Virus record (IMG/VR): IMGVR_UViG_3300046542_000271
Span: 48,422-112,421 of that record
DNA: 64,000 bases
Reading direction: 5' to 3' (one strand)
From: a virus
Shown here: positions 1 to 64,000 of the stretch, one piece after another
Layout: each line of letters begins with the position of its first letter
How positions within the stretch are numbered: the stretch's first letter is position 1
Notes under the pieces: model-generated
What the model saw: only the letters and a program-made list of their open reading frames with translations
Databases searched by the model: none
Told to the model about the DNA's origin: nothing
Program-made: the position numbers and the translations under genes

Positions 1-2
1 AA

Positions 3-1010
3 GTCCGTGAGGAGCTCGTTAAAGTGAATGATGACAACCGTTACCTGGCTCATGAAGGCATGCAGCAACCTGAGCGCTACCACTCGACTAACCGTCGGGC
101 TACTCCGGCCGTTTCCCTGTCGGGCGCCAAACCTGCCGCTGGTGATGACGACCTGAATCAGGTTGATGTAAAACCGGTTGTCACCAATCTCCAGGAATCC
201 CTGGGCAATCTCGATCGCAACCAGTTCGAGATCGGCGAGAACGGTGCTCCTCTGGGCGAAACCCTCAACGGTCTGGTGTTCAACACCCGCGTGAAGATGG
301 TTGCTGGTAAGGACGCTCAGCGTCTGAACATCTGCTACCGTCACACGGCGCTGATCGCCACCTCCTGGGAGCAGGAAGCGCTGATCCAGCGTATCTACGG
401 CTCCAACAACCTGTCGGCTGCTGCGCAATCCCTGCGTGATCTGAAGGGTGACTTCGACGTCACCATCTGGAATGAACTGAACAAGCGCTTCTCGGACCTG
501 GTCCTGCGTGCCGTTCGCTTCCAGTTCCAGCACAACTCGGTGAAAGCCATGTCGTTCGCCAACGACTGGGAGAAACTGATCAAGCACCTGGAAGGCACCA
601 AAGGCGAAGGCTTTGCTTCCGACTTTGCTCAGCGCACTTCGTACATCATCCCAATGGCCTGCGCTATCGCTGGCCGTGACGATCTGTCGGCGTTCACTGA
701 ACTGCCAGAAGGCCAAGAAGCTCCGTGCGTAGTGTTCCTGGATTCGACTGCAATCGTCGCCCTGGACTCGACTCTGGACGCTCTGGGTCTGGGCAAGCAG
801 CTGCTGGAAATGGAAACCGGTGCCAGCATCACGGCTCAGGCCGATGCAGCTCTGAACACCGTCGTACGCGGTCTGTACAGCAAGCTGGACGACAAAGCGC
901 CAAGCGCTGGTGCCACTCGTGTGTACCTGAACACCAACGACGGCGCCATCCTGGAACTGATTCCGTTTGCCGCTCGTAAGGAAAACTTCATCTTGGCAGT
1001 CGTCAAGTAA
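3..1010 (+). CDS. Hypothetical phage protein, 5'-truncated by the window edge
   Basis: Frame is open from position 3 (VREELVKVN...) to TAA at 1010. Strong codon bias. Followed by hairpins and a U-tract. Confidence 0.8.
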   Translation, partial: VREELVKVNDDNRYLAHEGMQQPERYHSTNRRATPAVSLSGAKPAAGDDDLNQVDVKPVVTNLQESLGNLDRNQFEIGENGAPLGETLNGLVFNTRVKMVAGKDAQRLNICYRHTALIATSWEQEALIQRIYGSNNLSAAAQSLRDLKGDFDVTIWNELNKRFSDLVLRAVRFQFQHNSVKAMSFANDWEKLIKHLEGTKGEGFASDFAQRTSYIIPMACAIAGRDDLSAFTELPEGQEAPCVVFLDSTAIVALDSTLDALGLGKQLLEMETGASITAQADAALNTVVRGLYSKLDDKAPSAGATRVYLNTNDGAILELIPFAARKENFILAVVK

Positions 1011-1103
1011 ACCAGTGACTCGATCTTCTACCCTGCGAAGTGTCGATCGAGTCATTACTCCCATTAACCCCTAACAGCTTACACAAACGTTTGTCTAATC
1101 CAC

Positions 1104-1143
1104 AGAGGTCCCTACGGGGGCCTCGCTGGTACTTTCTTTTTTT
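1104..1143 (+). terminator. Intrinsic terminator
   Basis: GAGGTCCC-TACG-GGGGCCTC hairpin followed by TTTCTTTTTTT, downstream of the ORF ending at 1010. Confidence 0.75.
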
Positions 1144-1158
1144 GTTCAAGGAGTGGCT

Positions 1159-1803
1159 ATGAAGGAATGTCTGATCGAACAGTTGGCTTTTCATCGCTTC
1201 GAGCAATCTGAAGTGTCCAATGAAGCCTCTGGTCACGAGTACGAGATCGAAATCTACGTTCGGCTCAAGAACCCTGATGAGGTAGCGGCAAAGGCTTCCT
1301 CTCACGAACTACAAGAGCAGTGGGGCTGCTTCATCCCCAAGACTGATAAGAATGCTGCCAGCATGTCGACTCGCGTCCGTATGACGCAGCGGATGGACGA
1401 GGAGCCTGGCTACGTGTTCTGCTCCAAGACAGACGGTGGCGAACTGGGTCGTAAGGAAGTTGAACACGACTCCTGTCGCGATCAGTTCGAACAGTTCCGC
1501 ATGGCCGCTGACCAGGGCTTGAAGAAGATCCGCTACAACGTTCCTCATCACCTGGAATCCATTGCGACTGACATCGTCTATGAAGTGGACGTGTTCCGCA
1601 ATAAGAAAGGTGAGTTGGTGGAATGGACCAAGATCGATGCTGAGGTTCAACCCGGCACCGCGATCCGTCCAGAAGACATTCCTTTCGAGTGCGAGGAGAT
1701 CATCATCGTGACTCCGGAAGCGAAGAAGGAAGATGCAGAGCTGCGCGACAAGATTGGCAAGCTGTACGCCAAATACTTCCGCTCGGACAACGAGTTGATC
1801 TAA
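1159..1803 (+). CDS. CYTH-like (triphosphate tunnel metalloenzyme) protein
   Basis: SD AAGGAG before ATG 1159. ExE motif (HEYEIEIY), then TRVR, K, ExE, KIRY and YEVDVF at CYTH-like spacing. Confidence 0.6.
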   Translation: MKECLIEQLAFHRFEQSEVSNEASGHEYEIEIYVRLKNPDEVAAKASSHELQEQWGCFIPKTDKNAASMSTRVRMTQRMDEEPGYVFCSKTDGGELGRKEVEHDSCRDQFEQFRMAADQGLKKIRYNVPHHLESIATDIVYEVDVFRNKKGELVEWTKIDAEVQPGTAIRPEDIPFECEEIIIVTPEAKKEDAELRDKIGKLYAKYFRSDNELI

Positions 1804-1806
1804 ACG

Positions 1807-1858
1807 GCATAAAGACACCTACTGGGTTTGCGCCCAGTAGGTGTCTGTGCTGCTATGT
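1807..1858. terminator. Bidirectional terminator hairpin with GCATA flank
   Basis: AGACACCTACTGGG-TTTGCG-CCCAGTAGGTGTCT, a 14-bp stem between convergent genes. Confidence 0.8.
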
Positions 1859-2287
1859 CGTAGGAACTGGTGACAACATCTTCATGATCTCAACGATCAA
1901 TTTAGTGATCTCCAGTACTGCTTCCGTGTTGACTCCACTTCCCACGCCACTGGCCAGGATGAGAGCAACCACGCAGACTGTAGCACCAAAGCCCATGAAT
2001 GCTGCGAAGTGTTTGCGCGTCTTGTCCGTCTTAACAGCGGCATCGGATACCGGCTGATCAGACATCAAGGATACTTGTCCTCCCACAGATGTAACCAAAA
2101 CCATCTGTTGCGTCACGGCGTCTAAAGTCGACAAGGCCGACTTAATTTCCATCGCCGTTGCGGTGCGGGGGTCCAACTGAGCATCCACATTCAGGAAGCT
2201 GTTGACCAATCCAATCAACGCTTCTTCCCAAGGGAAGTCCACCGCCGGGTTCCTGCCCATCAAAATTAAAGCATCTTCGATTTTCAT
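1853..2287 (-). CDS. Hypothetical membrane protein
   Basis: Likely start MKIEDAL (2287). Hydrophobic segment FAAFMGFGATVCVVALILAS near the C-terminus. Confidence 0.65.
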   Translation of the reverse strand: MKIEDALILMGRNPAVDFPWEEALIGLVNSFLNVDAQLDPRTATAMEIKSALSTLDAVTQQMVLVTSVGGQVSLMSDQPVSDAAVKTDKTRKHFAAFMGFGATVCVVALILASGVGSGVNTEAVLEITKLIVEIMKMLSPVPTT

Positions 2288-2316
2288 CCAGGAGACCCCT
2301 TCTTGCGTGTGAGGCG

Positions 2317-2967
2317 TTAGTCCGCCCTCATCAGATCTATGCCGTCGGGGTATTGCGAACTGAACCACATGTGACGTGGACCCAGATTCTCCCGCAAAGC
2401 CACGGCCCTAGCCACAGCAATGGCGTCAATCGAGTGCTCATCCAGAGTCCTCAAGTTGATACCGTCCACTGCGACAATCGTGGGATCTGCAAGGATACAG
2501 TCACGGATGTAATCTTTCTCCGTTTTAAAGTTACTCCCTTTCGGGATTACAGCGGCCTTGGCTGTATAAGGAGAAATCCCGACGAACTCTAAGCCAGGTC
2601 GATAATCATACACAGCTGTCTGGATATAATCAAGCGACATGGATAACGCTTTGTAGCTACTCACGAATGCGCGACGGGCAAATGGTGTCTCAATTGCCAC
2701 AGAGTCAGGATCTTCGTCCTCGAGCACCGTCCTCATATACCGCTGAATCGTCTTGAGGCGCGCTACAAGCGTATCCTCGTAAAAATTCATGTCAGGGTAC
2801 AAGTAACCTGACGTACGGTCCGCCTTGAACGTCTCAGCGCGTGTGACCAAACTGATACCCGTACGGATATCATGCTCCAAGATAACGATGCCGACAGTGT
2901 TAGTGCCGTTGTCGATACCTAGAACTCGGAACTTCCATGAATCATCAGCATCGAAATTTATGAACAT
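2317..2967 (-). CDS. ruvC: RuvC-like Holliday junction resolvase
   Basis: RVLGIDNGT, AIETPF and DEHSIDAIAVA motifs match the RuvC catalytic D/E/D pattern. Confidence 0.85.
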   Translation of the reverse strand: MFINFDADDSWKFRVLGIDNGTNTVGIVILEHDIRTGISLVTRAETFKADRTSGYLYPDMNFYEDTLVARLKTIQRYMRTVLEDEDPDSVAIETPFARRAFVSSYKALSMSLDYIQTAVYDYRPGLEFVGISPYTAKAAVIPKGSNFKTEKDYIRDCILADPTIVAVDGINLRTLDEHSIDAIAVARAVALRENLGPRHMWFSSQYPDGIDLMRAD

Positions 2968-2974
2968 ACACAAT

Positions 2975-3010
2975 GCCACTGGGGTTTAAGCCCCAGTGGC
3001 CTCCTATGCG
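2975..3010 (-). terminator. Terminator hairpin with GCATA flank
   Basis: GCCACTGGGG-TTTAAG-CCCCAGTGGC, preceded on the minus strand by GCATA, just after the stop of the 291-aa gene. Confidence 0.65.
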
Positions 3011-3014
3011 CGAA

Positions 3015-3890
3015 CTACGGAATAACGTTCAGGGTAGGAATCGAAGCAGTACCCAGCAGCGGCAGTTGGTTACCCAGGTCAAAGTCCAACGTCAGCTCTT
3101 GGCTGTTGTAGTACAGTGCCTTGTGGTCCATCGAGTAGCTGTAGGCCTGACATCCGATTGCTTCCAGGAAGTTAATCGAGCCGGAAGTACTTGGGACAGA
3201 GACGGTGCGGTCAGCGGCTGTGCAGAGTGCGAACTCCGACATGATGGCGTAACGCTCATCACCGTTGTGCATGATCTTGGCGGCGTTGATGAATTCTTCG
3301 ATAGCCACTTCATCGAGACGCACGCGGATCACGCAGCTAACCGACAGGCTGACGTCAGTGGTGGACACTGCGCCTTTTACTGGCAATTCAACCGGCTCTG
3401 GGTAGAGGTCAGCAGTAGAAGGAATGAAGACCGCTTCAGTGGTCTGGCCATTCTCCACGGTGATCTTCTTCATCACCACGGTCACGTCAGCTGGATCGAT
3501 GTCCATGCGCATGCCGTAGTAGGCGTAGTAGTTCACGCCACTGACCATCATTTCCTTACGCAACGCGTACTTGTCGCGCAGCACCTTAGGCAAGTCATCG
3601 TCGATACGACGCAGTGCGAAAGGTACCGGGTTGTAGGTCGACGCGTGGTTGGCCAGGTGGTCGATCACGGAAGTCAGTGCGATACCGCCATCGCCTGCTA
3701 CAGCGCGGTGGCCTTTGTTACCCACGGTCATGATGCCGAGGTAGACCTTCTCACCGTTCGTTGGACGAGCAGCGTCCTGGATACCCAGGCGTTCGTTGAA
3801 GGTGGTACGCGATGGAATGACAGGCGTGTGACCCAGGAGGAGGTGGACCAGAGTTTTGGCACCATACAGGGTGGATTGGATAGTGTTCAC
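3015..3890 (-). CDS. Virion structural protein (phiKZ gp139-like)
   Basis: Conserved-looking motifs GNKGH, PVPF.LR..DDDL and YALRK. Lies at the end of the tail operon next to RuvC, as in phiKZ-like phages. Confidence 0.65.
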   Translation of the reverse strand: MNTIQSTLYGAKTLVHLLLGHTPVIPSRTTFNERLGIQDAARPTNGEKVYLGIMTVGNKGHRAVAGDGGIALTSVIDHLANHASTYNPVPFALRRIDDDLPKVLRDKYALRKEMMVSGVNYYAYYGMRMDIDPADVTVVMKKITVENGQTTEAVFIPSTADLYPEPVELPVKGAVSTTDVSLSVSCVIRVRLDEVAIEEFINAAKIMHNGDERYAIMSEFALCTAADRTVSVPSTSGSINFLEAIGCQAYSYSMDHKALYYNSQELTLDFDLGNQLPLLGTASIPTLNVIP

Positions 3891-3899
3891 GGATCAACC

Positions 3900-4943
3900 T
3901 CAATGTTGGAAGAGTGGCGTGACAGACGACGGGTTGAACTGCTGGTTAGTCGGTGTAGCCGGAGATGAGTACCGGTAACCGATCCGCAGTATGCCACTCA
4001 GATTCCGACACAGGTCACCGAGTTCGATAACCAAGACGTAACTGTAACGGCTGTCGTCAGCACTGTATTCAGGAGTGACCAGCCCGTTATAGAGGATGGT
4101 ACTGTTGTAAAAATTGAAATCCGATGCAGTGTCTGGCGTGTAGTGCCAGAGGTCACCCGTCAGCGCAAACAAGACGCCTGTAAGGCGGTTGGCTACGTCG
4201 ACGATCGGACCGGACTTCTGTTCATAGAGATAGGCTGCGGTCTTCTTGGCATCACCCAACGGGGTCTTGATGAACTCAGCAATGAACAGACGACCCTGAG
4301 GAAGGTACAGATCGATAGGAGGACGACCTACCGCACCATCCTTATAGAAGTCACGGAAATCCATGCGGCGAGCGATGGTGGTATTCAGCAACGCAAGCGC
4401 AGGGCGGACCAACACATGCAGATAACCGAAGAAGACCAAGTGGTCGTCAAAGGTGATCTTGAAGTTACGGTCCAGATCAGGATCGGGTGCAAACGCAGGC
4501 TCAGTGACCTTATTAAAGCCAGTGAGGTACGGTTGAGTCATGCGGGTGGTGATGTCAGACTGATCTGCATCCAACCCACCGTAGATCTCCTGGATCTGGA
4601 TGTGTCCAGGTTCTAGCATCACGCCACATTGATCGAAGATCGCCTGGAGCAACGCTGCATCATCAGCCAGGTCAGTGGCATTGATCACCAGACGACTCAA
4701 ATCCGCGTGGCGATTAGCCTCGATGCGGTAGTAAGTCATCGGGCGTTGTTCGTCAGACCAACCCAGGTCAGTGCGGAACATCAACTTGACTTCAGTCTTG
4801 CCTTCACTGTCGAGAGCTTCAGGATCACTGAAGACCAACTGATCGGCAGCCAACTGGGTTCCGTTGAACGTGTTGATCATCTCAACCAGCAATTGCTTGC
4901 TGGACTTATTGAAACGATTCAGAGGGGAAGCGCAGTTACTCAT
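3900..4943 (-). CDS. Tail/baseplate-associated protein (phiKZ gp130/gp131 family)
   Basis: N-terminal LLVEMINTFNG..L...QLVFSDP...Y.R module typical of this family, plus one YLTGF motif. Start MSNCASP (4943). Confidence 0.6.
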   Translation of the reverse strand: MSNCASPLNRFNKSSKQLLVEMINTFNGTQLAADQLVFSDPEALDSEGKTEVKLMFRTDLGWSDEQRPMTYYRIEANRHADLSRLVINATDLADDAALLQAIFDQCGVMLEPGHIQIQEIYGGLDADQSDITTRMTQPYLTGFNKVTEPAFAPDPDLDRNFKITFDDHLVFFGYLHVLVRPALALLNTTIARRMDFRDFYKDGAVGRPPIDLYLPQGRLFIAEFIKTPLGDAKKTAAYLYEQKSGPIVDVANRLTGVLFALTGDLWHYTPDTASDFNFYNSTILYNGLVTPEYSADDSRYSYVLVIELGDLCRNLSGILRIGYRYSSPATPTNQQFNPSSVTPLFQH

Positions 4944-4959
4944 CAATCTGATCTCTGAA

Positions 4960-5424
4960 TTACGACAGTTCAACCTGGAACGAGCCTGTCCAGAACAACG
5001 AGAGCGGAGCTGCCTGGATCGTCGACACTCGCTCAAGCAAGTTATCTTCGACCACGTCGTCGGCAGTCAAATAGAAGCTATCGTTGGATCGCAGGGTGCT
5101 CAGGATAACTGACGAGTTAGTTGGGGCCACTACCTTGAGTTTGGTGGCTGTGAACCACTCACTCATCTGAAGGCGCTTGTATCGCACCGTGAGGGAGCCC
5201 GTATGGACACGGGCTACTGATTCACTGGTGGAGTCAAACGTTTCAATCAGGGCAACGGCATTCACACCATCGCTTTCGATGACCGTAGCTTTTGCAAACT
5301 CCGGTCGTAGACGCAAGTTAAAGGCGTCATTCACCATGATCAAGAAACCCTCCACCGGAGGGTACTTGACATAGCGTTCGATGCGATGGAAGGGCACTTC
5401 ACTGATAGTGTCCATCTTGTTCAT
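4960..5424 (-). CDS. Tail-associated protein (gp130/gp131-family module)
   Basis: VRYKRL and A.P.SL.W.GS motifs shared with the upstream 693-aa protein. Same operon. Confidence 0.55.
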   Translation of the reverse strand: MNKMDTISEVPFHRIERYVKYPPVEGFLIMVNDAFNLRLRPEFAKATVIESDGVNAVALIETFDSTSESVARVHTGSLTVRYKRLQMSEWFTATKLKVVAPTNSSVILSTLRSNDSFYLTADDVVEDNLLERVSTIQAAPLSLFWTGSFQVELS

Positions 5425-5438
5425 CGGTCATCGTCCTG

Positions 5439-7520
5439 TTACGGTTCAGGAGTGGGTGGAGGAGGATAGCTCAGACCGTTAGGCGTCTTAACGAAGATGA
5501 CGTCCTTCAAGTCTACGCCGCCTGGTGGTTTGCCTTCAAAGCCGTCGAGTCTAGGCAGGACAACTTCAGAAAGCTTCTTCTTCAGGTGAACGGTTTCAAA
5601 ACCATCCAGCTTAGGTTTCCAGAGCGCCTCAGTCAGACGGTGCTTGGTTTTACCTTCGAAGCCATCAAGCGTTTCAACCTCTTCAGACAGCAACTTCAAC
5701 TTATCGCTGTCGTAGCCATCCAACGCCGGTGTCTCGATCAATTCAGGCAGCAGGTAGCGCTTGTCTGATTCGAACCCATCCAGGGCTGGAGTATCAACTA
5801 CTTCAGGTAGGAGTTTCAGTTTGTCACTGTCGTAGCCATTGAGTGCGCGATCAACGATCTCCTCAGAGAGCAGGTGACGCTTATCGGACTCGTAGCCGTC
5901 CAAGGTCCGTACATCAATGACCTCAGGTAACAGTTTCAACTTGTCGCTGTCAAACCCGTCTTGCTGAGTGACCGGGAGGTCATTCTCGAGCAGCTTCTTC
6001 TTGTCAGACTCGAAGCCTTCCTGAGCGGTGGTGTGTAAAGTCTGCGACAGTCTGCGGGTGAGGTTAGACGTCCACCCGTCAAGCTGGGTGATCTCCAGTA
6101 CCTGCGAGAGTGGCCTGCGCTTGTCAGATTCAAATCCGTGTTGCGATCCCTGAAATGCTTCAGAGATAAGCTTGCGCTTATCGCTATCGAAACCATCCTG
6201 TTTCGGCAGATGGAACTCATCCGACAGCGGTCGGTGCTTTTCGGAGGTGAATCCGTCCAGATAAGGTTCAGGTGTCCATTCGCCGATTGGCAGTTTCTTA
6301 ATGGACTCAAAGCCCATAATGAACGGCGTGCGAGTGAACTCACCGATAGGCATCTTCTTAACGGATGTGAATCCATCAAGGTAAGGCTTACTGGTGCAGG
6401 TCCTGATATCCGGCGCTGGGAATGGAGGAACAAATCCATCCAGCTTAGGCGCGAGCAACTCCAGCGGCATCTTGCAACCGAACTTCAGGACGAAACCGTC
6501 CAAGACGTTGTCGAAGACTTCAGTCGCCAAGTCAATCTGGTTCGACTCATCCCAGATAACCAGTTCGACGTAGATGTCGCCGACGGTGGTCAAGGAGTTC
6601 GGCGTGGTAGTCAGGCGGTAAATGCCTTTCTCCACCAGAGTACTTGGGAGTGTTGCCCAGTTGGAGATGTCGCTTTCGACCAAGCCCGTATCGAACTTGA
6701 AGTTGATGGCATCCAGTACCTTAGCCCTGGTCACCACACCACCTGTTGCTACCCTGACCGCATGGCGGTAGGTTGGGGTGTAGGATTTGCGCTGATACGT
6801 GAAGTCCATCGACCCGGTGAAATCACCGCCGACGCCTGTCAGTGTAATCTTGGTGTTCAGGCCGTTGTCATCCGGAGAGATAACGGTAGGCCCAGAGGTA
6901 ATGCGGAAATCCTCCGGCCGAAGCTGGTAGGGTTCTTCGTACGACGAGTTGTGGTTCTCTATCGCTTTCAACAAGACCTTTAAGAAGTCGTCTGAGCGGA
7001 AACCCGTCGAGAATGGAATAAAGATCGCTGTGTTCGAGAAGAACTCTTTGAGGAGGTAAGCTTCACGAATCAGTTGTAACGCAACCGACCCCACCCAACG
7101 AGGTGAGGTTTCCGGGGCAGAGATGACGTAGCTACCGGCGGTTTCAGTCGTGAACAATGTCACGTCGTCCGCACTGACCGGTATATCGTGCTTCGCTAAC
7201 AATCGACTGAGGATGTCGACCGAGCTCACGGACCCCTTGAACTTCACCGTCTTGTCCACCCCCGTTAGAAACTCGGTCAGGTTAAGACGTTTGAACTGGA
7301 AGGTTAGAGGGTCCTTGAACTTGGCACTGATTGCAGGTGGCGCGTAGAAGCTGCTGAACGTCATTTCCGCCAGAGCATCTTTGGAAGTCGGTACACCCTT
7401 TGGGCGAATGTTCTCAATGACGAGCCATTCTTTATTTACCCAGGATGGCAGATTATCCAGAAGGATCTGCTTAACCGCTTCCAAAGAGTCCATCTTGAGA
7501 AGGGATTCTGGCGTACTCAT
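5439..7520 (-). CDS. Tail/baseplate protein (gp130-like) with C-terminal ~20-aa repeat array
   Basis: Start MSTPESLL with SD GAGG. FKRLNL and SPRWVGS modules. About 18 L.E.....LDGF.S.K repeats. Confidence 0.7.
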   Translation of the reverse strand: MSTPESLLKMDSLEAVKQILLDNLPSWVNKEWLVIENIRPKGVPTSKDALAEMTFSSFYAPPAISAKFKDPLTFQFKRLNLTEFLTGVDKTVKFKGSVSSVDILSRLLAKHDIPVSADDVTLFTTETAGSYVISAPETSPRWVGSVALQLIREAYLLKEFFSNTAIFIPFSTGFRSDDFLKVLLKAIENHNSSYEEPYQLRPEDFRITSGPTVISPDDNGLNTKITLTGVGGDFTGSMDFTYQRKSYTPTYRHAVRVATGGVVTRAKVLDAINFKFDTGLVESDISNWATLPSTLVEKGIYRLTTTPNSLTTVGDIYVELVIWDESNQIDLATEVFDNVLDGFVLKFGCKMPLELLAPKLDGFVPPFPAPDIRTCTSKPYLDGFTSVKKMPIGEFTRTPFIMGFESIKKLPIGEWTPEPYLDGFTSEKHRPLSDEFHLPKQDGFDSDKRKLISEAFQGSQHGFESDKRRPLSQVLEITQLDGWTSNLTRRLSQTLHTTAQEGFESDKKKLLENDLPVTQQDGFDSDKLKLLPEVIDVRTLDGYESDKRHLLSEEIVDRALNGYDSDKLKLLPEVVDTPALDGFESDKRYLLPELIETPALDGYDSDKLKLLSEEVETLDGFEGKTKHRLTEALWKPKLDGFETVHLKKKLSEVVLPRLDGFEGKPPGGVDLKDVIFVKTPNGLSYPPPPTPEP
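5460..6536 (-). repeat. Coding tandem repeat, ~18 x ~60 bp (LDG[FY]xSDK)
   Basis: Repeats read directly in the translation, e.g. KLLPEVIDVRTLDGYESDKR and KLLPEVVDTPALDGFESDKR. Confidence 0.9.
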
Positions 7521-7543
7521 TATTCGCCTCAAGTAAAAGACTG

Positions 7544-9775
7544 TTAAAGTCCGAGGAACATCTTCCGTCGAGTGTCAGTCAGGACATCATACCCACCCGT
7601 CATGATGGGGAACGAAGACCCAATGAAGAGGTCCGCGTAACTCATCCGCTCAGGCTCAAGGTAATCGAGCGTGAGTGTCCGATCGCCAGAGATGTCGGTG
7701 ACAGCCTCGGGGATCAGCTTGAGAGTCGGTAGGGCGAAGTCCATGCGGGTAACGAGTGTTCCCCGACCTAACAGTTTGATGTTTGCGACGACCGGGATTT
7801 TACCGGTGACCATGTCCAGGGTAGAGCGGAAGTCCACTCCAACGTTGGCCTTGATCTTGTCATGCCGGCGCTCATACGAATCGACGTCCAGGATAGTGGG
7901 TGGGTCGATGTCGATCAACTTGTGTTCGGTTTCATCCAGTTTCGGAATCGACTGCTTAGGGAACTTCCCGTCCACGATCTTGACAGGGTTGTCGTTGATC
8001 GTCTTGATGAACTGCACCGAGTAGGACGAAAGCGCCTGCATGATGCGGATCATCGAAGCATGGATCTGACGAACGCTGTTCACGTTACTGAGGTCAGCAC
8101 CGGTAATCGAGTTGAAGATCGTGCTATACATCAGCTGATATTCAACACGTCCCATGGTGGCAGTGTCGATCCCCATCTCGTTGAGCCAGGAGTCGTAGGA
8201 CTGCTCCTTCGCCAGGTCGATCCGGATGTCCTGGTAGAACCGATCCACCACAGTGTGCAGTTGACCTTCCGCTCGCCAGTCCTGGTAGTAGCAACGGAAC
8301 TTACGGTGGTCCAACATCTTGCGGTGGATGTCGACACAGAGTTCCCGGAAAGCTTCCACCGAGACGTAACGCGTGATAGGTGCCTGGTCCGTCAACAGGT
8401 GATGGATGGCATAGTCTGGCACACGTTTAGGTTCAGCGAACTTCCTGAGCTCTGTAAACGTCGGCAACGGCATACGACGAACACGGTTGGCCGACAGAAC
8501 CGGCACCTTATCGAGTGTGATCCCGATAGCCTTGTTGTACGCATAGATGTAGAAGATGAAGGCGTTCTTGGCCGTCAGCTTAAACGTATCCCCGTTACTC
8601 GGGTTGGTGATCGACATTACGGTGTTGTAGCGACCGAAGTGCGACAAGTACAGCCAGTGGTTCAACAAGACGTCAGTCAGGGTGAACGGGTCCGCGTCAG
8701 CACGGTCAAGAACGTTGGAGTCCAGGACCTTGGTGATGTGGGTACTGGTCTTGGCATGAACCGATCGCTTGGTAACGTCGATCTCATGGTCGTCCCGGTA
8801 TGGCGTGTTACCCCTGGCGATCCCGTCTTCCATGTCGAGGATCTCGCCCACGGATTTATCGGTAGCGCCGTTAGCAGGTTCGATCCCGTTGAGGGTTTCC
8901 TGCTGGAGCTCAACCACAGGCTTGAGCGTCGTGGTGGTTTTGTCATACACATGACTCAGCTTAAAGCCGGACAGGTTGAAACCACGATCCGTCAGCACCT
9001 TCTCGGTGGTGAGCTTGAGGATCTCTTCACGCCCCAGGTTACGGTTGAGGTAACGGATGTTGCGGTACAGCCACAGACGCAGCTTACGCGTCATGTAGTC
9101 GAACTCTTTACCGACTGCACTGAACGAGGTCAGGTATTGGCGCACGTAGAACGTATGCACGTAATCGGTTTTACACATCTCTTTACGAAGCGTGACAATC
9201 CACAGCGGAAGCTTCGTGTAGAGGACACCCAACAAGCCCGTATAGTAGAAGGGTTCGAACAGACCGTAGTCCCGGTTATCGCGTTGCAGGAAGTACATGT
9301 CGATGTAACGCTGAACCCGTGGGATCAGGTACTCTTCACCTTCCTCGACTTCCTTTTTGTCATGCCACAAGATCTTATGGTCTTCTGACGTAACTGCGGT
9401 CTCGATATCGATGGGGTTCAGGATACCGTTGATCAGCGCTTGCTGGTCAGGATACCTGGCTACCAGGTCTTTATAATAGACCGAACCGTAGGCGTATTCG
9501 CGCTTCGTACCACGGTGCTCTGCTAAGGTCACAATGTCGAATGGGATCTCTTCCTGGGTGTCCAGGGAAACCACCGTCATGTCGGTATCCGACTCGTGGT
9601 ACGTACCCGCCATGTTGAGGTAGTACTTCCAAGTGTACGGATTGTCTCGATCCACCTTGTACCCTAACTGGGTCACTTTGGTGTTGAGGAGATCAGCTGT
9701 ACTCGCACTCTTTATTAAGAGCGTAGCCGCCAATTTCAATGTGCTCTTGATATAGAGCCGGTAATGGGCATTCAT
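7544..9775 (-). CDS. Virion structural protein, probable baseplate wedge (phiKZ gp128-like)
   Basis: WKYYLNMAG.YH..D and WLYRNIRYL.RN.G motifs. Divergent from the portal gene. Confidence 0.7.
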   Translation of the reverse strand: MNAHYRLYIKSTLKLAATLLIKSASTADLLNTKVTQLGYKVDRDNPYTWKYYLNMAGTYHESDTDMTVVSLDTQEEIPFDIVTLAEHRGTKREYAYGSVYYKDLVARYPDQQALINGILNPIDIETAVTSEDHKILWHDKKEVEEGEEYLIPRVQRYIDMYFLQRDNRDYGLFEPFYYTGLLGVLYTKLPLWIVTLRKEMCKTDYVHTFYVRQYLTSFSAVGKEFDYMTRKLRLWLYRNIRYLNRNLGREEILKLTTEKVLTDRGFNLSGFKLSHVYDKTTTTLKPVVELQQETLNGIEPANGATDKSVGEILDMEDGIARGNTPYRDDHEIDVTKRSVHAKTSTHITKVLDSNVLDRADADPFTLTDVLLNHWLYLSHFGRYNTVMSITNPSNGDTFKLTAKNAFIFYIYAYNKAIGITLDKVPVLSANRVRRMPLPTFTELRKFAEPKRVPDYAIHHLLTDQAPITRYVSVEAFRELCVDIHRKMLDHRKFRCYYQDWRAEGQLHTVVDRFYQDIRIDLAKEQSYDSWLNEMGIDTATMGRVEYQLMYSTIFNSITGADLSNVNSVRQIHASMIRIMQALSSYSVQFIKTINDNPVKIVDGKFPKQSIPKLDETEHKLIDIDPPTILDVDSYERRHDKIKANVGVDFRSTLDMVTGKIPVVANIKLLGRGTLVTRMDFALPTLKLIPEAVTDISGDRTLTLDYLEPERMSYADLFIGSSFPIMTGGYDVLTDTRRKMFLGL

Positions 9776-9810
9776 TTCTTTATAACCCCGATCTGACTAG
9801 GAGAGGAGTA

Positions 9811-12800
9811 ATGGACACTAACGAGGTTAGCGGACAGTCTCGAGTTGAGCAGTTCCGTGACTTGTCTGAAACGGACAAGAACGTTATTAAACGCCTTACC
9901 GTCGACAGAGCCAATAAGAAAGGTGGCGGCACCGATCGTCTGGATCTGTCTCCGTTGTCTGGCGTGTTTCGCCGTACGCTGCGTGATGCAACGGACATCC
10001 GTAACATCTTCCAGACGATGCCGGACCTTCACCTTCCGCGTGAAATCCTCATCAGTGCCATCATGTCACCAGGGGATCTCTCGCAACAAACCCTGATCTT
10101 CGGCAACGACATGAAAGGCTGTGATACAGCCCTCACGGCGCCTCTGGTTAAGAACCTTGAAGACTTCTTTATCACTATAAAGAAGACGGACACCAAGGTT
10201 GCCGAATGGGTAGACGACGCCCTTATCTGGTCTGGTGCTCACCCGATCCTCATCATCCCCGAAGCCACACTCGACCGGTTGGTCCTGGGTGACGACGATG
10301 CGTCGATGGAATCCATCAGCTCGTACGGTGGTGAGTTTGTCGATGGGTGGTACAAACCCAAAGGTATTTTCGGCCTTAGCGTACCGACGGTAGACGGTCA
10401 CGCATACGTTTCGATGGAGTCCGCAAGCGGTCGCATCCGCCAAGGCTCCATGGCTGAATATCATACAATCAAGACGACGAGGGGTGAGAAGAAGCTCAGT
10501 CTGCCTATTCGCGTGACTGACAACATGGCCGTGTTGCGCACTCCGGCTGTCCAGAAGATGAAACGCAGTCGCGTGATGGAAAATGCTTATGGCACTCCAT
10601 CGCTTGAAGCGCGTAAACGTCAGCGTAAAGCGGACAATCAGAAAGACGCGCCAGATGCCTCGTCGATCTACAACAAGTTCTATCGTCAGCCACAACAAGT
10701 GCGCCGTAGCCGCCTCCAGGTGGTGCCTAGCGGTAAACAAGCTGGCGGGGGTAACGCAGGTCACCCACTCGAGTATCACCTCTCCACTGAAGCGGTGATG
10801 CCGGTCTGCGTACCTGGTGATGAATCCAACCACGTTGGGTACATTATCCTTCTGGATGCCAACGGCTATCCGATCAGCTACAGTCGCCGTCTGAACTACT
10901 ACGATGACATCCGTCGCAGCAGTGGCGGTACTGACAACGCCGGTAGCTCTGGCGGTGTGGCCGGTGAACTGATCCAGATGTCGAAGGAAGCGATCGTTGG
11001 TGGTATTGCCAACGCCTCTGACACTCAGATCGATCGTCTGGCTGACTTGCACGCTGACCTGGTGGATGCTGACATCGTAGCCCGTTTCCGGACTGGCATG
11101 ATGGGTGGTGACTTCGAGCTCACTCACACCGAGCACATTGACCGTCTGATGTTTGCACGGACAATGAAGAACCAACTGACCACCATGCTCTACGTACCTG
11201 CTGAGCTCATGATCTACATGGCTTATGAGTACAACGAGTTTGGTATCGGTAAGTCGATCCTGGAAGATGCCAAGTCGCTCGCTGCTATGCGCGCCGCTGT
11301 TACCGTGGCTAACGTGATTGGTTCGACCAAGAACGCGATCCCTGGTAAGGACATCAACATCGAGCTGCCTGAGGATGACGGTGACCCACTGGGTACTGCT
11401 ACCTTCATGGCAAACGAAGCGTTGGGTCTGGCGTATCACCAGTTCCCGATGGCGATCAGTTCGACTGTGGGTCTGGCTGAGCAACTCCAGATGTCGTCCT
11501 TCTCGGTCAACGTAACGGGTAACCCTCGGTTCCCTGAAGTGAAGACCTCCATCTCTCCGCGTGAGTCCAGTTTCGCTCAGATCGATAACGACCTGCAACA
11601 GCAGCTGCGTGATGACCTGACGCGGGTATTCGGCCTGACGCCTGAAATGGTGGACAACGTCAACCAGCCTGAGTTTGCAACGACAGCTGTGCAGAACAGC
11701 CTGATGCTGCAAAAACGTGTGATGGTGATCCAGGGTAAGACCAACCCGATGCTGACCGACTACGTGCGTATCTTTACGTACAACTCGGGTATCCTCATCG
11801 GTGAGCTGATGGAGATCGTCGAGCAGAACGCTAAGTTGCTGCCTGATGACTACAAACAGGATCCTGAAGGCTTCCTGGAAGAGTTCCTGAATAACCTGAC
11901 TGTTAAGTTGCCGGCTCCTGAGAACGACAACCTGACCAAGCAGATGGAACTGTTCAACAACTTCAGCGAAACACTGGACAAGGCTCTGCCAGCTTACATC
12001 CGTGAAGAATACTTCGATGGCTACGCGCCTGACAAGATCAAGGAAGCCATGACAACTGTTGTGGAATCCTGGAAAGGCGTGATTCTGCGTCAATGGATGC
12101 GTAAGCGCGGTATCCTGCGTGAGTTGGACGTCTTCAGTTCTGCTGAGGATGGTAGCCCAATCATGGACCTGACCGAAGAGATGTCTAACCACGTCGAATC
12201 CGTCATGAAGTCCGTGGGTAGCTTCGCCAAGCGCGTGGCTAAGGACTCTGTCAAGCGTAAGAAGTCTACGGCTCAAACCGTGGATGAGCAGGACAAGGCG
12301 CAGAAGATGCTGGAAGAGCTGACCGCTGAGCCAGTTGATCCTAACGCTGAAGAAGACATGTACGGCGGTGGTCAGGATCTGGCCAACGGTAATGTCCCTG
12401 AAGAGCCTGACGATGAGTTTGGTGCTACTGACGGATTGGGTGATGGTACCGAAGGTGGCGATGTCAACGGTGATGGTAGCGATGATCTCAACATGGATCT
12501 GGGTGATGCTGAAGCGGGTGTTGATGCTAACACCAACGACAATGCGCTCACCGATACCAACGCTGACGCTACGGCAGATGCAACTGCTGAGACCACCGAT
12601 GCTACAGCTGATGCTAGCGCTGAACCTGCTTCGGCAGATGCGGATCTGGCTATCGACCTGGACGCTCCAGAAGGCGCTGAGACGCCAGACGCTGCTGAGC
12701 CTGCCGCTGATGCGGTTGAACCGGCTGCGCCTGCTGACGACGCTGCTGCGGCCCCTGAGGGTGAGCAGCCAGCTGACGTCGATACTGACTTGAACATTAA

Positions 12801-13077
12801 CCTGGATGAGCCTCCAGTTGATGGGAAAGAAGGTGTGGAAGAAGAGGGTGGTGAGAAACCTACTGCTGAAGATGGTGATCTCAACATCAACTTGGAAGAA
12901 CCTGAAGTACCTGAGGAGGAGCCTGAGCCTGAGGTAACGGAAGAGGATCTCAAGCTTGATCTGGGTGAAGCGCCTGAAGTGAAGGACGATAAAGACAAGG
13001 ATGACAAGAAAGGTAAGAAGGACGGTAAGGATGATCTGACGATCGACCTTGGCGAGCCTACTAAACCGAAGTCATAA
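9811..13077 (+). CDS. Portal protein (phiKZ gp129-like) with long acidic C-terminal extension
   Basis: SD GGAGAGGAG. Motifs EILISAIMSP.D, EAVMPVCVPG...HVGYIILLD..G.P and LYVP.E...Y.A..YN..G.GKS are typical of phiKZ-like portals. Confidence 0.75.
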   Translation: MDTNEVSGQSRVEQFRDLSETDKNVIKRLTVDRANKKGGGTDRLDLSPLSGVFRRTLRDATDIRNIFQTMPDLHLPREILISAIMSPGDLSQQTLIFGNDMKGCDTALTAPLVKNLEDFFITIKKTDTKVAEWVDDALIWSGAHPILIIPEATLDRLVLGDDDASMESISSYGGEFVDGWYKPKGIFGLSVPTVDGHAYVSMESASGRIRQGSMAEYHTIKTTRGEKKLSLPIRVTDNMAVLRTPAVQKMKRSRVMENAYGTPSLEARKRQRKADNQKDAPDASSIYNKFYRQPQQVRRSRLQVVPSGKQAGGGNAGHPLEYHLSTEAVMPVCVPGDESNHVGYIILLDANGYPISYSRRLNYYDDIRRSSGGTDNAGSSGGVAGELIQMSKEAIVGGIANASDTQIDRLADLHADLVDADIVARFRTGMMGGDFELTHTEHIDRLMFARTMKNQLTTMLYVPAELMIYMAYEYNEFGIGKSILEDAKSLAAMRAAVTVANVIGSTKNAIPGKDINIELPEDDGDPLGTATFMANEALGLAYHQFPMAISSTVGLAEQLQMSSFSVNVTGNPRFPEVKTSISPRESSFAQIDNDLQQQLRDDLTRVFGLTPEMVDNVNQPEFATTAVQNSLMLQKRVMVIQGKTNPMLTDYVRIFTYNSGILIGELMEIVEQNAKLLPDDYKQDPEGFLEEFLNNLTVKLPAPENDNLTKQMELFNNFSETLDKALPAYIREEYFDGYAPDKIKEAMTTVVESWKGVILRQWMRKRGILRELDVFSSAEDGSPIMDLTEEMSNHVESVMKSVGSFAKRVAKDSVKRKKSTAQTVDEQDKAQKMLEELTAEPVDPNAEEDMYGGGQDLANGNVPEEPDDEFGATDGLGDGTEGGDVNGDGSDDLNMDLGDAEAGVDANTNDNALTDTNADATADATAETTDATADASAEPASADADLAIDLDAPEGAETPDAAEPAADAVEPAAPADDAAAAPEGEQPADVDTDLNINLDEPPVDGKEGVEEEGGEKPTAEDGDLNINLEEPEVPEEEPEPEVTEEDLKLDLGEAPEVKDDKDKDDKKGKKDGKDDLTIDLGEPTKPKS

Positions 13078-13087
13078 GTCCCTTTGG

Positions 13088-13126
13088 AGAGGAGTGGGTT
13101 TCGGCCCACTCCTGCTCTATTTTGTT
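13088..13126 (+). terminator. Intrinsic terminator after portal
   Basis: AGGAGTGGG-TTTCGG-CCCACTCCT followed by TATTTTGTT. Confidence 0.75.
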
Positions 13127-13131
13127 GACGT

Positions 13132-13162
13132 AAATTTTTACAACGCGTAGTCATCAGATGAA
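13132..13162 (+). promoter_or_regulatory. Candidate middle promoter (TTTTTACA-N8-TCAT)
   Basis: Same motif and spacing at 40554-40573. Resembles the AT-rich ...TTAC middle-promoter motif described for phiKZ. Confidence 0.45.
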
Positions 13163-13183
13163 CTAATTTAATGCTTTATCTAA

Positions 13184-13250
13184 GTGAGTGTAGTGAGGCG
13201 TAGCCGAACGAAACGAACGTGGTAGACAACGAACGAAGTGAGTGTCTCTA
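13184..13250 (+). other. Structured intergenic element: two hairpins with tandem G-A pairs and GNA triloops
   Basis: GTGAGTGTAGTGA-GGC-GTA-GCC-GAACGAAACGAAC and AGACAACGA-AC-GAA-GT-GAGTGTCT. Confidence 0.6.
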
Positions 13251-13303
13251 GTGCTCTTAACTGTGTTCAGGAGGGGGAGGCTTTTATTACGCAAACTTCT
13301 CCG

Positions 13304-13326
13304 AGTGATACATTATTCAAGTGAAT
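13304..13326 (+). promoter_or_regulatory. Candidate early promoter (AGTSATACAT-N8-TGAAT)
   Basis: Identical architecture at 18995-19017. Both copies sit upstream of the first gene of an accessory operon. Confidence 0.55.
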
Positions 13327-13349
13327 ACACTAAGCTTAGGAGATATGGC

Positions 13350-13826
13350 ATGACTTTGCAACGAGTGACCATGGTACAGTCGTTAAAGCGAGACATTCTG
13401 GAACGCTCAGGTGTAGAAGTACCTACCCGTTTCGTTAACTGCATGATTTATGAAGATCTGCAAACCTTCGAAGATCTGTTGAAGGTCGATCCCAAACTCG
13501 CAATCAGGTTCCCTAACTTTGGCGCTCGTTGCGTTGATTTACTCAAGCGGATCCAACAGTCGCAAGATCCGGCTCTTCATCAAAGTAATCAGCACATGTT
13601 GACCGCTGTACGGAATCAGACGGTAGATTTGATTACTCGTCTGCGTCAAGAGATTCCGGCCTTCAACTCACTCCATGACGAAGAGCAAGTCTGGATCGTG
13701 ACCAACGTGCGTCTGCATGACTTCGAGTCATTCAAGTCAGCTGCTCTGCAAAGCTACGCCAATGGTGGCACGCCTGAGCGTGTGCTGCGCATGGCCATGA
13801 ATGAATTTGGCTTCAATAAGGGTTAG
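13350..13826 (+). CDS. Protein with RNA polymerase alpha-subunit CTD-like domain
   Basis: SD AGGAG. VEVPTRFVNCMIYEDLQTFEDLLKVDPKLAIRFPNFGARCVDLL aligns without gaps to alphaCTD [44 protein letters not shown]. Confidence 0.7.
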   Translation: MTLQRVTMVQSLKRDILERSGVEVPTRFVNCMIYEDLQTFEDLLKVDPKLAIRFPNFGARCVDLLKRIQQSQDPALHQSNQHMLTAVRNQTVDLITRLRQEIPAFNSLHDEEQVWIVTNVRLHDFESFKSAALQSYANGGTPERVLRMAMNEFGFNKG

Positions 13827-13836
13827 GGGATCCGAC

Positions 13837-14514
13837 ATGTCTTTGAAAAGAACACTCACTACGCAAGAACGTGTGGACCTTGCAGTCAAGGCTGGTTACT
13901 GGGCAGATATCACAGAGTTCGTCAGGATGCATGATGGTCAGGGCGCTACTGGCGCTGAAACCGGTAACGGCGTCATCTCTATCGCTGAACCCTCTGGTAC
14001 ACCTAAGGTGTACAGTGCGTTACCTGGCTATGCATTCCCAGCTATCGATTGTTATCTGAACACTTTCGGGATTCCGTTAGATGTTGAAGTCGAGACGCCT
14101 GCGGTATCCGCACCCAAAGCGTCTATGCTGTCAATGGCTCATTTGCAGTATGCCAACCATTGCCACGAGCAGGCGGCGTACTTTGAATCTCAATCGGGTA
14201 AGACCTGCTCTGGTCGATTGAAGGAGGATGCGGAATACGCCGCAGCACACACTGCCTTCTCGATGATTGAAGAGATCGTCCAGAAACATCCGATCGAGAT
14301 CCATGGTGCCACGATACTCGTCGATGACGTCAATGCGATCCGCACACTCAAGTTGGCCAGTGGTCGGATGGTCTGCCAGGCTAAGGGCTTCGCCGGTTAC
14401 GGTTACTACAAACCCGATGGCTACACAAGCCACATGTCGGTTGATGACATCCTCAACCACGAAATCAACGAACTCGCCAACGTTCTGCACGATAAAGGCC
14501 TGGGTCTCAATTAA
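13837..14514 (+). CDS. Hypothetical protein
   Basis: SD AGGGGA before ATG 13837. Packed operon. Confidence 0.7.
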   Translation: MSLKRTLTTQERVDLAVKAGYWADITEFVRMHDGQGATGAETGNGVISIAEPSGTPKVYSALPGYAFPAIDCYLNTFGIPLDVEVETPAVSAPKASMLSMAHLQYANHCHEQAAYFESQSGKTCSGRLKEDAEYAAAHTAFSMIEEIVQKHPIEIHGATILVDDVNAIRTLKLASGRMVCQAKGFAGYGYYKPDGYTSHMSVDDILNHEINELANVLHDKGLGLN

Positions 14515-14524
14515 GGAGTTTCAC

Positions 14525-15349
14525 ATGCGTCAAGAAGTATTCAACGATTTCATCCGCAGCTTCCGTATAAACCCTGCTGAACTCACTGCCCTCACGAAGC
14601 TGTACCTCTCGTACAACGTGCGTCAGGAACTACATCGTAGCAACGCTAATCCGGTGATCGTCCTCGATGGGAATGAGATCAGCCTCGACTCTTGGGATGT
14701 CGGCATCAACGGCGAGGTGGCTATCGAACACTTCGCAGAGAGTCAAAGTGCACCGCATGGCGTCATGTTGAACTTCGGGCACGGTTTAAAGGTTCCGTTG
14801 TTCAATACCTGGGGCGTACCAACGAAACCTCCACTCGGTACCGGCGACAACGAACCGGCGGTCGAAGATCGTAAAGACCGTCGCCGTGAAGAGGTACGCA
14901 TGGAACGCGTCGACTGCGAGCGCCATATGGACGCGGTGGATATCCAGATCCTGCGTAACGTTTACAGTAAGTGGTCCAAGACCTTGCTTGACCTGATGCA
15001 AGGCTGGTGGCAGGTAGCAGTACCCGCGAAGGTATACAAGAAGTTCTCTGTGGGTCAGATCGTCTACCTCATCGGTGAAAAAGATCTACTGAATGCCGCC
15101 TGGGAAGTACGCAGTACGGGCATTGCCGGTGATCGAGACATCGAAGGGTGTCATCTGATGTCCGGCGCTATTGAGCCGATGTGTAGCGGTCACTGCGGTA
15201 CCGAACAAGAATGGCTGAAGTGTCATGCGGTTAATACCCGGATGCGTGAACAGATGGTTCCTACCGACGAAGAAAAGGAGTTCATCGATGTGGCAAGAGA
15301 CTTCATCGAGCGGAATTTCCGCCCGAAAGACCCACGCGATGCGCGCTAA
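14525..15349 (+). CDS. Hypothetical protein
   Basis: SD AAGGAG before ATG 14525. Cys/His cluster near the C-terminus. Confidence 0.75.
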   Translation: MRQEVFNDFIRSFRINPAELTALTKLYLSYNVRQELHRSNANPVIVLDGNEISLDSWDVGINGEVAIEHFAESQSAPHGVMLNFGHGLKVPLFNTWGVPTKPPLGTGDNEPAVEDRKDRRREEVRMERVDCERHMDAVDIQILRNVYSKWSKTLLDLMQGWWQVAVPAKVYKKFSVGQIVYLIGEKDLLNAAWEVRSTGIAGDRDIEGCHLMSGAIEPMCSGHCGTEQEWLKCHAVNTRMREQMVPTDEEKEFIDVARDFIERNFRPKDPRDAR

Positions 15350-15572
15350 CAACATCGCAGAGCTTCGTCCTCTCATCGGTCTGGCTCTGAAGATGGAGTT
15401 AGGTCGGTGGAAGGTCATCTGTAGTGACGGCATCGCTAAAGAAATCCACGTCAAAGCGGGTAACGTGATTTTCATCTTCAAAGTAGACGAGGTGAATATC
15501 GGTTACCTGGCACCCGGTGATGAAGTCCATGTGAACATCGCCACCGGTAAACTGACGCACGTACACCGTTAA
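15339..15572 (+). CDS. Small hypothetical protein
   Basis: Start MRANNIAEL overlaps the previous stop. Fills the operon gap. Confidence 0.6.
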   Translation: MRANNIAELRPLIGLALKMELGRWKVICSDGIAKEIHVKAGNVIFIFKVDEVNIGYLAPGDEVHVNIATGKLTHVHR

Positions 15573-15599
15573 CAACCAAAGCAATTGAGGGAAGGGAAG

Positions 15600-16184
15600 A
15601 TGGACCCAAAGCTGATGAAAGCTATTAATGAACAAATGCCCAGCCTTACAGTGGATGAGGTTTCTTGTAAGATCAATCAGGCTGGCCTGTACGGAACCTT
15701 CAGGAAACCGATGGAGTTAAAACTGAGTGATGATCGGGTCAGTATCCTGGACGTTGTCTTCAGCCAGGTAGACATGGAGGTCGCTCCAGCGGCAACCGCA
15801 CTGCGTAAGACGATCTTCATCATTGAAGATATCGCCACTGGCGAAGTGCACGTCAGTGAAAACTCTCGCCGTAGCTTTGGCATCAAGTTGATCCAGGCCG
15901 GCAACCTCGGCACGCTCTTCAAGGAACGTTTCGGTAAGGACTTCAAAGGCAAGATCCGCGTATGGTGGGGACACGAAAACGCCACCACTGAAAAGTACAA
16001 CGTTGAAACCTACCTGATGCCCAGGCTGGTTGACAAGAAGCGCGCTGACGATCGTGCAAATGTACTGCGTCGGGCCTACGACTCGATGGATATCGAGATG
16101 CGTCAACGATGGCGGGAGCGGTACCCTTACACTGCGGAGGTAGTACTGAAAGGCCATGAAGATTATCATCTCCGGAGGGCTTGA
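15600..16184 (+). CDS. Hypothetical protein
   Basis: Purine-rich SD before ATG 15600. Confidence 0.7.
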   Translation: MDPKLMKAINEQMPSLTVDEVSCKINQAGLYGTFRKPMELKLSDDRVSILDVVFSQVDMEVAPAATALRKTIFIIEDIATGEVHVSENSRRSFGIKLIQAGNLGTLFKERFGKDFKGKIRVWWGHENATTEKYNVETYLMPRLVDKKRADDRANVLRRAYDSMDIEMRQRWRERYPYTAEVVLKGHEDYHLRRA

Positions 16185-16185
16185 C

Positions 16186-16443
16186 ATGTCGGACAGTAAT
16201 CGCGATAAGCAGATCGTTAAGCGTCTGACTGAGTTCGTTACCGATCATCGGGGGCGAATCAAGCCAGAAGAGTTGGCTGCGGTTGACGCGTTCATCGCAG
16301 AGGAGTTGTTGCATTGTGACGTGCTGTTCAGCTACGCGGTCCACGGCGATGAAATTACCGGATGTACCTACAGTTACCGGGTAGGCGATGCCGTCACCGA
16401 TCGAACCGTGGTCGACATCAATGTCATCAACCCAGCTTCGTGA
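16186..16443 (+). CDS. Small hypothetical protein (apparently inserted gene)
   Basis: SD GGAGG at 16174, 7 nt before the ATG. Flanked by an imperfect direct repeat. Confidence 0.65.
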   Translation: MSDSNRDKQIVKRLTEFVTDHRGRIKPEELAAVDAFIAEELLHCDVLFSYAVHGDEITGCTYSYRVGDAVTDRTVVDINVINPAS

Positions 16444-16799
16444 AGATTATAATCTCCGGCGGGCGTGATTACACGGACCGTGATTTCATCTACATGGTAC
16501 TCGATCACGTTCATCGTGAACGGGTGATCACCCTCTTGATTGAAGGGGGTGCTAGGGGCGTGGATCGGATTGGGCGTGAGTGGGCCATTGACCGTGGTGT
16601 GCCTTATCACACAGAGCCTGCCGATTGGGACACGTACCCTAAATCCGCTGGACCTATTCGCAACAGAGTCATGTTGGCGATTGAAGGTGTGGATGGCGTA
16701 GTTGCCTTCCCAGGCGGTAAAGGAACGACCGATATGGTCAAAGCGACTCGGCGGGTGAAGATACCTGTTTACCTACCGAGTTTTGATTTCAAGATATAA
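16440..16799 (+). CDS. SLOG-superfamily protein (YspA/DUF2493-like)
   Basis: GTG start overlaps the upstream TGA. Motifs IIISGGRDY, EGGARGVD, AGPIRN.ML and VAFPGGKGT.DM. Confidence 0.85.
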   Translation: MKIIISGGRDYTDRDFIYMVLDHVHRERVITLLIEGGARGVDRIGREWAIDRGVPYHTEPADWDTYPKSAGPIRNRVMLAIEGVDGVVAFPGGKGTTDMVKATRRVKIPVYLPSFDFKI

Positions 16800-16812
16800 A
16801 GGGGAATGCCCA

Positions 16813-17172
16813 ATGCAATATGCACAACACTTCATTGACTCCAGCGCTGGAGTGGGTGAGGTCGATTACGCCCGTGGCGAGGTTGACCATCTGGACGAGT
16901 TGCTCGACCTGGAGTTCGTCAAGCAATACGGCAACATCTTGATGGTCCGCTTCCATCCGACTGACCGGACGAAAGCCAACCTGGTGTCCTTCAAGGATCA
17001 GCGGCCAACCATCCTGGCTGTACTCTCTGGGAACATCCAACCCACTGCCAACATCCCGGAATTCATTCCATCCCCAGTGGTGGACGTGACTCCCTTCGTG
17101 GTGCCTGAGAACTGGGGTCCTCCTCCTTCTCTTGATGACCTGTTTGCATCGGGTCTCGTAACAAAAGGCTAA
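16813..17172 (+). CDS. Hypothetical protein
   Basis: SD AGGGGA. Operon continuity. Confidence 0.65.
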   Translation: MQYAQHFIDSSAGVGEVDYARGEVDHLDELLDLEFVKQYGNILMVRFHPTDRTKANLVSFKDQRPTILAVLSGNIQPTANIPEFIPSPVVDVTPFVVPENWGPPPSLDDLFASGLVTKG

Positions 17173-17217
17173 CCTGCGGTATCTGAACTCAACTAATAAG
17201 AATTCGAGGGTTCGATC

Positions 17218-17679
17218 ATGTCTGCACAGACAAGCAATGACTTCAAAGCGTTCGAGGAGTTTTACAAAGCTAACCGGGATCACATCGACTTCAAAGAGAA
17301 GGGGTTGTGGGATCGGTTGCTGGAAGCTGATACACCTCAAGGATTTGAGTTCAAGATTACCGAAGGGGACAACTGTATCCATCTGTGCGTCAAGCATGGG
17401 TACGGCATCAACATGTACGTCAACAGCACCGCGATTGATCCGACTATGAATTACCTGATCTTTCGCGGTCAAGACGCTGTGGATAAGCTCGAGCAGATGT
17501 TGGACGATGGCACCATGGCCAAGACCCAGGCTCGCTTACCGATCTGCGTCAATGCATTACTAGGCGTTGTGGACGATGGCGTGCTCGCCGAGTTGTACAT
17601 GTCCATGACAGAGAAGTGTGACAAGGTCACTGGGATTTATGCGACAGCCTGGAATGGGTTGATCACAATCGAATACTGA
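17218..17679 (+). CDS. Hypothetical protein (paralogue of next gene)
   Basis: SD GAGGG. N-terminal FEEFYKANRD...W motif. Confidence 0.7.
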   Translation: MSAQTSNDFKAFEEFYKANRDHIDFKEKGLWDRLLEADTPQGFEFKITEGDNCIHLCVKHGYGINMYVNSTAIDPTMNYLIFRGQDAVDKLEQMLDDGTMAKTQARLPICVNALLGVVDDGVLAELYMSMTEKCDKVTGIYATAWNGLITIEY

Positions 17680-17691
17680 AGGGGAAGCTTT

Positions 17692-18162
17692 ATGGAATCT
17701 GTAACAACACTGGCGTTCGAAAACTTCGTCGGTTTCTATCACGAAAACCGCGACCGCTTCGAGTTGTCTAGCCGTAAGAAGTGGGATGAGGTGACAGCCT
17801 CTTTGACCGTGCCGAATAACTTCTACTGGGCGTCTGAACGTAAAGATGGCTACGATGCCATGATCATCGGCTGGTCCACCCGCGGTGGCCGTTATCAGTA
17901 CGAGTTCCCGTTGTACGAAATCCACTACCATAAGTGGACCGGTAAGGCCGCATTAGGTCACATGGCTGACCTGGGCGATAAGCTCGAAGAGTTGAACCCA
18001 ACCCTGGGCGATGCGATGGCTTTGTTGATTGAATTCAATGACGACGTCGAAGACCTGGCCGTGTGGTACAACGTGGATATCAACACAGGTAAGTTGTTGT
18101 TGTTCAAAGCCATCCGCGCTAAAGGCCTTCTCCAAGTCAAGGCTGAAATCGAAGAGGAATAA
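17692..18162 (+). CDS. Hypothetical protein (paralogue of previous gene)
   Basis: SD AGGGGA. N-terminal FVGFYHENRD...W motif. Confidence 0.7.
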   Translation: MESVTTLAFENFVGFYHENRDRFELSSRKKWDEVTASLTVPNNFYWASERKDGYDAMIIGWSTRGGRYQYEFPLYEIHYHKWTGKAALGHMADLGDKLEELNPTLGDAMALLIEFNDDVEDLAVWYNVDINTGKLLLFKAIRAKGLLQVKAEIEEE

Positions 18163-18165
18163 CCC

Positions 18166-18516
18166 ATGTATTGCGGCTTCGATACACAAGCCGCTTTCAT
18201 AGGGCACTGTCCTAGACTCATCGCTGAGTTAGATCGCATCACTGAGCTGGAGTATCCGAGCGGTACTAGTGATCTCTGGCTGGGTGACCTTGCGCTAGAT
18301 CCACCTGCCGCATTGGCGTATATGTTCAAGCGCCGGATGTTAGACGCGCTGATCGGCAAGATGGACGTACGTGGACGGAATGTCCGATACCTTGAACTGG
18401 TCTACGAAGCTGTAGACGATGAGGTACTCAAGTACGCAATCGCCTCTGGACATGTCAAACAACTGAAAATCAACAGCCGTGGTTATTACCTGGCTAACGG
18501 GGGAGTAGATAGATGA
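18166..18516 (+). CDS. Hypothetical protein
   Basis: SD GAGG. Tight packing. Confidence 0.65.
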   Translation: MYCGFDTQAAFIGHCPRLIAELDRITELEYPSGTSDLWLGDLALDPPAALAYMFKRRMLDALIGKMDVRGRNVRYLELVYEAVDDEVLKYAIASGHVKQLKINSRGYYLANGGVDR

Positions 18517-18926
18517 ACAATTATAACGCACGCATCCAAGATCTCATCCTCGAGATCAACGATACGTTGGCGCCTAAGCACTTTGTAGAAGGTCATCCTG
18601 AACCGGCGGTGTTCCAGCATTATCGTCGGGAGATCATCGATTGTCCGAAACGTCCAATGGGCTGCATGCAGTTGGACTTGTCTGTCAAGACGCACATCGG
18701 ACATGACCATCACCGTAGTGACATCATCGTCACGATCGATACCAATGCTCACACGACGTGCGAGCACAACTGGATGAACTTCCACGCTCATCTGGTGAAC
18801 TTCGAAATGAAGAGTCGTGGCAAGGTCTACGCACCTCTCACCTGTCGGATCATGACAGAGGATGGGGAAGATGGACAGCGCATGATCAAGTACTTGGTCG
18901 GCTTGTTGCAGAACCTAAAGGAATAG
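18513..18926 (+). CDS. Hypothetical protein
   Basis: ATGA overlap with the previous gene. SD GGAG. Confidence 0.7.
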   Translation: MNNYNARIQDLILEINDTLAPKHFVEGHPEPAVFQHYRREIIDCPKRPMGCMQLDLSVKTHIGHDHHRSDIIVTIDTNAHTTCEHNWMNFHAHLVNFEMKSRGKVYAPLTCRIMTEDGEDGQRMIKYLVGLLQNLKE

Positions 18927-18932
18927 CGGTAG

Positions 18933-18977
18933 GATACCAGCAGGCACTACGCCTGCTGGTATCTGTTCTTTTTTTTT
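18933..18977 (+). terminator. Intrinsic terminator
   Basis: GATACCAGCAGGC-ACTAC-GCCTGCTGGTATC followed by a T9 tract. Confidence 0.9.
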
Positions 18978-18994
18978 GCAGTTAACTTTATTTC

Positions 18995-19017
18995 AGTCAT
19001 ACATAGTAGTCATGAAT
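18995..19017 (+). promoter_or_regulatory. Candidate early promoter (AGTSATACAT-N8-TGAAT)
   Basis: Second copy of the 13304 motif, immediately after a terminator. Confidence 0.55.
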
Positions 19018-19068
19018 CAACCATCTGATTCATCAATCGCAATTACTTAGTCCGTGGAGGACATTAAC

Positions 19069-19461
19069 ATGACTACTCAAATCGCTATCGCTGCAATCGA
19101 AGCTTCCCTGCGCAACAAGATCGTTAACGATGGCACAGTGATGGTCCGCCTGTCGGAAGAATGCCTGGCTCAGATGAACTTCATCGTTGACCGCATCCGG
19201 GTCATGGCCAAGTACGACGAATCCAAACTGGACGCTGAACAAATGGAGTTCGCCGTCATGACTGCCGAGCGTTTCCATAACTCGTCCATCGGCACCAAGA
19301 TCACCGACGGCTACCTCGACCTGGAAGAAGAAACTCACGTCGAGCGTATCATGGCTGAGTTGGAAGAGCGGTTTGCCGAAGAGGACATGCCAATCGGCTT
19401 CATGGTTCCAGTGTTCCTGGTGAACAAGATCCTGAACGAAACCAAATCGTTCGCTCTGTAA
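19069..19461 (+). CDS. Hypothetical protein (strong codon bias)
   Basis: SD GGAGG within the repeated leader AGTCCGTGGAGGACA. Confidence 0.8.
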   Translation: MTTQIAIAAIEASLRNKIVNDGTVMVRLSEECLAQMNFIVDRIRVMAKYDESKLDAEQMEFAVMTAERFHNSSIGTKITDGYLDLEEETHVERIMAELEERFAEEDMPIGFMVPVFLVNKILNETKSFAL

Positions 19462-19521
19462 TACAAACCAATCCGGGGAGGCATGAGTCTCCCCAACCTA
19501 AAGTCCGTGGAGGACAAGCTT

Positions 19522-19893
19522 ATGTCGCGCAATGAATCCGCTGTAGCTGTAATCGCCGCCCTGCAAGCCAATGGTGGCATGTTCATCGACGATCACCGCA
19601 AGGGTCGTGATGGCGAATCGAAAGCCCAGATGTTCGGCATCTACAAAGAACAGGGTAAGGAACATGCCTTCATCGGCTACACCAACAGCCTGTTCTGCAT
19701 CAACAAATGCTACATCGACGAAGCGGGCAAAGTGCATCTGTCCGAGTGGTCCGTCGGCGGTAACGTTCGCATCGATCGTTTCAAGGGTGACGTCGAAGGC
19801 GCCATCTTGCAGTTCAACGAAGACTGCGCCAAGTACAACAGCTTCGACAAGGAAGCTCGCATCAGCGAGTGGCACCTGAACAAAGCTGCGTAA
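19522..19893 (+). CDS. Hypothetical protein (strong codon bias)
   Basis: Same 15-nt leader with SD GGAGG. Confidence 0.8.
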   Translation: MSRNESAVAVIAALQANGGMFIDDHRKGRDGESKAQMFGIYKEQGKEHAFIGYTNSLFCINKCYIDEAGKVHLSEWSVGGNVRIDRFKGDVEGAILQFNEDCAKYNSFDKEARISEWHLNKAA

Positions 19894-19898
19894 GTACT

Positions 19899-19940
19899 AG
19901 AGGGCGGGGAGCAATCCCCGCCACTCACTCTTTTCTTTTA
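19899..19940 (+). terminator. Intrinsic terminator
   Basis: GGCGGGGA-GCAA-TCCCCGCC (GNRA loop) followed by a T-rich tract. Confidence 0.75.
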
Positions 19941-19954
19941 TCTGGAGAATCGTC

Positions 19955-20470
19955 ATGTGGCATCAGCATAAAGAAGCACTCGCAATGTTCAATATCTGCA
20001 CCCTGGTGCGCGATCAGTTGAATAAAGAACAAGTCGCTGGCGAGCCTATCGAGGATATCCTCAAGCGCCTCATCGGGTTCTACCAGGTCACCACCCAGAA
20101 GTTGGCCATGCTCGTTATGCAGGCGGATCGAGAGACCCAGACCAAGCATTTGTCCCACGTACTACAAACCAGCATCCAGGCCTATGTGGCGCATGACGAG
20201 TACATCGACTTCCCCACACTGCGCGAATACCTCACAGCCACCTGGCCTGACATGGACGTTGAAGGGGCGATCAATCCAAACACGGTAACTTACCGAGACA
20301 AAGACGGTAATGTCCACGAACCGAAGGTGTTTGATCTCACACCCGACATGAAGATCATGTTGGAGAACGATGGGTTTACTGGCCGCGCTAACCAACCTCT
20401 CGACATCGACGCGAGTAAGCCCGTTCAATACAGTTACGTCGACCAACTCAATAAGGAAAGTGACAAATGA
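19955..20470 (+). CDS. Hypothetical protein
   Basis: SD GGAG before the ATG. Confidence 0.7.
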   Translation: MWHQHKEALAMFNICTLVRDQLNKEQVAGEPIEDILKRLIGFYQVTTQKLAMLVMQADRETQTKHLSHVLQTSIQAYVAHDEYIDFPTLREYLTATWPDMDVEGAINPNTVTYRDKDGNVHEPKVFDLTPDMKIMLENDGFTGRANQPLDIDASKPVQYSYVDQLNKESDK

Positions 20471-20661
20471 GCCGCACATTCAACGCAGACTTCTGTGGTG
20501 ATACCTTCAACTACGCCATCACGCCAAGTCGCGTGAAATCCTCACACATGAAGAAGAGTATGCATAAGCTGGCGCAGCAGATCTTCAACAACAAGTCTCT
20601 GCGTGCGAAGAACCGCATCCGTAAAGTTGCTCGGCAGTTCGCGGTAGTGACACTACGTTAA
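20467..20661 (+). CDS. Small basic hypothetical protein
   Basis: ATGA overlap, SD AAGGA, K/R-rich 64 aa. Confidence 0.55.
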   Translation: MSRTFNADFCGDTFNYAITPSRVKSSHMKKSMHKLAQQIFNNKSLRAKNRIRKVARQFAVVTLR

Positions 20662-20663
20662 CA

Positions 20664-20712
20664 GCATAGAGACAGGAGCTTACGCTCCTGTCTCTAGCTT
20701 TCTTTTTTTTGT
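20664..20712. terminator. Terminator with GCATA flank
   Basis: GCATAGAGACAGGAGC-TTAC-GCTCCTGTCTCTA plus a T tract, between convergent genes. Confidence 0.85.
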
Positions 20713-21387
20713 TTACGCAGCCTTGCGAACGTTGCCAGGCAGGAAACCTTTCACCAACTTGTTGCGCACTTTCTGGATGCACTCCAAGCGGGTGATCTTG
20801 CCATCAGCGTTGAAGTCGATGCCTTTGTTCGGAAGGAACTGACTGTCGCCTTCTTGCCACAGCACGGTGTCGTCTGACTTGCCGATACCGGCTGGCCATA
20901 GGATGGCCAAATAGATGTCGCCCAGGTTCTGGATCTTCTTGCGGTAAGGCAGGAAGTGTTTCTCCACGTAGCCCAGTTGCTCGACCACAGACATCTTGGC
21001 CAGAGCTTCGACGGTCGTACCCAGGCCGATAGCCGTGTTCTTCATGAACTGGATCAAGCCGGTTGCAGTGGATACAGGAGACTTGATCGATGGACTGAAA
21101 GTCTCACCAGTCTCCCACGCCATGCAGCCCATGAAGTCCTGGACGTTATGCGGTGGTAAACCGAGGTTACGAACCACCTGACGCAGCTTGGTGATCTCCT
21201 GCTCGGTGAATTTCTTACCCCAAGGGATATCGACAGCGTCATTGCTAACGATGTTACTCGCCAGCAGGGCCTGATACGCCTTCTCGGAGTTGTTACCCCA
21301 GATGCCATCCGGAGTCCCAGGATTGAAGCCCAATTGCTTGAGCCAGGTCTGGGTTTCGAGGATGGTCTTGTTTGGCGTGGTAGCCAT
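20713..21387 (-). CDS. Modular endolysin: N-terminal peptidoglycan-binding domain plus lysozyme-fold/lytic transglycosylase domain
   Basis: QTWLKQLGF.PG..DGIWG (PG_binding_1). MAWETG...ATGLIQFM catalytic motif. Sits after the tail-fibre genes, like phiKZ gp144. Confidence 0.85.
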   Translation of the reverse strand: MATTPNKTILETQTWLKQLGFNPGTPDGIWGNNSEKAYQALLASNIVSNDAVDIPWGKKFTEQEITKLRQVVRNLGLPPHNVQDFMGCMAWETGETFSPSIKSPVSTATGLIQFMKNTAIGLGTTVEALAKMSVVEQLGYVEKHFLPYRKKIQNLGDIYLAILWPAGIGKSDDTVLWQEGDSQFLPNKGIDFNADGKITRLECIQKVRNKLVKGFLPGNVRKAA

Positions 21388-21397
21388 GGAACTCTCC

Positions 21398-22021
21398 TTA
21401 CTGAGGCTGGGACTTGATGTAGCGAATGACTTCCCGTACTGGGTCGTCTTCTACCAGCGTGGTGAGGACAACGTCCTTTGGAGCAGTGTCTGGACCGTAG
21501 GAGAACTCCAGGGTCCGAGACGTGAGCGTGAGCGGAGTAGTGCTGCTGGCATTGAATGCTGCCACCAACTCCATGTCACGGATGTTGTACTTGCGACCAA
21601 TGGTCTTGGTGAACTCCAACGCCTGCAACGCGATCGACGTCTTCTGCTCATCACTGAGCATCTCGATGTCGTCTTCCAGCATGTAGTACGTCTGGAAGGT
21701 GTTCTTGGCGTAATACTCGACCATGATCGGCTTGGTGCAATCCCCTTTGGAGATGCAGTCAAACCAATCGCTATTGTCAGGTGCCTTCAGGATCGTCCCT
21801 GCGGCGTACTGAGCTGGAGTGGTCGGCATGGTAGCGTAGCGCATCACCTGGAACTCAAGACGGCTGACACCGCCTGGTGGACCACTACAGATCCATCGAG
21901 CGGCATGAATGCGAGCGAAGCCAGTGTAACGACCTCGCAACATCATCAAACCACGGTCCACCCCGACGTAGGGGTTGGTGTGCTGCACGTTGGTGGGGCT
22001 TTCCGGGATTGGGTGCGGCAT
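21398..22021 (-). CDS. Hypothetical protein (possible fibre accessory)
   Basis: Co-oriented ORF with SD between the fibre genes and the endolysin. Confidence 0.65.
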   Translation of the reverse strand: MPHPIPESPTNVQHTNPYVGVDRGLMMLRGRYTGFARIHAARWICSGPPGGVSRLEFQVMRYATMPTTPAQYAAGTILKAPDNSDWFDCISKGDCTKPIMVEYYAKNTFQTYYMLEDDIEMLSDEQKTSIALQALEFTKTIGRKYNIRDMELVAAFNASSTTPLTLTSRTLEFSYGPDTAPKDVVLTTLVEDDPVREVIRYIKSQPQ

Positions 22022-22030
22022 TGTTCTTCC

Positions 22031-22771
22031 TTACAGAGGATTCCAGGTAGCTGGGAGTTTGGTCGGTGCATCGATAGTACCAGCCGATACAGGGATGACC
22101 GAACCACGCGGGATGAGGCTTGGACGGAAGGTGCTGATCCGGACAACAGGAGCCACCGTGATCGACGCAACGCCCGTACCGTTAGTGACCACGGTGCCGA
22201 TGTACATGATCGTGGCGGACTCAGGAGGAGAATCCGTACGCACCTGGTACAGTACCTGACCAAACCGCAGCTTCACGAACAGGTAGAACGTCTTGTTGGC
22301 TGGCGATGGATCTGCCGAAGCCAAGTCGAGCGTAGCAATCGGAACGTTGTACGGAACGCCAGACATCACGATCGGTACGACCTTGTTACAGGTAATACGA
22401 AACGCACTGCTTGTCCAGATAGTCGCGACGTTAACAGCCCGACTATCAAGCCATCCGTAGTGAGACAGCGGTACGATGGATCGTGGGATCTTCGTGGTGA
22501 GTAGCCCATCCACCATAGGGGCGGAGTACGAACCGATACTGACCATGGACTCCCCGTGTGGGTTGTCCTTCCTGGCAGCGTGAGTCGCGAGTGCGTCCCG
22601 CGCTGCTTGTAGGAGTTTGGCGACAGTCCAGTCGACCTTGAGGATACCGGCATCGCCAGAGCGAACAGCCAGGGGACGAATCCGCACTTTAAGGATGCGG
22701 ATCATCTCGTTACGGTATTTCAAGAACGACTTGGTCCGGAAGAGCTTGAGAGCTGAAATAGGACCAGCCAT
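22031..22771 (-). CDS. Short tail-fibre paralogue (cassette 2, short b)
   Basis: H...DNPH N-module, PLSHYG, and C-terminal RGSVIPVSAG...W module. Confidence 0.7.
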   Translation of the reverse strand: MAGPISALKLFRTKSFLKYRNEMIRILKVRIRPLAVRSGDAGILKVDWTVAKLLQAARDALATHAARKDNPHGESMVSIGSYSAPMVDGLLTTKIPRSIVPLSHYGWLDSRAVNVATIWTSSAFRITCNKVVPIVMSGVPYNVPIATLDLASADPSPANKTFYLFVKLRFGQVLYQVRTDSPPESATIMYIGTVVTNGTGVASITVAPVVRISTFRPSLIPRGSVIPVSAGTIDAPTKLPATWNPL

Positions 22772-22780
22772 GATGCCTCC

Positions 22781-23467
22781 TTATTGGAACCAAGTGGACG
22801 GAAGAGTACCCTGAGCAGCCTGAGTACCAGTCGAGTGCGGGATACCTTGACCACGCGGTGCATCAGTGATCGGGAAGTAGCCAATACGTGCACCCTTCTC
22901 CATCACGACACTCCACGTACTACCTGACTTGGTAGCGACGCCAATCGCGAACTCGTACTGACCTTCGCTAGCATCCGCGTCCAGGGAGAACGTCCCAACA
23001 ACCGCCGGAGGCTCTCCCGTGAACGTGACCTTGACGTAGTACTTAGACCCAGCGCCCAACGCCAATGCCGCTCCAGGTACCACGACAGTACGACCGTTGA
23101 AGATCAGGGTACTGGCAGGTACGTTGAGGTTACTGCCTGCGATGGTTGCAGCGATCAATGGGACCTTGCTGATCGGGAAGGCATCCTTGGGGAAGTACAC
23201 CGCCGACTTCGCGTCGTACGTCGATTTGGCCATGCCACCCAGTTGAGCCAAGGTTTCGCCGTGAGAGCTAGGCTTGGCGGTCTCGTGGGTGGTAACCTCG
23301 CCCTTGATGATGGCGATGATATCTGCCAGCGAGAGTCCGGTGAGTTTGTCTGTGTCTCCAGACTCTCTGACGCGACCCGCCTTCGACTTGATCAGCCGAA
23401 AGATCTGAGTCTTGTACTTGCCGAACTTCAAGCTGAGAGCTGCTAACATCTCTGCGCTTGTGGCCAT
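22781..23467 (-). CDS. Short tail-fibre paralogue (cassette 2, short a)
   Basis: HE...SSHGET..QLG, FPISK, and RGQGIPHSTG...W. Confidence 0.7.
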   Translation of the reverse strand: MATSAEMLAALSLKFGKYKTQIFRLIKSKAGRVRESGDTDKLTGLSLADIIAIIKGEVTTHETAKPSSHGETLAQLGGMAKSTYDAKSAVYFPKDAFPISKVPLIAATIAGSNLNVPASTLIFNGRTVVVPGAALALGAGSKYYVKVTFTGEPPAVVGTFSLDADASEGQYEFAIGVATKSGSTWSVVMEKGARIGYFPITDAPRGQGIPHSTGTQAAQGTLPSTWFQ

Positions 23468-23470
23468 GAG

Positions 23471-26383
23471 TTATTTCCAGTTGAGGCGACCGTAGGAGTT
23501 TGGAGTACCCGAGGTCAACGAGAGAGACGAACCGCGATCTTCTGGCGACAACATGTAACCATCTACCGCCACATGCTTCTGAATGTTGATCACACTCAGG
23601 CCTGTACTGATCGTGGTGAAGTAGCCCAGGTACAACGCAGGTGCCGCAGGTGCCACGGTGGTGGTGTCGTTGATCTTGTATTGCAGTTCATCACCCACTC
23701 GCACCAACCACACATGGAACGTCTTATTCCCATCGGTCGCTGGATTGAGATTGTAGTTGAACGGCTTCACTGGTTTGTAGTAACCGTCGAGCATCGCCGG
23801 TGTTTCATCGGAGAAGTAAACAGTCCACGCACTCACCACGCGTTGCGAGATCATGATGATGCCGTAGTTAGGATCCTTGGCCCGAGTCACGAGTTCAGGG
23901 ACGCTCAACGTCGTGAGTTGGTCAGTCGCACACACCGCAGCCACCATCTTCGATCCACAGTCAACCTCACCGTAGATGAATTCCGACGACAGGACCCAAT
24001 ACAGACCACGACTAGGTAAGTTCACCCAACCGCCCGGTGCCGTACCATTCCAGTAGTCCCAGTGCGTCAGTCCGACGTTGGCGAAGCCGCCACCTGGGGT
24101 GTACTGCATAGTCAGCATGACGTGACCGTTGTTACCCACGACGCCGTAGTAGCTACTGTCAGAGTAACCAATCACGAATCCGCCGTTCACGCGACGGATA
24201 GCCACCTGACCAGCATCCTGTTCAGGAACCAGGCCCATCAGAGTGTTGCCACTGTTGGCCCTGGTTAGCATCATCCCAGCGCCCGTGATCGACGCACCCG
24301 TTACCGCCTGACGACTACCCGAGATGTTCACCGGATAGCAGAACACGTAAAGCGCCCGGTCGGTGTGGATGTACGTACCGATCACGAATGGCGGCAAGTC
24401 GGTATAGACCTGCGGGATGATGAGCTCAAACGCCATCATCGGGACGCCAGGCGGAATGGTCGACAAGGCGTAACCGCGAGCTGACATATCACCCAAGATC
24501 TGCGCATGTAGGCTTGCCATCACAGCCTGAGGAACAGTGATCGATCCGGACAGTTGTAGGTTACGATCCACGTTCGCTGCCCGCGACGTCTCGGCAGGCC
24601 ACCAATTCGAGAACCGCGCCTGAGATACTTTCGACACGCCAGGCGACGCTTCGTTCAGGAAACGTCTGAAGTTGGTTGGCGTTACGCCGAGTTCGTTATA
24701 GGAAGTCCGATCGGATGTCGGAGCGAACCCTTTAAACGCATAGTTACCCGTCACCGACGAATACTGGAACGTTGGGTTGCCTTGAAGTACCGACCGTACG
24801 TAGAAGTTATCCACCACGCCATTATAACGACCGTAGTTCAGACAGGTGACCACATCGTCACCCACGTTACTCACGGCGCGGTAAGACGTTGTCAGCGCAC
24901 TACCAAAGCGACCTACCGGATATACTCGAGAACCTGCCTGATAGTCGTGCTCACCCGCCAACACTTCCATCGGGTCGAGCGTTGTGTCGTAGGCGAACCG
25001 CACCATGCTGAGGTTAATCGACTGGTACGAGGTCGATGTCCACAACCACACCTGGTTATAGATGTTGGAATAGATCGACGACGTGTCCTGACCGTAATGC
25101 CAATCTTGGTGAGAGGTTTTGGCGAACGTACGCAAGCAGGCCGATTCCGACACATCCCAGCCAGCCGCACCGTAATTGATGGACGCCTTCCAGTTGTGGT
25201 ACGGCGACACATCGATCTGCTTGTTCTCGTTGAACTCGTACTTGAAGTACCATTGATAGCCGGTGATCTGGGTCGCATTATCGCCGGGATAGTACTGCAC
25301 GTAGTGTGCGAAGAAAATGCCGGTGTTGCCGTTGTCACGAGTGAGGGCGGACGGCGTGTTGGAGCCGTTGGTTGCCCAGACCGTGGTGTTTGGCTTGCCG
25401 GTGTTGTTCGAAGAGCTGATGACGTCGTCAAACAGGATGATGTCATCTCGGATCACAGTACCTGCAACACCGCGATTGATGGTCCAACCCGTGATGCGAG
25501 TAGCGCCGTTGAAGACGCCGGTGATCAGGTCGTTCTTGTTGAGCCGCCATACACGGTGACCCATCTTACCTTCCTGATGGATGTCGTGCAGGATGTAGAC
25601 GTAGTTACCCTTCACGAACCCAAACGGGATGTGGTACAGGGCCGGCATCGGACCCTTGACCTCGAGGAAGTTGCCATTCGGGACGAAGACACCGGTGTGC
25701 TTGGTTTGGTCCATCGTGTTGTTGGTCAACGAGATGAAGTAACCTGTGTGCGCACCAGTGACTGAGTCCTTCATGATACCCGTGATGACATCTTGGGTAC
25801 CGTTGAGGATCGCCTTGGCTCGCATCCCGGCTGGGAAGTAAGCGGGACGATACTCAACGTTGGTCATGACCAAGTTGTTCATGTCCGTTTCCGTCATGGC
25901 GTTACGCAGGTACGAGTAGTACACACCTGCGCTGTCACCATCGGTACCCGAACGGAGGATCATCAGCGTACCGTTATCCTCCATCATCATCGCCACGTTG
26001 TTGTACGGCGTGGTGTTACTGCCCGATTCGTAACTACCGGTCACCGCAGGTGGTAGAAACTCGTTGTCACCGTAGAAACTCAGCGGAACGCCACCATTGT
26101 TGTCAGCCAGCATGTCGAACTTGGCTTCGTACTCGATAGCCGAGTAACTACCCACATCACCTGGTTTGAGGTTGTGGACGTTGATCCCAACCTTCTGGGT
26201 GTGCTTAGTGACCTCAGCTACTGCCAATGCCGAGATCTCAGCGGGAGTCTTACCGCCGAGCTTAACTGCGGTGTCCGCGTAGTCCGCAAAATCCGCAGGT
26301 TTATCGAGAGCCTTGATCAACTCCACTTTGAAGTCTTTCAGCTGGACTTTCAGAGCAGCCAGGGCTGCATCATTGTTTGCCAT
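23471..26383 (-). CDS. Long tail-fibre protein (phiKZ gp145/146-like; cassette 2)
   Basis: Shared N- and C-modules. FLPP.VTGS.E.G, EDNGTL..LR.GTDG...GVYY. Large central beta-rich domain. Confidence 0.75.
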   Translation of the reverse strand: MANNDAALAALKVQLKDFKVELIKALDKPADFADYADTAVKLGGKTPAEISALAVAEVTKHTQKVGINVHNLKPGDVGSYSAIEYEAKFDMLADNNGGVPLSFYGDNEFLPPAVTGSYESGSNTTPYNNVAMMMEDNGTLMILRSGTDGDSAGVYYSYLRNAMTETDMNNLVMTNVEYRPAYFPAGMRAKAILNGTQDVITGIMKDSVTGAHTGYFISLTNNTMDQTKHTGVFVPNGNFLEVKGPMPALYHIPFGFVKGNYVYILHDIHQEGKMGHRVWRLNKNDLITGVFNGATRITGWTINRGVAGTVIRDDIILFDDVISSSNNTGKPNTTVWATNGSNTPSALTRDNGNTGIFFAHYVQYYPGDNATQITGYQWYFKYEFNENKQIDVSPYHNWKASINYGAAGWDVSESACLRTFAKTSHQDWHYGQDTSSIYSNIYNQVWLWTSTSYQSINLSMVRFAYDTTLDPMEVLAGEHDYQAGSRVYPVGRFGSALTTSYRAVSNVGDDVVTCLNYGRYNGVVDNFYVRSVLQGNPTFQYSSVTGNYAFKGFAPTSDRTSYNELGVTPTNFRRFLNEASPGVSKVSQARFSNWWPAETSRAANVDRNLQLSGSITVPQAVMASLHAQILGDMSARGYALSTIPPGVPMMAFELIIPQVYTDLPPFVIGTYIHTDRALYVFCYPVNISGSRQAVTGASITGAGMMLTRANSGNTLMGLVPEQDAGQVAIRRVNGGFVIGYSDSSYYGVVGNNGHVMLTMQYTPGGGFANVGLTHWDYWNGTAPGGWVNLPSRGLYWVLSSEFIYGEVDCGSKMVAAVCATDQLTTLSVPELVTRAKDPNYGIIMISQRVVSAWTVYFSDETPAMLDGYYKPVKPFNYNLNPATDGNKTFHVWLVRVGDELQYKINDTTTVAPAAPALYLGYFTTISTGLSVINIQKHVAVDGYMLSPEDRGSSLSLTSGTPNSYGRLNWK

Positions 26384-26406
26384 GACCGGTAGTTCCTATC
26401 GAAAGA

Positions 26407-27048
26407 TTACAGAAGCGCGAGTTCGGACGCTGCGATGTCAAACTCATTCGCGATGCCCAGGCAGAACGCATCGTAGTCCGCAAACTTCGCACGAATCTGG
26501 TCGAGCAACAGTTGACGACTGGCAGTGTCACCCTCACGGATGGCTGCTGCGATGTCATAGTTGGACTCGATCAGATATTTGAGACCATATAAGTCGTAGG
26601 CACTGTGCAAGTGTGGTGTCGGCACAAATTGCGACGGGATACCGATGATGTCACCCCAGGCAATAACCCGGTTATCATCCGTCAGATCCTCGATTGCCTG
26701 CAAGATAGCGTACAGGGAATACGAGAACTCACCACCGACCATTTGCGCACTGATGGAGACCTGAGTGCCCACAGTCGGGTTGATGATCCGTACCGCGGTG
26801 TAGACCGACTGACCAGTGGCGAGGGAAGCCTCACGGTAGTGGTGGACCAACACGTAGTCGGTAACCGGAACCAGGACCTTGCCAGAGACGACGTCCTTGA
26901 TGATGGCGGTAGAACCGAAGAACGGACCGTAGTCCGCTGCGAACAAACGACCACGCAAAGCGCCGATCGTGTGCACTTCGTTCGTCACCTTGTTGGTTGG
27001 GCTTGTCCCCAGGAGGTCCAACGGGTATTTGAAGATGGTACCAGCCAT
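26407..27048 (-). CDS. Virion protein, putative fibre adapter (cassette 2)
   Basis: YPLDLLG....NKV..E.H, GPFF, Q.VGGE.S, P.QF.P..H.H and SNYDIAAAIRE. Paralogue of 31414-32235. Confidence 0.7.
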   Translation of the reverse strand: MAGTIFKYPLDLLGTSPTNKVTNEVHTIGALRGRLFAADYGPFFGSTAIIKDVVSGKVLVPVTDYVLVHHYREASLATGQSVYTAVRIINPTVGTQVSISAQMVGGEFSYSLYAILQAIEDLTDDNRVIAWGDIIGIPSQFVPTPHLHSAYDLYGLKYLIESNYDIAAAIREGDTASRQLLLDQIRAKFADYDAFCLGIANEFDIAASELALL

Positions 27049-27063
27049 TGTAATGACCTCTAA

Positions 27064-27762
27064 TTAGTTGAACCAGCCAGCAGCCAGCTTCGAAGGATCG
27101 CTCGCATTACCAGTTGCTACCGGGATAGCAGAACCGATTGGCGAGGTGCTGACCCGATACGTGTCAATCCGCGTCACCCGAGAGATCGACAATGTCGTCA
27201 CTGCCGTGGCACTGGTCACCACCCGACCGATGTACATCCGGGTAGCGGTCTCAGCCAAGTCCTGGGTGCTGAAGTAGTAGCTGATCGCACTACCGTTCCA
27301 ACGCAGGTACACGTAGTAGGTCGTGCTCGGCGACAGATCGATACTGAACGGAGCCACCTTACGGCTGTACCCGTTCATCATGGCCGCTACATCAGCCGTG
27401 AATGTCACGGTCAACCCAGTGGACGACACCGGGATAGCGGCGTTAGTCAACTCACCGTAGCGAGAGATCGGCAGAATACCCTCAGGGATGCGTCCGGCGA
27501 TGGAGTTGTCCACCGTCGGCTTGATCGTACCCAGCAGCTGGATGGCCGTTGTGCCGTGAGGGTTTTCTTTATTGTTGATGTGGAGGTTAGCTTCAGCCTT
27601 GGCTTCGTTGCCAAGCGAAGTCGCCGTGTATTCGCCAAGTCGTAAGGTGTTGTCGGCCACATCAGCCCCCTCCGCCTTACGTGCAAGTAGGGTCAACAAG
27701 TGACCCTTCATGCGATTGAACTCGGCCGCCATGTTGTCTACCAAAATGGTGATGGCACTCAT
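27064..27762 (-). CDS. Short tail-fibre paralogue (cassette 1, short b)
   Basis: HINNKENPHGTTA.QL, LPISRYG, and RIDTYRVS..PIGSAIPVATG...W. Confidence 0.7.
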   Translation of the reverse strand: MSAITILVDNMAAEFNRMKGHLLTLLARKAEGADVADNTLRLGEYTATSLGNEAKAEANLHINNKENPHGTTAIQLLGTIKPTVDNSIAGRIPEGILPISRYGELTNAAIPVSSTGLTVTFTADVAAMMNGYSRKVAPFSIDLSPSTTYYVYLRWNGSAISYYFSTQDLAETATRMYIGRVVTSATAVTTLSISRVTRIDTYRVSTSPIGSAIPVATGNASDPSKLAAGWFN

Positions 27763-27774
27763 TACTTGACCTCG

Positions 27775-28482
27775 TTATGGTTTCCAGTCGGCTGGGATAG
27801 TACCAGTCGCGGTTGGTAGACCTGTGGACGATGGGATACCAGCACCCATACCCGACGGCGTCAGACGGAAGTTATCGATCTTACAGAACTTACCGATAGT
27901 ACCGCTGACGATCTGCGTGGCGTTGGTCGTGACCGAACCGATGTACATCCGAGTCGTACTCTCCGACAACCAGACGTCCGACAAGGTAATAGAAGCCAAC
28001 TCGTTAGCGATGGTGACGTAGACGAAAATCGTCTTGTTGGCTGGAGTACCCGTCAATGGAATCGTCTGGCCGGACAGCGAGTAGGACTTACCGCTGATCA
28101 TGAGTGGGATAGTGCCCGTGAACACGATACTCATACCGGTGTACGACACAGCCAACGCCGTGGCACTCAACGCGCCAAACTGACTGAGTGGCAGGAGACC
28201 CACCCGCAACAGCGGGTCAGTGAGATCTGCCAGTTCATTCGGCGTGTACGCATTGAGTTGCTCAGGCGTCAGCGTGTGGGCGTTGTTGGTACGCGCTGCG
28301 TGAGTGTTGATGAGGGTATCCACCGGCGTTTGAATCTGCGCCGGTGTTTGCCCGTTCAACGTGGTAGCGTTTTCAGACGTGGCTGAGGTTGGGGCTTTCC
28401 GAGACAAGAGGCGAACCATCTCGTCCGAGAACTCCTTGATCTCCACCAGCAACGTCGCGATTTTCTCCTGGACCGTTGGCAT
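27775..28482 (-). CDS. Short tail-fibre paralogue (cassette 1, short a)
   Basis: HAARTNNAH.LT..QL, LPLSQFG, and GAGIPSSTGLP...W. Confidence 0.7.
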   Translation of the reverse strand: MPTVQEKIATLLVEIKEFSDEMVRLLSRKAPTSATSENATTLNGQTPAQIQTPVDTLINTHAARTNNAHTLTPEQLNAYTPNELADLTDPLLRVGLLPLSQFGALSATALAVSYTGMSIVFTGTIPLMISGKSYSLSGQTIPLTGTPANKTIFVYVTIANELASITLSDVWLSESTTRMYIGSVTTNATQIVSGTIGKFCKIDNFRLTPSGMGAGIPSSTGLPTATGTIPADWKP

Positions 28483-28485
28483 GTA

Positions 28486-31401
28486 TTAACTCCACTGCAA
28501 CTTGTCGGCGAGACGTGGGAGGCCAGAACTGACCGGGATAGCAGAACCACGGGCCGTCAAGCTGATACGGACGTTACCCAGACGGGTCACCTTCTCAATC
28601 TCGATGGTCGCGATCTGCGTGGCGTTGGTGATGACCTTACCCACGAACATGTTGGTGTTGGACTCAGCCGTCTGGTTAGTAGCCACCACATAGGTCGCCA
28701 CGTTACTGACGATCCGAACGTACACGTAGAACGTCCGGTTAGACGCATCAGCCAAGATCGTCCGCAGGTCCACACTCGATACCGGCAGTGTGTAGTAGTT
28801 CCCGTTGAGCACCACAGGGGTGTCTTCGGAGAAGTACAGGACCCAACCTTCGGCTGCCTTCTGAGAAGCCAAGCACGTCCATTGATCGGTAGGGGCTACA
28901 GTACCGCCAGACCACGCATCGTAGTCCGCCTGTGTCCGACCGATTGGCAGGAAGTTAAGCTTGGTGGTTTCGTCCGAATAGCCCGTCTCGCCGATCGTCC
29001 CCCAATGCAACCCGAACCCCAGAGATGGGTGGGCAATGAAATGCCGTCCCGAGGAGTTCGAATAGTGGTTGAAGGTCCGCATCTTGAAGTCGGAGCTGTG
29101 ATGGAACTCACCTTCCGCCTTGTTGTACGTGAACGCGATGGTTGGGATCGGGTTACCGCCTGGGACCAGGAAGTTTGCCGAGCAAGACGAACCGATCAAC
29201 ACCACATCGCCGTTATCCCACATCGAGCATGCGCCGGAGTACAGGATGTTGGTGGCGTTGTAGGCGATACCACGTCCGATAGCAGCATAGACGACGCGTT
29301 GAGGATAAACCTTACTCACGGTGACGTTGCTGATGTTGTCAGCCGCATCACGCACCACAGCACATTTGGCGATGGTGAAGATCAGGTTCTTCGACGTGTC
29401 CTGCGCTACCATCAGGGCGAACGGAGGAACACCGTTCTGTGTCGGTACCACCAACTCGATCACGTAGAACTCGAGCGGAGCTGCACCCACTTCCACCATC
29501 TTGTCGGAGATCGATTTACCGGTCTTCTGCAAGAGGGCTTCTGTGATGCTGACGTTGGCACCTACTGACAGATCGCCTGCGATGGACTTCTTGCCCGTCA
29601 GACGACTGAGAGTACCCAGACCAGGACTGCCGCAGATAAAGCGCAGACTGGAGCAGAATACACCGCTAGCGTTGACTTCGTTGACTGGAGCCTCGTAGTC
29701 AGCTTGCGCCAACCCCATGTCAGTCAGGAAGCGCCGATCGGCCGAGGGGGCGAAACCTTTGATCTGGCCCCGATAGATCGAATCGTAGATATAGTTGTTG
29801 CCCGTACCTTCCAGCGTGGTCGTCACCAGACCCCGTTGATAAGCACCGGCAGCATTCACGCCATCAGCCATCATGACCAGCTTGGTAGCCGAGACCAGCG
29901 AGGGACTGTGGAAGTTACTCCCCAGCGCTGTACCGAACGACGGACGAACCGCCACGCTACCCTTACTGCTGATAGTGGTGGCGGTGACCTCCAGGTTATC
30001 GAACCGGCTAACGAAGTTGTTCATCTTGCCGATCTGGATGGTCATGTTGTCCACACCGGTCGACACCATCATCCTGAACGCATTACCGTACTCGTCGAAG
30101 CAGTACGTCGACTTCTGCTGGCCAGTGGTCGCGAGCTTGTCATACGTGAGCATGTCGTAGACAGGACCTTCGTACGAGGGTAGATCGCCCGCTTCTCGAA
30201 CGATGCTTTGACCAGCCAACATCGCCGTGTCCAACTTGGCGACCTTGGTCACTGGGTTGTAGGTGAAGCTGAAACCGATCCCCTGGTAGAGCGAGTTACC
30301 GGTGGTCACGCAACGAGACTGACCGTAGACCTTGGTGCGGATCAGGCCAGAGACCTCATCGTACGCCGAGACCATCGTCGGGACGTCCCAATAGAACACC
30401 ACTGCACTCGAGAACGTACCAACCAGCAACACCATTGGGTTATCGGCAGGAAGGTAACTGCCCAGCTTGTTAGCCAGACGAATGCCGTTCATGCCGTTGT
30501 AGTCGATGTTGCCAAAACCCTTGGCATTGATGCCAGTGACTTGGGTCAACGTAACGACCGCGCCGTTTGCAGCGTTCAGCGTAGCCTTCGACATGGTGAA
30601 GACCGACACTTCCCACGGGTTGGCCTGGTTCACTGCCGGTAGACCGTAGAACAGCACGTTGTTACCAGCGAGGATGGCTTCACCGTCTTTACCCATGGCT
30701 TCCGCCGCGGCTTTAGGGATGATACCACCTGTATGCTTCGAATCGTCGAAGGTACCGTTGGACAGAGCTAGGAAGTAATCGCCAGGTACACCAGCTGCAT
30801 CCTGGAGCTGACCGAAGATAACCGACGAGCTCGATGCAAACACCGAATGAGCCGATTGTCCAGCAGGGAACCAGGAAGGACGATAGCGACGTGTGGTCTT
30901 GACCGGCTGGCTGGCACGGATAGCAGCGTTAGGCATGAACGCGTAGAACACGCCGCTCTTCGCCCCGTCCGTACCGTTACGCAGATAAACAGCCGTACCG
31001 TCTTCTTCGATGATGGCCGCACAGGCGTTGCGCAGTTTAGCCGTCGTACCGCCTTCGAAGCTACCTGTCACGCCGGGCGGCAGATAGTTGAGGCTACCAT
31101 AGCGGCAGATCGGTACGATGGCCTTAGGCATCAGCTCAGCTTCGATGGCTTTCCAGTCAGCATCCAAGTGGATACCAACACTCGCAGCCGTATCGTTGTG
31201 AGCGTTACCCGTTTTGATAACGTGTGCTTTGGTCGCTGCTTTCACAGCGGTTGCGAGTTGGGATGCCGTCTTCCCACCAACCATCCCCGAAACATCGGAC
31301 GTGGCGGCAGTCTTACGTTGACCAACTATCAATTCACCGACTTTGGTGAACGTGTTGTTCATTGCCGTTTTCAGGGCGGCGAGGGATGTGGTCACACTCA
31401 T
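28486..31401 (-). CDS. Long tail-fibre protein (phiKZ gp145/146-like; cassette 1)
   Basis: YLPPGVTGSFEGG, EEDGTAVYLRNGTDG...GVFY, and C-terminal RGSAIPVSSGLP...W. Confidence 0.75.
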   Translation of the reverse strand: MSVTTSLAALKTAMNNTFTKVGELIVGQRKTAATSDVSGMVGGKTASQLATAVKAATKAHVIKTGNAHNDTAASVGIHLDADWKAIEAELMPKAIVPICRYGSLNYLPPGVTGSFEGGTTAKLRNACAAIIEEDGTAVYLRNGTDGAKSGVFYAFMPNAAIRASQPVKTTRRYRPSWFPAGQSAHSVFASSSSVIFGQLQDAAGVPGDYFLALSNGTFDDSKHTGGIIPKAAAEAMGKDGEAILAGNNVLFYGLPAVNQANPWEVSVFTMSKATLNAANGAVVTLTQVTGINAKGFGNIDYNGMNGIRLANKLGSYLPADNPMVLLVGTFSSAVVFYWDVPTMVSAYDEVSGLIRTKVYGQSRCVTTGNSLYQGIGFSFTYNPVTKVAKLDTAMLAGQSIVREAGDLPSYEGPVYDMLTYDKLATTGQQKSTYCFDEYGNAFRMMVSTGVDNMTIQIGKMNNFVSRFDNLEVTATTISSKGSVAVRPSFGTALGSNFHSPSLVSATKLVMMADGVNAAGAYQRGLVTTTLEGTGNNYIYDSIYRGQIKGFAPSADRRFLTDMGLAQADYEAPVNEVNASGVFCSSLRFICGSPGLGTLSRLTGKKSIAGDLSVGANVSITEALLQKTGKSISDKMVEVGAAPLEFYVIELVVPTQNGVPPFALMVAQDTSKNLIFTIAKCAVVRDAADNISNVTVSKVYPQRVVYAAIGRGIAYNATNILYSGACSMWDNGDVVLIGSSCSANFLVPGGNPIPTIAFTYNKAEGEFHHSSDFKMRTFNHYSNSSGRHFIAHPSLGFGLHWGTIGETGYSDETTKLNFLPIGRTQADYDAWSGGTVAPTDQWTCLASQKAAEGWVLYFSEDTPVVLNGNYYTLPVSSVDLRTILADASNRTFYVYVRIVSNVATYVVATNQTAESNTNMFVGKVITNATQIATIEIEKVTRLGNVRISLTARGSAIPVSSGLPRLADKLQWS

Positions 31402-31413
31402 GAAGAGAGTCCT

Positions 31414-32235
31414 TTACAGGTTGGAAAGGTCCGTGGCTGCCTGGTTGTACGTGGCAGTCATCGAGTCGATCGTCGTCACGAGGTTAGCGTTAGTGGTATC
31501 AGCACCAACCTGGATAGCCGCCAACTGGTTAGCCGCTGTCGTGTAGGACGTGGTCATCGAATCGATCATGGCGATCAAGTCTTCTTCAGCCGCACCACCG
31601 CCGGTGTCGAGACCTTGCAGGATCGCGTCCATCTCGTCGCGACTGTAATACTCGCTGAACAAGACGGGTGGGTTTTCCAACCAATGATCGGTGCGCTCAC
31701 GGATAGCCGCGGCGATGTCATAGTTGGAGGCGATGACTTCGGCCAGGCCGGTCATGTCGGTAACGTCGTGGGCGTGTTCGATAGGAGGGAATGCGGTCGG
31801 AACCCCACTCACTTCTTCGTACGTCACAGTCCGTGGATCGAGTGCCCGGTTAGAGGCAATTTCCAGCAACTTGGTTTCGTTGAGAGACCAGCTACCGCCG
31901 AGGACTTGGTATTCGGTAATTTCCACGATACCAGACAGTGTCCGGTCCATGAACAGAATACTTTGATAGATACCGCCACGGATACCTTCAGTTTCATAAC
32001 TCGCGCTATGGAACTTATGACCCGGCATCCAGTCCACGCCACGGATCAAAGTCTTGCCCGTGGTGATGTGTTTCAGCTTCAGCGTGTCACGGTAGTACGG
32101 ACCTGCCTTCGTGAGGATGAAATGATAGTCCAGCGGTTCGCCCGGAGGATTCAACGTTTGGCGCTCTTTGAGCACCTTGTTTGTAGCGGCTTGTCCTGTG
32201 AGATCCACAGGGTACAAGTAATCAGTGAGTGCCAT
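31414..32235 (-). CDS. Virion protein, putative fibre adapter (cassette 1)
   Basis: YPVDLTG....NKV..E, GPYY, YQVLGG.WS, P..FPP..H.H and SNYDIAAAIRE. Confidence 0.7.
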   Translation of the reverse strand: MALTDYLYPVDLTGQAATNKVLKERQTLNPPGEPLDYHFILTKAGPYYRDTLKLKHITTGKTLIRGVDWMPGHKFHSASYETEGIRGGIYQSILFMDRTLSGIVEITEYQVLGGSWSLNETKLLEIASNRALDPRTVTYEEVSGVPTAFPPIEHAHDVTDMTGLAEVIASNYDIAAAIRERTDHWLENPPVLFSEYYSRDEMDAILQGLDTGGGAAEEDLIAMIDSMTTSYTTAANQLAAIQVGADTTNANLVTTIDSMTATYNQAATDLSNL

Positions 32236-32320
32236 TAATCGTCTCCGGTTCTAATGCGGACATCGCCCGCAACTGGGATGTAACGCATATAATTTTTGAT
32301 CGTCCGTACAGGAGTCGAAC

Positions 32321-33577
32321 ATGTTTACGCTTGTAACTGCAATGGCGAGTCTTCGTGGTGCAAACCAACGACTGGTAACGACTGATGTCCGTACCACTTT
32401 GGTCCGGGATCTCATGACGAAGTACAGTCAGTGCATCCTCATTTTGTCCCACCCTTCTATCGATCACCAGGTGAGTCTCGACGTCTCTAAAGTCGCCACC
32501 ATGTTCTACCAATACAGTCCTAACCTGACTACGGTGCAATGGTTGACCGCTATTGGTGATAGTGATGTCCCGTTTGACCTCACCGTGCCCACTGTGGTGA
32601 AGTCGAGTGCCCTTGCTTCGGAAGCTTACGCTGCCGGATACAACGTACAACGCATCCACCCATTGGCCGGTGAAGGCAACCAGTACCCTGATCCAGAACT
32701 GACCCACCTGCGATTGACCCGTCCCGATACCGACTACATGGACGTGTTCAACAACTGCCTGGCCAGTGTCAACGGTCTGCTTCATTTAACTGACGCAGGC
32801 ACTGACGGCTTCCGCATCATTGACGGCGGCAAGAGTGTTAACCTCTCTGGCCGTAATGAAGTCGGCTTGATCAGTTTCAAGAATGTTGGCAAGATCCAGT
32901 GCTACCCAGTGACCGCATCGATGATCACCGGTCGCAAAGGGTTGCCATTGGCTCAAGGCGCTGTACTCACCGCACCTGGTGCTGACTTCAGCAACAAGTA
33001 CGTGATGTTGGTGGTGGGCGGCTTCCTTCACACGGCTGGCAACCAGTACAAGGTCGTGGGTAAGAACTCCGTCATGCTCGAATGGTGGAAGCTGCCTCTG
33101 CATCGTCGGTACAACGATACCCGTAAGCTGATCGACTGGACTCCAGTGACCAAGCTGATGGATCGTAACCTCGAACACACCGGCGCCATTGACCTTAACC
33201 TGATGAACACGGACCCGTGCATCAAAGCATACCTGACGATGAGCAATACCTTCCTCATCGCCGTGGATTCGCCGAACCTGTTCTTCGAGAACGTTCCGGT
33301 AGAACGCACTGGTCTTGCAGGCCGCTACTACAGTTACGTCCCACCCATCTGGCCACTGATCCTGGCGAACGGCTTCTTGCCTCCGTACACCATCCACGGT
33401 AACAACGGGATGTACTGCATGGCGGTGGATGTCAACAACCTGCCGAACTACCTCCACGACACACGCAACGTCATGGACGGTGATGCCTACGAGAACGACG
33501 CCAAGGTGCATGCCCCTAATAAGGAATACGCCAGCGCCTACTTCATGGACATCTTCAACGAACGTTTGAAGTATTGA
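32321..33577 (+). CDS. Conserved phiKZ-like virion structural protein
   Basis: SD AGGAG. NCLASVNGLLH motif. Flanked by tail genes. Confidence 0.6.
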   Translation: MFTLVTAMASLRGANQRLVTTDVRTTLVRDLMTKYSQCILILSHPSIDHQVSLDVSKVATMFYQYSPNLTTVQWLTAIGDSDVPFDLTVPTVVKSSALASEAYAAGYNVQRIHPLAGEGNQYPDPELTHLRLTRPDTDYMDVFNNCLASVNGLLHLTDAGTDGFRIIDGGKSVNLSGRNEVGLISFKNVGKIQCYPVTASMITGRKGLPLAQGAVLTAPGADFSNKYVMLVVGGFLHTAGNQYKVVGKNSVMLEWWKLPLHRRYNDTRKLIDWTPVTKLMDRNLEHTGAIDLNLMNTDPCIKAYLTMSNTFLIAVDSPNLFFENVPVERTGLAGRYYSYVPPIWPLILANGFLPPYTIHGNNGMYCMAVDVNNLPNYLHDTRNVMDGDAYENDAKVHAPNKEYASAYFMDIFNERLKY

Positions 33578-33613
33578 GCATAAAGAGGCTGGGGACATCC
33601 CCAGCCTCTATGC
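33578..33613. terminator. Bidirectional terminator with GCATA/TATGC flanks
   Basis: GCATAAAGAGGCTGGGG-ACAT-CCCCAGCCTCTATGC between convergent genes, with no U-tract. Confidence 0.8.
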
Positions 33614-33614
33614 C

Positions 33615-33881
33615 CTACATGGGAAGGTCGAACCACGGATTGCCGTCTGCCGTATGCCCACAACTGGCAGCACAGCCTTGAATGACAACTGGGATGCCTT
33701 CAATAGACATCCAGCTGGTAGCCATCACCATTGCAGGTCCTTGGTGGATACCTGGAGCGTGACTCATCACCCCATCGCCCAGCAAGGACATTGGGAGGCC
33801 CTCTGCGGTCCAATGAGGAGCTCCTGGCCCGGTGATAAGGCCTCCGGCTTGTGACTGCCCTACAAGAGAGATCAGAGGCAT
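33615..33881 (-). CDS. PAAR-like spike tip protein
   Basis: 88 aa with EGLPMSLLGD...H...H and IEGIPVV.QG..ASCGH metal-binding pattern. Start overlaps the spike gene stop (TAATG). Confidence 0.8.
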   Translation of the reverse strand: MPLISLVGQSQAGGLITGPGAPHWTAEGLPMSLLGDGVMSHAPGIHQGPAMVMATSWMSIEGIPVVIQGCAASCGHTADGNPWFDLPM

Positions 33882-34750
33882 TAGCGACTACCTGTGAATT
33901 TCGGAGTTTTGAGCGTAGTACCAGCCGCGGTGAGCGTCATCTTACTGCCCCCACCATCGATACTGGCCAAGACGCCGCCTTTGGTGCGAAGGTTCTGTTT
34001 GGCTTCGACGTCGATATTGTTACCAGCTGTGACCTTGATGTCCTTCCCCGCCTTGACTTCAATGTTACGCTTGATGTCAGCGAACATGTCCTGGGGTGCG
34101 TACATCTTGATGTCTTGCTGGTCGATCTTGACGAACGTACCTTTGGCGTTCTGAAGGTGAATCAGGTTGACCTTGGACTGTACGTTGATCAAGTTACCGA
34201 TGTCGTCGGTGTACATGAACTCACCGGCGTCCGTATCGATGTAGAGTTCGTGCTGATACGACTCGCCCTGAGACTTGCTCGAACAGAATGCCAAGCGCTT
34301 ACTGTGCGTCGAGAACTCGATCCAGTACATGTTCTCCGGTTTGAGCTCGGTGACCGATTCATCGGTGGTGTTACTGATGCCGATGACGATGGTTTCGAGC
34401 TTATGGAGATGATCGTCCAACCCCATGGTCTTCCAGTAGTACTTGTCGGCGTCTGCGGTGGCCCACAGCTCGACATGGACACCACGGCGTACATCAGGAG
34501 GGGATAGGCGGTTAGAGCCGCTAGGCATCCACGTAGCCTTGACCACCTGGTCCGTCAACATCATGCCTTGCGATTCGTTACCGTCGATGTCTTTGGCTTT
34601 GTGGGTCATCTTTGCAGCGTTGGACGCCATCTCGCCATCGTGCATGGGCAGCCATTCGGTTGGGGTGACCTCGATCTCCCGTTCCATGATTGCCTTGTTG
34701 TTGGCCACGACACCCACACCGACCATCTTAAATACTGAAGCCTTGGCCAT
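33881..34750 (-). CDS. Baseplate central spike protein (gpV/gp5-like; phiKZ gp164-like)
   Basis: OB-fold-like N-terminus (W.P..SNR..PPDVRRG). C-terminal 8-residue beta-helix repeats (IEVKAGKD IKVTAGNN IDVEAKQN). Followed by PAAR. Confidence 0.75.
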   Translation of the reverse strand: MAKASVFKMVGVGVVANNKAIMEREIEVTPTEWLPMHDGEMASNAAKMTHKAKDIDGNESQGMMLTDQVVKATWMPSGSNRLSPPDVRRGVHVELWATADADKYYWKTMGLDDHLHKLETIVIGISNTTDESVTELKPENMYWIEFSTHSKRLAFCSSKSQGESYQHELYIDTDAGEFMYTDDIGNLINVQSKVNLIHLQNAKGTFVKIDQQDIKMYAPQDMFADIKRNIEVKAGKDIKVTAGNNIDVEAKQNLRTKGGVLASIDGGGSKMTLTAAGTTLKTPKFTGSR

Positions 34751-34816
34751 GAGTACCTCGTAAAGTTTCACACACTGAAAGTATGGTAAAGAAGAAAGGC
34801 TCGGAGCTGATAAATC

Positions 34817-37246
34817 ATGTTCTACGATTACATTCGCATTCACAAATGCAACCGGCTCACTAAGCCTACTATAGTTATTCGTCCAACCAAACGCATTCAA
34901 ATGGTGTTGGGGACAAACGGTTCCGGAAAGAGTAGTCTGTTGTCGATTGGCTTCTCCCCACTCCCGACTAACGAGAAAGACTTCTTCCCAGGCGGTGGAC
35001 GTGAAGTCCATATCCACGATCGGGGTCGGAAGTTCATCATCATTGAGAAGTACGAATCGAAGAAGTATTACTCCTTCATCGTAGACGGGGAAGAAAAGAA
35101 CGACGGTCATACGATCACAGTTCAGCTGGAACTCGTGAAGGAGTATTTCAACTATACTCCAGAGATCCACAACTTCGTGATTGGCAAGACCAAGTTCACC
35201 GAACTCAACCCTACGCAACGTCGTGATTGGATTGCTCGGATGTCCGAATCGGACTTCAACTTTGCTTTCCGTCAGTTCGAACGTTTCCGTAAAGGCTACT
35301 CAGCTGCCTCGTCCGTCGTAACGTTCTTGCGTGGTCGTCTTAATGATGAACGCAAACGTTTGCTGGAACCGAATGACGCTATCGAGATGCGTGCTCGTGC
35401 CGTCACTCTGAAAGCTGAGATCCGTTCGTTGATGTCGATCCCTCGTATGGAAGGTGACTACATCAGCATGGCTGACCTCCAGGACGAGTACAACGCTCTG
35501 TTCAATGGGTTCGATGTATTCAGCCGGATGGAATACCCACGTCTATTGCAAGGCGGTAAGACCTACGATGATCTGGTTGAAGACCTGACCTCTCGTTCGA
35601 CTGCCTTGAAAGCCGTACAAGAAGAGCGGGGATCTAACCTCGCCGATTTGAACCAGAGGCTGGTGCGTATCAAGAGTCTGATGTCGGTTGACCCCGATGC
35701 CTTGACCGATGAGCACAAAGCCTTGACTGAGCAACTGGATAGCTTGCCGATGTTCACCATCGACATCAATCCATCGCTGATCGTGCGTTGCGACAACGTG
35801 ATTCAAGCGTTGCGCTTTGCGTGTGCTGAACTCCCCGCTACTCGAGTGACGCACAATGCACTGATGGCTATCTCTGAGCGGCTACAGTCGCGTCAGATCG
35901 CTTTCAGCAAAGCCGACAACCTGTTGAACACCATTGGTGAACGACTGCACCAGATCGAACGGTGCGACACCGTGACCTGTCCTTCGTGCCAGCATGGTTT
36001 CAAGCCTGGGATCAACCCTACCGAAGTTGGTGAACTGCGTGAACGCCAACAGAAGGGTGATGACTTCATCAAGACCGTCTCGGTAGAAGTGGCAACGTTG
36101 GCTGACGAGCTGGCGGATGCAGACAATAACTTCAAAGCGTTTGAAGGTCTCGAAGAGGTTCGTCGTCGTTACATCCAACAACATCCTGGTTTGTTCGCTT
36201 ACCTGGATAGCGTGGGTGGTTTCGATCTGGGACGTGGTCTCTACGAGAAGTTGGCAATGTACGAGCGTGCAGTAACCCTGCATGAGAAGTCGACTGCATT
36301 GAACAAGCGGATCACTGAGATCAGGAACGCGTTGGAAAGCTACGAGCGTGAAGGGGCTGGCTTCAATGACCTGACTGCTCAACGCGATGCGCTGTTCAAG
36401 AGTTACCGCAAGACGTTTGAAGATCGTACCGCAGTAGACCTGGAGCTGAAGGACGTCAAAGACGACCGTTCCTACGACACACTCTTCGCCCAGTGGTACG
36501 GGGATGTTGAAGAGAAGGTGGAGGATTGGAAGCTCAAGCTGATCGCGTACCTGGATCGTGAAGCTGAGGTCATGGCGGATGAGGAGATTGCCAAACTCCA
36601 GACGACTCTAGCCATCAACGAAACAGCGTTGGCTGAAGACGATCTGGTGATGACGATCGTGAAAGACCTCGAGCAGCAACTGGAGAAGAAGCTCATTGAG
36701 CAGCAGGCGTACAAACACCTGACTGATGCAATGTCGCCGAAGACTGGTTTGATTGCTGAACAGATCACAGCGCAGATCGGTGCGATTGTTGGCGGTGTGA
36801 ACCAGATGCTCAAACGCGTATGGAACCACCCGATGTATATCCAGATGCCTGAACGTGAAGATGTGGACTTGGATTACAAGTTCCCTATCGTGGACGAGAA
36901 CCGCACACGTAAAGACATCGCCGATGGTTCTGACTCGATGCTTGAGATCGTGAACCGTGCGTTTGTGTTGACGCTCTACTATAGCCTGAACATGACCGGG
37001 TACCCACTCTTCCTGGATGAGCCTGGTCGTACGTTTGACGAGACCCACGCCCACAACCTGATCCCGCTGATTAAGGATCTTGTGGACAGTGACCGCTTCA
37101 GTCAGATCCTGATCATCAGTCACGACCCTGACAACCAGCGAGCGTTCCCCAACTCCGAAACCATCATCATTGATGACCGGAACATCAACTATCCCCACCC
37201 TTATAACGAGCATGTGGAATTCGAATATGCGGAAGCTGACCATTGA
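34817..37246 (+). CDS. sbcC: SbcC/Rad50-like ATPase
   Basis: Walker A GTNGSGKS, coiled coils with a CPSC zinc hook, Walker B FLDE, and IISH switch. Confidence 0.9.
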   Translation: MFYDYIRIHKCNRLTKPTIVIRPTKRIQMVLGTNGSGKSSLLSIGFSPLPTNEKDFFPGGGREVHIHDRGRKFIIIEKYESKKYYSFIVDGEEKNDGHTITVQLELVKEYFNYTPEIHNFVIGKTKFTELNPTQRRDWIARMSESDFNFAFRQFERFRKGYSAASSVVTFLRGRLNDERKRLLEPNDAIEMRARAVTLKAEIRSLMSIPRMEGDYISMADLQDEYNALFNGFDVFSRMEYPRLLQGGKTYDDLVEDLTSRSTALKAVQEERGSNLADLNQRLVRIKSLMSVDPDALTDEHKALTEQLDSLPMFTIDINPSLIVRCDNVIQALRFACAELPATRVTHNALMAISERLQSRQIAFSKADNLLNTIGERLHQIERCDTVTCPSCQHGFKPGINPTEVGELRERQQKGDDFIKTVSVEVATLADELADADNNFKAFEGLEEVRRRYIQQHPGLFAYLDSVGGFDLGRGLYEKLAMYERAVTLHEKSTALNKRITEIRNALESYEREGAGFNDLTAQRDALFKSYRKTFEDRTAVDLELKDVKDDRSYDTLFAQWYGDVEEKVEDWKLKLIAYLDREAEVMADEEIAKLQTTLAINETALAEDDLVMTIVKDLEQQLEKKLIEQQAYKHLTDAMSPKTGLIAEQITAQIGAIVGGVNQMLKRVWNHPMYIQMPEREDVDLDYKFPIVDENRTRKDIADGSDSMLEIVNRAFVLTLYYSLNMTGYPLFLDEPGRTFDETHAHNLIPLIKDLVDSDRFSQILIISHDPDNQRAFPNSETIIIDDRNINYPHPYNEHVEFEYAEADH

Positions 37247-37646
37247 AGGTAAGCCAGTTCCTATCTGGATGGAAACACAAGAAGACGTAACGAAGATGAT
37301 CTCGATGTGTCGTGAGGTCGAATCCTACGGCTACGTGGAAGCGAAGTGTGCAATGGCAGTGCAGGCGGCGTTGATGGAAGGACTTGTCCCGGTCATCACT
37401 TGCCCGCTCGACGACATGGAATCCTTCCTCCAGCGTAAGCAGCCGGTCCTGTTCTGCATCGAGAAAGTTCGTTGTAAGATCGGCACACGAGTGAACCCTC
37501 TCAAAGAGAAGGTCGTTCGGTTGCGATTACAGTACCCTGGTCTGGTGGCGTATGGGGAGTCACCTCCCCTGCACAGTGGTGAGCGTAGCGTGTGGGGTAT
37601 TCCTCATCAACACGCCATGTGTTTCGAAGAGTTCGGCTACTCCTAA
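37227..37646 (+). CDS. Hypothetical protein
   Basis: Overlaps the sbcC end and ends before a terminator. Confidence 0.6.
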   Translation: MRKLTIEGKPVPIWMETQEDVTKMISMCREVESYGYVEAKCAMAVQAALMEGLVPVITCPLDDMESFLQRKQPVLFCIEKVRCKIGTRVNPLKEKVVRLRLQYPGLVAYGESPPLHSGERSVWGIPHQHAMCFEEFGYS

Positions 37647-37652
37647 GTTGCA

Positions 37653-37687
37653 GCATAGAGGCAGGGCTACGCGCCCTGCCTCTATGC
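37653..37687. terminator. Bidirectional terminator with GCATA/TATGC flanks
   Basis: GCATAGAGGCAGGGC-TACGC-GCCCTGCCTCTATGC, a perfect 15-bp stem. Confidence 0.85.
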
Positions 37688-37695
37688 CCTTTACG

Positions 37696-38388
37696 TTACG
37701 GCGTCAGATCTTCGATCTGTTGCTTCAACGCCAGGATCTCCGCATCGCGGTCGGCGATGGTTTGAGCCTGTTGTCCGATAACGATTTCCTGCTGATCAAT
37801 CAACTTGGTCAGGTCATCGATGTAGCCGTTGGCCTTATCGAGTTGTTCCTGCAACGCCAGCTTCTCAACGAAGTCGGTGGACTTGTTAACGAGTGCGGCA
37901 TCCCGTACAGCTTTCGCTTCCAGGTAAGCTGCCTCTGTCACCGAGTCAGTTGTAGGCGCAGTCGAGATGGTCACAGTCGATTGCACGCCCGTGTATTCTG
38001 ACACAGCCGCCGCTACCGTTTGTTGCATCCGAGTCAGGTCGTAGGTATCCGGAAGAATCCCACAGCTGACAGTGCACACGATCCACGAGTGTGGAACGAT
38101 GGACATGTTCGGGTATTCCAGAATGTACGTATCTGGAATGTGGAGCGGAGGACGGACGGAAGACAGCAGGGTGATAACCTGCGCACCCTCGATCATGTCC
38201 TGGTTGTAATCAGCCTGACCCATCCCGACTGGGACGTACACTTGCGTCAGTGGATCGATCTTGGCAGCGATCAGTTCCTCATAGGTCCGGACAGCACCTA
38301 CCCAGTAAACGGCGGCTGCCGACACTACGTAAGGACTGCGGACCTTGAAGAGGCCTTTCGCTCCAATAGGTGGAGTGATTCTGGCCAT
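37696..38388 (-). CDS. Conserved phiKZ-like protein with C-terminal coiled coil
   Basis: TPPIG.KG.F....PY and IPDTYI..YP motifs. Heptad-rich C-terminus. Confidence 0.65.
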   Translation of the reverse strand: MARITPPIGAKGLFKVRSPYVVSAAAVYWVGAVRTYEELIAAKIDPLTQVYVPVGMGQADYNQDMIEGAQVITLLSSVRPPLHIPDTYILEYPNMSIVPHSWIVCTVSCGILPDTYDLTRMQQTVAAAVSEYTGVQSTVTISTAPTTDSVTEAAYLEAKAVRDAALVNKSTDFVEKLALQEQLDKANGYIDDLTKLIDQQEIVIGQQAQTIADRDAEILALKQQIEDLTP

Positions 38389-38398
38389 GTCTTACCTC

Positions 38399-39706
38399 TT
38401 ACACGAGTGCGTCGAAGCTGGACTTGGTCACTACCAGGTACAGGAACTTCTGGTAGGTCTTGGAGAGGTACATGACACCGTCACGGACAGTCCGGTTGTA
38501 GCCGGTAGGTGGCGCTGTGGTAGGCGTCATCTCTTCAGCGAACTGAAGCATCTCCATGATCAACATCACTGCACCGCGCGTCAGCTCGGACATGCGCATG
38601 AAGTCGACATGAGTCGTCGGCACGTTCAACCAATCCGGGTGTTGCAGGATCAGCTGGTTCTTGCCATCACGGTTCTCAGGACCACCCACCACAATGCAAC
38701 GGACGGACTTGAATTGCGTAGGGCAATCGTTCGCCACGTTCTGGATGTGCGTGGGCGTGTACTTAACGCCCTTGCAGACCAACTTTGCTTTTGCGATACC
38801 TGCCATCATGTTGCCCGCACCACGATAGATGCCGGATTCACGAGGACGTTCTGGTACAGCGAACTCATCCCAGATAGGAACGAAGATCAGTTCGGTGGAG
38901 GTGAAGATGTCTGGGAAGATAACTGCCCACTCTTCACGAGTGTGGGTGGAGTTAGCCAGGATCCAAGCCGCCAACGATTCCTTGGTGGCATCGAGGTTGT
39001 TACCGCCTTCACCCCAGAGCAGCGACATCCAGTCCACGGAGATCTTGAGGGTACGGTCAATCGGGTCAATCCAGTCGAATGGATCAACACGCAGACGAGT
39101 CTCAGGATCAGACTTGCGCAGGACGTCTACCTGAGAGATCGAGTCGCTCAAGGTACGGGCCGCAAGCTTGGGCTTGAGGTTCACGTAATCCAGGAAGAAG
39201 TCGTCGAGGTTGGTCAACGGCTTGACGTGGTTGAACTCGAACTCGTCGAACTGGTTGAAGAAGGCTGCTTCCGCAAACCAGATCTTCCAGCGGGTGGTCG
39301 TACCCTTCGGTGCGAACACGATGTAGGACGGACAATACTTGTTCGTGTCGAACAAGATCATCTCGCCGGTTTCGAGGAGGTCGTAGGTGGCAGCGTTGTC
39401 TGTGATCCACGCGTTCTTGACCGACAGGACGTCAGTGGTCAGCGTGCCGAGACGAGCCTTACCGTAGACCCAGTCGATGATCGCCAGGATCTTCAGCGCA
39501 TCCACATCCGGGAATTGCGTCTTGACGTCGTCGACGAAGTAGGAGAAACCACGCAACATGAAGCCTGGGTTAGCGCCGCTGGTGTGCTTGGTCTGATCGC
39601 GCGTGAAGGTCTGAGAGAGCGCTGAAAGCTCACCGACCGGTGCGTCCTTATGATCTCTGTTGTCGGCCAAAGTGCCGATGTGGGCGAACCCTTTAAAACT
39701 CTTCAC
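38399..39706 (-). CDS. Virion structural protein (phiKZ gp157-like)
   Basis: KGF...G.L.DN....APVGELS..S.TF and W..IFPDIF..TE..FVP.W motifs. Confidence 0.65.
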   Translation of the reverse strand: MKSFKGFAHIGTLADNRDHKDAPVGELSALSQTFTRDQTKHTSGANPGFMLRGFSYFVDDVKTQFPDVDALKILAIIDWVYGKARLGTLTTDVLSVKNAWITDNAATYDLLETGEMILFDTNKYCPSYIVFAPKGTTTRWKIWFAEAAFFNQFDEFEFNHVKPLTNLDDFFLDYVNLKPKLAARTLSDSISQVDVLRKSDPETRLRVDPFDWIDPIDRTLKISVDWMSLLWGEGGNNLDATKESLAAWILANSTHTREEWAVIFPDIFTSTELIFVPIWDEFAVPERPRESGIYRGAGNMMAGIAKAKLVCKGVKYTPTHIQNVANDCPTQFKSVRCIVVGGPENRDGKNQLILQHPDWLNVPTTHVDFMRMSELTRGAVMLIMEMLQFAEEMTPTTAPPTGYNRTVRDGVMYLSKTYQKFLYLVVTKSSFDALV

Positions 39707-39816
39707 GAATCACCTCTGAGCGCTACGGCAAAAGGTATGAACCAGGAACGTGTTCGAAACACGTACATTTGCTAAGAAGACATAGTATTTTTTAGACGCC
39801 CTAAAGGAGTCCAGAT

Positions 39817-40239
39817 GTGTCCGTTCTCTACACGATACTACTGATACTGAAATCACTCTTTCCGTTTCTGAAAGAGATCGTGTTGAAGGACAAAGGTGTT
39901 AGAGAGTTGTTGCTTTCTAATAAGGCTGCTACGGGACTGGCAGCCTGTTTGTTGGTAATGTTCGTTCTGTTCTACTATGTCAAAGTCGTGGCTGACCTCA
40001 CCCATGCCAAGAACACCAAGCTGACGACCGAGATCGTGGAACTCAAGAAAACAAACTCTGACCAGACTCTCTTGATCAGTGTATTAGAAGGTCGCCTCAA
40101 AGCGCGGCCCGCAACTCCTGCCCCCACAACACCGCATCCTTCACCACCCGAACGTCCAACCGCCGCCCAGCCTCCGAAACAAAAGGGAAAACCATCCCTG
40201 CGAGATTACGCAATCGGAAAGCTCAAGGCGATAGATTAA
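39817..40239 (+). CDS. Putative inner-membrane spanin (Rz-like)
   Basis: Hydrophobic TM segment(s), then a coiled coil and a Pro-rich linker. Directly upstream of a lipoprotein. Confidence 0.55.
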   Translation: MSVLYTILLILKSLFPFLKEIVLKDKGVRELLLSNKAATGLAACLLVMFVLFYYVKVVADLTHAKNTKLTTEIVELKKTNSDQTLLISVLEGRLKARPATPAPTTPHPSPPERPTAAQPPKQKGKPSLRDYAIGKLKAID

Positions 40240-40249
40240 GGCCCACCAA

Positions 40250-40552
40250 ATGATACACCCAAAACAACTCTTACTCTGCACGACCTTCATGTTGGGGTCG
40301 TGTGTACCACTCACACCTCCCCAGCCTTCTATCGTGATCTACAATACGATCGAGGCGAAGGCGGATCATGAGAAACCTCGTCTTGTGGTGACCTGTCAGT
40401 CAGGTGGGACCTACATCATCCCAGACAAGCCCATACTCGACGATCTTCAGGACGATGATGACCAGGGTGTGGTCGACCGACTCAATGAACACATTGACTT
40501 TCTTCGCGATGAATTGAAAGCTCTTGCCGCCAAAGGGAAGTGCGGTGAGTAA
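40250..40552 (+). CDS. Putative outer-membrane lipoprotein spanin (Rz1-like)
   Basis: Lipobox LGSC at residue 18, followed by a Pro-rich segment. Confidence 0.6.
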   Translation: MIHPKQLLLCTTFMLGSCVPLTPPQPSIVIYNTIEAKADHEKPRLVVTCQSGGTYIIPDKPILDDLQDDDDQGVVDRLNEHIDFLRDELKALAAKGKCGE

Positions 40553-40580
40553 GTTTTTACAGGGGCTTCTCATTGTGTAG
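40551..40580 (+). promoter_or_regulatory. Candidate middle promoter (TTTTTACA-N8-TCAT)
   Basis: Same motif as 13135-13154, upstream of RNase H. Confidence 0.45.
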
Positions 40581-40613
40581 GAATTATACTGATAACCTAC
40601 TGGATAAAAGTGC

Positions 40614-42092
40614 ATGACTACTGAAACAATGGCGAGTAGTGCCATCGTCTATTGCGATGCTGGGTACCTGATGCACACCCGGCATGCGGGTTGGGGCGTT
40701 CACGCTTACATCTTCACCAATGAGGAGCCCAAGCGTGGTACAGGTAATCCGAAGGTTGTTCCGACGGCGCTTGGTTATCAGTTCGACGGTTCGACTGCTC
40801 CTAAAGTGACAGTCACGAACTACCACGACCTCACTGGCGGCAACATGGTCATGGGGAGTAACAACGAAGCCGAACTGTGGGCGTTGTACGAAGCCCTCAA
40901 GTGGCTCGAGACACGTCCTGAACTCAAGACGGTCAAGATCTTCTCCGATTCCCGTTTCGTTGTGCAAGGCACAACTCAATGGGTGGACAAGTGGGCTAAG
41001 CGTGGCTGGGTTGGTTCCACTGGCGAACCGATCAAGTACCGTCCTACTTGGGAGAAGGTGAAAGACCTCTTCGAGAAGATGACGGCTCGCTGCGAGACTC
41101 TGACCCTGGAATGGATCAAAGGCCACAATGGCCATCCAGGTAATGATCGTGCGGACACGCTGGCTACTCGTGGTCTGGCCTTGTCTCAGAAGAAACTCGA
41201 CGATATCCGTGAAGAGCGTGATGCTGCTGGCTACTGGAATCAGAAGTCGGAAGTCCCACGTATTCTTCAGGCACCTCGTTGGTACTTCTCCACCACGGAA
41301 AAAGACTTCGTGGAAGAAGACACTGGCCATCACGTTTACTACGTGGGGACGCACGGCACCAAGGATAAGGAAGATGACCTGCCGGGCAAGCGGTATGCGG
41401 ACAACTTCCTGGGTGTATGCTTGGTGACTGAGCCTGACCCGATCATGGAAGCATTGCGCAAAAGCGCGATCAAGCGCGATTCTGTCGAGCGTGGTCGTCT
41501 GATGATTGGCCACCTCGATACGATCTTCTCTGCACGGATCTACAACGAAGTTCGGACCTACGGGACCACCTTCTTGTTTGAAGGACAGGAACGGCTCGAC
41601 ACCGTCAATAGCGACAAGACACCGGTAATGGTTGAGCAGACTCCAGTGGGCCTGGGTTTCCGGAAAGCCAGTGTTTGGCAGTCACTCCGTAAGACGTTGA
41701 AAAACATACGGAATGGCGACAAGTACTTTGTCCTCACTGAGATTACCGACCTAATCTATGAGGATAAGGACACTAAGGGCAACCGTAAACTGAAACCCCT
41801 CGTGACTCAAATCACGAAGTATATCGATGTGAAGCCCGTTTTCAACCTCGAGAAAGAGAATGCTGAACCAAAGCCGTACGAAGCCAAGGTTCGATTAATC
41901 CTAGGTAGCGACATTATCTCCCGTAACCAGCTGGCGGCACTCGGTCCTGACGTGAAGAGCGTTAAGGTCGTGACTTGGCGCGAGTCGGACAAGGTTGGGC
42001 GGTATGCTACCATGGTGGAGCTGGAGAATGGAGACGTGGGTCTGTGGGCGCGCTTCGAATCCAACATCCACTACGCGATTGATCGGGCGTAA
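40614..42092 (+). CDS. rnhA: Ribonuclease HI with phiKZ-type C-terminal extension (gp155-like)
   Basis: YCDAG, NNEAEL, FSDS and WIKGHNGHPGNDRAD.LA catalytic motifs. Confidence 0.9.
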   Translation: MTTETMASSAIVYCDAGYLMHTRHAGWGVHAYIFTNEEPKRGTGNPKVVPTALGYQFDGSTAPKVTVTNYHDLTGGNMVMGSNNEAELWALYEALKWLETRPELKTVKIFSDSRFVVQGTTQWVDKWAKRGWVGSTGEPIKYRPTWEKVKDLFEKMTARCETLTLEWIKGHNGHPGNDRADTLATRGLALSQKKLDDIREERDAAGYWNQKSEVPRILQAPRWYFSTTEKDFVEEDTGHHVYYVGTHGTKDKEDDLPGKRYADNFLGVCLVTEPDPIMEALRKSAIKRDSVERGRLMIGHLDTIFSARIYNEVRTYGTTFLFEGQERLDTVNSDKTPVMVEQTPVGLGFRKASVWQSLRKTLKNIRNGDKYFVLTEITDLIYEDKDTKGNRKLKPLVTQITKYIDVKPVFNLEKENAEPKPYEAKVRLILGSDIISRNQLAALGPDVKSVKVVTWRESDKVGRYATMVELENGDVGLWARFESNIHYAIDRA

Positions 42093-42123
42093 CTGAAACC
42101 CGATAACCCGTAGGTATTCCCAT

Positions 42124-42546
42124 ATGTCCGGCAATGTTATTGCGTCATCGCAAGAATCCCTGCCATCTTGCCCCCACGCGAGAAATACTGTCTGTGACAA
42201 GAACACAGTGCACTGTCGTGTTCGTAGGCTTATTGTCGTAGCGTCGTTGTATTTCAAGCTGAAAGGCGTCAAGAATCCATCCCCGACCGAAATGGATACC
42301 GTGAATACTCAGCTGCACTTGGCATGTTCTGCAAGTGCTCTGATGCTTCCCGCTGCCATCGCTGGTTGGATATGGAGAAAGAACTCCTCCCAACAACTGG
42401 TCGAGCAATTCCAGAAAGGGGAGGTAGATCTCAGCACGCTGTCTAATGGACTGACCTCGATGTTACCACGCTGGTTTCAGTACGGTGACGGTTCCACCTT
42501 CGCGATGGATGTGAGAGCGGTACTTGACTGTTTGCGGACAGCATAA
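42124..42546 (+). CDS. Hypothetical protein
   Basis: ORF between RNase H and a terminator. Start uncertain. Confidence 0.55.
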   Translation: MSGNVIASSQESLPSCPHARNTVCDKNTVHCRVRRLIVVASLYFKLKGVKNPSPTEMDTVNTQLHLACSASALMLPAAIAGWIWRKNSSQQLVEQFQKGEVDLSTLSNGLTSMLPRWFQYGDGSTFAMDVRAVLDCLRTA

Positions 42547-42592
42547 AGGAATGAGACCACCTGGGGCGTCAAACCCCAGGTGGTTTGTGCTG
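42541..42592. terminator. Bidirectional terminator with GCATA flank
   Basis: ACCACCTGGGG-CGTCAAA-CCCCAGGTGGT between convergent genes. Confidence 0.75.
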
Positions 42593-42593
42593 C

Positions 42594-43445
42594 TTACGCT
42601 TCGATTGCTTCGCCAACCATCTTAGCGAGGCATTGGGTCAGCTCTTGCACACCGGTGACCACAACAGCCGCTGCCGATACAGTAGTAGCGAAACCGTAGA
42701 TCATGGTGGACAGGCCGGAAGCTGTAGCACCGGAGACATCACCGTCACCACTGCCTTCGATTTCCTTCTGGACGTGAACGATCAGCTCAGCCAGGCGAGT
42801 GGTCTTCTTGTCAATGCCTGCCCAGTCCACACGAGCGCAGCGCTGGTTCAGCAGGTTGACTTCACGGTAGATCGATTCGATCTCACCACCGTTGTCGATG
42901 ACGTCAGCCAGACGCGCCACGGTCTTGCCGTGGTTGCCGCAGTAGGCACGCAGGGCGTTGAAATCAGCCGCAGGCATAGGTTTGATCAGCGCTTCGAGCT
43001 GGCGAAGGCTGCTCTGGGCTTTCATGCGATCTGGATCACCGGCCAGTTGGGCCAGTTGTACACTTGCTGCACCGATGGTCTTCTCCAACGCTTCCACGTA
43101 GGTCAAGGCAGAAGCAAGAGACCGGATATAGTCTATGTACTTACCTTGAAATCCGAGAGGAATCGAGACGACTTTTTGCCCGATGCTGCGATAGCCTTCG
43201 GCATTAGCGTACTCGGTGAGTTTACCTGGGATGACAGTGACCGGCTTGAAGTTGCCGACTTTGGAGCTGGTGAGGAATGTCGCCGCACGACCAACGAACG
43301 CACTGAACTGCGAACGGGCGTCGTCGATGAAGGCCATCACTTTACTTTCTTGTGAAAAGTTACTGGCGGTAGACATGAGATAGTCAACATTACTGTGCAT
43401 CTCACTGCTAACGAGTTCTTTAAGGAAGGCGTTTTCTTTGGACAC
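42594..43445 (-). CDS. Virion (probable head) protein, phiKZ gp153-like
   Basis: GTG start with SD GAGGGG. P.GF.G.YIDY...L motif. SQE prohead-protease-type site. Divergent from uvsX. Confidence 0.55.
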   Translation of the reverse strand: MSKENAFLKELVSSEMHSNVDYLMSTASNFSQESKVMAFIDDARSQFSAFVGRAATFLTSSKVGNFKPVTVIPGKLTEYANAEGYRSIGQKVVSIPLGFQGKYIDYIRSLASALTYVEALEKTIGAASVQLAQLAGDPDRMKAQSSLRQLEALIKPMPAADFNALRAYCGNHGKTVARLADVIDNGGEIESIYREVNLLNQRCARVDWAGIDKKTTRLAELIVHVQKEIEGSGDGDVSGATASGLSTMIYGFATTVSAAAVVVTGVQELTQCLAKMVGEAIEA

Positions 43446-43530
43446 GTTTTCGTCCCCTCGGTTGATTGGGTAGGGTGTATAAGTTCTGCACGGTCCGCTT
43501 ATCGTGCTACATATCAAACCGGAGCAATAT

Positions 43531-44970
43531 ATGTTTAAAGCCGCATGGAAGAAACCTGCTGCACCGTTCTATCCCATGCCGAACACGGGAACCATTCTCG
43601 ACGTCTCGGCCGGTAACTGGGTCAAGGGTCATAAAGGCCAGATGATCCTGAACGGTGGCTTGGCACCTTTCTCCTGCATCGCTGCTTTGCCGAACATGTT
43701 CAAGTCCACTATCGCCGCCGGTTATGGCGGTGCTATGCTACGGGCTTTCTCGGCGAGTGTGATGCACGTACATGATACTGAGACGACCATCGTCCAGGAA
43801 CGTGTAGAACGTATCGTGCGACTGTCCATGGGCTTGCCTCTGCCTGGCTTCCCAGTACCTGAATCGCTGATCGCTAAAGACCGTATCTTCTTCACCTCGT
43901 CGGTCGACTACAACGGTACCGAGCTGTTCAACGTTCTGAAAGAATTCGCTAAGAAGCGTCTGAAAGAAGAACCGCGTGTACAGCTGGAACTGATCGACAC
44001 CGGCACCGGCAAGCCGTACGAGTACTTCGTACCGTTGCTCGAGTTCTGGGATTCCCTGTCCGGTCTCAAGGCTGAATCGGCCGTTGAAATGCTGGCAGAA
44101 GGTAGTGTCGGTACCTCCGAACTGAACATGTTGGCCATGCGTGTCAACAGCGGTAAATCGCAGATCGTCGAGCAAGCGCCAGACCTCACGGCGAAGCACG
44201 GTATCTATCTATTGAGCACGGCGCATGTTGGTCAACAGTACCAGCTCGATCCGCGCAAGCCGAACATCAAGACGCTCAACCACCTCAAAGGCGACGTGAA
44301 GCTAAAACGCGTGCCTGAGAACCTGAGCTTCCAGACCGGTAACTGTTATGCAATCACGCACTACACCCAAATGCAGGAAAAGGGTGTGGCCGAATTCCCG
44401 TACGAGCCTGGTGATGAAACCAAGCAAGCGGATCTGATCGAACTGAAGCTCACCAACATGCGTGGGAAGTACGGTCCGTCGGGTATTCCGCTGCCGATCA
44501 TCGTCAGTCAGAAGGAAGGTTGGCTGCCGTACATGTCCAACTTCATTTACCTCCTGCGCGAAGCTGGTCGTTATGGTTTGACAGGGAACGTTCAAAACTA
44601 CGCGTTGGCACTTTATCCCGACATGGCAATCCGTCGGACCAACGTACGCAAGAAGCTGCGCGAATCGTTTGCTGCTCAGCGCGCGGCGCAGATCCTTATG
44701 GAGATGCACTGGACATTCACGTACCGTACGGATATCGATGATTCCTATCACTGCGAACCAGAAGCACTGTACAACGAAATCAAGGCCATGGGCTACGATT
44801 GGGAACTGCTCTTGAACACTCGCTTCTGGCATACGACTGTCGAAGAAGGTGAGAAGGTGCCTTTCCTGTCTACCCTGGATATCCTCCGTATGCGGGTTGG
44901 TAAATACCACCCGTACTGGTACCCAAAATCACGTAAAGAAATGGGCTTGCCTGAAATCATCGCTGACTAA
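43531..44970 (+). CDS. uvsX: UvsX/RecA-like recombinase (phiKZ gp152-like)
   Basis: PNMFKST Walker A variant, HDTE, and WDSLS Walker B region. Long phiKZ-type C-terminus. Confidence 0.8.
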   Translation: MFKAAWKKPAAPFYPMPNTGTILDVSAGNWVKGHKGQMILNGGLAPFSCIAALPNMFKSTIAAGYGGAMLRAFSASVMHVHDTETTIVQERVERIVRLSMGLPLPGFPVPESLIAKDRIFFTSSVDYNGTELFNVLKEFAKKRLKEEPRVQLELIDTGTGKPYEYFVPLLEFWDSLSGLKAESAVEMLAEGSVGTSELNMLAMRVNSGKSQIVEQAPDLTAKHGIYLLSTAHVGQQYQLDPRKPNIKTLNHLKGDVKLKRVPENLSFQTGNCYAITHYTQMQEKGVAEFPYEPGDETKQADLIELKLTNMRGKYGPSGIPLPIIVSQKEGWLPYMSNFIYLLREAGRYGLTGNVQNYALALYPDMAIRRTNVRKKLRESFAAQRAAQILMEMHWTFTYRTDIDDSYHCEPEALYNEIKAMGYDWELLLNTRFWHTTVEEGEKVPFLSTLDILRMRVGKYHPYWYPKSRKEMGLPEIIAD

Positions 44971-45007
44971 GCGGTGCAGGTGAGTCATTCCACAAGGAAT
45001 TGCTGTC

Positions 45008-45277
45008 ATGACCCACCTGTCCCAAGAAGTTGAAGACCTGCTCAGTGAAAACAAGCAGGCACTCGGCGATGTGTTCCGTGCTACTTTCAGGAACACCCAC
45101 GGCGATGAAATGGTTTCGCTCAACAAGTACTTTCGTATCGAGCTGAGCAAAGCCCCGGTACCGACCCTCGACGAGCGTGAATGCTTGATCGATGATCTGA
45201 CACCGGCGCAGTGGCTGAAGTACTTCCAGGGTCATGTTCTTCCGACGCTGGTCCGCTTCAATCTCCCTTCGGCGTAA
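45008..45277 (+). CDS. Small hypothetical protein
   Basis: SD AAGGA. 89 aa. Confidence 0.65.
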   Translation: MTHLSQEVEDLLSENKQALGDVFRATFRNTHGDEMVSLNKYFRIELSKAPVPTLDERECLIDDLTPAQWLKYFQGHVLPTLVRFNLPSA

Positions 45278-45354
45278 GTCGTTGCATCGTGACGTATCGT
45301 GGCTGGCCAATGTCAGCCACGTATATGCTGTAAGTGCAACCAAAGGGTGATCCC

Positions 45355-46101
45355 GTGAACGCTAAACGTGAGAAAGTAACCAAGTTCATCTTGGACAACA
45401 TCGCCAAGATTATTCCTGGCGACAAGACAAACCCTGACCTGCTTGCGGCTAAGTTCGCAGCCATGTCGGATAAGGACTTCGAAGCGTACATCCGTCGCCT
45501 GGGTCCAGCCGAAACTCCGGAAGAGATCAAGAACCGGGAGATGCTCCCGTTTTATGTTCCTAACCTCGGTAAGGCACGTATCTCCATCGCTCGTAACTTC
45601 CAACTGGTGCGCAGCCTCGGCAAGAGCCTGACTCACCGCTTGGTCATGACGGACGGTGCGACCGGTTTGCAATACGTAACACCTCACCCTTACCCGGTGC
45701 TTGACCTGCCCGTGCGTCGTCAGGCGCAGACAGTCGTCAAGAAGCGTTCGATCCCTGAACACAACCAGCGTATCGACGACCTCACCAACCAACCGACCAG
45801 CCAATCCAAGGGTAGCCGTGTCTCGGCGCCTGAACTCAGCTCGTTGTCTTCTCGTGGCCTTGACCGGACCATCATGGAGAAGATCAAAGTGCGGGGTGGT
45901 GACGAAGCCGCTTATCGTGAGATGCGTCGTCAGTTGGTGGAGAACGGCGAATGTACGCTGGAACAAGTGTCGGGTCTGGGTAATGCCAAATCCATCGACA
46001 CTATGTCCGTGTTCTTCAACTGCATGCACCTGGGTAACAACCTGAAACCTGGCACGCCTGTCCCTGAGGATGCATTTGCTCCGGGCACGGCTAAACCGTA
46101 A
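45355..46101 (+). CDS. Virion RNA polymerase beta-like C-terminal subunit (phiKZ gp149-like)
   Basis: RRQ.Q...KK.S, D.LT.QPT..SKGSRVS.PE (beta QP..G...G.R.GEME equivalent) and KVRGGD. Confidence 0.8.
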   Translation: MNAKREKVTKFILDNIAKIIPGDKTNPDLLAAKFAAMSDKDFEAYIRRLGPAETPEEIKNREMLPFYVPNLGKARISIARNFQLVRSLGKSLTHRLVMTDGATGLQYVTPHPYPVLDLPVRRQAQTVVKKRSIPEHNQRIDDLTNQPTSQSKGSRVSAPELSSLSSRGLDRTIMEKIKVRGGDEAAYREMRRQLVENGECTLEQVSGLGNAKSIDTMSVFFNCMHLGNNLKPGTPVPEDAFAPGTAKP

Positions 46102-46109
46102 GGACGTTT

Positions 46110-46595
46110 ATGCAAAAGCCCAATGACATCACTGTGGCCGATTCGATTCTCGCTCGTTTCACAGAACCATCCGGCAACGAAGGGTACATCCGTGCCGCTA
46201 AGCTGCTGTTGCTGATTCGCAGTATCGTCTGGCGTAACTCGATCACCACTGAAGCCGGTGGGATTCGTGTATGGAAGAAGCTCTCTGCCGAACAGTTCGA
46301 CATGGAGTGGATCATCGAGATGGTGAACGAATACGTTTACCTGATCGGCATGACTACCCTCCAGACGGATGTCGCTCAGCGTCAAGCAGAATCCATGGCG
46401 TGGCTGAAGAACGCCCAAGGCATTCCGAGTGAGAACAAGCAGTTGAGTCAAACTGCTGGAGAGATCCAAGACGGACTGGGCAAGAACCCTCTCCTGATGT
46501 TCCTCTACTCGCTGTCGATGGGACAGTACAACAAGCGTCTGTCTGACCTGGGCATTGAACGCATTCTGGCCGGACAGAAACCGAAGAAGACATAA
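46110..46595 (+). CDS. Hypothetical protein
   Basis: SD AAGGA. Operon continuity. Confidence 0.7.
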   Translation: MQKPNDITVADSILARFTEPSGNEGYIRAAKLLLLIRSIVWRNSITTEAGGIRVWKKLSAEQFDMEWIIEMVNEYVYLIGMTTLQTDVAQRQAESMAWLKNAQGIPSENKQLSQTAGEIQDGLGKNPLLMFLYSLSMGQYNKRLSDLGIERILAGQKPKKT

Positions 46596-47411
46596 ATGGC
46601 CAATCAAAGAGCACTGATCGATATCGAGATGTTGCTTGATGTTCGCCACGCTACGGTCGTTCGCATGATGGGCGAAGAGGAAAAGGATGGGCTGGCAGAA
46701 GTGCTGGCCTCGACTGAGTACTACCGTTTCCGGCAACACGACAACTTCGAAAAAGCTACAGACGGCATGGTTACGTGGGATGCGTATCAGAAAGCGTTCG
46801 CTGAACGGAACGGTGATACTATTGCCTATGCGAAGATGACAGACTTTGTCTACCAGATTCGAATGGACATTAAGAAGGAGCTGCCAGCATTGGAGCGCGG
46901 TGTGGAGTTCGATGCATTGGACCTCTACATCAACTTCTATCCCTACGACGATCTAACGCAGGCTGAGCGGGACATCATCGTCAAGTGCATGCAGCATTAC
47001 ATGCCGCTGCCGACGCGTGTCTTTGGGGCGTACGTGCCCTGGAAGGATCTCACGGTGAAACGCTTCGAGCATCAGTTCGAGATGATCGCACTGTATGACG
47101 TCGAAGATTGGTTGAAGCACCACCAGCAAGAGTTGTTGCAGAATAAGATTCCCGAGAACGTGATCATGACCTCGCGCATTTCGCCGCTGGGTAAAGATCC
47201 TGTTCCCGAGAAAGGTGTCACTGACGTATTCGCGTGCCGCTCCGGCGTGTTACAAGAATGGGTATCCCTGATCCACGTTCCTACGTCTTGGGTGTGTTAC
47301 AACCAGGCTATGTTTCAGGCGATACATAATCGTCAATATTCAGAGCAAACTCGCCCTGATGGTCTTCACCCGGAACCAGCTCCACCTGGGGAAGAACTAC
47401 CCCTTCCGTAG
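46596..47411 (+). CDS. Conserved phiKZ-like hypothetical protein
   Basis: ID.E.LLD.R N-terminus and INFYPY motif. Confidence 0.7.
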   Translation: MANQRALIDIEMLLDVRHATVVRMMGEEEKDGLAEVLASTEYYRFRQHDNFEKATDGMVTWDAYQKAFAERNGDTIAYAKMTDFVYQIRMDIKKELPALERGVEFDALDLYINFYPYDDLTQAERDIIVKCMQHYMPLPTRVFGAYVPWKDLTVKRFEHQFEMIALYDVEDWLKHHQQELLQNKIPENVIMTSRISPLGKDPVPEKGVTDVFACRSGVLQEWVSLIHVPTSWVCYNQAMFQAIHNRQYSEQTRPDGLHPEPAPPGEELPLP

Positions 47412-47739
47412 GGTCGCGTCGACGTTGGACTGTTCCACCTTGGGTGAATGGATCCTTGCCGACCAAGCCGCGGAACTTGGCGTAGGCTTCAATGGCCACT
47501 CGTCCATCCTGTCTGCTGTCTTCCTGGATGTTCAGCTCACGCTGTGTAAGAGCCGAACGGTCCATGTCGCGCAGCAGGCTGGCGAGTTCCTTGTTGTCGC
47601 CAGAAATCTTCGCGCCGTGGTTGGTGAGGTCGCCCACCATCTGGTAGCGTAGGCGTTGCGTAAACTTTACAACTTCGCCGGGGTCCACGTCTCCCTGTTG
47701 GGCGACAAACACTTCACCTTCTAATACTTCACCAGACAT
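47308..47739 (-). CDS. Hypothetical protein
   Basis: SD AGGAG. L.DMDR.AL motif. Convergent overlap of ~100 nt with the previous gene. Confidence 0.6.
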   Translation of the reverse strand: MSGEVLEGEVFVAQQGDVDPGEVVKFTQRLRYQMVGDLTNHGAKISGDNKELASLLRDMDRSALTQRELNIQEDSRQDGRVAIEAYAKFRGLVGKDPFTQGGTVQRRRDPTEGVVLPQVELVPGEDHQGEFALNIDDYVSPET

Positions 47740-47750
47740 GGCTGTCTCCT

Positions 47751-48251
47751 ATGCTAGATTTTATTTACAGTCTATTCGGCGTGGATAAATTCTTCCTGCC
47801 CGAACGATTACCTGATGACGATTGGGAACGCATGTTTCTCCTGGCGGAAGTCGCCACGTCTATAAAATTACCGCAACTTGGGAGCAAACACTTCGACGTC
47901 ACCTTGATGACGTACACAGACACCGTAAATGACCTGTTCTTCAGGTTAGACACGTTGTACTCCTGCATGCGATCTGAAACAGACACTCCTAACACCTGGA
48001 GAGCCCGTAGACGGAGCATGAGCGAAGTAACCATTGTGGACTACTATTACGATGTCCGTAGCGGTTACAGAGCACCTCAGGACGTTCTAGAGCTATTGCT
48101 GCAAAAGCTGTCAGTCATACATTACGAGTATGTAGACAAGTACACCGATCCACTGCATTCATACTCTATCTACATGAGAAAGAACTTCTCAGGGGTGGTG
48201 AGTGACGTGCTCTCTGTGCTCGAAACATCAATAACGATCCGCAACACCTAA
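47751..48251 (+). CDS. Hypothetical protein
   Basis: 166-aa ORF, divergent from the previous gene and only 11 nt away. Confidence 0.55.
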   Translation: MLDFIYSLFGVDKFFLPERLPDDDWERMFLLAEVATSIKLPQLGSKHFDVTLMTYTDTVNDLFFRLDTLYSCMRSETDTPNTWRARRRSMSEVTIVDYYYDVRSGYRAPQDVLELLLQKLSVIHYEYVDKYTDPLHSYSIYMRKNFSGVVSDVLSVLETSITIRNT

Positions 48252-48302
48252 AACATCCTCTGTCCCTCCATCGAAAGTAAGTGGGACCTGCAACAGGATA
48301 CG

Positions 48303-48761
48303 ATGATGAGCGCCAAAACGTTTCGAACGATAGTCAACAACCCGGAGACTGGTAAAGACGATGTAGAGAACCTACTCGCTTTAATGTTTCGAGATATCCT
48401 CATGGCCCACTCCCCTAACGTCGACTCGCTCGACCGAAAGATGGAACGCTATTACCAAAAGGTGTACGGGGGTGATCGGCGGTTAGTGGCTCAGGAGAAG
48501 AATAACCTCTCCCGTGCCTTGACCCGTCCGTCCATCTCGTGGGAACGGTTGGAGACCTTGATCCAACTGTTGGGCTGTGACAAGTACGTTGTGCGCATCG
48601 ACATGCATTACGGCGAGAAGATTTACACCAGCGAGATCGAGGTTCGGAACCGTTACTCCGATCGTCGATTGCAACACGTCGCTGAATCCAATCGCAAACG
48701 TCGCAAACCCGCGAGTGAGAAACCGAAACCCGAAACACCAGAGGATCACGAAGATGAGTAA
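48303..48761 (+). CDS. Conserved hypothetical protein (possible HTH-like)
   Basis: LA..FR.IL and EKNNL.RAL....ISW motifs. Confidence 0.6.
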   Translation: MMSAKTFRTIVNNPETGKDDVENLLALMFRDILMAHSPNVDSLDRKMERYYQKVYGGDRRLVAQEKNNLSRALTRPSISWERLETLIQLLGCDKYVVRIDMHYGEKIYTSEIEVRNRYSDRRLQHVAESNRKRRKPASEKPKPETPEDHEDE

Positions 48762-49239
48762 GCAAGAAGTACCCGCCCACAGCCCTCTGGACGATGGCAT
48801 TACCCATATCGACGTTTACACCAAGGGTCGTACACGCTTGGGTAGACTTTTGACTAACCTGTCTGACCTTCCAGTCAATCACCCGACTTACGGGATGTTC
48901 CGTACAGCTGAAGGTCTGTGGTATTACCTGAAAACAGGTTGCAAACACGAATCGCTCAGAGCCATGTCTGGTTTCGATGCGAAGAAGTTTGGCAACACAC
49001 TCGAGGTGGTGTGGAAGCAAGACTTCAAGGAGCAGTTCCTTGTAGGCGTTCGCGCCAAGGTCATGGACAATGAAGAGTTGAAAGAACTGTTGCGTGGTTC
49101 TGATCTCCCCTTCGCCCATTACTACTTTTACGGATCTCCGTACGCTGATAACCCGCCGAAAGTTGTCTACCCGCGTGACAGCGATTGGCAGATGGAGTTC
49201 TTCGAAGAACTTCGTAAAGAGCTGAAGCAACAAGCATAA
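48754..49239 (+). CDS. NADAR/T4 gp30.3-related protein
   Basis: GRLLTN...P..HP.YG.F.TAEG.W..LK, G..AKK.G and L.ELL..S.LPF.H motifs resemble the NADAR pattern. Confidence 0.55.
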   Translation: MSKQEVPAHSPLDDGITHIDVYTKGRTRLGRLLTNLSDLPVNHPTYGMFRTAEGLWYYLKTGCKHESLRAMSGFDAKKFGNTLEVVWKQDFKEQFLVGVRAKVMDNEELKELLRGSDLPFAHYYFYGSPYADNPPKVVYPRDSDWQMEFFEELRKELKQQA

Positions 49240-49285
49240 TCATGGCCGGGGAGTAATCCCCGGCTTTATGCACTTTCTTTTTTTT
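49234..49285 (+). terminator. Terminator with GCATA/TATGC flanks and U-tract
   Basis: GCCGGGGA-GTAA-TCCCCGGC, then TTTATGC and a T8 tract. Confidence 0.8.
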
Positions 49286-49317
49286 GCGAATGTTGTGTAA
49301 ACAACGCGAGGTTTATC

Positions 49318-50343
49318 ATGACAACTGGTCGCTTAGCAAATTCGATCTTCCAAGGGCGTCCCTCCGACAAGCTCTTGGTTAAAGATACGTACGAGGTCAC
49401 GAACACCGAGACCCGTAACAGTGTGTTTGAAACCACCAAGGGGATCTACTCGGATGCCATTGATGGATTGAAGGGCAACACCAGTTCTCCCCGTGAGTTG
49501 ACGGAGCTTGTACTGGGTGCTAAGAACGGCAACCTCACCAAGATGGAGATGGTGGAGAAAGCCCTCGGTACCATGGGTTCTTCCCTCCCAAGCCTTTTGG
49601 GGCAAGTGGGTGGTACGCTCGCTAACGTCCTAGGAGACACGTTAGGCGAATCAGGCTACGGTGACATCGCTCAACTCGGCAAACTCCTCTACGGTGCCGC
49701 TCCGACCTTCATCAAGGGTGCTGACGTCGATGATGCCGACTCCCTGATCCGATTCGTAGGAGAGCTCACCGGTAAGGGCGATCTGATGGAGTTCGTCAAC
49801 TTAGGAGCCGAGGCTGGTATCCTAAGTGGCATCGCTAAGCAGCTGGTCCGTTACGGGGTCGGTGACTTGGTCGATGACGTGGCCGAGATGGCTCACGATG
49901 AATCCGTCAAGAACGCTATCTTCCGTGCCATCATTGAAAACGCCATCAACACCTCTGACCTGAAGAGTGTGAACAAGGCACTGGATAAGTTGGGGGCTGA
50001 CGGTCTGTTGGCTGAGCGTCCTAACGCTATCGCAGAAATCCTGGCAGGCTACAAGTTCCCGGAAGACTTCGACATGCGGTTGGCTGCTGCTGAGCGAGTC
50101 AAGTTGATCAGCACCTTGGCAAGGATCTCCATCTATTGGAGTACCAAGTTGCGTAATGGCGTGGCTATCCCCGACTACAAGAACTGGGTGGCCTTGGGGA
50201 CTGATGCCAAAGTCTTGATGATGATGGCTGAACCTGAGCGTACCATGGCGATCAGCTGTGGAGCGATCCGTCCCATGAACGTTGCAGGTGTTCAGGCTGA
50301 GTTGTATCCGGCGGGTTACGTCGTCAACAAAAGTAACGCATAG
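49318..50343 (+). CDS. Hypothetical (probable virion) protein
   Basis: SD GAGG. 341 aa, convergent on the tail genes. Confidence 0.65.
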   Translation: MTTGRLANSIFQGRPSDKLLVKDTYEVTNTETRNSVFETTKGIYSDAIDGLKGNTSSPRELTELVLGAKNGNLTKMEMVEKALGTMGSSLPSLLGQVGGTLANVLGDTLGESGYGDIAQLGKLLYGAAPTFIKGADVDDADSLIRFVGELTGKGDLMEFVNLGAEAGILSGIAKQLVRYGVGDLVDDVAEMAHDESVKNAIFRAIIENAINTSDLKSVNKALDKLGADGLLAERPNAIAEILAGYKFPEDFDMRLAAAERVKLISTLARISIYWSTKLRNGVAIPDYKNWVALGTDAKVLMMMAEPERTMAISCGAIRPMNVAGVQAELYPAGYVVNKSNA

Positions 50344-50377
50344 GGCATAGAGGCGGGGATTGTCCCCGCCTCTATGC
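50338..50377. terminator. Bidirectional terminator with GCATA/TATGC flanks
   Basis: GCATAGAGGCGGGG-ATTGT-CCCCGCCTCTATGC. Confidence 0.85.
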
Positions 50378-50380
50378 TGT

Positions 50381-52354
50381 TTACGCTCGAGATGTTGGCA
50401 GAGACAACATCTTGATCACATCGCCAGGCATGGTATCCATAATGCCGGATGCCATTCGTGCTGGAGACTTCCACGTTCCGTACTCAGCCCGACCGCGCGC
50501 CATTGCCAGCTTCCACCGGCGTTTGGTGCTGATCTGATCTTCGAACGGAAGACTTGCAAGAGTAGCCAGGTAATCGGTGTATTTGTTGTCCTCACCATAC
50601 GTGGCTTTGGAGAACGCAGTCACCGCAGCAACACCGGCGCTACCGCCAGCCTCACCACCCAACGCACTACCCACAGACTCAGCGGCCAAGGTAGCAGCGC
50701 CTTGTACGTTACTGAAGCCTGGGTTGATCGGCATCGACAGGATAGTCGAGAGGTCGACGATGGTGATCGTCACATCGATACCCAGTGGCTTGCCAGTCTT
50801 GGTCCAACCTACGTCACCCACACCACGTTCTACCGAGATGGATTCAATCATCCCTTCGCGGATTTGTGTCCGACCTTGGTTAAAGACCTCCAGCAAGAAC
50901 GGACCGTCGTAGGAAGCACGACCTGTTGCTCGTGGTAGACCCAATGCCAAGATGCCGCACAGTGGGATAAAGAGGTTCTTCAACCGCAGCCAGTCATCCG
51001 CCGCCCAACAGCGCAGAGGAATCGTGAGTGTGGTTCGGTTGAGGTCAGCCGAGGACGCTTCGTAGGTCTTCTGGATGTCAGCGAATGCGTTACCCGCCAA
51101 CGCCATGAAGCCTTCGATCTGGAACGCTTCGAAGGTACCCGCCACGACAGACTTGAGTTTGTCTGCCATCCAACCGATGGGTCCTGCGATGTTACCGTCA
51201 GCGATGTTGAAGCGCGCCATCCGAGCACGAGAGCTGATCCCGTTGATCTCGGTCTGTAGCGTCGGTTGAGTCATGCTGTTGCTGAACGACTCAGACTGCG
51301 TACCGGTGTGGTTGCAGCGGAAGGTTACGAAGTCAGCACCCATGCGGGCGTTCGACACCGATTCCTTCCAGAGACGTGTCAGCCACGCTTCATCTTCCGT
51401 GGTGTCCTGTTCCGACGAATACTGGTACTCATCGTTCCACTCACCGGAGACAGCCAAGTAGGCCTTCTCGTAATCGGAGAGGGAATAGGAACGGTCCTGC
51501 AACTTCCGCGTACCAGCCATCGCTCCATCCAGGAGGATGTTGCGCAATTCGTCAGCACGCGTTTCAGGGTTGCCAGACAGTTGATCCAGTTGTGCATCCA
51601 ACATCTTGCGATAACGGTCTGCCAGACGTTGTGCCTTGGTGGAGAGGGCAAAGAAGTCCAAGCCACCTTCGGAGTTGATCATCTCACCGTAGACCCTCGC
51701 CATAGCGCTTTGGTCTGCTTCGGTGGGTGTCTGCACTGGATCGTAGAAACGCTTGGTATCTTCAGCCAAGAAGTTCGGCGTCAGACCCAAGTTCACCATG
51801 ATCCCGTTCACCATGGAGTTCACGGCGTACCAATACGGGTACATGGTGGGCTTGAGGTAATAGAACTTCGACCGTGGCATGCCGAGTGCGAACTTAATCG
51901 CAGACCCGATCATGATAAACGGTTGCAGGGGCAAGGTACCGATGATGCCAGCAGCCTTACCAATAGAGAACCAGATGTCCGGACCACGACCCGTCCTCGC
52001 TACAGCGCCAGCGTGCACGTTGTAGAAGTTACTGAAGAAGTTGGTCATGGAGTTGAACTTCGGCACCCCGCAACGGATGTGAACCAATTGCGAGTTGTCG
52101 TCAATCACTTCACTGTACCAGCGACCCATCCCGTTACTCGCACTGAATACCGACTTGTGCGGGAAGTCGCAGTTCTCCGTGAACTGGGACAACGGGTTAA
52201 GCGCGAAGTGTCCACCAAGGCTGGTGTCGGTGAACTTACGAGAGGCGGTACTGTAATAACGCCGACGATCGTTCAACGTATCGGAAAGTGACGAAGGCGG
52301 TACAAGGAATGCACGACCGGCCCAAGCTTTATCGAGCTGGGTTGTCCTTGCCAT
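50381..52354 (-). CDS. Baseplate/tail protein (phiKZ gp182-like)
   Basis: KFTDTSLGG...NP..QFT, GMGRWYSE.IDDN, KFYYLKPTM..YW and ITIVDLS motifs. Directly downstream of the gp181 homologue. Confidence 0.75.
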   Translation of the reverse strand: MARTTQLDKAWAGRAFLVPPSSLSDTLNDRRRYYSTASRKFTDTSLGGHFALNPLSQFTENCDFPHKSVFSASNGMGRWYSEVIDDNSQLVHIRCGVPKFNSMTNFFSNFYNVHAGAVARTGRGPDIWFSIGKAAGIIGTLPLQPFIMIGSAIKFALGMPRSKFYYLKPTMYPYWYAVNSMVNGIMVNLGLTPNFLAEDTKRFYDPVQTPTEADQSAMARVYGEMINSEGGLDFFALSTKAQRLADRYRKMLDAQLDQLSGNPETRADELRNILLDGAMAGTRKLQDRSYSLSDYEKAYLAVSGEWNDEYQYSSEQDTTEDEAWLTRLWKESVSNARMGADFVTFRCNHTGTQSESFSNSMTQPTLQTEINGISSRARMARFNIADGNIAGPIGWMADKLKSVVAGTFEAFQIEGFMALAGNAFADIQKTYEASSADLNRTTLTIPLRCWAADDWLRLKNLFIPLCGILALGLPRATGRASYDGPFLLEVFNQGRTQIREGMIESISVERGVGDVGWTKTGKPLGIDVTITIVDLSTILSMPINPGFSNVQGAATLAAESVGSALGGEAGGSAGVAAVTAFSKATYGEDNKYTDYLATLASLPFEDQISTKRRWKLAMARGRAEYGTWKSPARMASGIMDTMPGDVIKMLSLPTSRA

Positions 52355-52402
52355 GAGGAGACCTCCGTGGGTGAATGGGGGAGTCTGACCTCCCCCATGG
52401 GT

Positions 52403-55400
52403 TTACGTTACCGCGTTGGTGCGACGAGTGTTGATCGGGTTACGACCACTGCCCGTGCTGGTAGGCGTAGCGCGTGGGGTGGCTTCTGGCGGAGTCCCTG
52501 CGGACTCATCCTTCGACCACTGACGTTGGCCATCCTTGCTGCCTGGCATTGCTTCCGGTTGTCCTTGCGAAGCCGGTTGCTGCTTCGACATCGCTTCCAG
52601 GTATTGACGAATCTGCGTCAGAGAGCTATCCATCGACTTCTGCACTTCCAGTTGCTGTTGCAGCAACGGACCGACTGTCGTACTCAGCTCAGCTGTGGAT
52701 TGCGCCATGCTGTTCTGATTCTGATTAGCCGTGGATTGCGAGATCGTTGGGGCGAGTGGAGACCCGGTCGATGGACCGGTACCAGCGGAGTCTTGCGCGG
52801 CGTTCCCAGTAGGTGCTGGACCTGTCTGAGTGTTGACTGCGGCGGAAGAACCCGAAGCTGCACCGTTAGCCGACTCAGCAACATCCTGAGCGCTGACTGG
52901 CGAACCAGTGGCGTTGGTGGTATCTTCTTCTGCTGGAGCATCCCCTACCGACTTGGCCGAAGTGTTAGCGCCTGCGCCGATGACGGACATGGTGAATGGC
53001 CGACCCGCCATCTTCTCGTTAAACTGAGCGACAGCTGCACGGCTTTGTTGCACCGCTTTCTGCCCACCCACTTTACCTTTACTCAGGCCGAGAAGAATGC
53101 AACCCTCTACGTGAGAGTTGTAGCCCTTGGATTCGTCACCTGCCACGTTGCCCGAGTGGATCAAGATAGCCGTACGCCCTGGGACGTTCTGCACTTCGTA
53201 GATCTGCCCGAACTTCGGCGAGTTACGCATCGCCACCTGGTAGGTCCCTGGAGGAATGCACGAGGCACCCGTAGCGTTTCCACGCCATGGGAGTTCCAGA
53301 GTGCAGAACTCAGTACCGTCCGGTAGACGTAGTGTACCAAAGGTACCCTGATCATCATCCGGTTCACGGGTGAGGACTGCGTTACCCGAAGCGGCTGCTG
53401 CACCGGCATCTGGGGAAGGAGGTTGAGAGTACGAGGTTCCTGCGTTGCTGGCACCAGTAGGCATGCCATTGGACGCATTCGACACCGCACCTTCAGAACC
53501 ACCACCTCCACCACCCGTTGCCATCGGAGCCGAACCACCCGACTCACCTGGAGCGTCAGCAGTAGGCGCACCACCACCTTGACCTTGAGCGGCTTGAGTG
53601 TCCATGCCGATCTCAGGAGCTGCTCCACCGATTTCACCCTCACCATTCTGAGGTTTGTTCTCGGCGGCTTCGTTCTCGCTACCTTCAGCGACAACAGGCT
53701 TCTGACCAGGCTTGAGATCGTGCTGACTGCGCGCGGCTTGCATACGGCGGTCGATCTCTGCCAAAGCTTCTGCAACCGTCCTGACGCGACCGTAGACGCC
53801 TTTACGACCTGTAGGCTCACGGAACACCGAAGCGTTAGCCTTGACTGCTGCACTGCCCACGATATCCTCAGAACTTGCAGAACCCGGAGCTGTCAAGAAC
53901 TTACGTGCACCATACGCACCCAAGAAGTGCGCTGCGTACAGAGCCGTATCCGTGATAGGGACTTTCGCCTTCTCTTTCAAGTAAGCGTAGTTCTCCTTCA
54001 TGTACTCCATCCCCATCAACGCGTTCGCCCGAGGGTCAAACTGATGGGTGTTCGAAGCAATGCCATACTTCTTACCGTACTTGCGCAGCATGTCACCCCA
54101 AGTACCGTTCACGAATTGGTAGAGACCTTTCGCGGAAGAGGTACCTGCACCGGCACGAGGTTTGAATTGAGACTCCACCGCAGCTACGTTCGCGGAGATG
54201 AACGGGTCGAAACCTGCCATCTTCGCTGCACCCACGATGATGCCCTTCATCGCTTCCCAGCCATCGCCATTAGCCGTTGGCAAGGTGTTGATGTCACCAC
54301 CTGCACCACCACCAGGGTGAGCAACAGCAGCACCCATCGAAGCAACCGGAGGGCCACCCACACCAGGGATCGGGGTAAGGCCTGGACCGCCACCTGCCAT
54401 GCCGGACTGACCGCTCGACGTGTTAGCGCCTGCGGCTGTACCACCAGGATCGCCACCGAACCCGAAGAATTTCTTCACCGAGCTGACAGCGTTGCTGAAC
54501 AGACCACCTTCTTCCTTCTGCTGGTTAGGCGAACCTTGGTTCAGGTTACTGCCTTCAATAGCGGATTCAGGTTGCTCAGCTTTAGATCCAGCTGCCGCTT
54601 GGATGCCATTCTTCAAACCATCGACCGCGAGGGACTTCAGGCTCTTAGGCAGTGCATCAATGTACGGCGTGGTGACACTGGCGTCTTTACCCAGGACGTA
54701 GTTAGGCCATGGGCTAGGCATGTTCAGCCAAACGAGCGTACCGGCGTCACTGTCCACCGCTTGGGTGGTTTCGATCAGCACGTCACGCATCAGCTGACTG
54801 GTCAGGTTACGTGGAGCCTGACGGACATCACCAGGCAGACGACGACGGACCGAGATAGCGTATTGCAGGAACGTAGGCATGAAACGATAACGCAGCCACA
54901 TCAGCACGTTCTGAGGATTACCCCCAGTCGGAGTGAAGATGCCGATCACCGTGTCTTCTAGCGCCGTGAGATCACCGTCGATCAACGCGTTGTCGTAGCC
55001 GTTGAATTTCAGGAAGTCCCAGTAGAGCTCTTCGACTTGTTGGAGTTGTTTGCACTTCTCCCCATCGAAGTCAGTCAGGCCGTATTCCAGGTAACGCACC
55101 GCAGTCGGGATATCCAGGGAAGACGCGTAGGCTTTCACCTTACTCGCTTGTACCTGGTAGAAGCTCTTCAACAGGCTTCCAACCGCACCACCGACCATCG
55201 ACAATGGATCTGCCGCCTTCAGTGGTTCGTTCGTCCAGCGTGCCATCAACGCCGGTTCTTCCTGAGACTCGAACTTCGGAGCAGTCGAGACCGTAGCCCC
55301 ATCCACTTCCTTAGACACAGGACCGCCTTCAGGTAGAGGCAACGCCGTCATCGCTACACCAGCCGCAGCTGCCGCCAAAGGACCTGCACCGGTTGGAGAC

Positions 55401-58400
55401 AATGCGGTTGTAGGATCAATCCCACTGCGCATCATCCCACCGATATCCAGCGCTTCTCCCTCCGCAGCCTTCTTCTTCGCTGCTGCCGCCAGTGGATCCA
55501 ACCCACCTACTGCTACAGCCGCTACCGCCTTACCGAGTTCACCACCCTCAGCCTCTGGGTCTTTCGGTGTGTCCTGAGACTTCGCAGCCTCTGGTTTCTT
55601 CTCGGTCTCCTTGATGCGGTCACGCACCAGCTCGAACGCGTCCTCAACATCGCTAGCGCCGCAATCCAACGAACCGCCAAAGCCCATCGTCGAATCGAAC
55701 GGGGTTTCCAACACGGCGTTGTAGATCTTCTCGAAGTTCTTCAGGTCAACGATCTCGAGGAACTCTTTGATCACCGACCCATCGATCAGTTGGTCCGCTT
55801 CGCTGAGCTTAGTGGACTTCACTGTCTTCTTCATACCGCCAACGTGTGCCAGGAACACTGGACGGAAACGCTGAGCCAGCCACTTCAATGCCCACCGCAG
55901 GCGTTTGTCCTCACCCTCTTCGATCTCAAGGATCTCCATGAGTTTTGGAATGGCCACCTTGGCTGCATCGATGTTGGCTTTATCACCGTTGAAGGTCACC
56001 GCAGGAAGAAGCAACTCTTCCATCGCAAGCATCTGCTTGACGCGGGTCTCATCCGTAGGTGCCACACCGTACTGCGTCATCCGGAGATAGAAGATCGGGT
56101 TGTCTTTGGCTTGCGAGGACTTGTACCACTTATAGCCCACGTAACCCACCGCTGCGATAGCGGCTGCTGCCAAGACCACTGGAGCCGACAAGATAGCCCC
56201 GATGCCAGTCGCTGCTGCTGCACCCCACCCGAGTAGAGTGGAACCTGCTGCGGCTGCCGCTGTCCCGAGACCTGCCATCATACTGGAGCCCATCACGGCA
56301 CTGCCAGCCATCATGGCGCCTTCGACTGCCATCGTACCACCCCGTACTGCCCAACCGGCTGCACGAGAACCTGCGATACGACCACCCAGACCTCTGGCCT
56401 TGGCGCCTAAGCCACCGAGTCTGCCACGGATACCGCGACCTCCCCGCCCGCCTCGACCACCGCGTCCACGACGCTTACCACGTCCTTCACCACCATCACC
56501 ATTCCAGCCATCAGCGATGTTACCCAGATCCGCAGCTTGATCGAGCAGGCCATCTTCAGCCGACTCTTCAACACGGTCCCCGAGCTCATCCAGGGCGGCG
56601 TCTAGGTTCTTACCGAGCTTGTCGATAGCCTTGACGACATCTGCGTTATTACCGCTGGCTTGTTTGGCGCTGTCCTTCTCATCCTTCTTCGCCTTACGAC
56701 GTTTCAGGATGTCGTTCCAAGAGTTGTCGCGATCCCCGTCTCCATCGAGGTCCCACTTGTCGCGTTGTTCCATCTTGAACTTTTCACGCAGGAGTTCGAA
56801 GATGCTGCGCTGCGTGTTGAGCTGCTGGATACCGACTTCGAACACGGCAGTATGGAGTTCTTCATCACCACCGTACATGCCACCGGCTGCGACACCTTCC
56901 GGAGAGTCGGCTTTAAAGCCCATCTTCCCAGCAAGACCCATCCCCATGCTCTTGACGCCACGACCAATCGCCTTAGCCCCTTTCCACAATCCCTTGTAGA
57001 ACTTGCCAGCCATGCGAGCGTAACCCTTAGCACCTCTCAATGCCAGGTCACCTGCCCAAGCCGTACCCGAGACCAAGCCACGACCCACAGTGAACAACAG
57101 CGAACCGTTGCGCGTGTAGAGCGACTTGTACTTATCGAGTTCCTCTTGCGAGATGACTTCATTGTCCTCGATATCGAACACTGGACCCTTGATGTCTTTG
57201 AGGGACGTCAATGGAGCGCCGTCAGCATCCCGGTAGAATCCTTTCTTCAGCAACGAGGAACGGATGCGTGGTTCTTCGTCACCTGGGAAGTAGGCATCGA
57301 ATTGCACGAACTGATCGTAGGCGAGGTTGAAGGCGCCTTTCATCGCTTTGCCCATCAGACCGTAGCTGCCACGTACGTAGCGGCCAGCGAGTCCAGCAAG
57401 GCCCAAGCCTGCACTGAGACCTTTACGACCTACCCAGCCAGCCAGGGATTCACCATCACCAGACATCAAGCCTTTGTCGAACTCTTCCTGAGTCAACACG
57501 AACTCACCTTCCCGGTTCTTCACCGGACCTGTGATGTCCTTGAGCTTCTCGATGACCTTCTTGGTGTTGACGTCGAAGTAGTAGCCACGACGGATGTTCT
57601 TGGCAGTCAATGCAGGTTCAGTCTCACCCTGCACATGGACATCGGACACGCCGAGACCATTGATAGCCGTGAACGGAAGCTTGGCACCAGCAACGCCCAG
57701 CTTACCAGCGCCCATGACACCAGCACCGATCGTCTTGTAAGACCAACCCAAGTACTTGCCCAGACCACGCAGTGCCATACCCGGAGCCTTCTTGGCAGCA
57801 CCCCAGACACGACCACCGATCCCACGGGACTGACCAGGAGTGGCTTCACCTTCCGGTCCAGCTTCACCGCCACCCATGTGACCAGCGCGATGGAGTTCCT
57901 CGGCCAGCACTTCACGCATGCGGTCCCAGTATTCCTTGCTGCCTTCAGTCGCACCGCCAAACGCATTGCTGACGAATTCCTTAGCACGGTCGAAAGCATC
58001 GCGAGGATCAAACTCGTCCAACTTCTCACGAGCCTTATCGCGCAACCCTTCAGCTTTCCGACGAACGTCGAAGTCTTCAATCTTGCCGAGTGCCTTATCC
58101 TTCAGACCTTCAGCACGACCACGGACATCAAAGTCTTCCAACTGAGCACGCAGTTCTTCAATCTTCTCGAACGCTTGATCACGGAGACCTTCCGTCTTAC
58201 CGCGCGCATCGAACTCATCGTACTTGACGAGAGCTTTATCGGTGAGGGCTCTGAGTTTCCCCTGAGCGTCCCACTCTTCGACACGTTTACGAGCAGCATC
58301 CGCCCGACCTTGTGCGTCGAACTGATCCCACTGATCTTGCGCCAGATTGCGGGCTTCGGCGATACGACCAGGAATGTCGAGACCGTGGTACTTGCTGACC

Positions 58401-61033
58401 GCTTTGTCGCGAGCGTCGGTCAGACGACCCTGAACGTTGTGTTCGTCCAGTTTGCCTTCGACGTAGTTGCGCGCTTGATCAATGCGTTCAGGCATCCCGA
58501 ACTCATCGTAGCGATCCGTCACGTAACCACGAGCCATGTCCCACTTGGCAGGAAGGTTCGCGTCATTATAACGCTTGGTCACGTAGTCGCGGGCAGTCGC
58601 TGCGTTCTCAGCGAGATTGAAGTCAACACGAGCACCAGGCGAACGGCCCTCACAGCCACAAGGATCGATTTCCTGCACAGCCGCTAGGATAGCGTCCAGA
58701 CGATCATGCGTGCCCTTGTCAACAGTCTCCAGGAGCTCAGGGAGTGTCATCTCCCACTGACCCGGACCTTGCTGAGCCAATACATCGCTCAACGTGGTGG
58801 ACAGCAGGTTAATGCTGATAGGGTCAAGGCTGAACTGACCGGTAACCACTGGGGTAATGATCGGAGTAGGGGTTGGAGCAGGACCACCAGCACCCGGTGT
58901 GGTCTTACCAGCGTCTACGTCAACACGAAGAGCTTCAGCCGCTTTCGCCGCTTCTTCTTCCTTGCGTTTCTGTTCAGCTTCCTTCTCCGCCAGCTTCTTG
59001 CGAGCCAACTCAGCACGGGCATTGATCCCGTCCTTAATACCCTTCGTGGACCAGGTGAAGTCCTCAGCCTTCTCCTCTTCCTTCCGATCGTCTACGAACT
59101 CATCGCCACCTTCGTTCGCAATCTTGTCATAGATCGCGTTGGTGTCGATGGTATCGCCTGTACGACCGTCGTACTTCGACAGACCCAGCTCACGCCAGGA
59201 ACGACGACCGATCACTTCAGACAGACCTGCCATGCGGCTGGTGTAGTCAGTGATACGAGGAGCCAAGTCCAGATAACCAGCACGAGCCTTGGTGCGGAGG
59301 GCTTTGGCATCTTCATCATCGTCGATGTATTTGCCTTCCATGTCGATGCCGTACTTACCGGCAAAGAACTCCACCAACTCTTCAGCAACATCAGGACCTG
59401 CGTTTGTCCAAGACTCTGGCTTCACGAGGGTACGTGGGTCGAAGTCGCGGTTACTCGACATGTCCGTCATCAGACGGGAACGCAGAGCACGCTTGGCCTT
59501 AGGAGAGAGCTCCTCAGCACCCATGTCCTTGAGCTGGTAGTCGAGCTGCTTACGAACCGCATCACCAGCACCCGCTTTCAAGCCGATGTCGACGTGCTGC
59601 TGGTTCAGTACATCACGAGTAACGAAGCCGCCCGTGTAATGACTGTACGCATGCTCTTCTTGCTCTTGTCCGGTAGCAATGGTACGAAGCCATTTCTCCA
59701 TCGAGGACAATTGACCAGGAATGATCTCGACAACTGTCTTATGGAACAGGTTGTCGAATTTGGCCGTCTCGTCGAGAGCATAAACGCCACCACCGTTGAT
59801 CTTGTCCGTGATCGTGTAAGAGTCGAGTTGACGCTTAACGAAGTCCTCGAACTGACCTTTCAAACCGGTGGAAGTGGTTTCGCTACGAGCGTAGTCGTTC
59901 ACTCGCTGAGACAAGCCAGACAGTTTGTCTTGCAGGAAACGTCCACCGTCCTGGATCGCGCCGGCTTGTTTGCCGAGACCCATTTTGGTGAGACCTTCCT
60001 TAACAGCGAACTCCAGCAGATCCGCCAAACCTTCAGACGCCAGACCACCCAATGCCTCACCCGCCATAGCGGACTTGGACATGCCACCACCCATGGAGTT
60101 GGCAGCACTGAGTGCACCCATGGCACCGCCCAAGCTTTGGCTCAGGTTGTCCTTAATGCTACCCAGGTGTTTCTTGGCGAAGTTACTGGCCGAGCCGATG
60201 ATGTTATCAGCCAGACGGTGGCGCAGACGTTCCTTAACGATCTCCGTGTTGCGCATCTTCAAGAAGTCAGGCAGCGCGCTGTTCTTGCCGATGGCTTTCA
60301 GAAGGTCGAGGGCGTCGTTGTGGAATACTTCGGACGCATGGTGCGTCCGCATCGACACATCGAGGTGACGATACTTGAGCTCCAAGGATTTACGATGGTA
60401 GTTGATCAGGACACTGTCTTGGTACTCAACCAGACGGCCGATCGACTTACCCATCTCGAGCGAGATACCAGTGGTGGTCTGGAACTCTTTACGAGCCCGG
60501 ACATCACGGCGCGCATCAGTGATGTTCTCATCGAGCTTGTTGCGTGCTTCCATCCCCAGCAGTTTATCGATGCCGTTGATGTCTGAGGTCAGCTTGTCAT
60601 CTTGACTGCCACCCCAATCAACACTTTCCTCTTCACTCGCGTCCAGCGCTTCCCGAGCACCCTTCGGCAACAGCCGTTTGAACATCGGGTTCTGCTGCTT
60701 TAGGAAGCGGCTAGTCTTCTGCATGTACGGCTGCATTTCAGCCGCATTATCCTTGTAGATGTCGGCGACACCGTTCGACAAGGAATCGTATGCGTTGAAT
60801 GCCTGGCTATAGCCCTTCGGGAGTGCAAACGAAAGGAGGCGGCGAATCAGACCGCGGTCCATGATTCGGTCTTTCAGACCATCTTTTGCGGACGATACAA
60901 ATGTTTCAATGGGAGAGCGGTCATCATCCGCGTCAAACTTAATTTCACCGTCCGTGTTGAAATCGAAGTCGCCCCCAAAATCAATATCGTCGAGGTTTAA
61001 GTCGTCGAAATCGACTTTATCTTTACTAGCCAT
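52403..61033 (-). CDS. Giant tail protein (phiKZ gp181-like tape-measure/injection protein) with lytic transglycosylase and DUF5675-like domains
   Basis: YHRKSLEL.YR, KNSALPDFLK and VEIIPG.L N-terminal motifs. Amphipathic repeats and a TM segment. SLT motif AVES.F...A....SSAKGLYQF...TW. TLELPW...SCIPPG.Y...ILIH.GN...GCIL domain. Confidence 0.85.
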   Translation of the reverse strand: MASKDKVDFDDLNLDDIDFGGDFDFNTDGEIKFDADDDRSPIETFVSSAKDGLKDRIMDRGLIRRLLSFALPKGYSQAFNAYDSLSNGVADIYKDNAAEMQPYMQKTSRFLKQQNPMFKRLLPKGAREALDASEEESVDWGGSQDDKLTSDINGIDKLLGMEARNKLDENITDARRDVRARKEFQTTTGISLEMGKSIGRLVEYQDSVLINYHRKSLELKYRHLDVSMRTHHASEVFHNDALDLLKAIGKNSALPDFLKMRNTEIVKERLRHRLADNIIGSASNFAKKHLGSIKDNLSQSLGGAMGALSAANSMGGGMSKSAMAGEALGGLASEGLADLLEFAVKEGLTKMGLGKQAGAIQDGGRFLQDKLSGLSQRVNDYARSETTSTGLKGQFEDFVKRQLDSYTITDKINGGGVYALDETAKFDNLFHKTVVEIIPGQLSSMEKWLRTIATGQEQEEHAYSHYTGGFVTRDVLNQQHVDIGLKAGAGDAVRKQLDYQLKDMGAEELSPKAKRALRSRLMTDMSSNRDFDPRTLVKPESWTNAGPDVAEELVEFFAGKYGIDMEGKYIDDDEDAKALRTKARAGYLDLAPRITDYTSRMAGLSEVIGRRSWRELGLSKYDGRTGDTIDTNAIYDKIANEGGDEFVDDRKEEEKAEDFTWSTKGIKDGINARAELARKKLAEKEAEQKRKEEEAAKAAEALRVDVDAGKTTPGAGGPAPTPTPIITPVVTGQFSLDPISINLLSTTLSDVLAQQGPGQWEMTLPELLETVDKGTHDRLDAILAAVQEIDPCGCEGRSPGARVDFNLAENAATARDYVTKRYNDANLPAKWDMARGYVTDRYDEFGMPERIDQARNYVEGKLDEHNVQGRLTDARDKAVSKYHGLDIPGRIAEARNLAQDQWDQFDAQGRADAARKRVEEWDAQGKLRALTDKALVKYDEFDARGKTEGLRDQAFEKIEELRAQLEDFDVRGRAEGLKDKALGKIEDFDVRRKAEGLRDKAREKLDEFDPRDAFDRAKEFVSNAFGGATEGSKEYWDRMREVLAEELHRAGHMGGGEAGPEGEATPGQSRGIGGRVWGAAKKAPGMALRGLGKYLGWSYKTIGAGVMGAGKLGVAGAKLPFTAINGLGVSDVHVQGETEPALTAKNIRRGYYFDVNTKKVIEKLKDITGPVKNREGEFVLTQEEFDKGLMSGDGESLAGWVGRKGLSAGLGLAGLAGRYVRGSYGLMGKAMKGAFNLAYDQFVQFDAYFPGDEEPRIRSSLLKKGFYRDADGAPLTSLKDIKGPVFDIEDNEVISQEELDKYKSLYTRNGSLLFTVGRGLVSGTAWAGDLALRGAKGYARMAGKFYKGLWKGAKAIGRGVKSMGMGLAGKMGFKADSPEGVAAGGMYGGDEELHTAVFEVGIQQLNTQRSIFELLREKFKMEQRDKWDLDGDGDRDNSWNDILKRRKAKKDEKDSAKQASGNNADVVKAIDKLGKNLDAALDELGDRVEESAEDGLLDQAADLGNIADGWNGDGGEGRGKRRGRGGRGGRGGRGIRGRLGGLGAKARGLGGRIAGSRAAGWAVRGGTMAVEGAMMAGSAVMGSSMMAGLGTAAAAAGSTLLGWGAAAATGIGAILSAPVVLAAAAIAAVGYVGYKWYKSSQAKDNPIFYLRMTQYGVAPTDETRVKQMLAMEELLLPAVTFNGDKANIDAAKVAIPKLMEILEIEEGEDKRLRWALKWLAQRFRPVFLAHVGGMKKTVKSTKLSEADQLIDGSVIKEFLEIVDLKNFEKIYNAVLETPFDSTMGFGGSLDCGASDVEDAFELVRDRIKETEKKPEAAKSQDTPKDPEAEGGELGKAVAAVAVGGLDPLAAAAKKKAAEGEALDIGGMMRSGIDPTTALSPTGAGPLAAAAAGVAMTALPLPEGGPVSKEVDGATVSTAPKFESQEEPALMARWTNEPLKAADPLSMVGGAVGSLLKSFYQVQASKVKAYASSLDIPTAVRYLEYGLTDFDGEKCKQLQQVEELYWDFLKFNGYDNALIDGDLTALEDTVIGIFTPTGGNPQNVLMWLRYRFMPTFLQYAISVRRRLPGDVRQAPRNLTSQLMRDVLIETTQAVDSDAGTLVWLNMPSPWPNYVLGKDASVTTPYIDALPKSLKSLAVDGLKNGIQAAAGSKAEQPESAIEGSNLNQGSPNQQKEEGGLFSNAVSSVKKFFGFGGDPGGTAAGANTSSGQSGMAGGGPGLTPIPGVGGPPVASMGAAVAHPGGGAGGDINTLPTANGDGWEAMKGIIVGAAKMAGFDPFISANVAAVESQFKPRAGAGTSSAKGLYQFVNGTWGDMLRKYGKKYGIASNTHQFDPRANALMGMEYMKENYAYLKEKAKVPITDTALYAAHFLGAYGARKFLTAPGSASSEDIVGSAAVKANASVFREPTGRKGVYGRVRTVAEALAEIDRRMQAARSQHDLKPGQKPVVAEGSENEAAENKPQNGEGEIGGAAPEIGMDTQAAQGQGGGAPTADAPGESGGSAPMATGGGGGGSEGAVSNASNGMPTGASNAGTSYSQPPSPDAGAAAASGNAVLTREPDDDQGTFGTLRLPDGTEFCTLELPWRGNATGASCIPPGTYQVAMRNSPKFGQIYEVQNVPGRTAILIHSGNVAGDESKGYNSHVEGCILLGLSKGKVGGQKAVQQSRAAVAQFNEKMAGRPFTMSVIGAGANTSAKSVGDAPAEEDTTNATGSPVSAQDVAESANGAASGSSAAVNTQTGPAPTGNAAQDSAGTGPSTGSPLAPTISQSTANQNQNSMAQSTAELSTTVGPLLQQQLEVQKSMDSSLTQIRQYLEAMSKQQPASQGQPEAMPGSKDGQRQWSKDESAGTPPEATPRATPTSTGSGRNPINTRRTNAVT

Positions 61034-61088
61034 AACAGCCTCTCAAAATGGGGTGTTAGTCCATAAACTTTAAACGGAGCGTTGTATC

Positions 61089-62801
61089 GTGAATACAAAT
61101 GTACTCCCCGGCATGAATACGAACATGCTCCCGGTGATGTTGTGGATTCTCCACGCAGAACCTCAGGACCTGCGTCAGATTCCGGAGATCACGCGACTTG
61201 ATATCTTTGACGGTGCCAGTACCGACTTCCATGACGACGGGTTGTTCTCCGTCCGGATCTTCGGATTGGTGGGGTCGAAAGAGCGCGATGAACTCTACGG
61301 CAAGATCAACCTGAAAGTACGTGTGCTCCATCCAAAGATCTACCGCGAACTGTGTGCACTCAAGGAACTCTATCGTGAGATCCTCGACGGCAAACGCACG
61401 GCGAAGTTCGATAAAGAAGCTGGTGACTTTGTCGCGAGTATCAGTGATGATGCTTCGACAGGCTACTCATTCTTTATGCAGCATCTGGATCAGCTGGTCT
61501 TCAACAAGAACGCCTCCCCAGCGCGTAACGGGCGGATTGCCTTTATCGAGCGGTGGCGTCACCGCATGACCCTGAAGCAGTTCATTGTCATGCCTGCCGG
61601 CCTACGTGACGTAGAAGCTGGCGAAGACGGTCGTGTGACCAAGCATGAAATCAACGATTACTACTACAGGATTCTTGCCAGCGCCTCCACCATCACCGAA
61701 TCGGGCGACATGGAATCCCCTGCGTATGACGCAGTGCGCCGTTCCATCCAGATGAACGTGAACGAAGTCTACGCTTATATTGAAGGGATCATCAGCGGCA
61801 AGGATGGTTTCTTTAAAGACAAGTTCATGTCGCGTCGTGTCCGTGACGGTACTCGTAACGTTCTGACGTCGATGAACACCTCGGGCCAAAACCTCGAATC
61901 GCCTAACGTACCTTCCTTTGACTCTACAGTCTTGGGTGTGTATCAGGCCGCGAGCTCCATGGCGCCGTTGGTCATCCACTGGCTGCGTGTCGGTGTGCTC
62001 GAGAAAGTCTCGGGTGGTATGGAAGGCGATGTCCCTCTGATCGATAAGAAGACGCTGCGCACCTCATGGGTGAACTTACCTCCTTATGAACGTGACAAGT
62101 GGACCACTGAAGACGGCCTCCGGGAATTGATCCAGAGTCTGGTCGACGTGGAAGCTCGTCATCGTCCTGTAGAGATCATGGGATGCTACCTTGCTCTGGT
62201 GTATCTGGGCGAAGGCACCTTCCGTATCTTCCATGACATCAGTGAGCTGCCTCCTGGCTTAGACAAGAATCAGGTCCACCCCATCACACTGATGGAGTTG
62301 ATCTACCTGTCGGGTTATAGCAAATGGGCGAAGCACTTCACCACGATCACTCGTTACCCGATTGCTGGTGACGACTCCACCTACCCGTCCCGACTCTATG
62401 TCCGTTCCACCACTATCGGTGAAGTGCGCAGAGAGCTCGACAGTACGTGGATGCCGATGGAAGGCGATGACTTCCTGGCTGTGGAATACCCGAAACCAGG
62501 CTTGACCACCTACCACGACTCTGAGTCTCCGCATCCTAGCCGCCTAGCAGGCCTTGGGGCAGACTTCGACGGTGACACCGGTAGTGCGACCACCCTGATG
62601 CTCAAAGACTCCCTGGAGGAGATCGAGGGCTATCTGGGTACGCGTAACGCATGGGTCAAACCAGACGGCCGTGTACGAGCGTCGGTTAGCTACGATACCT
62701 CGGACCTCGTGGTGCGTAACCTGACGGGTCGTTTCGATCACGTCTCCAAGCCGATCGAAGGTGAGTTTGCTTCTGTGCTCGATAGCCTCCAACTTCCGTA
62801 G
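61089..62801 (+). CDS. Virion RNA polymerase beta'-like catalytic subunit (phiKZ gp180-like)
   Basis: GLFS..IFG..G, GK.GF and TRYP motifs, and the catalytic GADFDGD. Divergent from the gp181 homologue. Confidence 0.9.
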   Translation: MNTNVLPGMNTNMLPVMLWILHAEPQDLRQIPEITRLDIFDGASTDFHDDGLFSVRIFGLVGSKERDELYGKINLKVRVLHPKIYRELCALKELYREILDGKRTAKFDKEAGDFVASISDDASTGYSFFMQHLDQLVFNKNASPARNGRIAFIERWRHRMTLKQFIVMPAGLRDVEAGEDGRVTKHEINDYYYRILASASTITESGDMESPAYDAVRRSIQMNVNEVYAYIEGIISGKDGFFKDKFMSRRVRDGTRNVLTSMNTSGQNLESPNVPSFDSTVLGVYQAASSMAPLVIHWLRVGVLEKVSGGMEGDVPLIDKKTLRTSWVNLPPYERDKWTTEDGLRELIQSLVDVEARHRPVEIMGCYLALVYLGEGTFRIFHDISELPPGLDKNQVHPITLMELIYLSGYSKWAKHFTTITRYPIAGDDSTYPSRLYVRSTTIGEVRRELDSTWMPMEGDDFLAVEYPKPGLTTYHDSESPHPSRLAGLGADFDGDTGSATTLMLKDSLEEIEGYLGTRNAWVKPDGRVRASVSYDTSDLVVRNLTGRFDHVSKPIEGEFASVLDSLQLP

Positions 62802-62814
62802 GGAGTAACACTTA

Positions 62815-64000
62815 ATGTCAGACATGCTGACTCCCGCGATTTACGAGAGACGCTTTTCGCTCTTTCGTCGATCGCATTTCGATACCCCGGTGGTGTATCC
62901 GATTGCTCGGATGCAACTGCCGCGGCAATCGATCTATCACTTCGTCACCACTGACGCTGTACGGCTTGGCCCTCGGATGAACGACGAACTGCTGCGCCCT
63001 GTGCCTGGCATCGTCTACGTTGACAACATCGCCAAGATGGAGCAGCCAATCGGCGGTCCTATCCCGAAGCCTGGGGCTAACCCCAACACCTTGCTGACTG
63101 AGTACCGTCGTCTGAACCGTCAGATCCGACCACTCAAGAACATGGTGCGGTTGGAAGATGACACCCGCAGCCTCGTGTGCTTCAACTACGCGTTCCTACC
63201 TCACCTGGTTCGTTACCCGATCAGCTTCCGCGCGAGTTACTTCGAGTGGTACAACGTGTACAGCCAGGTCGTCAAGAAGATCAACGAGATCGGACCGACG
63301 TCTAAGCGGTCTCATTACCTCGAGATCGACTTGCCGGCTATCATGCCTGCGCTGACGGTCCTGCGTGAGTTTGCGGCTAACCCTGCACCTTCGAACCTGA
63401 AGAAGCTGACCTCGCCTGAACTCAAGATGTTGGCTGACCTGTTTGTCTGGGCCGGTAAGCATCGTGAGAAGTCGCTGCTGTCCAAGCTCGACCCTGCGAT
63501 GTACAGCAAGGTCAACCTCATCGTTCGCCGTAACGATTCCTGGGTAGCGGTTAACCTGGGTTGGTTGGACGGCTTCCGTGCAGGTGAAGGTAAGAAAGGT
63601 GGGATGGATCCTACCCTGTTCGAACTGCGTGTTCTAAAGTTGATGTCGATCATCCATCAGGCTGCTGCGCCTGTGGCTTCGGCGGTGTCTGAAGAAGTGG
63701 TGGCAGAACCTGAGGTCAACGAGGACACGTTCCACGAAGACCCAGAAGCTACCATCAAGGCGATGGACGCTGAAGACGATGCGATCATCTCCGGCGATAC
63801 GGATACCGATGCCGAACAGATGAAGAAGCTCGAGGATGAGCTCAATGAACTGGACAAGCTGAAAGATGCTGACCAGGGCGTTGAGTCCATGAACGAAGAT
63901 GACGAACTGGTGAAGTCCAATACCAGCCTCGACATCAACGTCTTGAGTCAAGTGGCAGAGACACCTAAGGAAGGTGAGGCTATCCGTAATAAAGCGGATG
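62815..64000 (+). CDS. Virion RNA polymerase beta-like large subunit (phiKZ gp178-like), 3'-truncated by the window
   Basis: SD GGGAG and ATG 62815. Frame open to the window end (MSDMLTPAIYERRF...LPRQSIYHF...NY..L). Follows the beta' subunit gene. Confidence 0.7.
   Translation, partial: MSDMLTPAIYERRFSLFRRSHFDTPVVYPIARMQLPRQSIYHFVTTDAVRLGPRMNDELLRPVPGIVYVDNIAKMEQPIGGPIPKPGANPNTLLTEYRRLNRQIRPLKNMVRLEDDTRSLVCFNYAFLPHLVRYPISFRASYFEWYNVYSQVVKKINEIGPTSKRSHYLEIDLPAIMPALTVLREFAANPAPSNLKKLTSPELKMLADLFVWAGKHREKSLLSKLDPAMYSKVNLIVRRNDSWVAVNLGWLDGFRAGEGKKGGMDPTLFELRVLKLMSIIHQAAAPVASAVSEEVVAEPEVNEDTFHEDPEATIKAMDAEDDAIISGDTDTDAEQMKKLEDELNELDKLKDADQGVESMNEDDELVKSNTSLDINVLSQVAETPKEGEAIRNKAD

Follow-up and report, generated by a model that had tools for sequence, protein, structure and literature searches.

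The plus-strand open reading frame (ORF) at 13350–13826 of the window (the whole 64-kb stretch of DNA analysed here, comprising the final 64 kb of an IMG/VR record of 112,421 bp whose completeness is estimated at 45%) encodes a two-domain protein of 158 residues, hereafter designated P0001. The ORF, as called and as backed by orthologues and a sequence variant, starts with ATG at 13350 and ends with the stop codon at 13824–13826, and a Shine-Dalgarno motif, AGGAGA, can be read directly from the DNA at 13339–13344 (+), 5 nt before the ATG. A start at GTG 13242 is unlikely, because the N-termini of the orthologues align near residues 6–8 of P0001. An intrinsic terminator at 13090–13113 (+; inverted repeat I1, with a 10-pair stem containing 6 GC pairs and a T-run) closes the gene for a 1088-residue virion protein of phrog_3004 (9811–13077), and a new transcription unit begins after it. 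The P0001 gene opens an island of about 15 small orphan genes on the same strand (13350–20470), with conserved virion and baseplate genes on its flanks; only one of the island genes, coding for a YAcAr/SLOG protein at 16440–16799, has a family assignment. The first transcription unit of the island (13350–18926) ends in a strong terminator at 18932–18964 (+; 14-pair stem and T-run), and a further terminator at 20667–20696 closes the island. Such a position fits an accessory role for P0001. No Rfam family was found in 12900–21000 and no tRNA in the window, and the RNA structure of the 200-nt leader is not unusual (z 0.17). In RNA run X24, coverage, by way of a diverged contig, is confined to 12963–13246 and ends 5′ of the P0001 gene.

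Judged from its split gene for the RNA polymerase (RNAP) β subunit and its virion gene set, the source genome is that of a phiKZ-like jumbo phage. The β-subunit gene, split in the phiKZ manner, lies at 61089–62801 (phrog_2986, E 1.8e-182); PF00562 and PF00623 failed to detect the phage RNAP genes, whereas PHROGs did detect them. Proteins of phrog_3004, phrog_3222, phrog_3293 and phrog_3201 are present in the window, and the virion proteins have their best relatives, at 36–38% identity, in Escherichia phage Goslar, Xanthomonas phage LucasX and Pseudomonas phage pPa_SNUABM_DT01. The neighbouring gene at 13837–14514 has homologues on other contigs of 258–268 kb, which differ in length from the contigs that carry the P0001 orthologues. 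From kinship only, we infer that this phage would form a nucleus. The sequencing runs holding the stretch or parts of it are labelled as rhizosphere, plant, soil, compost, sediment and wetland metagenomes; a rhizosphere run contains identical pieces and a plant-metagenome run contains a 95% variant.

The P0001 gene is real and under purifying selection, as seen from its ribosome-binding site, its orthologues and the listed differences of the variant. There are five full-length or near full-length orthologues, at 61–65% identity and with long invariant blocks, and fragments besides. Moreover, a 4.7-kb contig of the plant metagenome is about 95% identical to the stretch over 12944–15400, and all six of the differences listed within the ORF (at least six differences) lie at third positions and are synonymous, the intergenic DNA just 5′ of the gene carrying many more differences than the ORF. 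It is thus extremely improbable that the ORF is a non-functional product of chance or a decaying remnant; the score of P0001 alone, which falls below the Pfam cut-off, and the small membership of its family could be read in that sense, but the AGGAGA motif, the invariant blocks shared among the orthologues, the confident structure model and the synonymous nature of all listed differences contradict it, and the conservation pattern has effectively refuted it already.

Residues 21–70 of P0001 (13410–13559, +) constitute an (HhH)2 domain resembling the RNAP α subunit's C-terminal domain (α-CTD), and an N-terminal helix (residues 2–20; 13353–13409, +) packs before this core in the AF2 model (pLDDT 78–90). 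The sequence-only reading had placed a free-standing α-CTD-like protein at this ORF, and both the ORF and the homology are confirmed. In the search against PF03118 (RNA_pol_A_CTD), which had been proposed as a check, the orthologues P0003 (32.0 bits) and P0004 (26.6 bits) exceed the curated cut-off of 23.8 bits, but P0001 alone scores 17.8 bits (E 0.0028) and stays below it, so that the check came out positive for the family and sub-threshold for P0001 itself. PF03118 is nevertheless the top Pfam match of P0001, as it is for six of the six domain-carrying family sequences (P0001–P0005 and the L008 fragment), being sub-threshold also for P0002, P0005 and L008; no other HhH family of Pfam, HHH_5 included, matched P0001 even at E 10. 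When the PDB was searched with P0001 alone, the best matches were two RpoA chains (E 0.2 and 1.6), and with the family profile all 22 of the 22 best matches were RpoA (best E 1.2e-3). Residues 21–69 align without gaps to solved α-CTDs, and hhalign against E. coli RpoA 245–329 (E 1e-4, probability 57.5%) paired residues 21–74 with RpoA 259–312 in 54 ungapped columns, in accordance with the gap-free alignment previously proposed for residues ~22–66. An ESM Atlas search with residues 1–75 gave scores of 0.88 or less, which serve as leads only. Residues 21–70 are, on these grounds, a diverged α-CTD homologue of the PF03118 family, an assignment backed at the family level, with P0001 itself sub-threshold.

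The AF2 model of P0001 (pLDDT 84.3) contains helices corresponding to helices 1–4 of α-CTD. Superposition by VIA-align on the α-CTDs of B. subtilis, E. coli and mycobacteria (1z3e_B, 4mex_A and 5vi8_T) gave Z scores of 6.8, 6.6 and 6.6, with an rmsd of 2.0–2.1 Å over 53–57 residues, so that structure prediction and superposition, also proposed earlier as a check, agreed with the assignment; the structural identities to E. coli, mycobacterial and plastid α-CTDs (21–23%) are the highest in the list of matches. The best structural match, however, is the HhH domain of the NAD-ligase LigA (Z 8.0), those of Rad51, XPF/ERCC1, UvrC and DisA have Z scores of 5–7, and NusA AR and SAM domains score similarly. 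The compact four-helix (HhH)2 fold predicted for the head therefore superposes on solved α-CTDs but is not by itself diagnostic of them, because other HhH domains score similarly: the fold puts the head in the (HhH)2 superfamily, and the sequence puts it with α-CTD. These structural scores would suit a generic (HhH)2 DNA binder having no part in transcription and serving in repair or recombination, genome organisation or counter-defence, whose likeness to α-CTD would reflect the descent of the module only. In keeping with this, the closest sequence matches outside the family are bacterial multidomain proteins with repeated α-CTD modules and not RpoA; those same proteins, however, pair the module with σ70 region 4, itself a transcription module. 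As PF03118 is the only HhH family matched even at E 10, and the DNA-contact residues specific to α-CTD are conserved, we consider such a generic function improbable.

The 265, 261 and 287 determinants of α-CTD and their roles, including the contact of the residue 265 region with DNA, have been described (PMC1874639), and the 265 determinant was examined here as R265, N268, C269, G296, K298 and S299, together with N294 (PMC1874639). Across E. coli and the six domain-carrying sequences of the phage family, the residues corresponding to R265, N268, C269, E273, P293, N294 and G296 (R27, N30, C31, E35, P55, N56 and G58 of P0001, respectively) are invariant. D280-L281 is represented by D42-L43, the Asp being kept in P0001 only, while K298 is replaced by R60 (Ala in two relatives), S299 by C61 and K297 by A59. 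The DNA-binding 265 determinant is thus largely kept in P0001, with K298 changed to Arg. The residue equivalents listed in the sequence-only reading (R265, N268, C269, D280-L281, P293, N294 and G296 kept, K298 changed to Arg) were correct without exception, and its statement that the UP-element DNA-binding determinant is preserved holds for R27, N30, C31, N56 and G58, which are both identical and invariant. In the 287 determinant, by contrast, T285–E288 reads D-P-K-L in P0001 and is variable within the family; Ser and Gly take the places of D258 and D259, whereas E261 is retained as E23 in four of the five full-length members. Accordingly, the 287 determinant, which contacts CRP, and most of the 261 determinant are absent from P0001, E261 alone being kept. 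These two patches are functional features of enterobacterial α and are no requirement for membership of the domain family.

The head (residues 1–72) is mildly basic, with a pI of 8.8. In the alignment, its DNA-contact face is constrained and its activator face is not, a pattern that speaks for DNA binding rather than for an activator decoy. The affinity for DNA may differ from that of a true α-CTD, because S299 is changed to Cys and K297 to Ala, and two relatives have Ala at the K298 position. Alternatively, the head might act as a protein decoy that titrates host factors docking on α-CTD (σ region 4, NusA AR2, or Spx-like and other activators) instead of binding DNA. The retention of E23 in four of the five full-length members, the known use of α-CTD, through its 261 and 287 determinants, as a hub on which other factors dock (PMC1874639) and the resemblance of the fold to NusA AR domains would be consistent with such titration. 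The variable D-P-K-L segment and the loss of D258 and D259 do not agree with it, and the invariant residues are those that contact DNA; the decoy is accordingly judged to be unlikely, and the earlier proposal of a decoy for CRP-type activators in particular is weakened by the lack of conservation of the 287 determinant.

The second domain (residues 74–158; 13569–13823, +) is all-helical and, from AF2 and complex prediction, a putative homodimerisation domain; it corresponds to the ~90-residue helical domain of unknown nature that had been noticed as fused to the α-CTD. Folded alone by AF2, it is again all-helical, with a pLDDT of 83.8, and it constitutes an independent module, since the 88-residue protein P0008 carries this domain alone. 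Pfam, PHROGs and sequence searches yielded no convincing relatives for residues 74–158. Foldseek found no match for the whole P0001 model in the PDB at E ≤ 0.001, and the domain had no clear match among PDB representatives (best Z 5.9, with an rmsd of 8.1 Å; Z about 5 for a lobe of T4 lysozyme and for DnaD-like entries) or in BFVD (best E 0.87) and no usable match in an ESM Atlas feature search. It is thus without detectable relatives, but we do not conclude that its fold is new. In the family alignment, conservation is highest in SQDPALHQSNQH (residues 71–82; 13560–13595, +), which comprises the linker and the start of a long helix; across six sequences with a mean identity of 63%, 11 of its 12 positions do not vary, the exception being S79, which is Asn in P0004. 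Together with the helix directly following, it forms the conservation peak of the family.

Complex prediction with two copies of P0001 gave an ipSAE of 0.49, compared with 0.22 for the best control; among proteins with solved structures, that mark was attained by 20 of the 30 that are pairs of one chain, but by only 1 of the 23 that are single chains. Agreement between the runs covered at least 79% of the contacts, with a partner pLDDT of at least 77. The predicted interface is symmetric, consists of residues 80–95 and 110–123, and overlaps the most conserved stretch, SQDPALHQSNQH contributing residues 80 and 82–84. The helical surface of P0001 may be sticky in the model, because one unrelated control, scoring 0.22, also gave 57 confident contacts. 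It is unlikely that the homodimer passed through the model's memory of a known complex, because no relative of the C-terminal domain has been solved. P0001 is thus probably a symmetric homodimer formed through its C-terminal domain, as modelled, and the predicted dimer favours a DNA binder with two heads.

The family has a narrow distribution. Among cultured phiKZ-like phages, PF03118 had no match in Goslar, phiKZ, LucasX, pPa_SNUABM_DT01, 201phi2-1, SPN3US, RTH11 and Moabite, and gave only a 12.5-bit fragment in Erwinia phage pEa_SNUABM_54. In 50,697 phage records, megablast of 12800–15600 retrieved no relatives and tblastn of P0001 no family member; scanning IMG/VR with the family profile likewise found no relatives, and a second profile search added no members. 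A metagenome scan recovered no more than two sequences, L007, which is identical, and L008, a partial homologue whose genomic context differs from that of the P0001 island. PHROGs gave a single weak match (phrog_34356, E 0.2). When the E. coli α-CTD served as a tblastn query, genuine phage genes were few (those of Bacillus phage Goe8 and Ruegeria phage V16 are examples), with none among the jumbo phiKZ-like records, and an ESM Atlas cluster contains 118 mostly viral proteins of 78 residues, 99% of which belong to PF03118.

No σ70-like promoter was found upstream of 13350. An AT-rich inverted repeat, GTAAATTTTTAC (GTAAA-N2-TTTAC; 13130–13141, +), lies 220 nt before the ATG and is a candidate phage promoter or operator. 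Its exact copies are restricted to 13130 and genome position 9497, the latter within an 18-nt perfect palindrome, and copies with one mismatch occur 57 nt before an SbcC-like gene (34817) and 65 nt before an RNase H-like gene (40614), so that the pattern is found upstream of the P0001 operon and three other genes. No exact copy arose in 100 Markov simulations, a result to be taken as a lead and not as a test, since the pattern was derived post hoc from the sites themselves. The description of P0001 as the first gene after a candidate early promoter therefore stands in part: the gene is the first one downstream of a strong terminator and follows the AT-rich repeat, but a σ70-like promoter is missing and the motif is a post hoc one. 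The phiKZ-type promoter string TATATTAC does not occur in the contig, nor is there any enrichment of TTATTAC. UP subsites are spaced roughly 10 bp apart, whereas the half-sites of GTAAA-N2-TTTAC are about 7 bp apart.

For the early promoters of jumbo phages, AT-rich motifs that are conserved and about 10 nt long have been described (PMC7598289), a description that the repeat fits. In addition, jumbo-phage RNAPs lack α, and no homologues of known transcription initiation factors have been recognised in jumbo-phage genomes (PMC7598289). P0001 may accordingly be conceived as a regulator or adaptor directed to the phage itself, the dimer sitting on AT-rich elements of phage promoters such as the GTAAA-N2-TTTAC of its own operon, either for repression or autoregulation or for contacting upstream DNA in trans on behalf of the α-less phage RNAP. 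An inverted repeat placed before the operon and three genes, among them the SbcC-like and RNase H-like ones, suits a symmetric dimer. Such a regulator is nevertheless rather unlikely: its gene lies outside the conserved core, in a variable island of orphan genes, with no PF03118 match in the nine cultured phiKZ-like genomes and no family member in the 50,697 phage records; the partial homologue L008 has a different context; and both the post hoc definition of the motif and its half-site spacing weigh against it. A special form of this idea, in which the dimer would supply the α function in trans as the missing reader of upstream promoter DNA and recruit or stabilise the α-less phage RNAP at AT-rich inverted repeats of a subset of phage promoters, appears highly doubtful; if true, P0001 would be the first transcription initiation factor with cellular ancestry to be identified for RNAPs of the phiKZ type.

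Our tentatively preferred reading is that P0001 is a homodimer with two heads of the α-CTD type, which binds A/T-rich DNA through the minor groove and most probably competes with the host α-CTD at UP-like sites. Two P0001 subunits would pair via the novel C-terminal helical domain, and the predicted dimer would present two HhH heads in the manner of the α2 dimer of bacterial RNAP, with no polymerase attached. The heads would most likely bind A/T-rich upstream-promoter (UP-like) DNA, because the residues for minor-groove contact are kept, unlike the activator patch. P0001 would act in trans, at sites normally used by the host α-CTD, because the phage RNAP is of a type without α and such jumbo phages transcribe with their own enzymes. 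Occupation of these sites could dampen or redirect host transcription during infection. Thus, the putative two-headed DNA binder would modulate transcription, more probably that of the host. Several observations speak against this preferred reading, namely, the score of P0001 below the Pfam cut-off, the fold shared with LigA HhH (Z 8.0), Rad51, NusA AR and SAM domains, the replacement of S299 by Cys and of K297 by Ala with Ala at the K298 position in two relatives, and the 57 confident contacts of an unrelated control. The family is also tiny and absent from nine cultured relatives, and any role of P0001 must therefore be dispensable.

With P0001, a phiKZ-like phage possesses, as a predicted free dimer, a constrained version of the one part of the polymerase that recognises upstream promoter DNA and on which activators dock. 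Should the protein block UP-dependent promoters of the host, host shut-off would be achieved in a new and simple way, through molecular mimicry of a polymerase domain; should its targets be phage promoters, it would offer a route into the unsolved question of how jumbo-phage polymerases find their promoters. P0001 is, moreover, compact and easily testable, and could be a natural tool for probing α-CTD-dependent transcription.

Among known systems, the closest comparison is with E. coli RpoA 249–329 (PF03118; 1LB2 and 3K4G), which shares with P0001 the four-helix (HhH)2 fold (rmsd about 2 Å) and about 50 gap-free residues including the DNA-contacting R265, N268, C269, N294 and G296, but only about 20–23% identity. 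In RpoA, the domain is C-terminal, behind α-NTD and a flexible linker, whereas the head of P0001 is N-terminal and free-standing, followed by and joined to an unrelated, predicted dimerisation domain. The Pfam families of α-NTD did not match P0001 even at E 10, and P0001, having no α-NTD, therefore cannot assemble into RNAP as α does. Because of this absence and the inverted order of the domains, P0001 is not an α subunit of RNAP, which bears out the earlier view that it is no core subunit; the accompanying premise that phiKZ-like RNAPs have no α is stated for jumbo-phage RNAPs (PMC7598289), and the phage is phiKZ-like by phrog_2986 and its virion proteins.

More distant are the AR1 and AR2 domains of NusA, LigA, RuvA and the N-terminal domain of Rad51, which resemble the head in fold class (Z 5–8) but have no sequence match and lack the R265/N268/C269 constellation. 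The nearest matches outside the family (E about 1e-5) are the bacterial multidomain proteins P0009, P0011 and P0014, in which σ70 region 4 is combined with several α-CTD modules; as in P0001, these modules occur outside RpoA, but the proteins are uncharacterised, have 686–1147 residues with repeated modules and σ region 4, and contain no counterpart of the C-terminal domain. The 'RNA polymerase subunit alpha' of Bacillus phage vB_BmeM-Goe8 and the members of the ESM Atlas cluster are similar to P0001 in that a phage encodes an α-CTD detached from the polymerase. Phage α-CTD proteins of the Goe8 type, however, have no detectable sequence kinship with P0001 beyond the shared domain and differ in the C-terminal domain, and the phage of P0001 differs from those encoding other free α-CTD proteins in possessing its own RNAP of the α-less type. 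A literature search found no published study of phage-encoded α-CTD proteins, and, compared with the published work found, the combination of an α-CTD head with this dimerisation domain, in a phage having an RNAP of the α-less type, is new.

An AT-rich inverted repeat, GTAAA-N2-TTTAC, was found in the intergenic DNA on the upstream side of four plus-strand genes, with copies at window positions 13130–13141, 34760–34771, and 40549–40560 and at positions 9497–9508 of the whole 112,421-bp record (hereafter, genome positions), the last being included in an 18-nt perfect palindrome at genome position 9497. This repeat is a candidate for a promoter or an operator of the phage. Moreover, an exact 17-mer, TTTCAGTCATACATAGT, occurs in two copies (window 18991–19007 and genome 39392–39408), each of which is followed within about 5–8 nt by an ATG, and the window copy is located shortly 3' of the terminator at 18932–18964. 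The 17-mer may represent another class of promoter, one whose transcripts would have very short leaders.

The 220-nt leader of the operon headed by the alpha-CTD-like gene (13350–13826) contains, at window 13182–13245, two exact copies of AAGTGAGTGT, 54 nt apart, together with repeated CGAACGAA units, and no unusual RNA stability was seen for this leader (z 0.17). An extended ribosome-site-like 11- to 14-mer with the core GTCCGTGGAGGACA recurs four to six times directly 5' of gene starts, at genome positions 163, 421, 1661, 36021, 67472 (window 19051), and 67925 (window 19504).

Within the operon, the opening stretch of the YAcAr/SLOG gene (KIIISGG..., window 16440–16469) is present a second time at 16156–16185, on the upstream side and at a distance of 284 nt. 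The two copies bracket a 95-aa reading frame (16156–16443), an arrangement that looks like the footprint of a gene insertion. As for the relatives of the alpha-CTD-like protein (P0001), the 124-residue JGI metagenome protein P0006 is its truncated orthologue; the name given to P0006 by its source, 'predicted Fe-S protein YdhL (DUF1289 family)', found no support in the searches performed here.

Upstream of the operon, the 1088-aa virion protein carries a long, acidic, low-complexity C-terminal tail (window 12319–13077), in which DL-x-[IL]-[DN]-L motifs recur. Two tandem cassettes at window 22031–32235 each contain one gene for a protein of about 970 residues and smaller paralogous fibre-like genes (phrog_3573 and related families). 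Finally, the gene at window 61089–62801, not detected by the Pfam RNAP models PF00562 and PF00623, encodes a beta-like subunit of a phiKZ-type RNAP, with a match to phrog_2986 (E 1.8e-182).

Follow-up and report, generated by a model that had tools for sequence, protein, structure and literature searches.

A jumbo-phage fibre operon with two sets of adapter and paralogous chains: a candidate mixed-trimer receptor-binding system

The locus described here is best read as the operon for the receptor-binding fibres of the peripheral baseplate in an uncultured jumbo phage related to phiKZ, and it encodes two fibre sets, each composed of an adapter, one long chain (L) and two short chains (Sa and Sb). 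Comparison of whole-genome gene counts and positional orthology strongly suggests that three paralogous fibre genes constitute a conserved unit, whose products may assemble into a single mixed trimer. We place the full account, in which an adapter homotrimer would anchor an L:Sa:Sb trimer with one head in each of two fibre sets, slightly above an even chance. The window analysed is a stretch of 64,000 nucleotides from a virus record (IMGVR_UViG_3300046542_000271, positions 48,422 to 112,421).

Organisation and relationships of the fibre locus

Eight tightly packed genes, separated by gaps of 3–23 nt, lie on the minus strand as two sets of adapter, long, short and short, and the open reading frames and their translations agree with the order, coordinates, strand and lengths given in the initial annotation, whose assignment of the eight genes to virion fibres or receptor binding is likewise supported. 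The first set comprises adapter 1 (273 aa, 31414..32235; an ORF whose translation matches phrog_2163 at the N-terminus, E 8.5e-41), L1 (971 aa, 28486..31401; phrog_3573, 6e-147), S1a (235 aa, 27775..28482; identified by PHROG search and alignment) and S1b (232 aa, 27064..27762; by alignment and an AF2 model). The second comprises adapter 2 (213 aa, 26407..27048; phrog_2163, 1.4e-58), L2 (970 aa, 23471..26383; phrog_3573, 8e-85, with alignment and tree), S2a (228 aa, 22781..23467) and S2b (246 aa, 22031..22771; by PHROG search, alignment and tree). S2a, the most divergent paralogue, gives no match to PHROG profiles and was recognised by NMOD/CMOD homology in tblastn and alignment.

The homology between the two sets greatly exceeds chance expectation. 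Between the adapters, 180 aa align at 33% identity (E 6e-29), with every motif previously quoted for them present. The long chains are 35% identical across their first 221 aa (E 8e-33), and an additional 584 aa align at 22% (E 3e-18). The four short proteins can be aligned end to end, and each of them matches the N- and C-terminal ends of both long proteins in tblastn. In the tree, the six chains fall into positional orthogroups that are conserved in the lineage of this phage, with the S1a orthologues forming a separate clade (support 100/100) and without any pairing of short chains across the two cassettes. The cassette homology behind the proposed tandem duplication holds, but with identities of only 22–35% any duplication must be ancient, and a recent one was rejected on these identities and on the unpaired short chains.

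Directly after S2b lies a 207-aa ORF (21398..22021, minus strand), which has no match in PHROG or Pfam searches and has an orthologue at the same position in seven related loci (L003–L007, L019 and L020); it is possibly an assembly factor or a further fibre component. The last gene of the operon (224 aa, 20713..21387, minus strand), also conserved in position among relatives, resembles 'baseplate hub' PHROGs (phrog_4928 and phrog_196) in their C-terminal region and gives a weak Pfam hit to PG_binding_1 (21.2 bits, under the 23-bit cut-off). It is followed by a palindromic hairpin with a 13-bp stem (20667..20696), which sits between convergent genes and likely marks the end of the fibre operon; within the eight-gene locus, no convincing terminator was found. 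Divergent to the operon is a plus-strand gene (32321..33577; phrog_3337) that shares 30% identity (E 1e-54) with the gene divergent to the gp131 homologue in the phiKZ-like phage PA02 and, judged by that position, would be a homologue of gp130, the fibre-attachment platform. A sigma-70 promoter scan of the operon was uninformative for a phiKZ-like phage, and the ribosome-binding sites of the fibre genes carry no signal of stoichiometry.

Megablast of the fibre locus against the phage collection detected no DNA similarity, and no significant Pfam match was obtained for the eight proteins (E 0.1), the sole row being S2a with Flagellin_D3 (E 0.023, 15.5 bits, under the 24.2 cut-off). Kinship with the DUF7941 'fibre cloud' proteins (Goslar gp22/gp23, Chimalliviridae; bioRxiv 10.64898/2026.04.21.720040) was rejected, as none of the eight proteins matches DUF7941.

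Architecture of the fibre chains and their adapters

All six fibre chains possess N-terminal helices, a two-histidine loop and a C-terminal beta-sandwich, the shoulder domain, followed by a conserved tail; S1a and S1b consist of the N-terminal helices and the shoulder, with no propeller. According to the AF2 models, a long chain corresponds to a short one into which about 740 aa have been inserted immediately behind the P.S.YG strand, in agreement with the earlier description of the short proteins as long ones minus a centre of about 730 aa. In L1 (pLDDT 86.9, pTM 0.79), the N-terminal helices, His loop and P.S.YG strand (residues 98–101) precede the insertion (residues ~102–842, window positions ~28876–31098, minus strand), and from about residue 842 the shoulder continues and leads into the tail. 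The insertion is predicted to be a tandem beta-propeller of the lectin/glycosidase type, with structural matches (Z 11–13) to a fucose lectin, GH32/43/62/130 enzymes, sialidases and the phi92 endosialidase. The idea that the two sets display distinct central domains did not hold, since the centres of L1 and L2 are homologous propellers; a swap of unrelated central modules between them was also rejected, because the centres align over their length.

The shoulder of S1b (model pLDDT 80; shoulder >90), compared by VIA, matches the receptor-binding protein (RBP) of lactococcal phage p2 (2wzp_A) with a Z of 8.9, only moderately above a background of 7–8, and an rmsd of 2.8 Å over 103 aa. Further matches include Mtd (1yu0, Z 8.0), the A-1(L) fibre (8kec, Z 7.6), SPP1 gp22 (2xc8, Z 7.1), TssK (Z 5.2) and 4l92; the top seven are all tail or receptor-binding proteins of phages or archaeal viruses, and the Foldseek match probability is 1.00. 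This C-module fold is common to p2 ORF18 (2WZP/2BSD), the RBP of phage 1358, SPP1 gp22, BPP-1 Mtd, A-1(L) gp34 and the T6SS protein TssK (Z 5–9), in which, as would hold here, the shoulder is a baseplate-associated trimerisation/docking domain. However, there is no sequence similarity to these proteins (no Pfam or PDB sequence match), and the layout differs: the shoulder is C-terminal here and N-terminal in p2 ORF18 and TssK-type RBPs, the head is inserted in the first shoulder loop whereas the p2-type head comes after a neck, and headless versions exist. In addition, the known shoulder RBPs are one-gene homotrimers, whereas three paralogous genes are involved here.

The solved shoulder-domain proteins that were found (p2 RBP, Mtd, A-1(L) gp34 and TssK) are all homotrimers (PMC10966104), which argues against a mixed trimer and for its serious, if on the whole unlikely, rival. 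According to the latter, the paralogues would assemble separately into homotrimers (L3, Sa3 and Sb3), located at separate docking sites or joined head to tail in a segmented, T4-like fibre, with the headless short trimers acting as spacers, joints or struts. Every chain keeps the conserved N-module and C-terminal tail, possible surfaces for head-to-tail docking, and nothing in the model calls for co-folding, since the shoulder is confidently predicted as a monomer (pLDDT >90). Against separate homotrimers, it is hard to see what a trimer made up solely of headless chains would do, and yet selection has maintained four distinct short orthogroups. Moreover, five of the six chains place the P.S.YG strand at the same distance, 37 residues, from the first His, an equality that in-register co-assembly would require. 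The N-terminal motif in question had been reported for all six chains; it is indeed shared, but its spacing is H-x5-N-x-H in most chains rather than x4, and in S2a neither the Asn of the His motif nor the [YF]G of the P.S.YG element is present.

The N-domain of the adapters (~170 aa), of the gp131-like fibre-anchoring type, is homologous to the N-termini of gp131, gp133, gp134 and gp135 of Phikzvirus: tblastn with adapter 2 finds four places per Phikzvirus genome (E about 5e-13), the adapter profile finds four copies in PA02, and the adapter module HMM matches the PA02 gp131 homologue at 4e-26. Both adapters appear from their sequences to carry the canonical trimer-type HxH motif, W..(V/I)..(K/V)P..FPP..H.H, which in R-pyocin and P2-type fibres binds a metal on the threefold axis. 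In searches of PDB sequences, single fibre-locus proteins retrieved nothing except this motif; the adapter profile matched the HxH region of the collar fibre gp4 (9d93) strongly (2e-13) and the R2 pyocin fibre weakly and over the motif only (6ct8, 0.04; 6cl6, 0.05), and it did not retrieve the phiKZ fibre chains. Neither adapter has a fibre body, and no adapter-domain match was obtained with the L and S chains. The adapter tail, conserved among orthologues, is read from its residue pattern as an amphipathic helix, and this C-terminal helix motif occurs twice in adapter 1. As had been proposed, the fibre chains of each set probably go together with that set's adapter, given that the adapter–fibre pairing is conserved in relatives and that one related locus without the cassette-1 fibres (L019) has an adapter-1 orthologue devoid of the terminal docking helix.

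Shoulder-gene numbers and the composition of the proposed trimer

When shoulder genes were counted by HMM in each genome, three in tandem were found in nine complete genomes from at least eight lineages (Deimos-Minion, 121Q, fHe-Yen9-04, GAP32, Munch, XaC1, Hallingskeid, EL and G004). Six, accompanied by two adapters, occur in genome G005, in loci L003–L006 and in the present locus, and two (L+S) in four genomes, two of which are 100%-complete; no matching genome has one, four or five, and the HMM detected none in the phiKZ-like PA02. By tblastn, three places were hit in 33 of the 40 records listed, and a locus search with alignment recovered 18 related loci, while a single-protein search recovered none. 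The family is very large, with about 2,900 cluster representatives at E <= 0.001 in a library of 1.84 billion proteins, and the PHROGs of these uncharacterised jumbo-phage trios (3573, 26864, 7449 and 7557) include two, 3573 and 26864, that carry no assigned function.

The composition is variable: LLL, LSL, SSL and LSS occur among the nine genomes with three, and relatives as a whole show LLL, LSL, SSL, SLL or only L+S, so that the 1:2 ratio of long to short chains does not hold across relatives. The initial annotation had itself listed variable short:long ratios as evidence against its heterotrimer; however, the constancy of the total, three, is a point in favour of a mixed trimer rather than against it. 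Because compositions vary while the total of three recurs, the 1:2 ratio is lineage-specific and the three-paralogue unit is the conserved feature. In Rak2-like phages, the gene positions 1, 2 and 3 form orthologous clades, inside which L and S interconvert: the long gene at position 2 of GAP32 groups with short position-2 genes (support 99/97), and the short gene at position 1 of XaC1 falls inside the long position-1 clade (support 95/92), in trees of about 200 columns where XaC1 position 1 sits on a long branch.

These data bear on the separate-homotrimer alternative in both directions. A serial fibre would also predict a fixed number and order of paralogues, and the L+S-only genomes are in its favour; since they exist, an obligate trimer of three different chains is not universal. 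On the other hand, interchange of L and S at one orthologous position fits a chain of a shared trimer better than a fibre segment, and EL and Deimos-Minion, which have exactly three adapter and three shoulder domains each, distributed over four chains, are hard to fit with homotrimers. Taken together, comparative genomics indirectly supports the idea that the three chains join in one mixed trimer.

Mass spectrometry has detected single members of such trios in relatives. The L homologue gp323c was detected in phAPEC6 virions by mass spectrometry (PMC7247149), and RAY gp18 and Deimos-Minion gp19, which mass spectrometry also detected, appear in a table of 'putative structural proteins' (PMC6690015). 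In the phAPEC6, RAY and Deimos-Minion papers, no short paralogue turned up by proteomics, which counts against the mixed trimer and would accord with a very improbable scenario in which the short proteins stay out of the virion and act as fibre-assembly chaperones or decoys of the Tfa or gp38 type. Their size (190–246 aa) and their place just downstream of a fibre gene also resemble those of tail-fibre assembly genes. However, the phAPEC6 short gene is unannotated, hence its product could not have been detected; the short proteins are full-length paralogues that match the long chains at either end and do not represent a distinct chaperone fold; and GAP32, fHe-Yen9-04 and EL fill the same orthologous positions with long, propeller-bearing proteins.

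Relation to known fibres and implications

The closest precedent for a mixed trimer is the candidate fibre base of phiKZ, in which cryo-EM suggests three copies of gp131 together with gp133, gp134 and gp135, associated through a six-helix bundle; this hetero-hexamer is a low-resolution fit of AlphaFold models, and the 12 fibres occupy two kinds of site, each baseplate lobe offering two (PMC13250141). The systems are alike in the adapter N-domain homology, in the gp130-like gene adjoining the operon, in the recurrence of the His-loop motif in gp131–135, in a beta-propeller as receptor-binding head and in the proposed 3+1+1+1 scheme, where a homotrimer is joined by three chains that differ from one another and are present once each. 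They differ in that the phiKZ anchoring domain is present on all six chains, whereas here it forms a small protein of its own and is missing from the three unique chains, and in that the phiKZ propeller is the C-terminus of the homotrimeric gp131, whereas here it is an insertion in the shoulder domain. By analogy, three adapter copies would associate as a homotrimer beneath the gp130-like platform, and their three terminal helices would form a bundle with the three N-terminal helices that L, Sa and Sb contribute. These chains would build one pseudo-threefold shoulder trimer presenting a single propeller head, which could bind or cleave a glycan on the host surface. The two sets may fill two fibre sites per baseplate lobe, as seen in phiKZ.

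Trios in Rak2-like and other phages (121Q gp499–501, phAPEC6 gp323c, GAP32_143–145, fHe-Yen9-04 g137–139, EL ORF114–116 and Deimos-Minion gp17–20) share the propeller in the shoulder, short headless paralogues, the tandem arrangement and the total of three, and are virion-associated where tested. Rak2-like genomes contain a single trio and lack a separate adapter of the gp131 type, and EL and Agricanvirus have the adapter fused to the chains, whereas the present lineage has two trios, each with a free-standing adapter, and an N-module that is helical, not of the beta type. The T4 long tail fibre (gp34-gp35-gp36-gp37) is similar in its adjacent genes of very different lengths in fixed order, but its segments are mostly non-paralogous and joined serially as homotrimers plus a monomer. 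Heterotrimers are known in the wedge complexes of A-1(L), phi92 and phiKZ, and the literature search yielded no heterotrimeric fibre with this three-paralogue build.

More generally, it is an evenly balanced proposition that in several unrelated jumbo-phage lineages propeller RBPs are obligate heterotrimers of three paralogues on a TssK/p2-type shoulder, in which the number of heads per trimer (one, two or three) would be tuned by gain and loss of the insertion; the present phage would have two such trimers, each joined by a six-helix bundle to its own gp131-type anchor trimer. RBPs decide the host range of phages, and the trimeric shoulder scaffold has always been described as a homotrimer. 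If the proposal is true, a mixed paralogue trimer with a variable number of heads would represent a novel route to the construction and diversification of phage adhesins, would make sense of the very large and so far uncharacterised shoulder family and would aid in reading the poorly resolved fibre density of the phiKZ and Goslar reconstructions, with the cultured phages 121Q, Munch, XaC1, GAP32 and EL being suited to a direct test.

Organization of the fibre operon

The fibre locus (22031–32235, minus strand) comprises eight back-to-back ORFs of 273, 971, 235, 232, 213, 970, 228, and 246 aa, spaced 3–23 nt apart and arranged as two sets: adapter 1, the long chain L1, and the short chains S1a and S1b, followed by adapter 2, L2, S2a, and S2b. 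This layout had been described in the initial annotation and, with minor corrections only, is correct, because the ORFs and alignments agree and the pairwise homologies and tblastn links were all recovered. ORFs on the opposite strand that overlap the eight genes were dismissed as shadows, their translations not being protein-like, and no further paralogue was found on the 112-kb contig (~45% complete). Right after S2b comes an ORF of 207 aa (21398–22021, minus strand), which is kept in all close relatives (42–92% identity), matches no PHROG or Pfam entry, and may either assist assembly or be an additional part of the fibre. The last operon gene (20713–21387, minus strand) encodes a 224-aa protein that has a weak PG_binding_1 match under the Pfam cut-off and resembles PHROGs 196 and 4928 ('baseplate hub') in their C-terminal portion; it may serve the fibre/baseplate module as an accessory for cell-wall binding or lysis. 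A palindromic hairpin with a perfect 13-bp stem (20667–20696), lying where the fibre operon and the upstream plus-strand genes converge, is likely a bidirectional terminator closing the operon.

Upstream, a divergent 418-aa gene matches (30% identity, E 1e-54) the gene of the phiKZ-like phage PA02 that is divergent to the gp131 homologue, a counterpart that by position is gp130. An SbcC-like gene comes after it, as one does near the fibre genes of Erwinia phage Deimos-Minion in another relative orientation. Since this neighbourhood holds phiKZ-type virion proteins together with the SbcC-like gene, the source of the window is, judging from gene content, a phiKZ-related (Chimalliviridae-like) jumbo phage. 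Between the gp130-like and SbcC-like genes, an ORF at ~33881–34780 (minus strand) carries at its end a repeated K-x-T-A-G-x-N-I-x-V, which resembles a gpV/VgrG-type spike beta-helix; its listed start (35218) overlaps the SbcC gene, so that translation probably begins at a Met further inside.

Long chains, short chains, and adapters

The four short proteins align end to end, with His61, His69, Pro98, and the terminal Trp invariant, and each matches both ends of both long proteins in tblastn. Identity between L1 and L2 is 35% in the initial 221 aa (E 8e-33) and 22% in a second aligned stretch of 584 aa (E 3e-18). S1b and L1 were modelled by AF2 as monomers. S1b (27-sequence alignment) has three N-terminal helices and a beta-sandwich at ~98–205 (pLDDT >90), the shoulder, which resembles that of the lactococcal phage p2 RBP (Z 8.9, rmsd 2.8 Å, 103 aa), BPP-1 Mtd (Z 8.0), the A-1(L) fibre (Z 7.6), phage 1358 RBP (Z 7.4), SPP1 gp22 (Z 7.1), the HFTV1 fibre (Z 6.6), and TssK (Z 5.2). 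In the L1 model (68 sequences; pLDDT 86.9, pTM 0.79), S1b-like helices are followed by the P.S.YG strand (98–101), a beta-rich body to ~840, and the remaining shoulder last. The body resembles tandem-propeller proteins (Foldseek), and its first propeller (~113–493) is like the six-bladed fucose lectin AAL, GH32/43/62/130 enzymes, sialidases, and the phi92 endosialidase (Z 11–13, ~240–260 residues aligned). Given this model and the propeller matches, the long chain is predicted to carry, in the first loop of its shoulder domain, a carbohydrate-type head of ~740 aa, and the short chains are headless long chains. The same had been read from sequence, the short proteins being described as long ones minus a central domain after P.S.YG, and AF2 places the ~740-aa insertion after that very strand. 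The conserved C-terminal tail (G-S-x-I-P-x-S-x-G ... W), for which the monomer model is poor, may serve as an inter-chain element; its position is like that of the p2 neck.

The two adapters are 33% identical across 180 aa (E 6e-29), and both match PHROGs of virion structural, tail, or tail-fibre proteins only within the N-terminal ~180 residues of those proteins. By tblastn and module HMM, this domain is the N-terminus of phiKZ-type gp131, gp133, gp134, and gp135, with four copies per Phikzvirus genome. Residues ~126–165 form a classical fibre motif ending in H-x-H, at which the adapter profile matches the collar fibre 9d93 gp4 (2e-13) and, weakly, R-pyocin fibres; because of this motif, the adapter is presumably a trimer. 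Its C-terminus holds a conserved stretch that reads as a putative amphipathic helix. Adapter 1 (273 aa) has two copies of the helix motif (I-D-S-M-T-x-[ST]-Y...A-A-x-x-L; 31417–31590, minus strand), the putative docking helix having been duplicated locally over ~30 aa, and its orthologues at loci L003, L006, and L007 (243–249 aa) have one. In the complete 248.6-kb genome G004, the terminal helix of the adapter-1 orthologue (L019:7495–8460) is replaced by another C-terminal domain of ~110 aa, and the cassette-1 fibre trio is missing, a modular replacement at one of two fibre sites; the helix is thus tied to the recruiting of fibre chains.

Shoulder genes among jumbo phages

A short-protein profile matched 2,904 cluster representatives (E ≤ 0.001) in a library of 1.84 billion proteins, with lengths bimodal at ~230 and ~960 aa; some long fibre proteins among them match only in the His-loop segment, repeated up to 21 times. 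This ~45-aa repeat unit from the N-module (H-x5-N-P-H-x2-T...G) is present in 13–21 copies in the library proteins P0060, P0088, P0148, and P0151 (991–2614 aa) and in three in phiKZ-type gp131. Homologues are found in Agricanvirus, Elvirus, Asteriusvirus, Mimasvirus, Eneladusvirus, and other jumbo phages. Of the long homologues, gp323c was detected in the phAPEC6 virion by mass spectrometry (PMC7247149); RAY gp18 and Deimos-Minion gp19, also found by mass spectrometry, appear in a table of putative structural proteins (PMC6690015). The literature searched holds no virion proteomics for any short chain. In Escherichia phage phAPEC6 (MK817115.1), ~2.8 kb downstream of gp323c (L024:6592–9399) lack an annotated CDS, a tblastn match runs into this stretch, and the near relative 121Q has a short and a second long paralogue there; the annotation of phAPEC6 has probably overlooked both, and its proteome search would then have lacked them too.

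Module HMMs were run on 18 metagenomic loci and several cultured phages, and a shoulder-domain profile then on whole genomes. Six shoulder genes, as 2 × (adapter, L, S, S), are found in the window, loci L003–L006, and the complete genome G005 (which holds L007). Three occur as LSS in G004 (complete, holding L019) and L011 (locus only), SLL in L008 and L013 (loci only), LSL in 121Q, Munch, and Hallingskeid, SSL in XaC1, and LLL in GAP32, fHe-Yen9-04, and EL, and as gp18, gp19, and gp20 in Deimos-Minion; pEa_SNUABM_54, G001, G002, and G003 have two (LS), and PA02 has zero. The 1:2 cassette proposed in the initial annotation is therefore not conserved, the varying long:short ratio being what that annotation itself had named as evidence against it. 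Most lineages total three shoulder genes or twice that number, and totals of 1, 4, or 5 were never seen in the searched genomes having any shoulder gene. With a short protein as tblastn query, 33 of the 40 records listed show three places; many of these records are close relatives and so not independent events. EL and Deimos-Minion each have exactly three adapter and three shoulder domains on four chains.

Conserved slots and a proposed fibre assembly

In the window's lineage, the six positions resolve into six separate clades, all with good support, across relatives whose long chain is only 42–52% identical. The three positions of the Rak2-like group likewise form three clades, supported at 95/92 for position 1 and 94/95 for position 3; at position 2, GAP32-L groups with the short genes of 121Q, Munch, and Hallingskeid at 99/97, and the placements of XaC1 and fHe-Yen9-04 are weak. 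Within a Rak2-like position, the state switches between long and short; three non-equivalent slots are thus conserved, some of which may or may not carry the propeller insertion. The gp131-type anchor, HxH motif, shoulder fold, and propeller head are all components of known kinds; three features appear undescribed in the literature searched: the placing of a head inside a shoulder that is itself C-terminal, alongside paralogues that lack the head; the three-slot unit and its conservation; and the doubling of this unit, with free-standing adapters, in the window's lineage.

The most economical reading, which we favour by a modest degree, is one mixed L:Sa:Sb shoulder trimer per set, helix-joined to an adapter homotrimer. 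Separate homotrimers, site-specific or serial, are the main rival and a distinctly less probable one: they also explain the fixed gene number and order and agree with the solved shoulder proteins, all of which are homotrimers, but account less well for the headless paralogues, the long/short switching inside a slot, and the 3+3 tally of domains seen in EL and Agricanvirus. That the short proteins serve as chaperones is quite unlikely. In the phiKZ atlas (2026), each baseplate lobe has two places under gp130 where fibres attach, and each of these holds six gp131-like N-domains and a six-helix bundle, a composition interpreted as gp131×3 + gp133 + gp134 + gp135 (PMC13250141). In the mixed trimer that we favour, L, Sa, and Sb of each set would contribute three N-terminal helices that join the three terminal helices of the adapter homotrimer, and such an adapter–L–Sa–Sb assembly would echo the 3+1+1+1 arrangement proposed for phiKZ.
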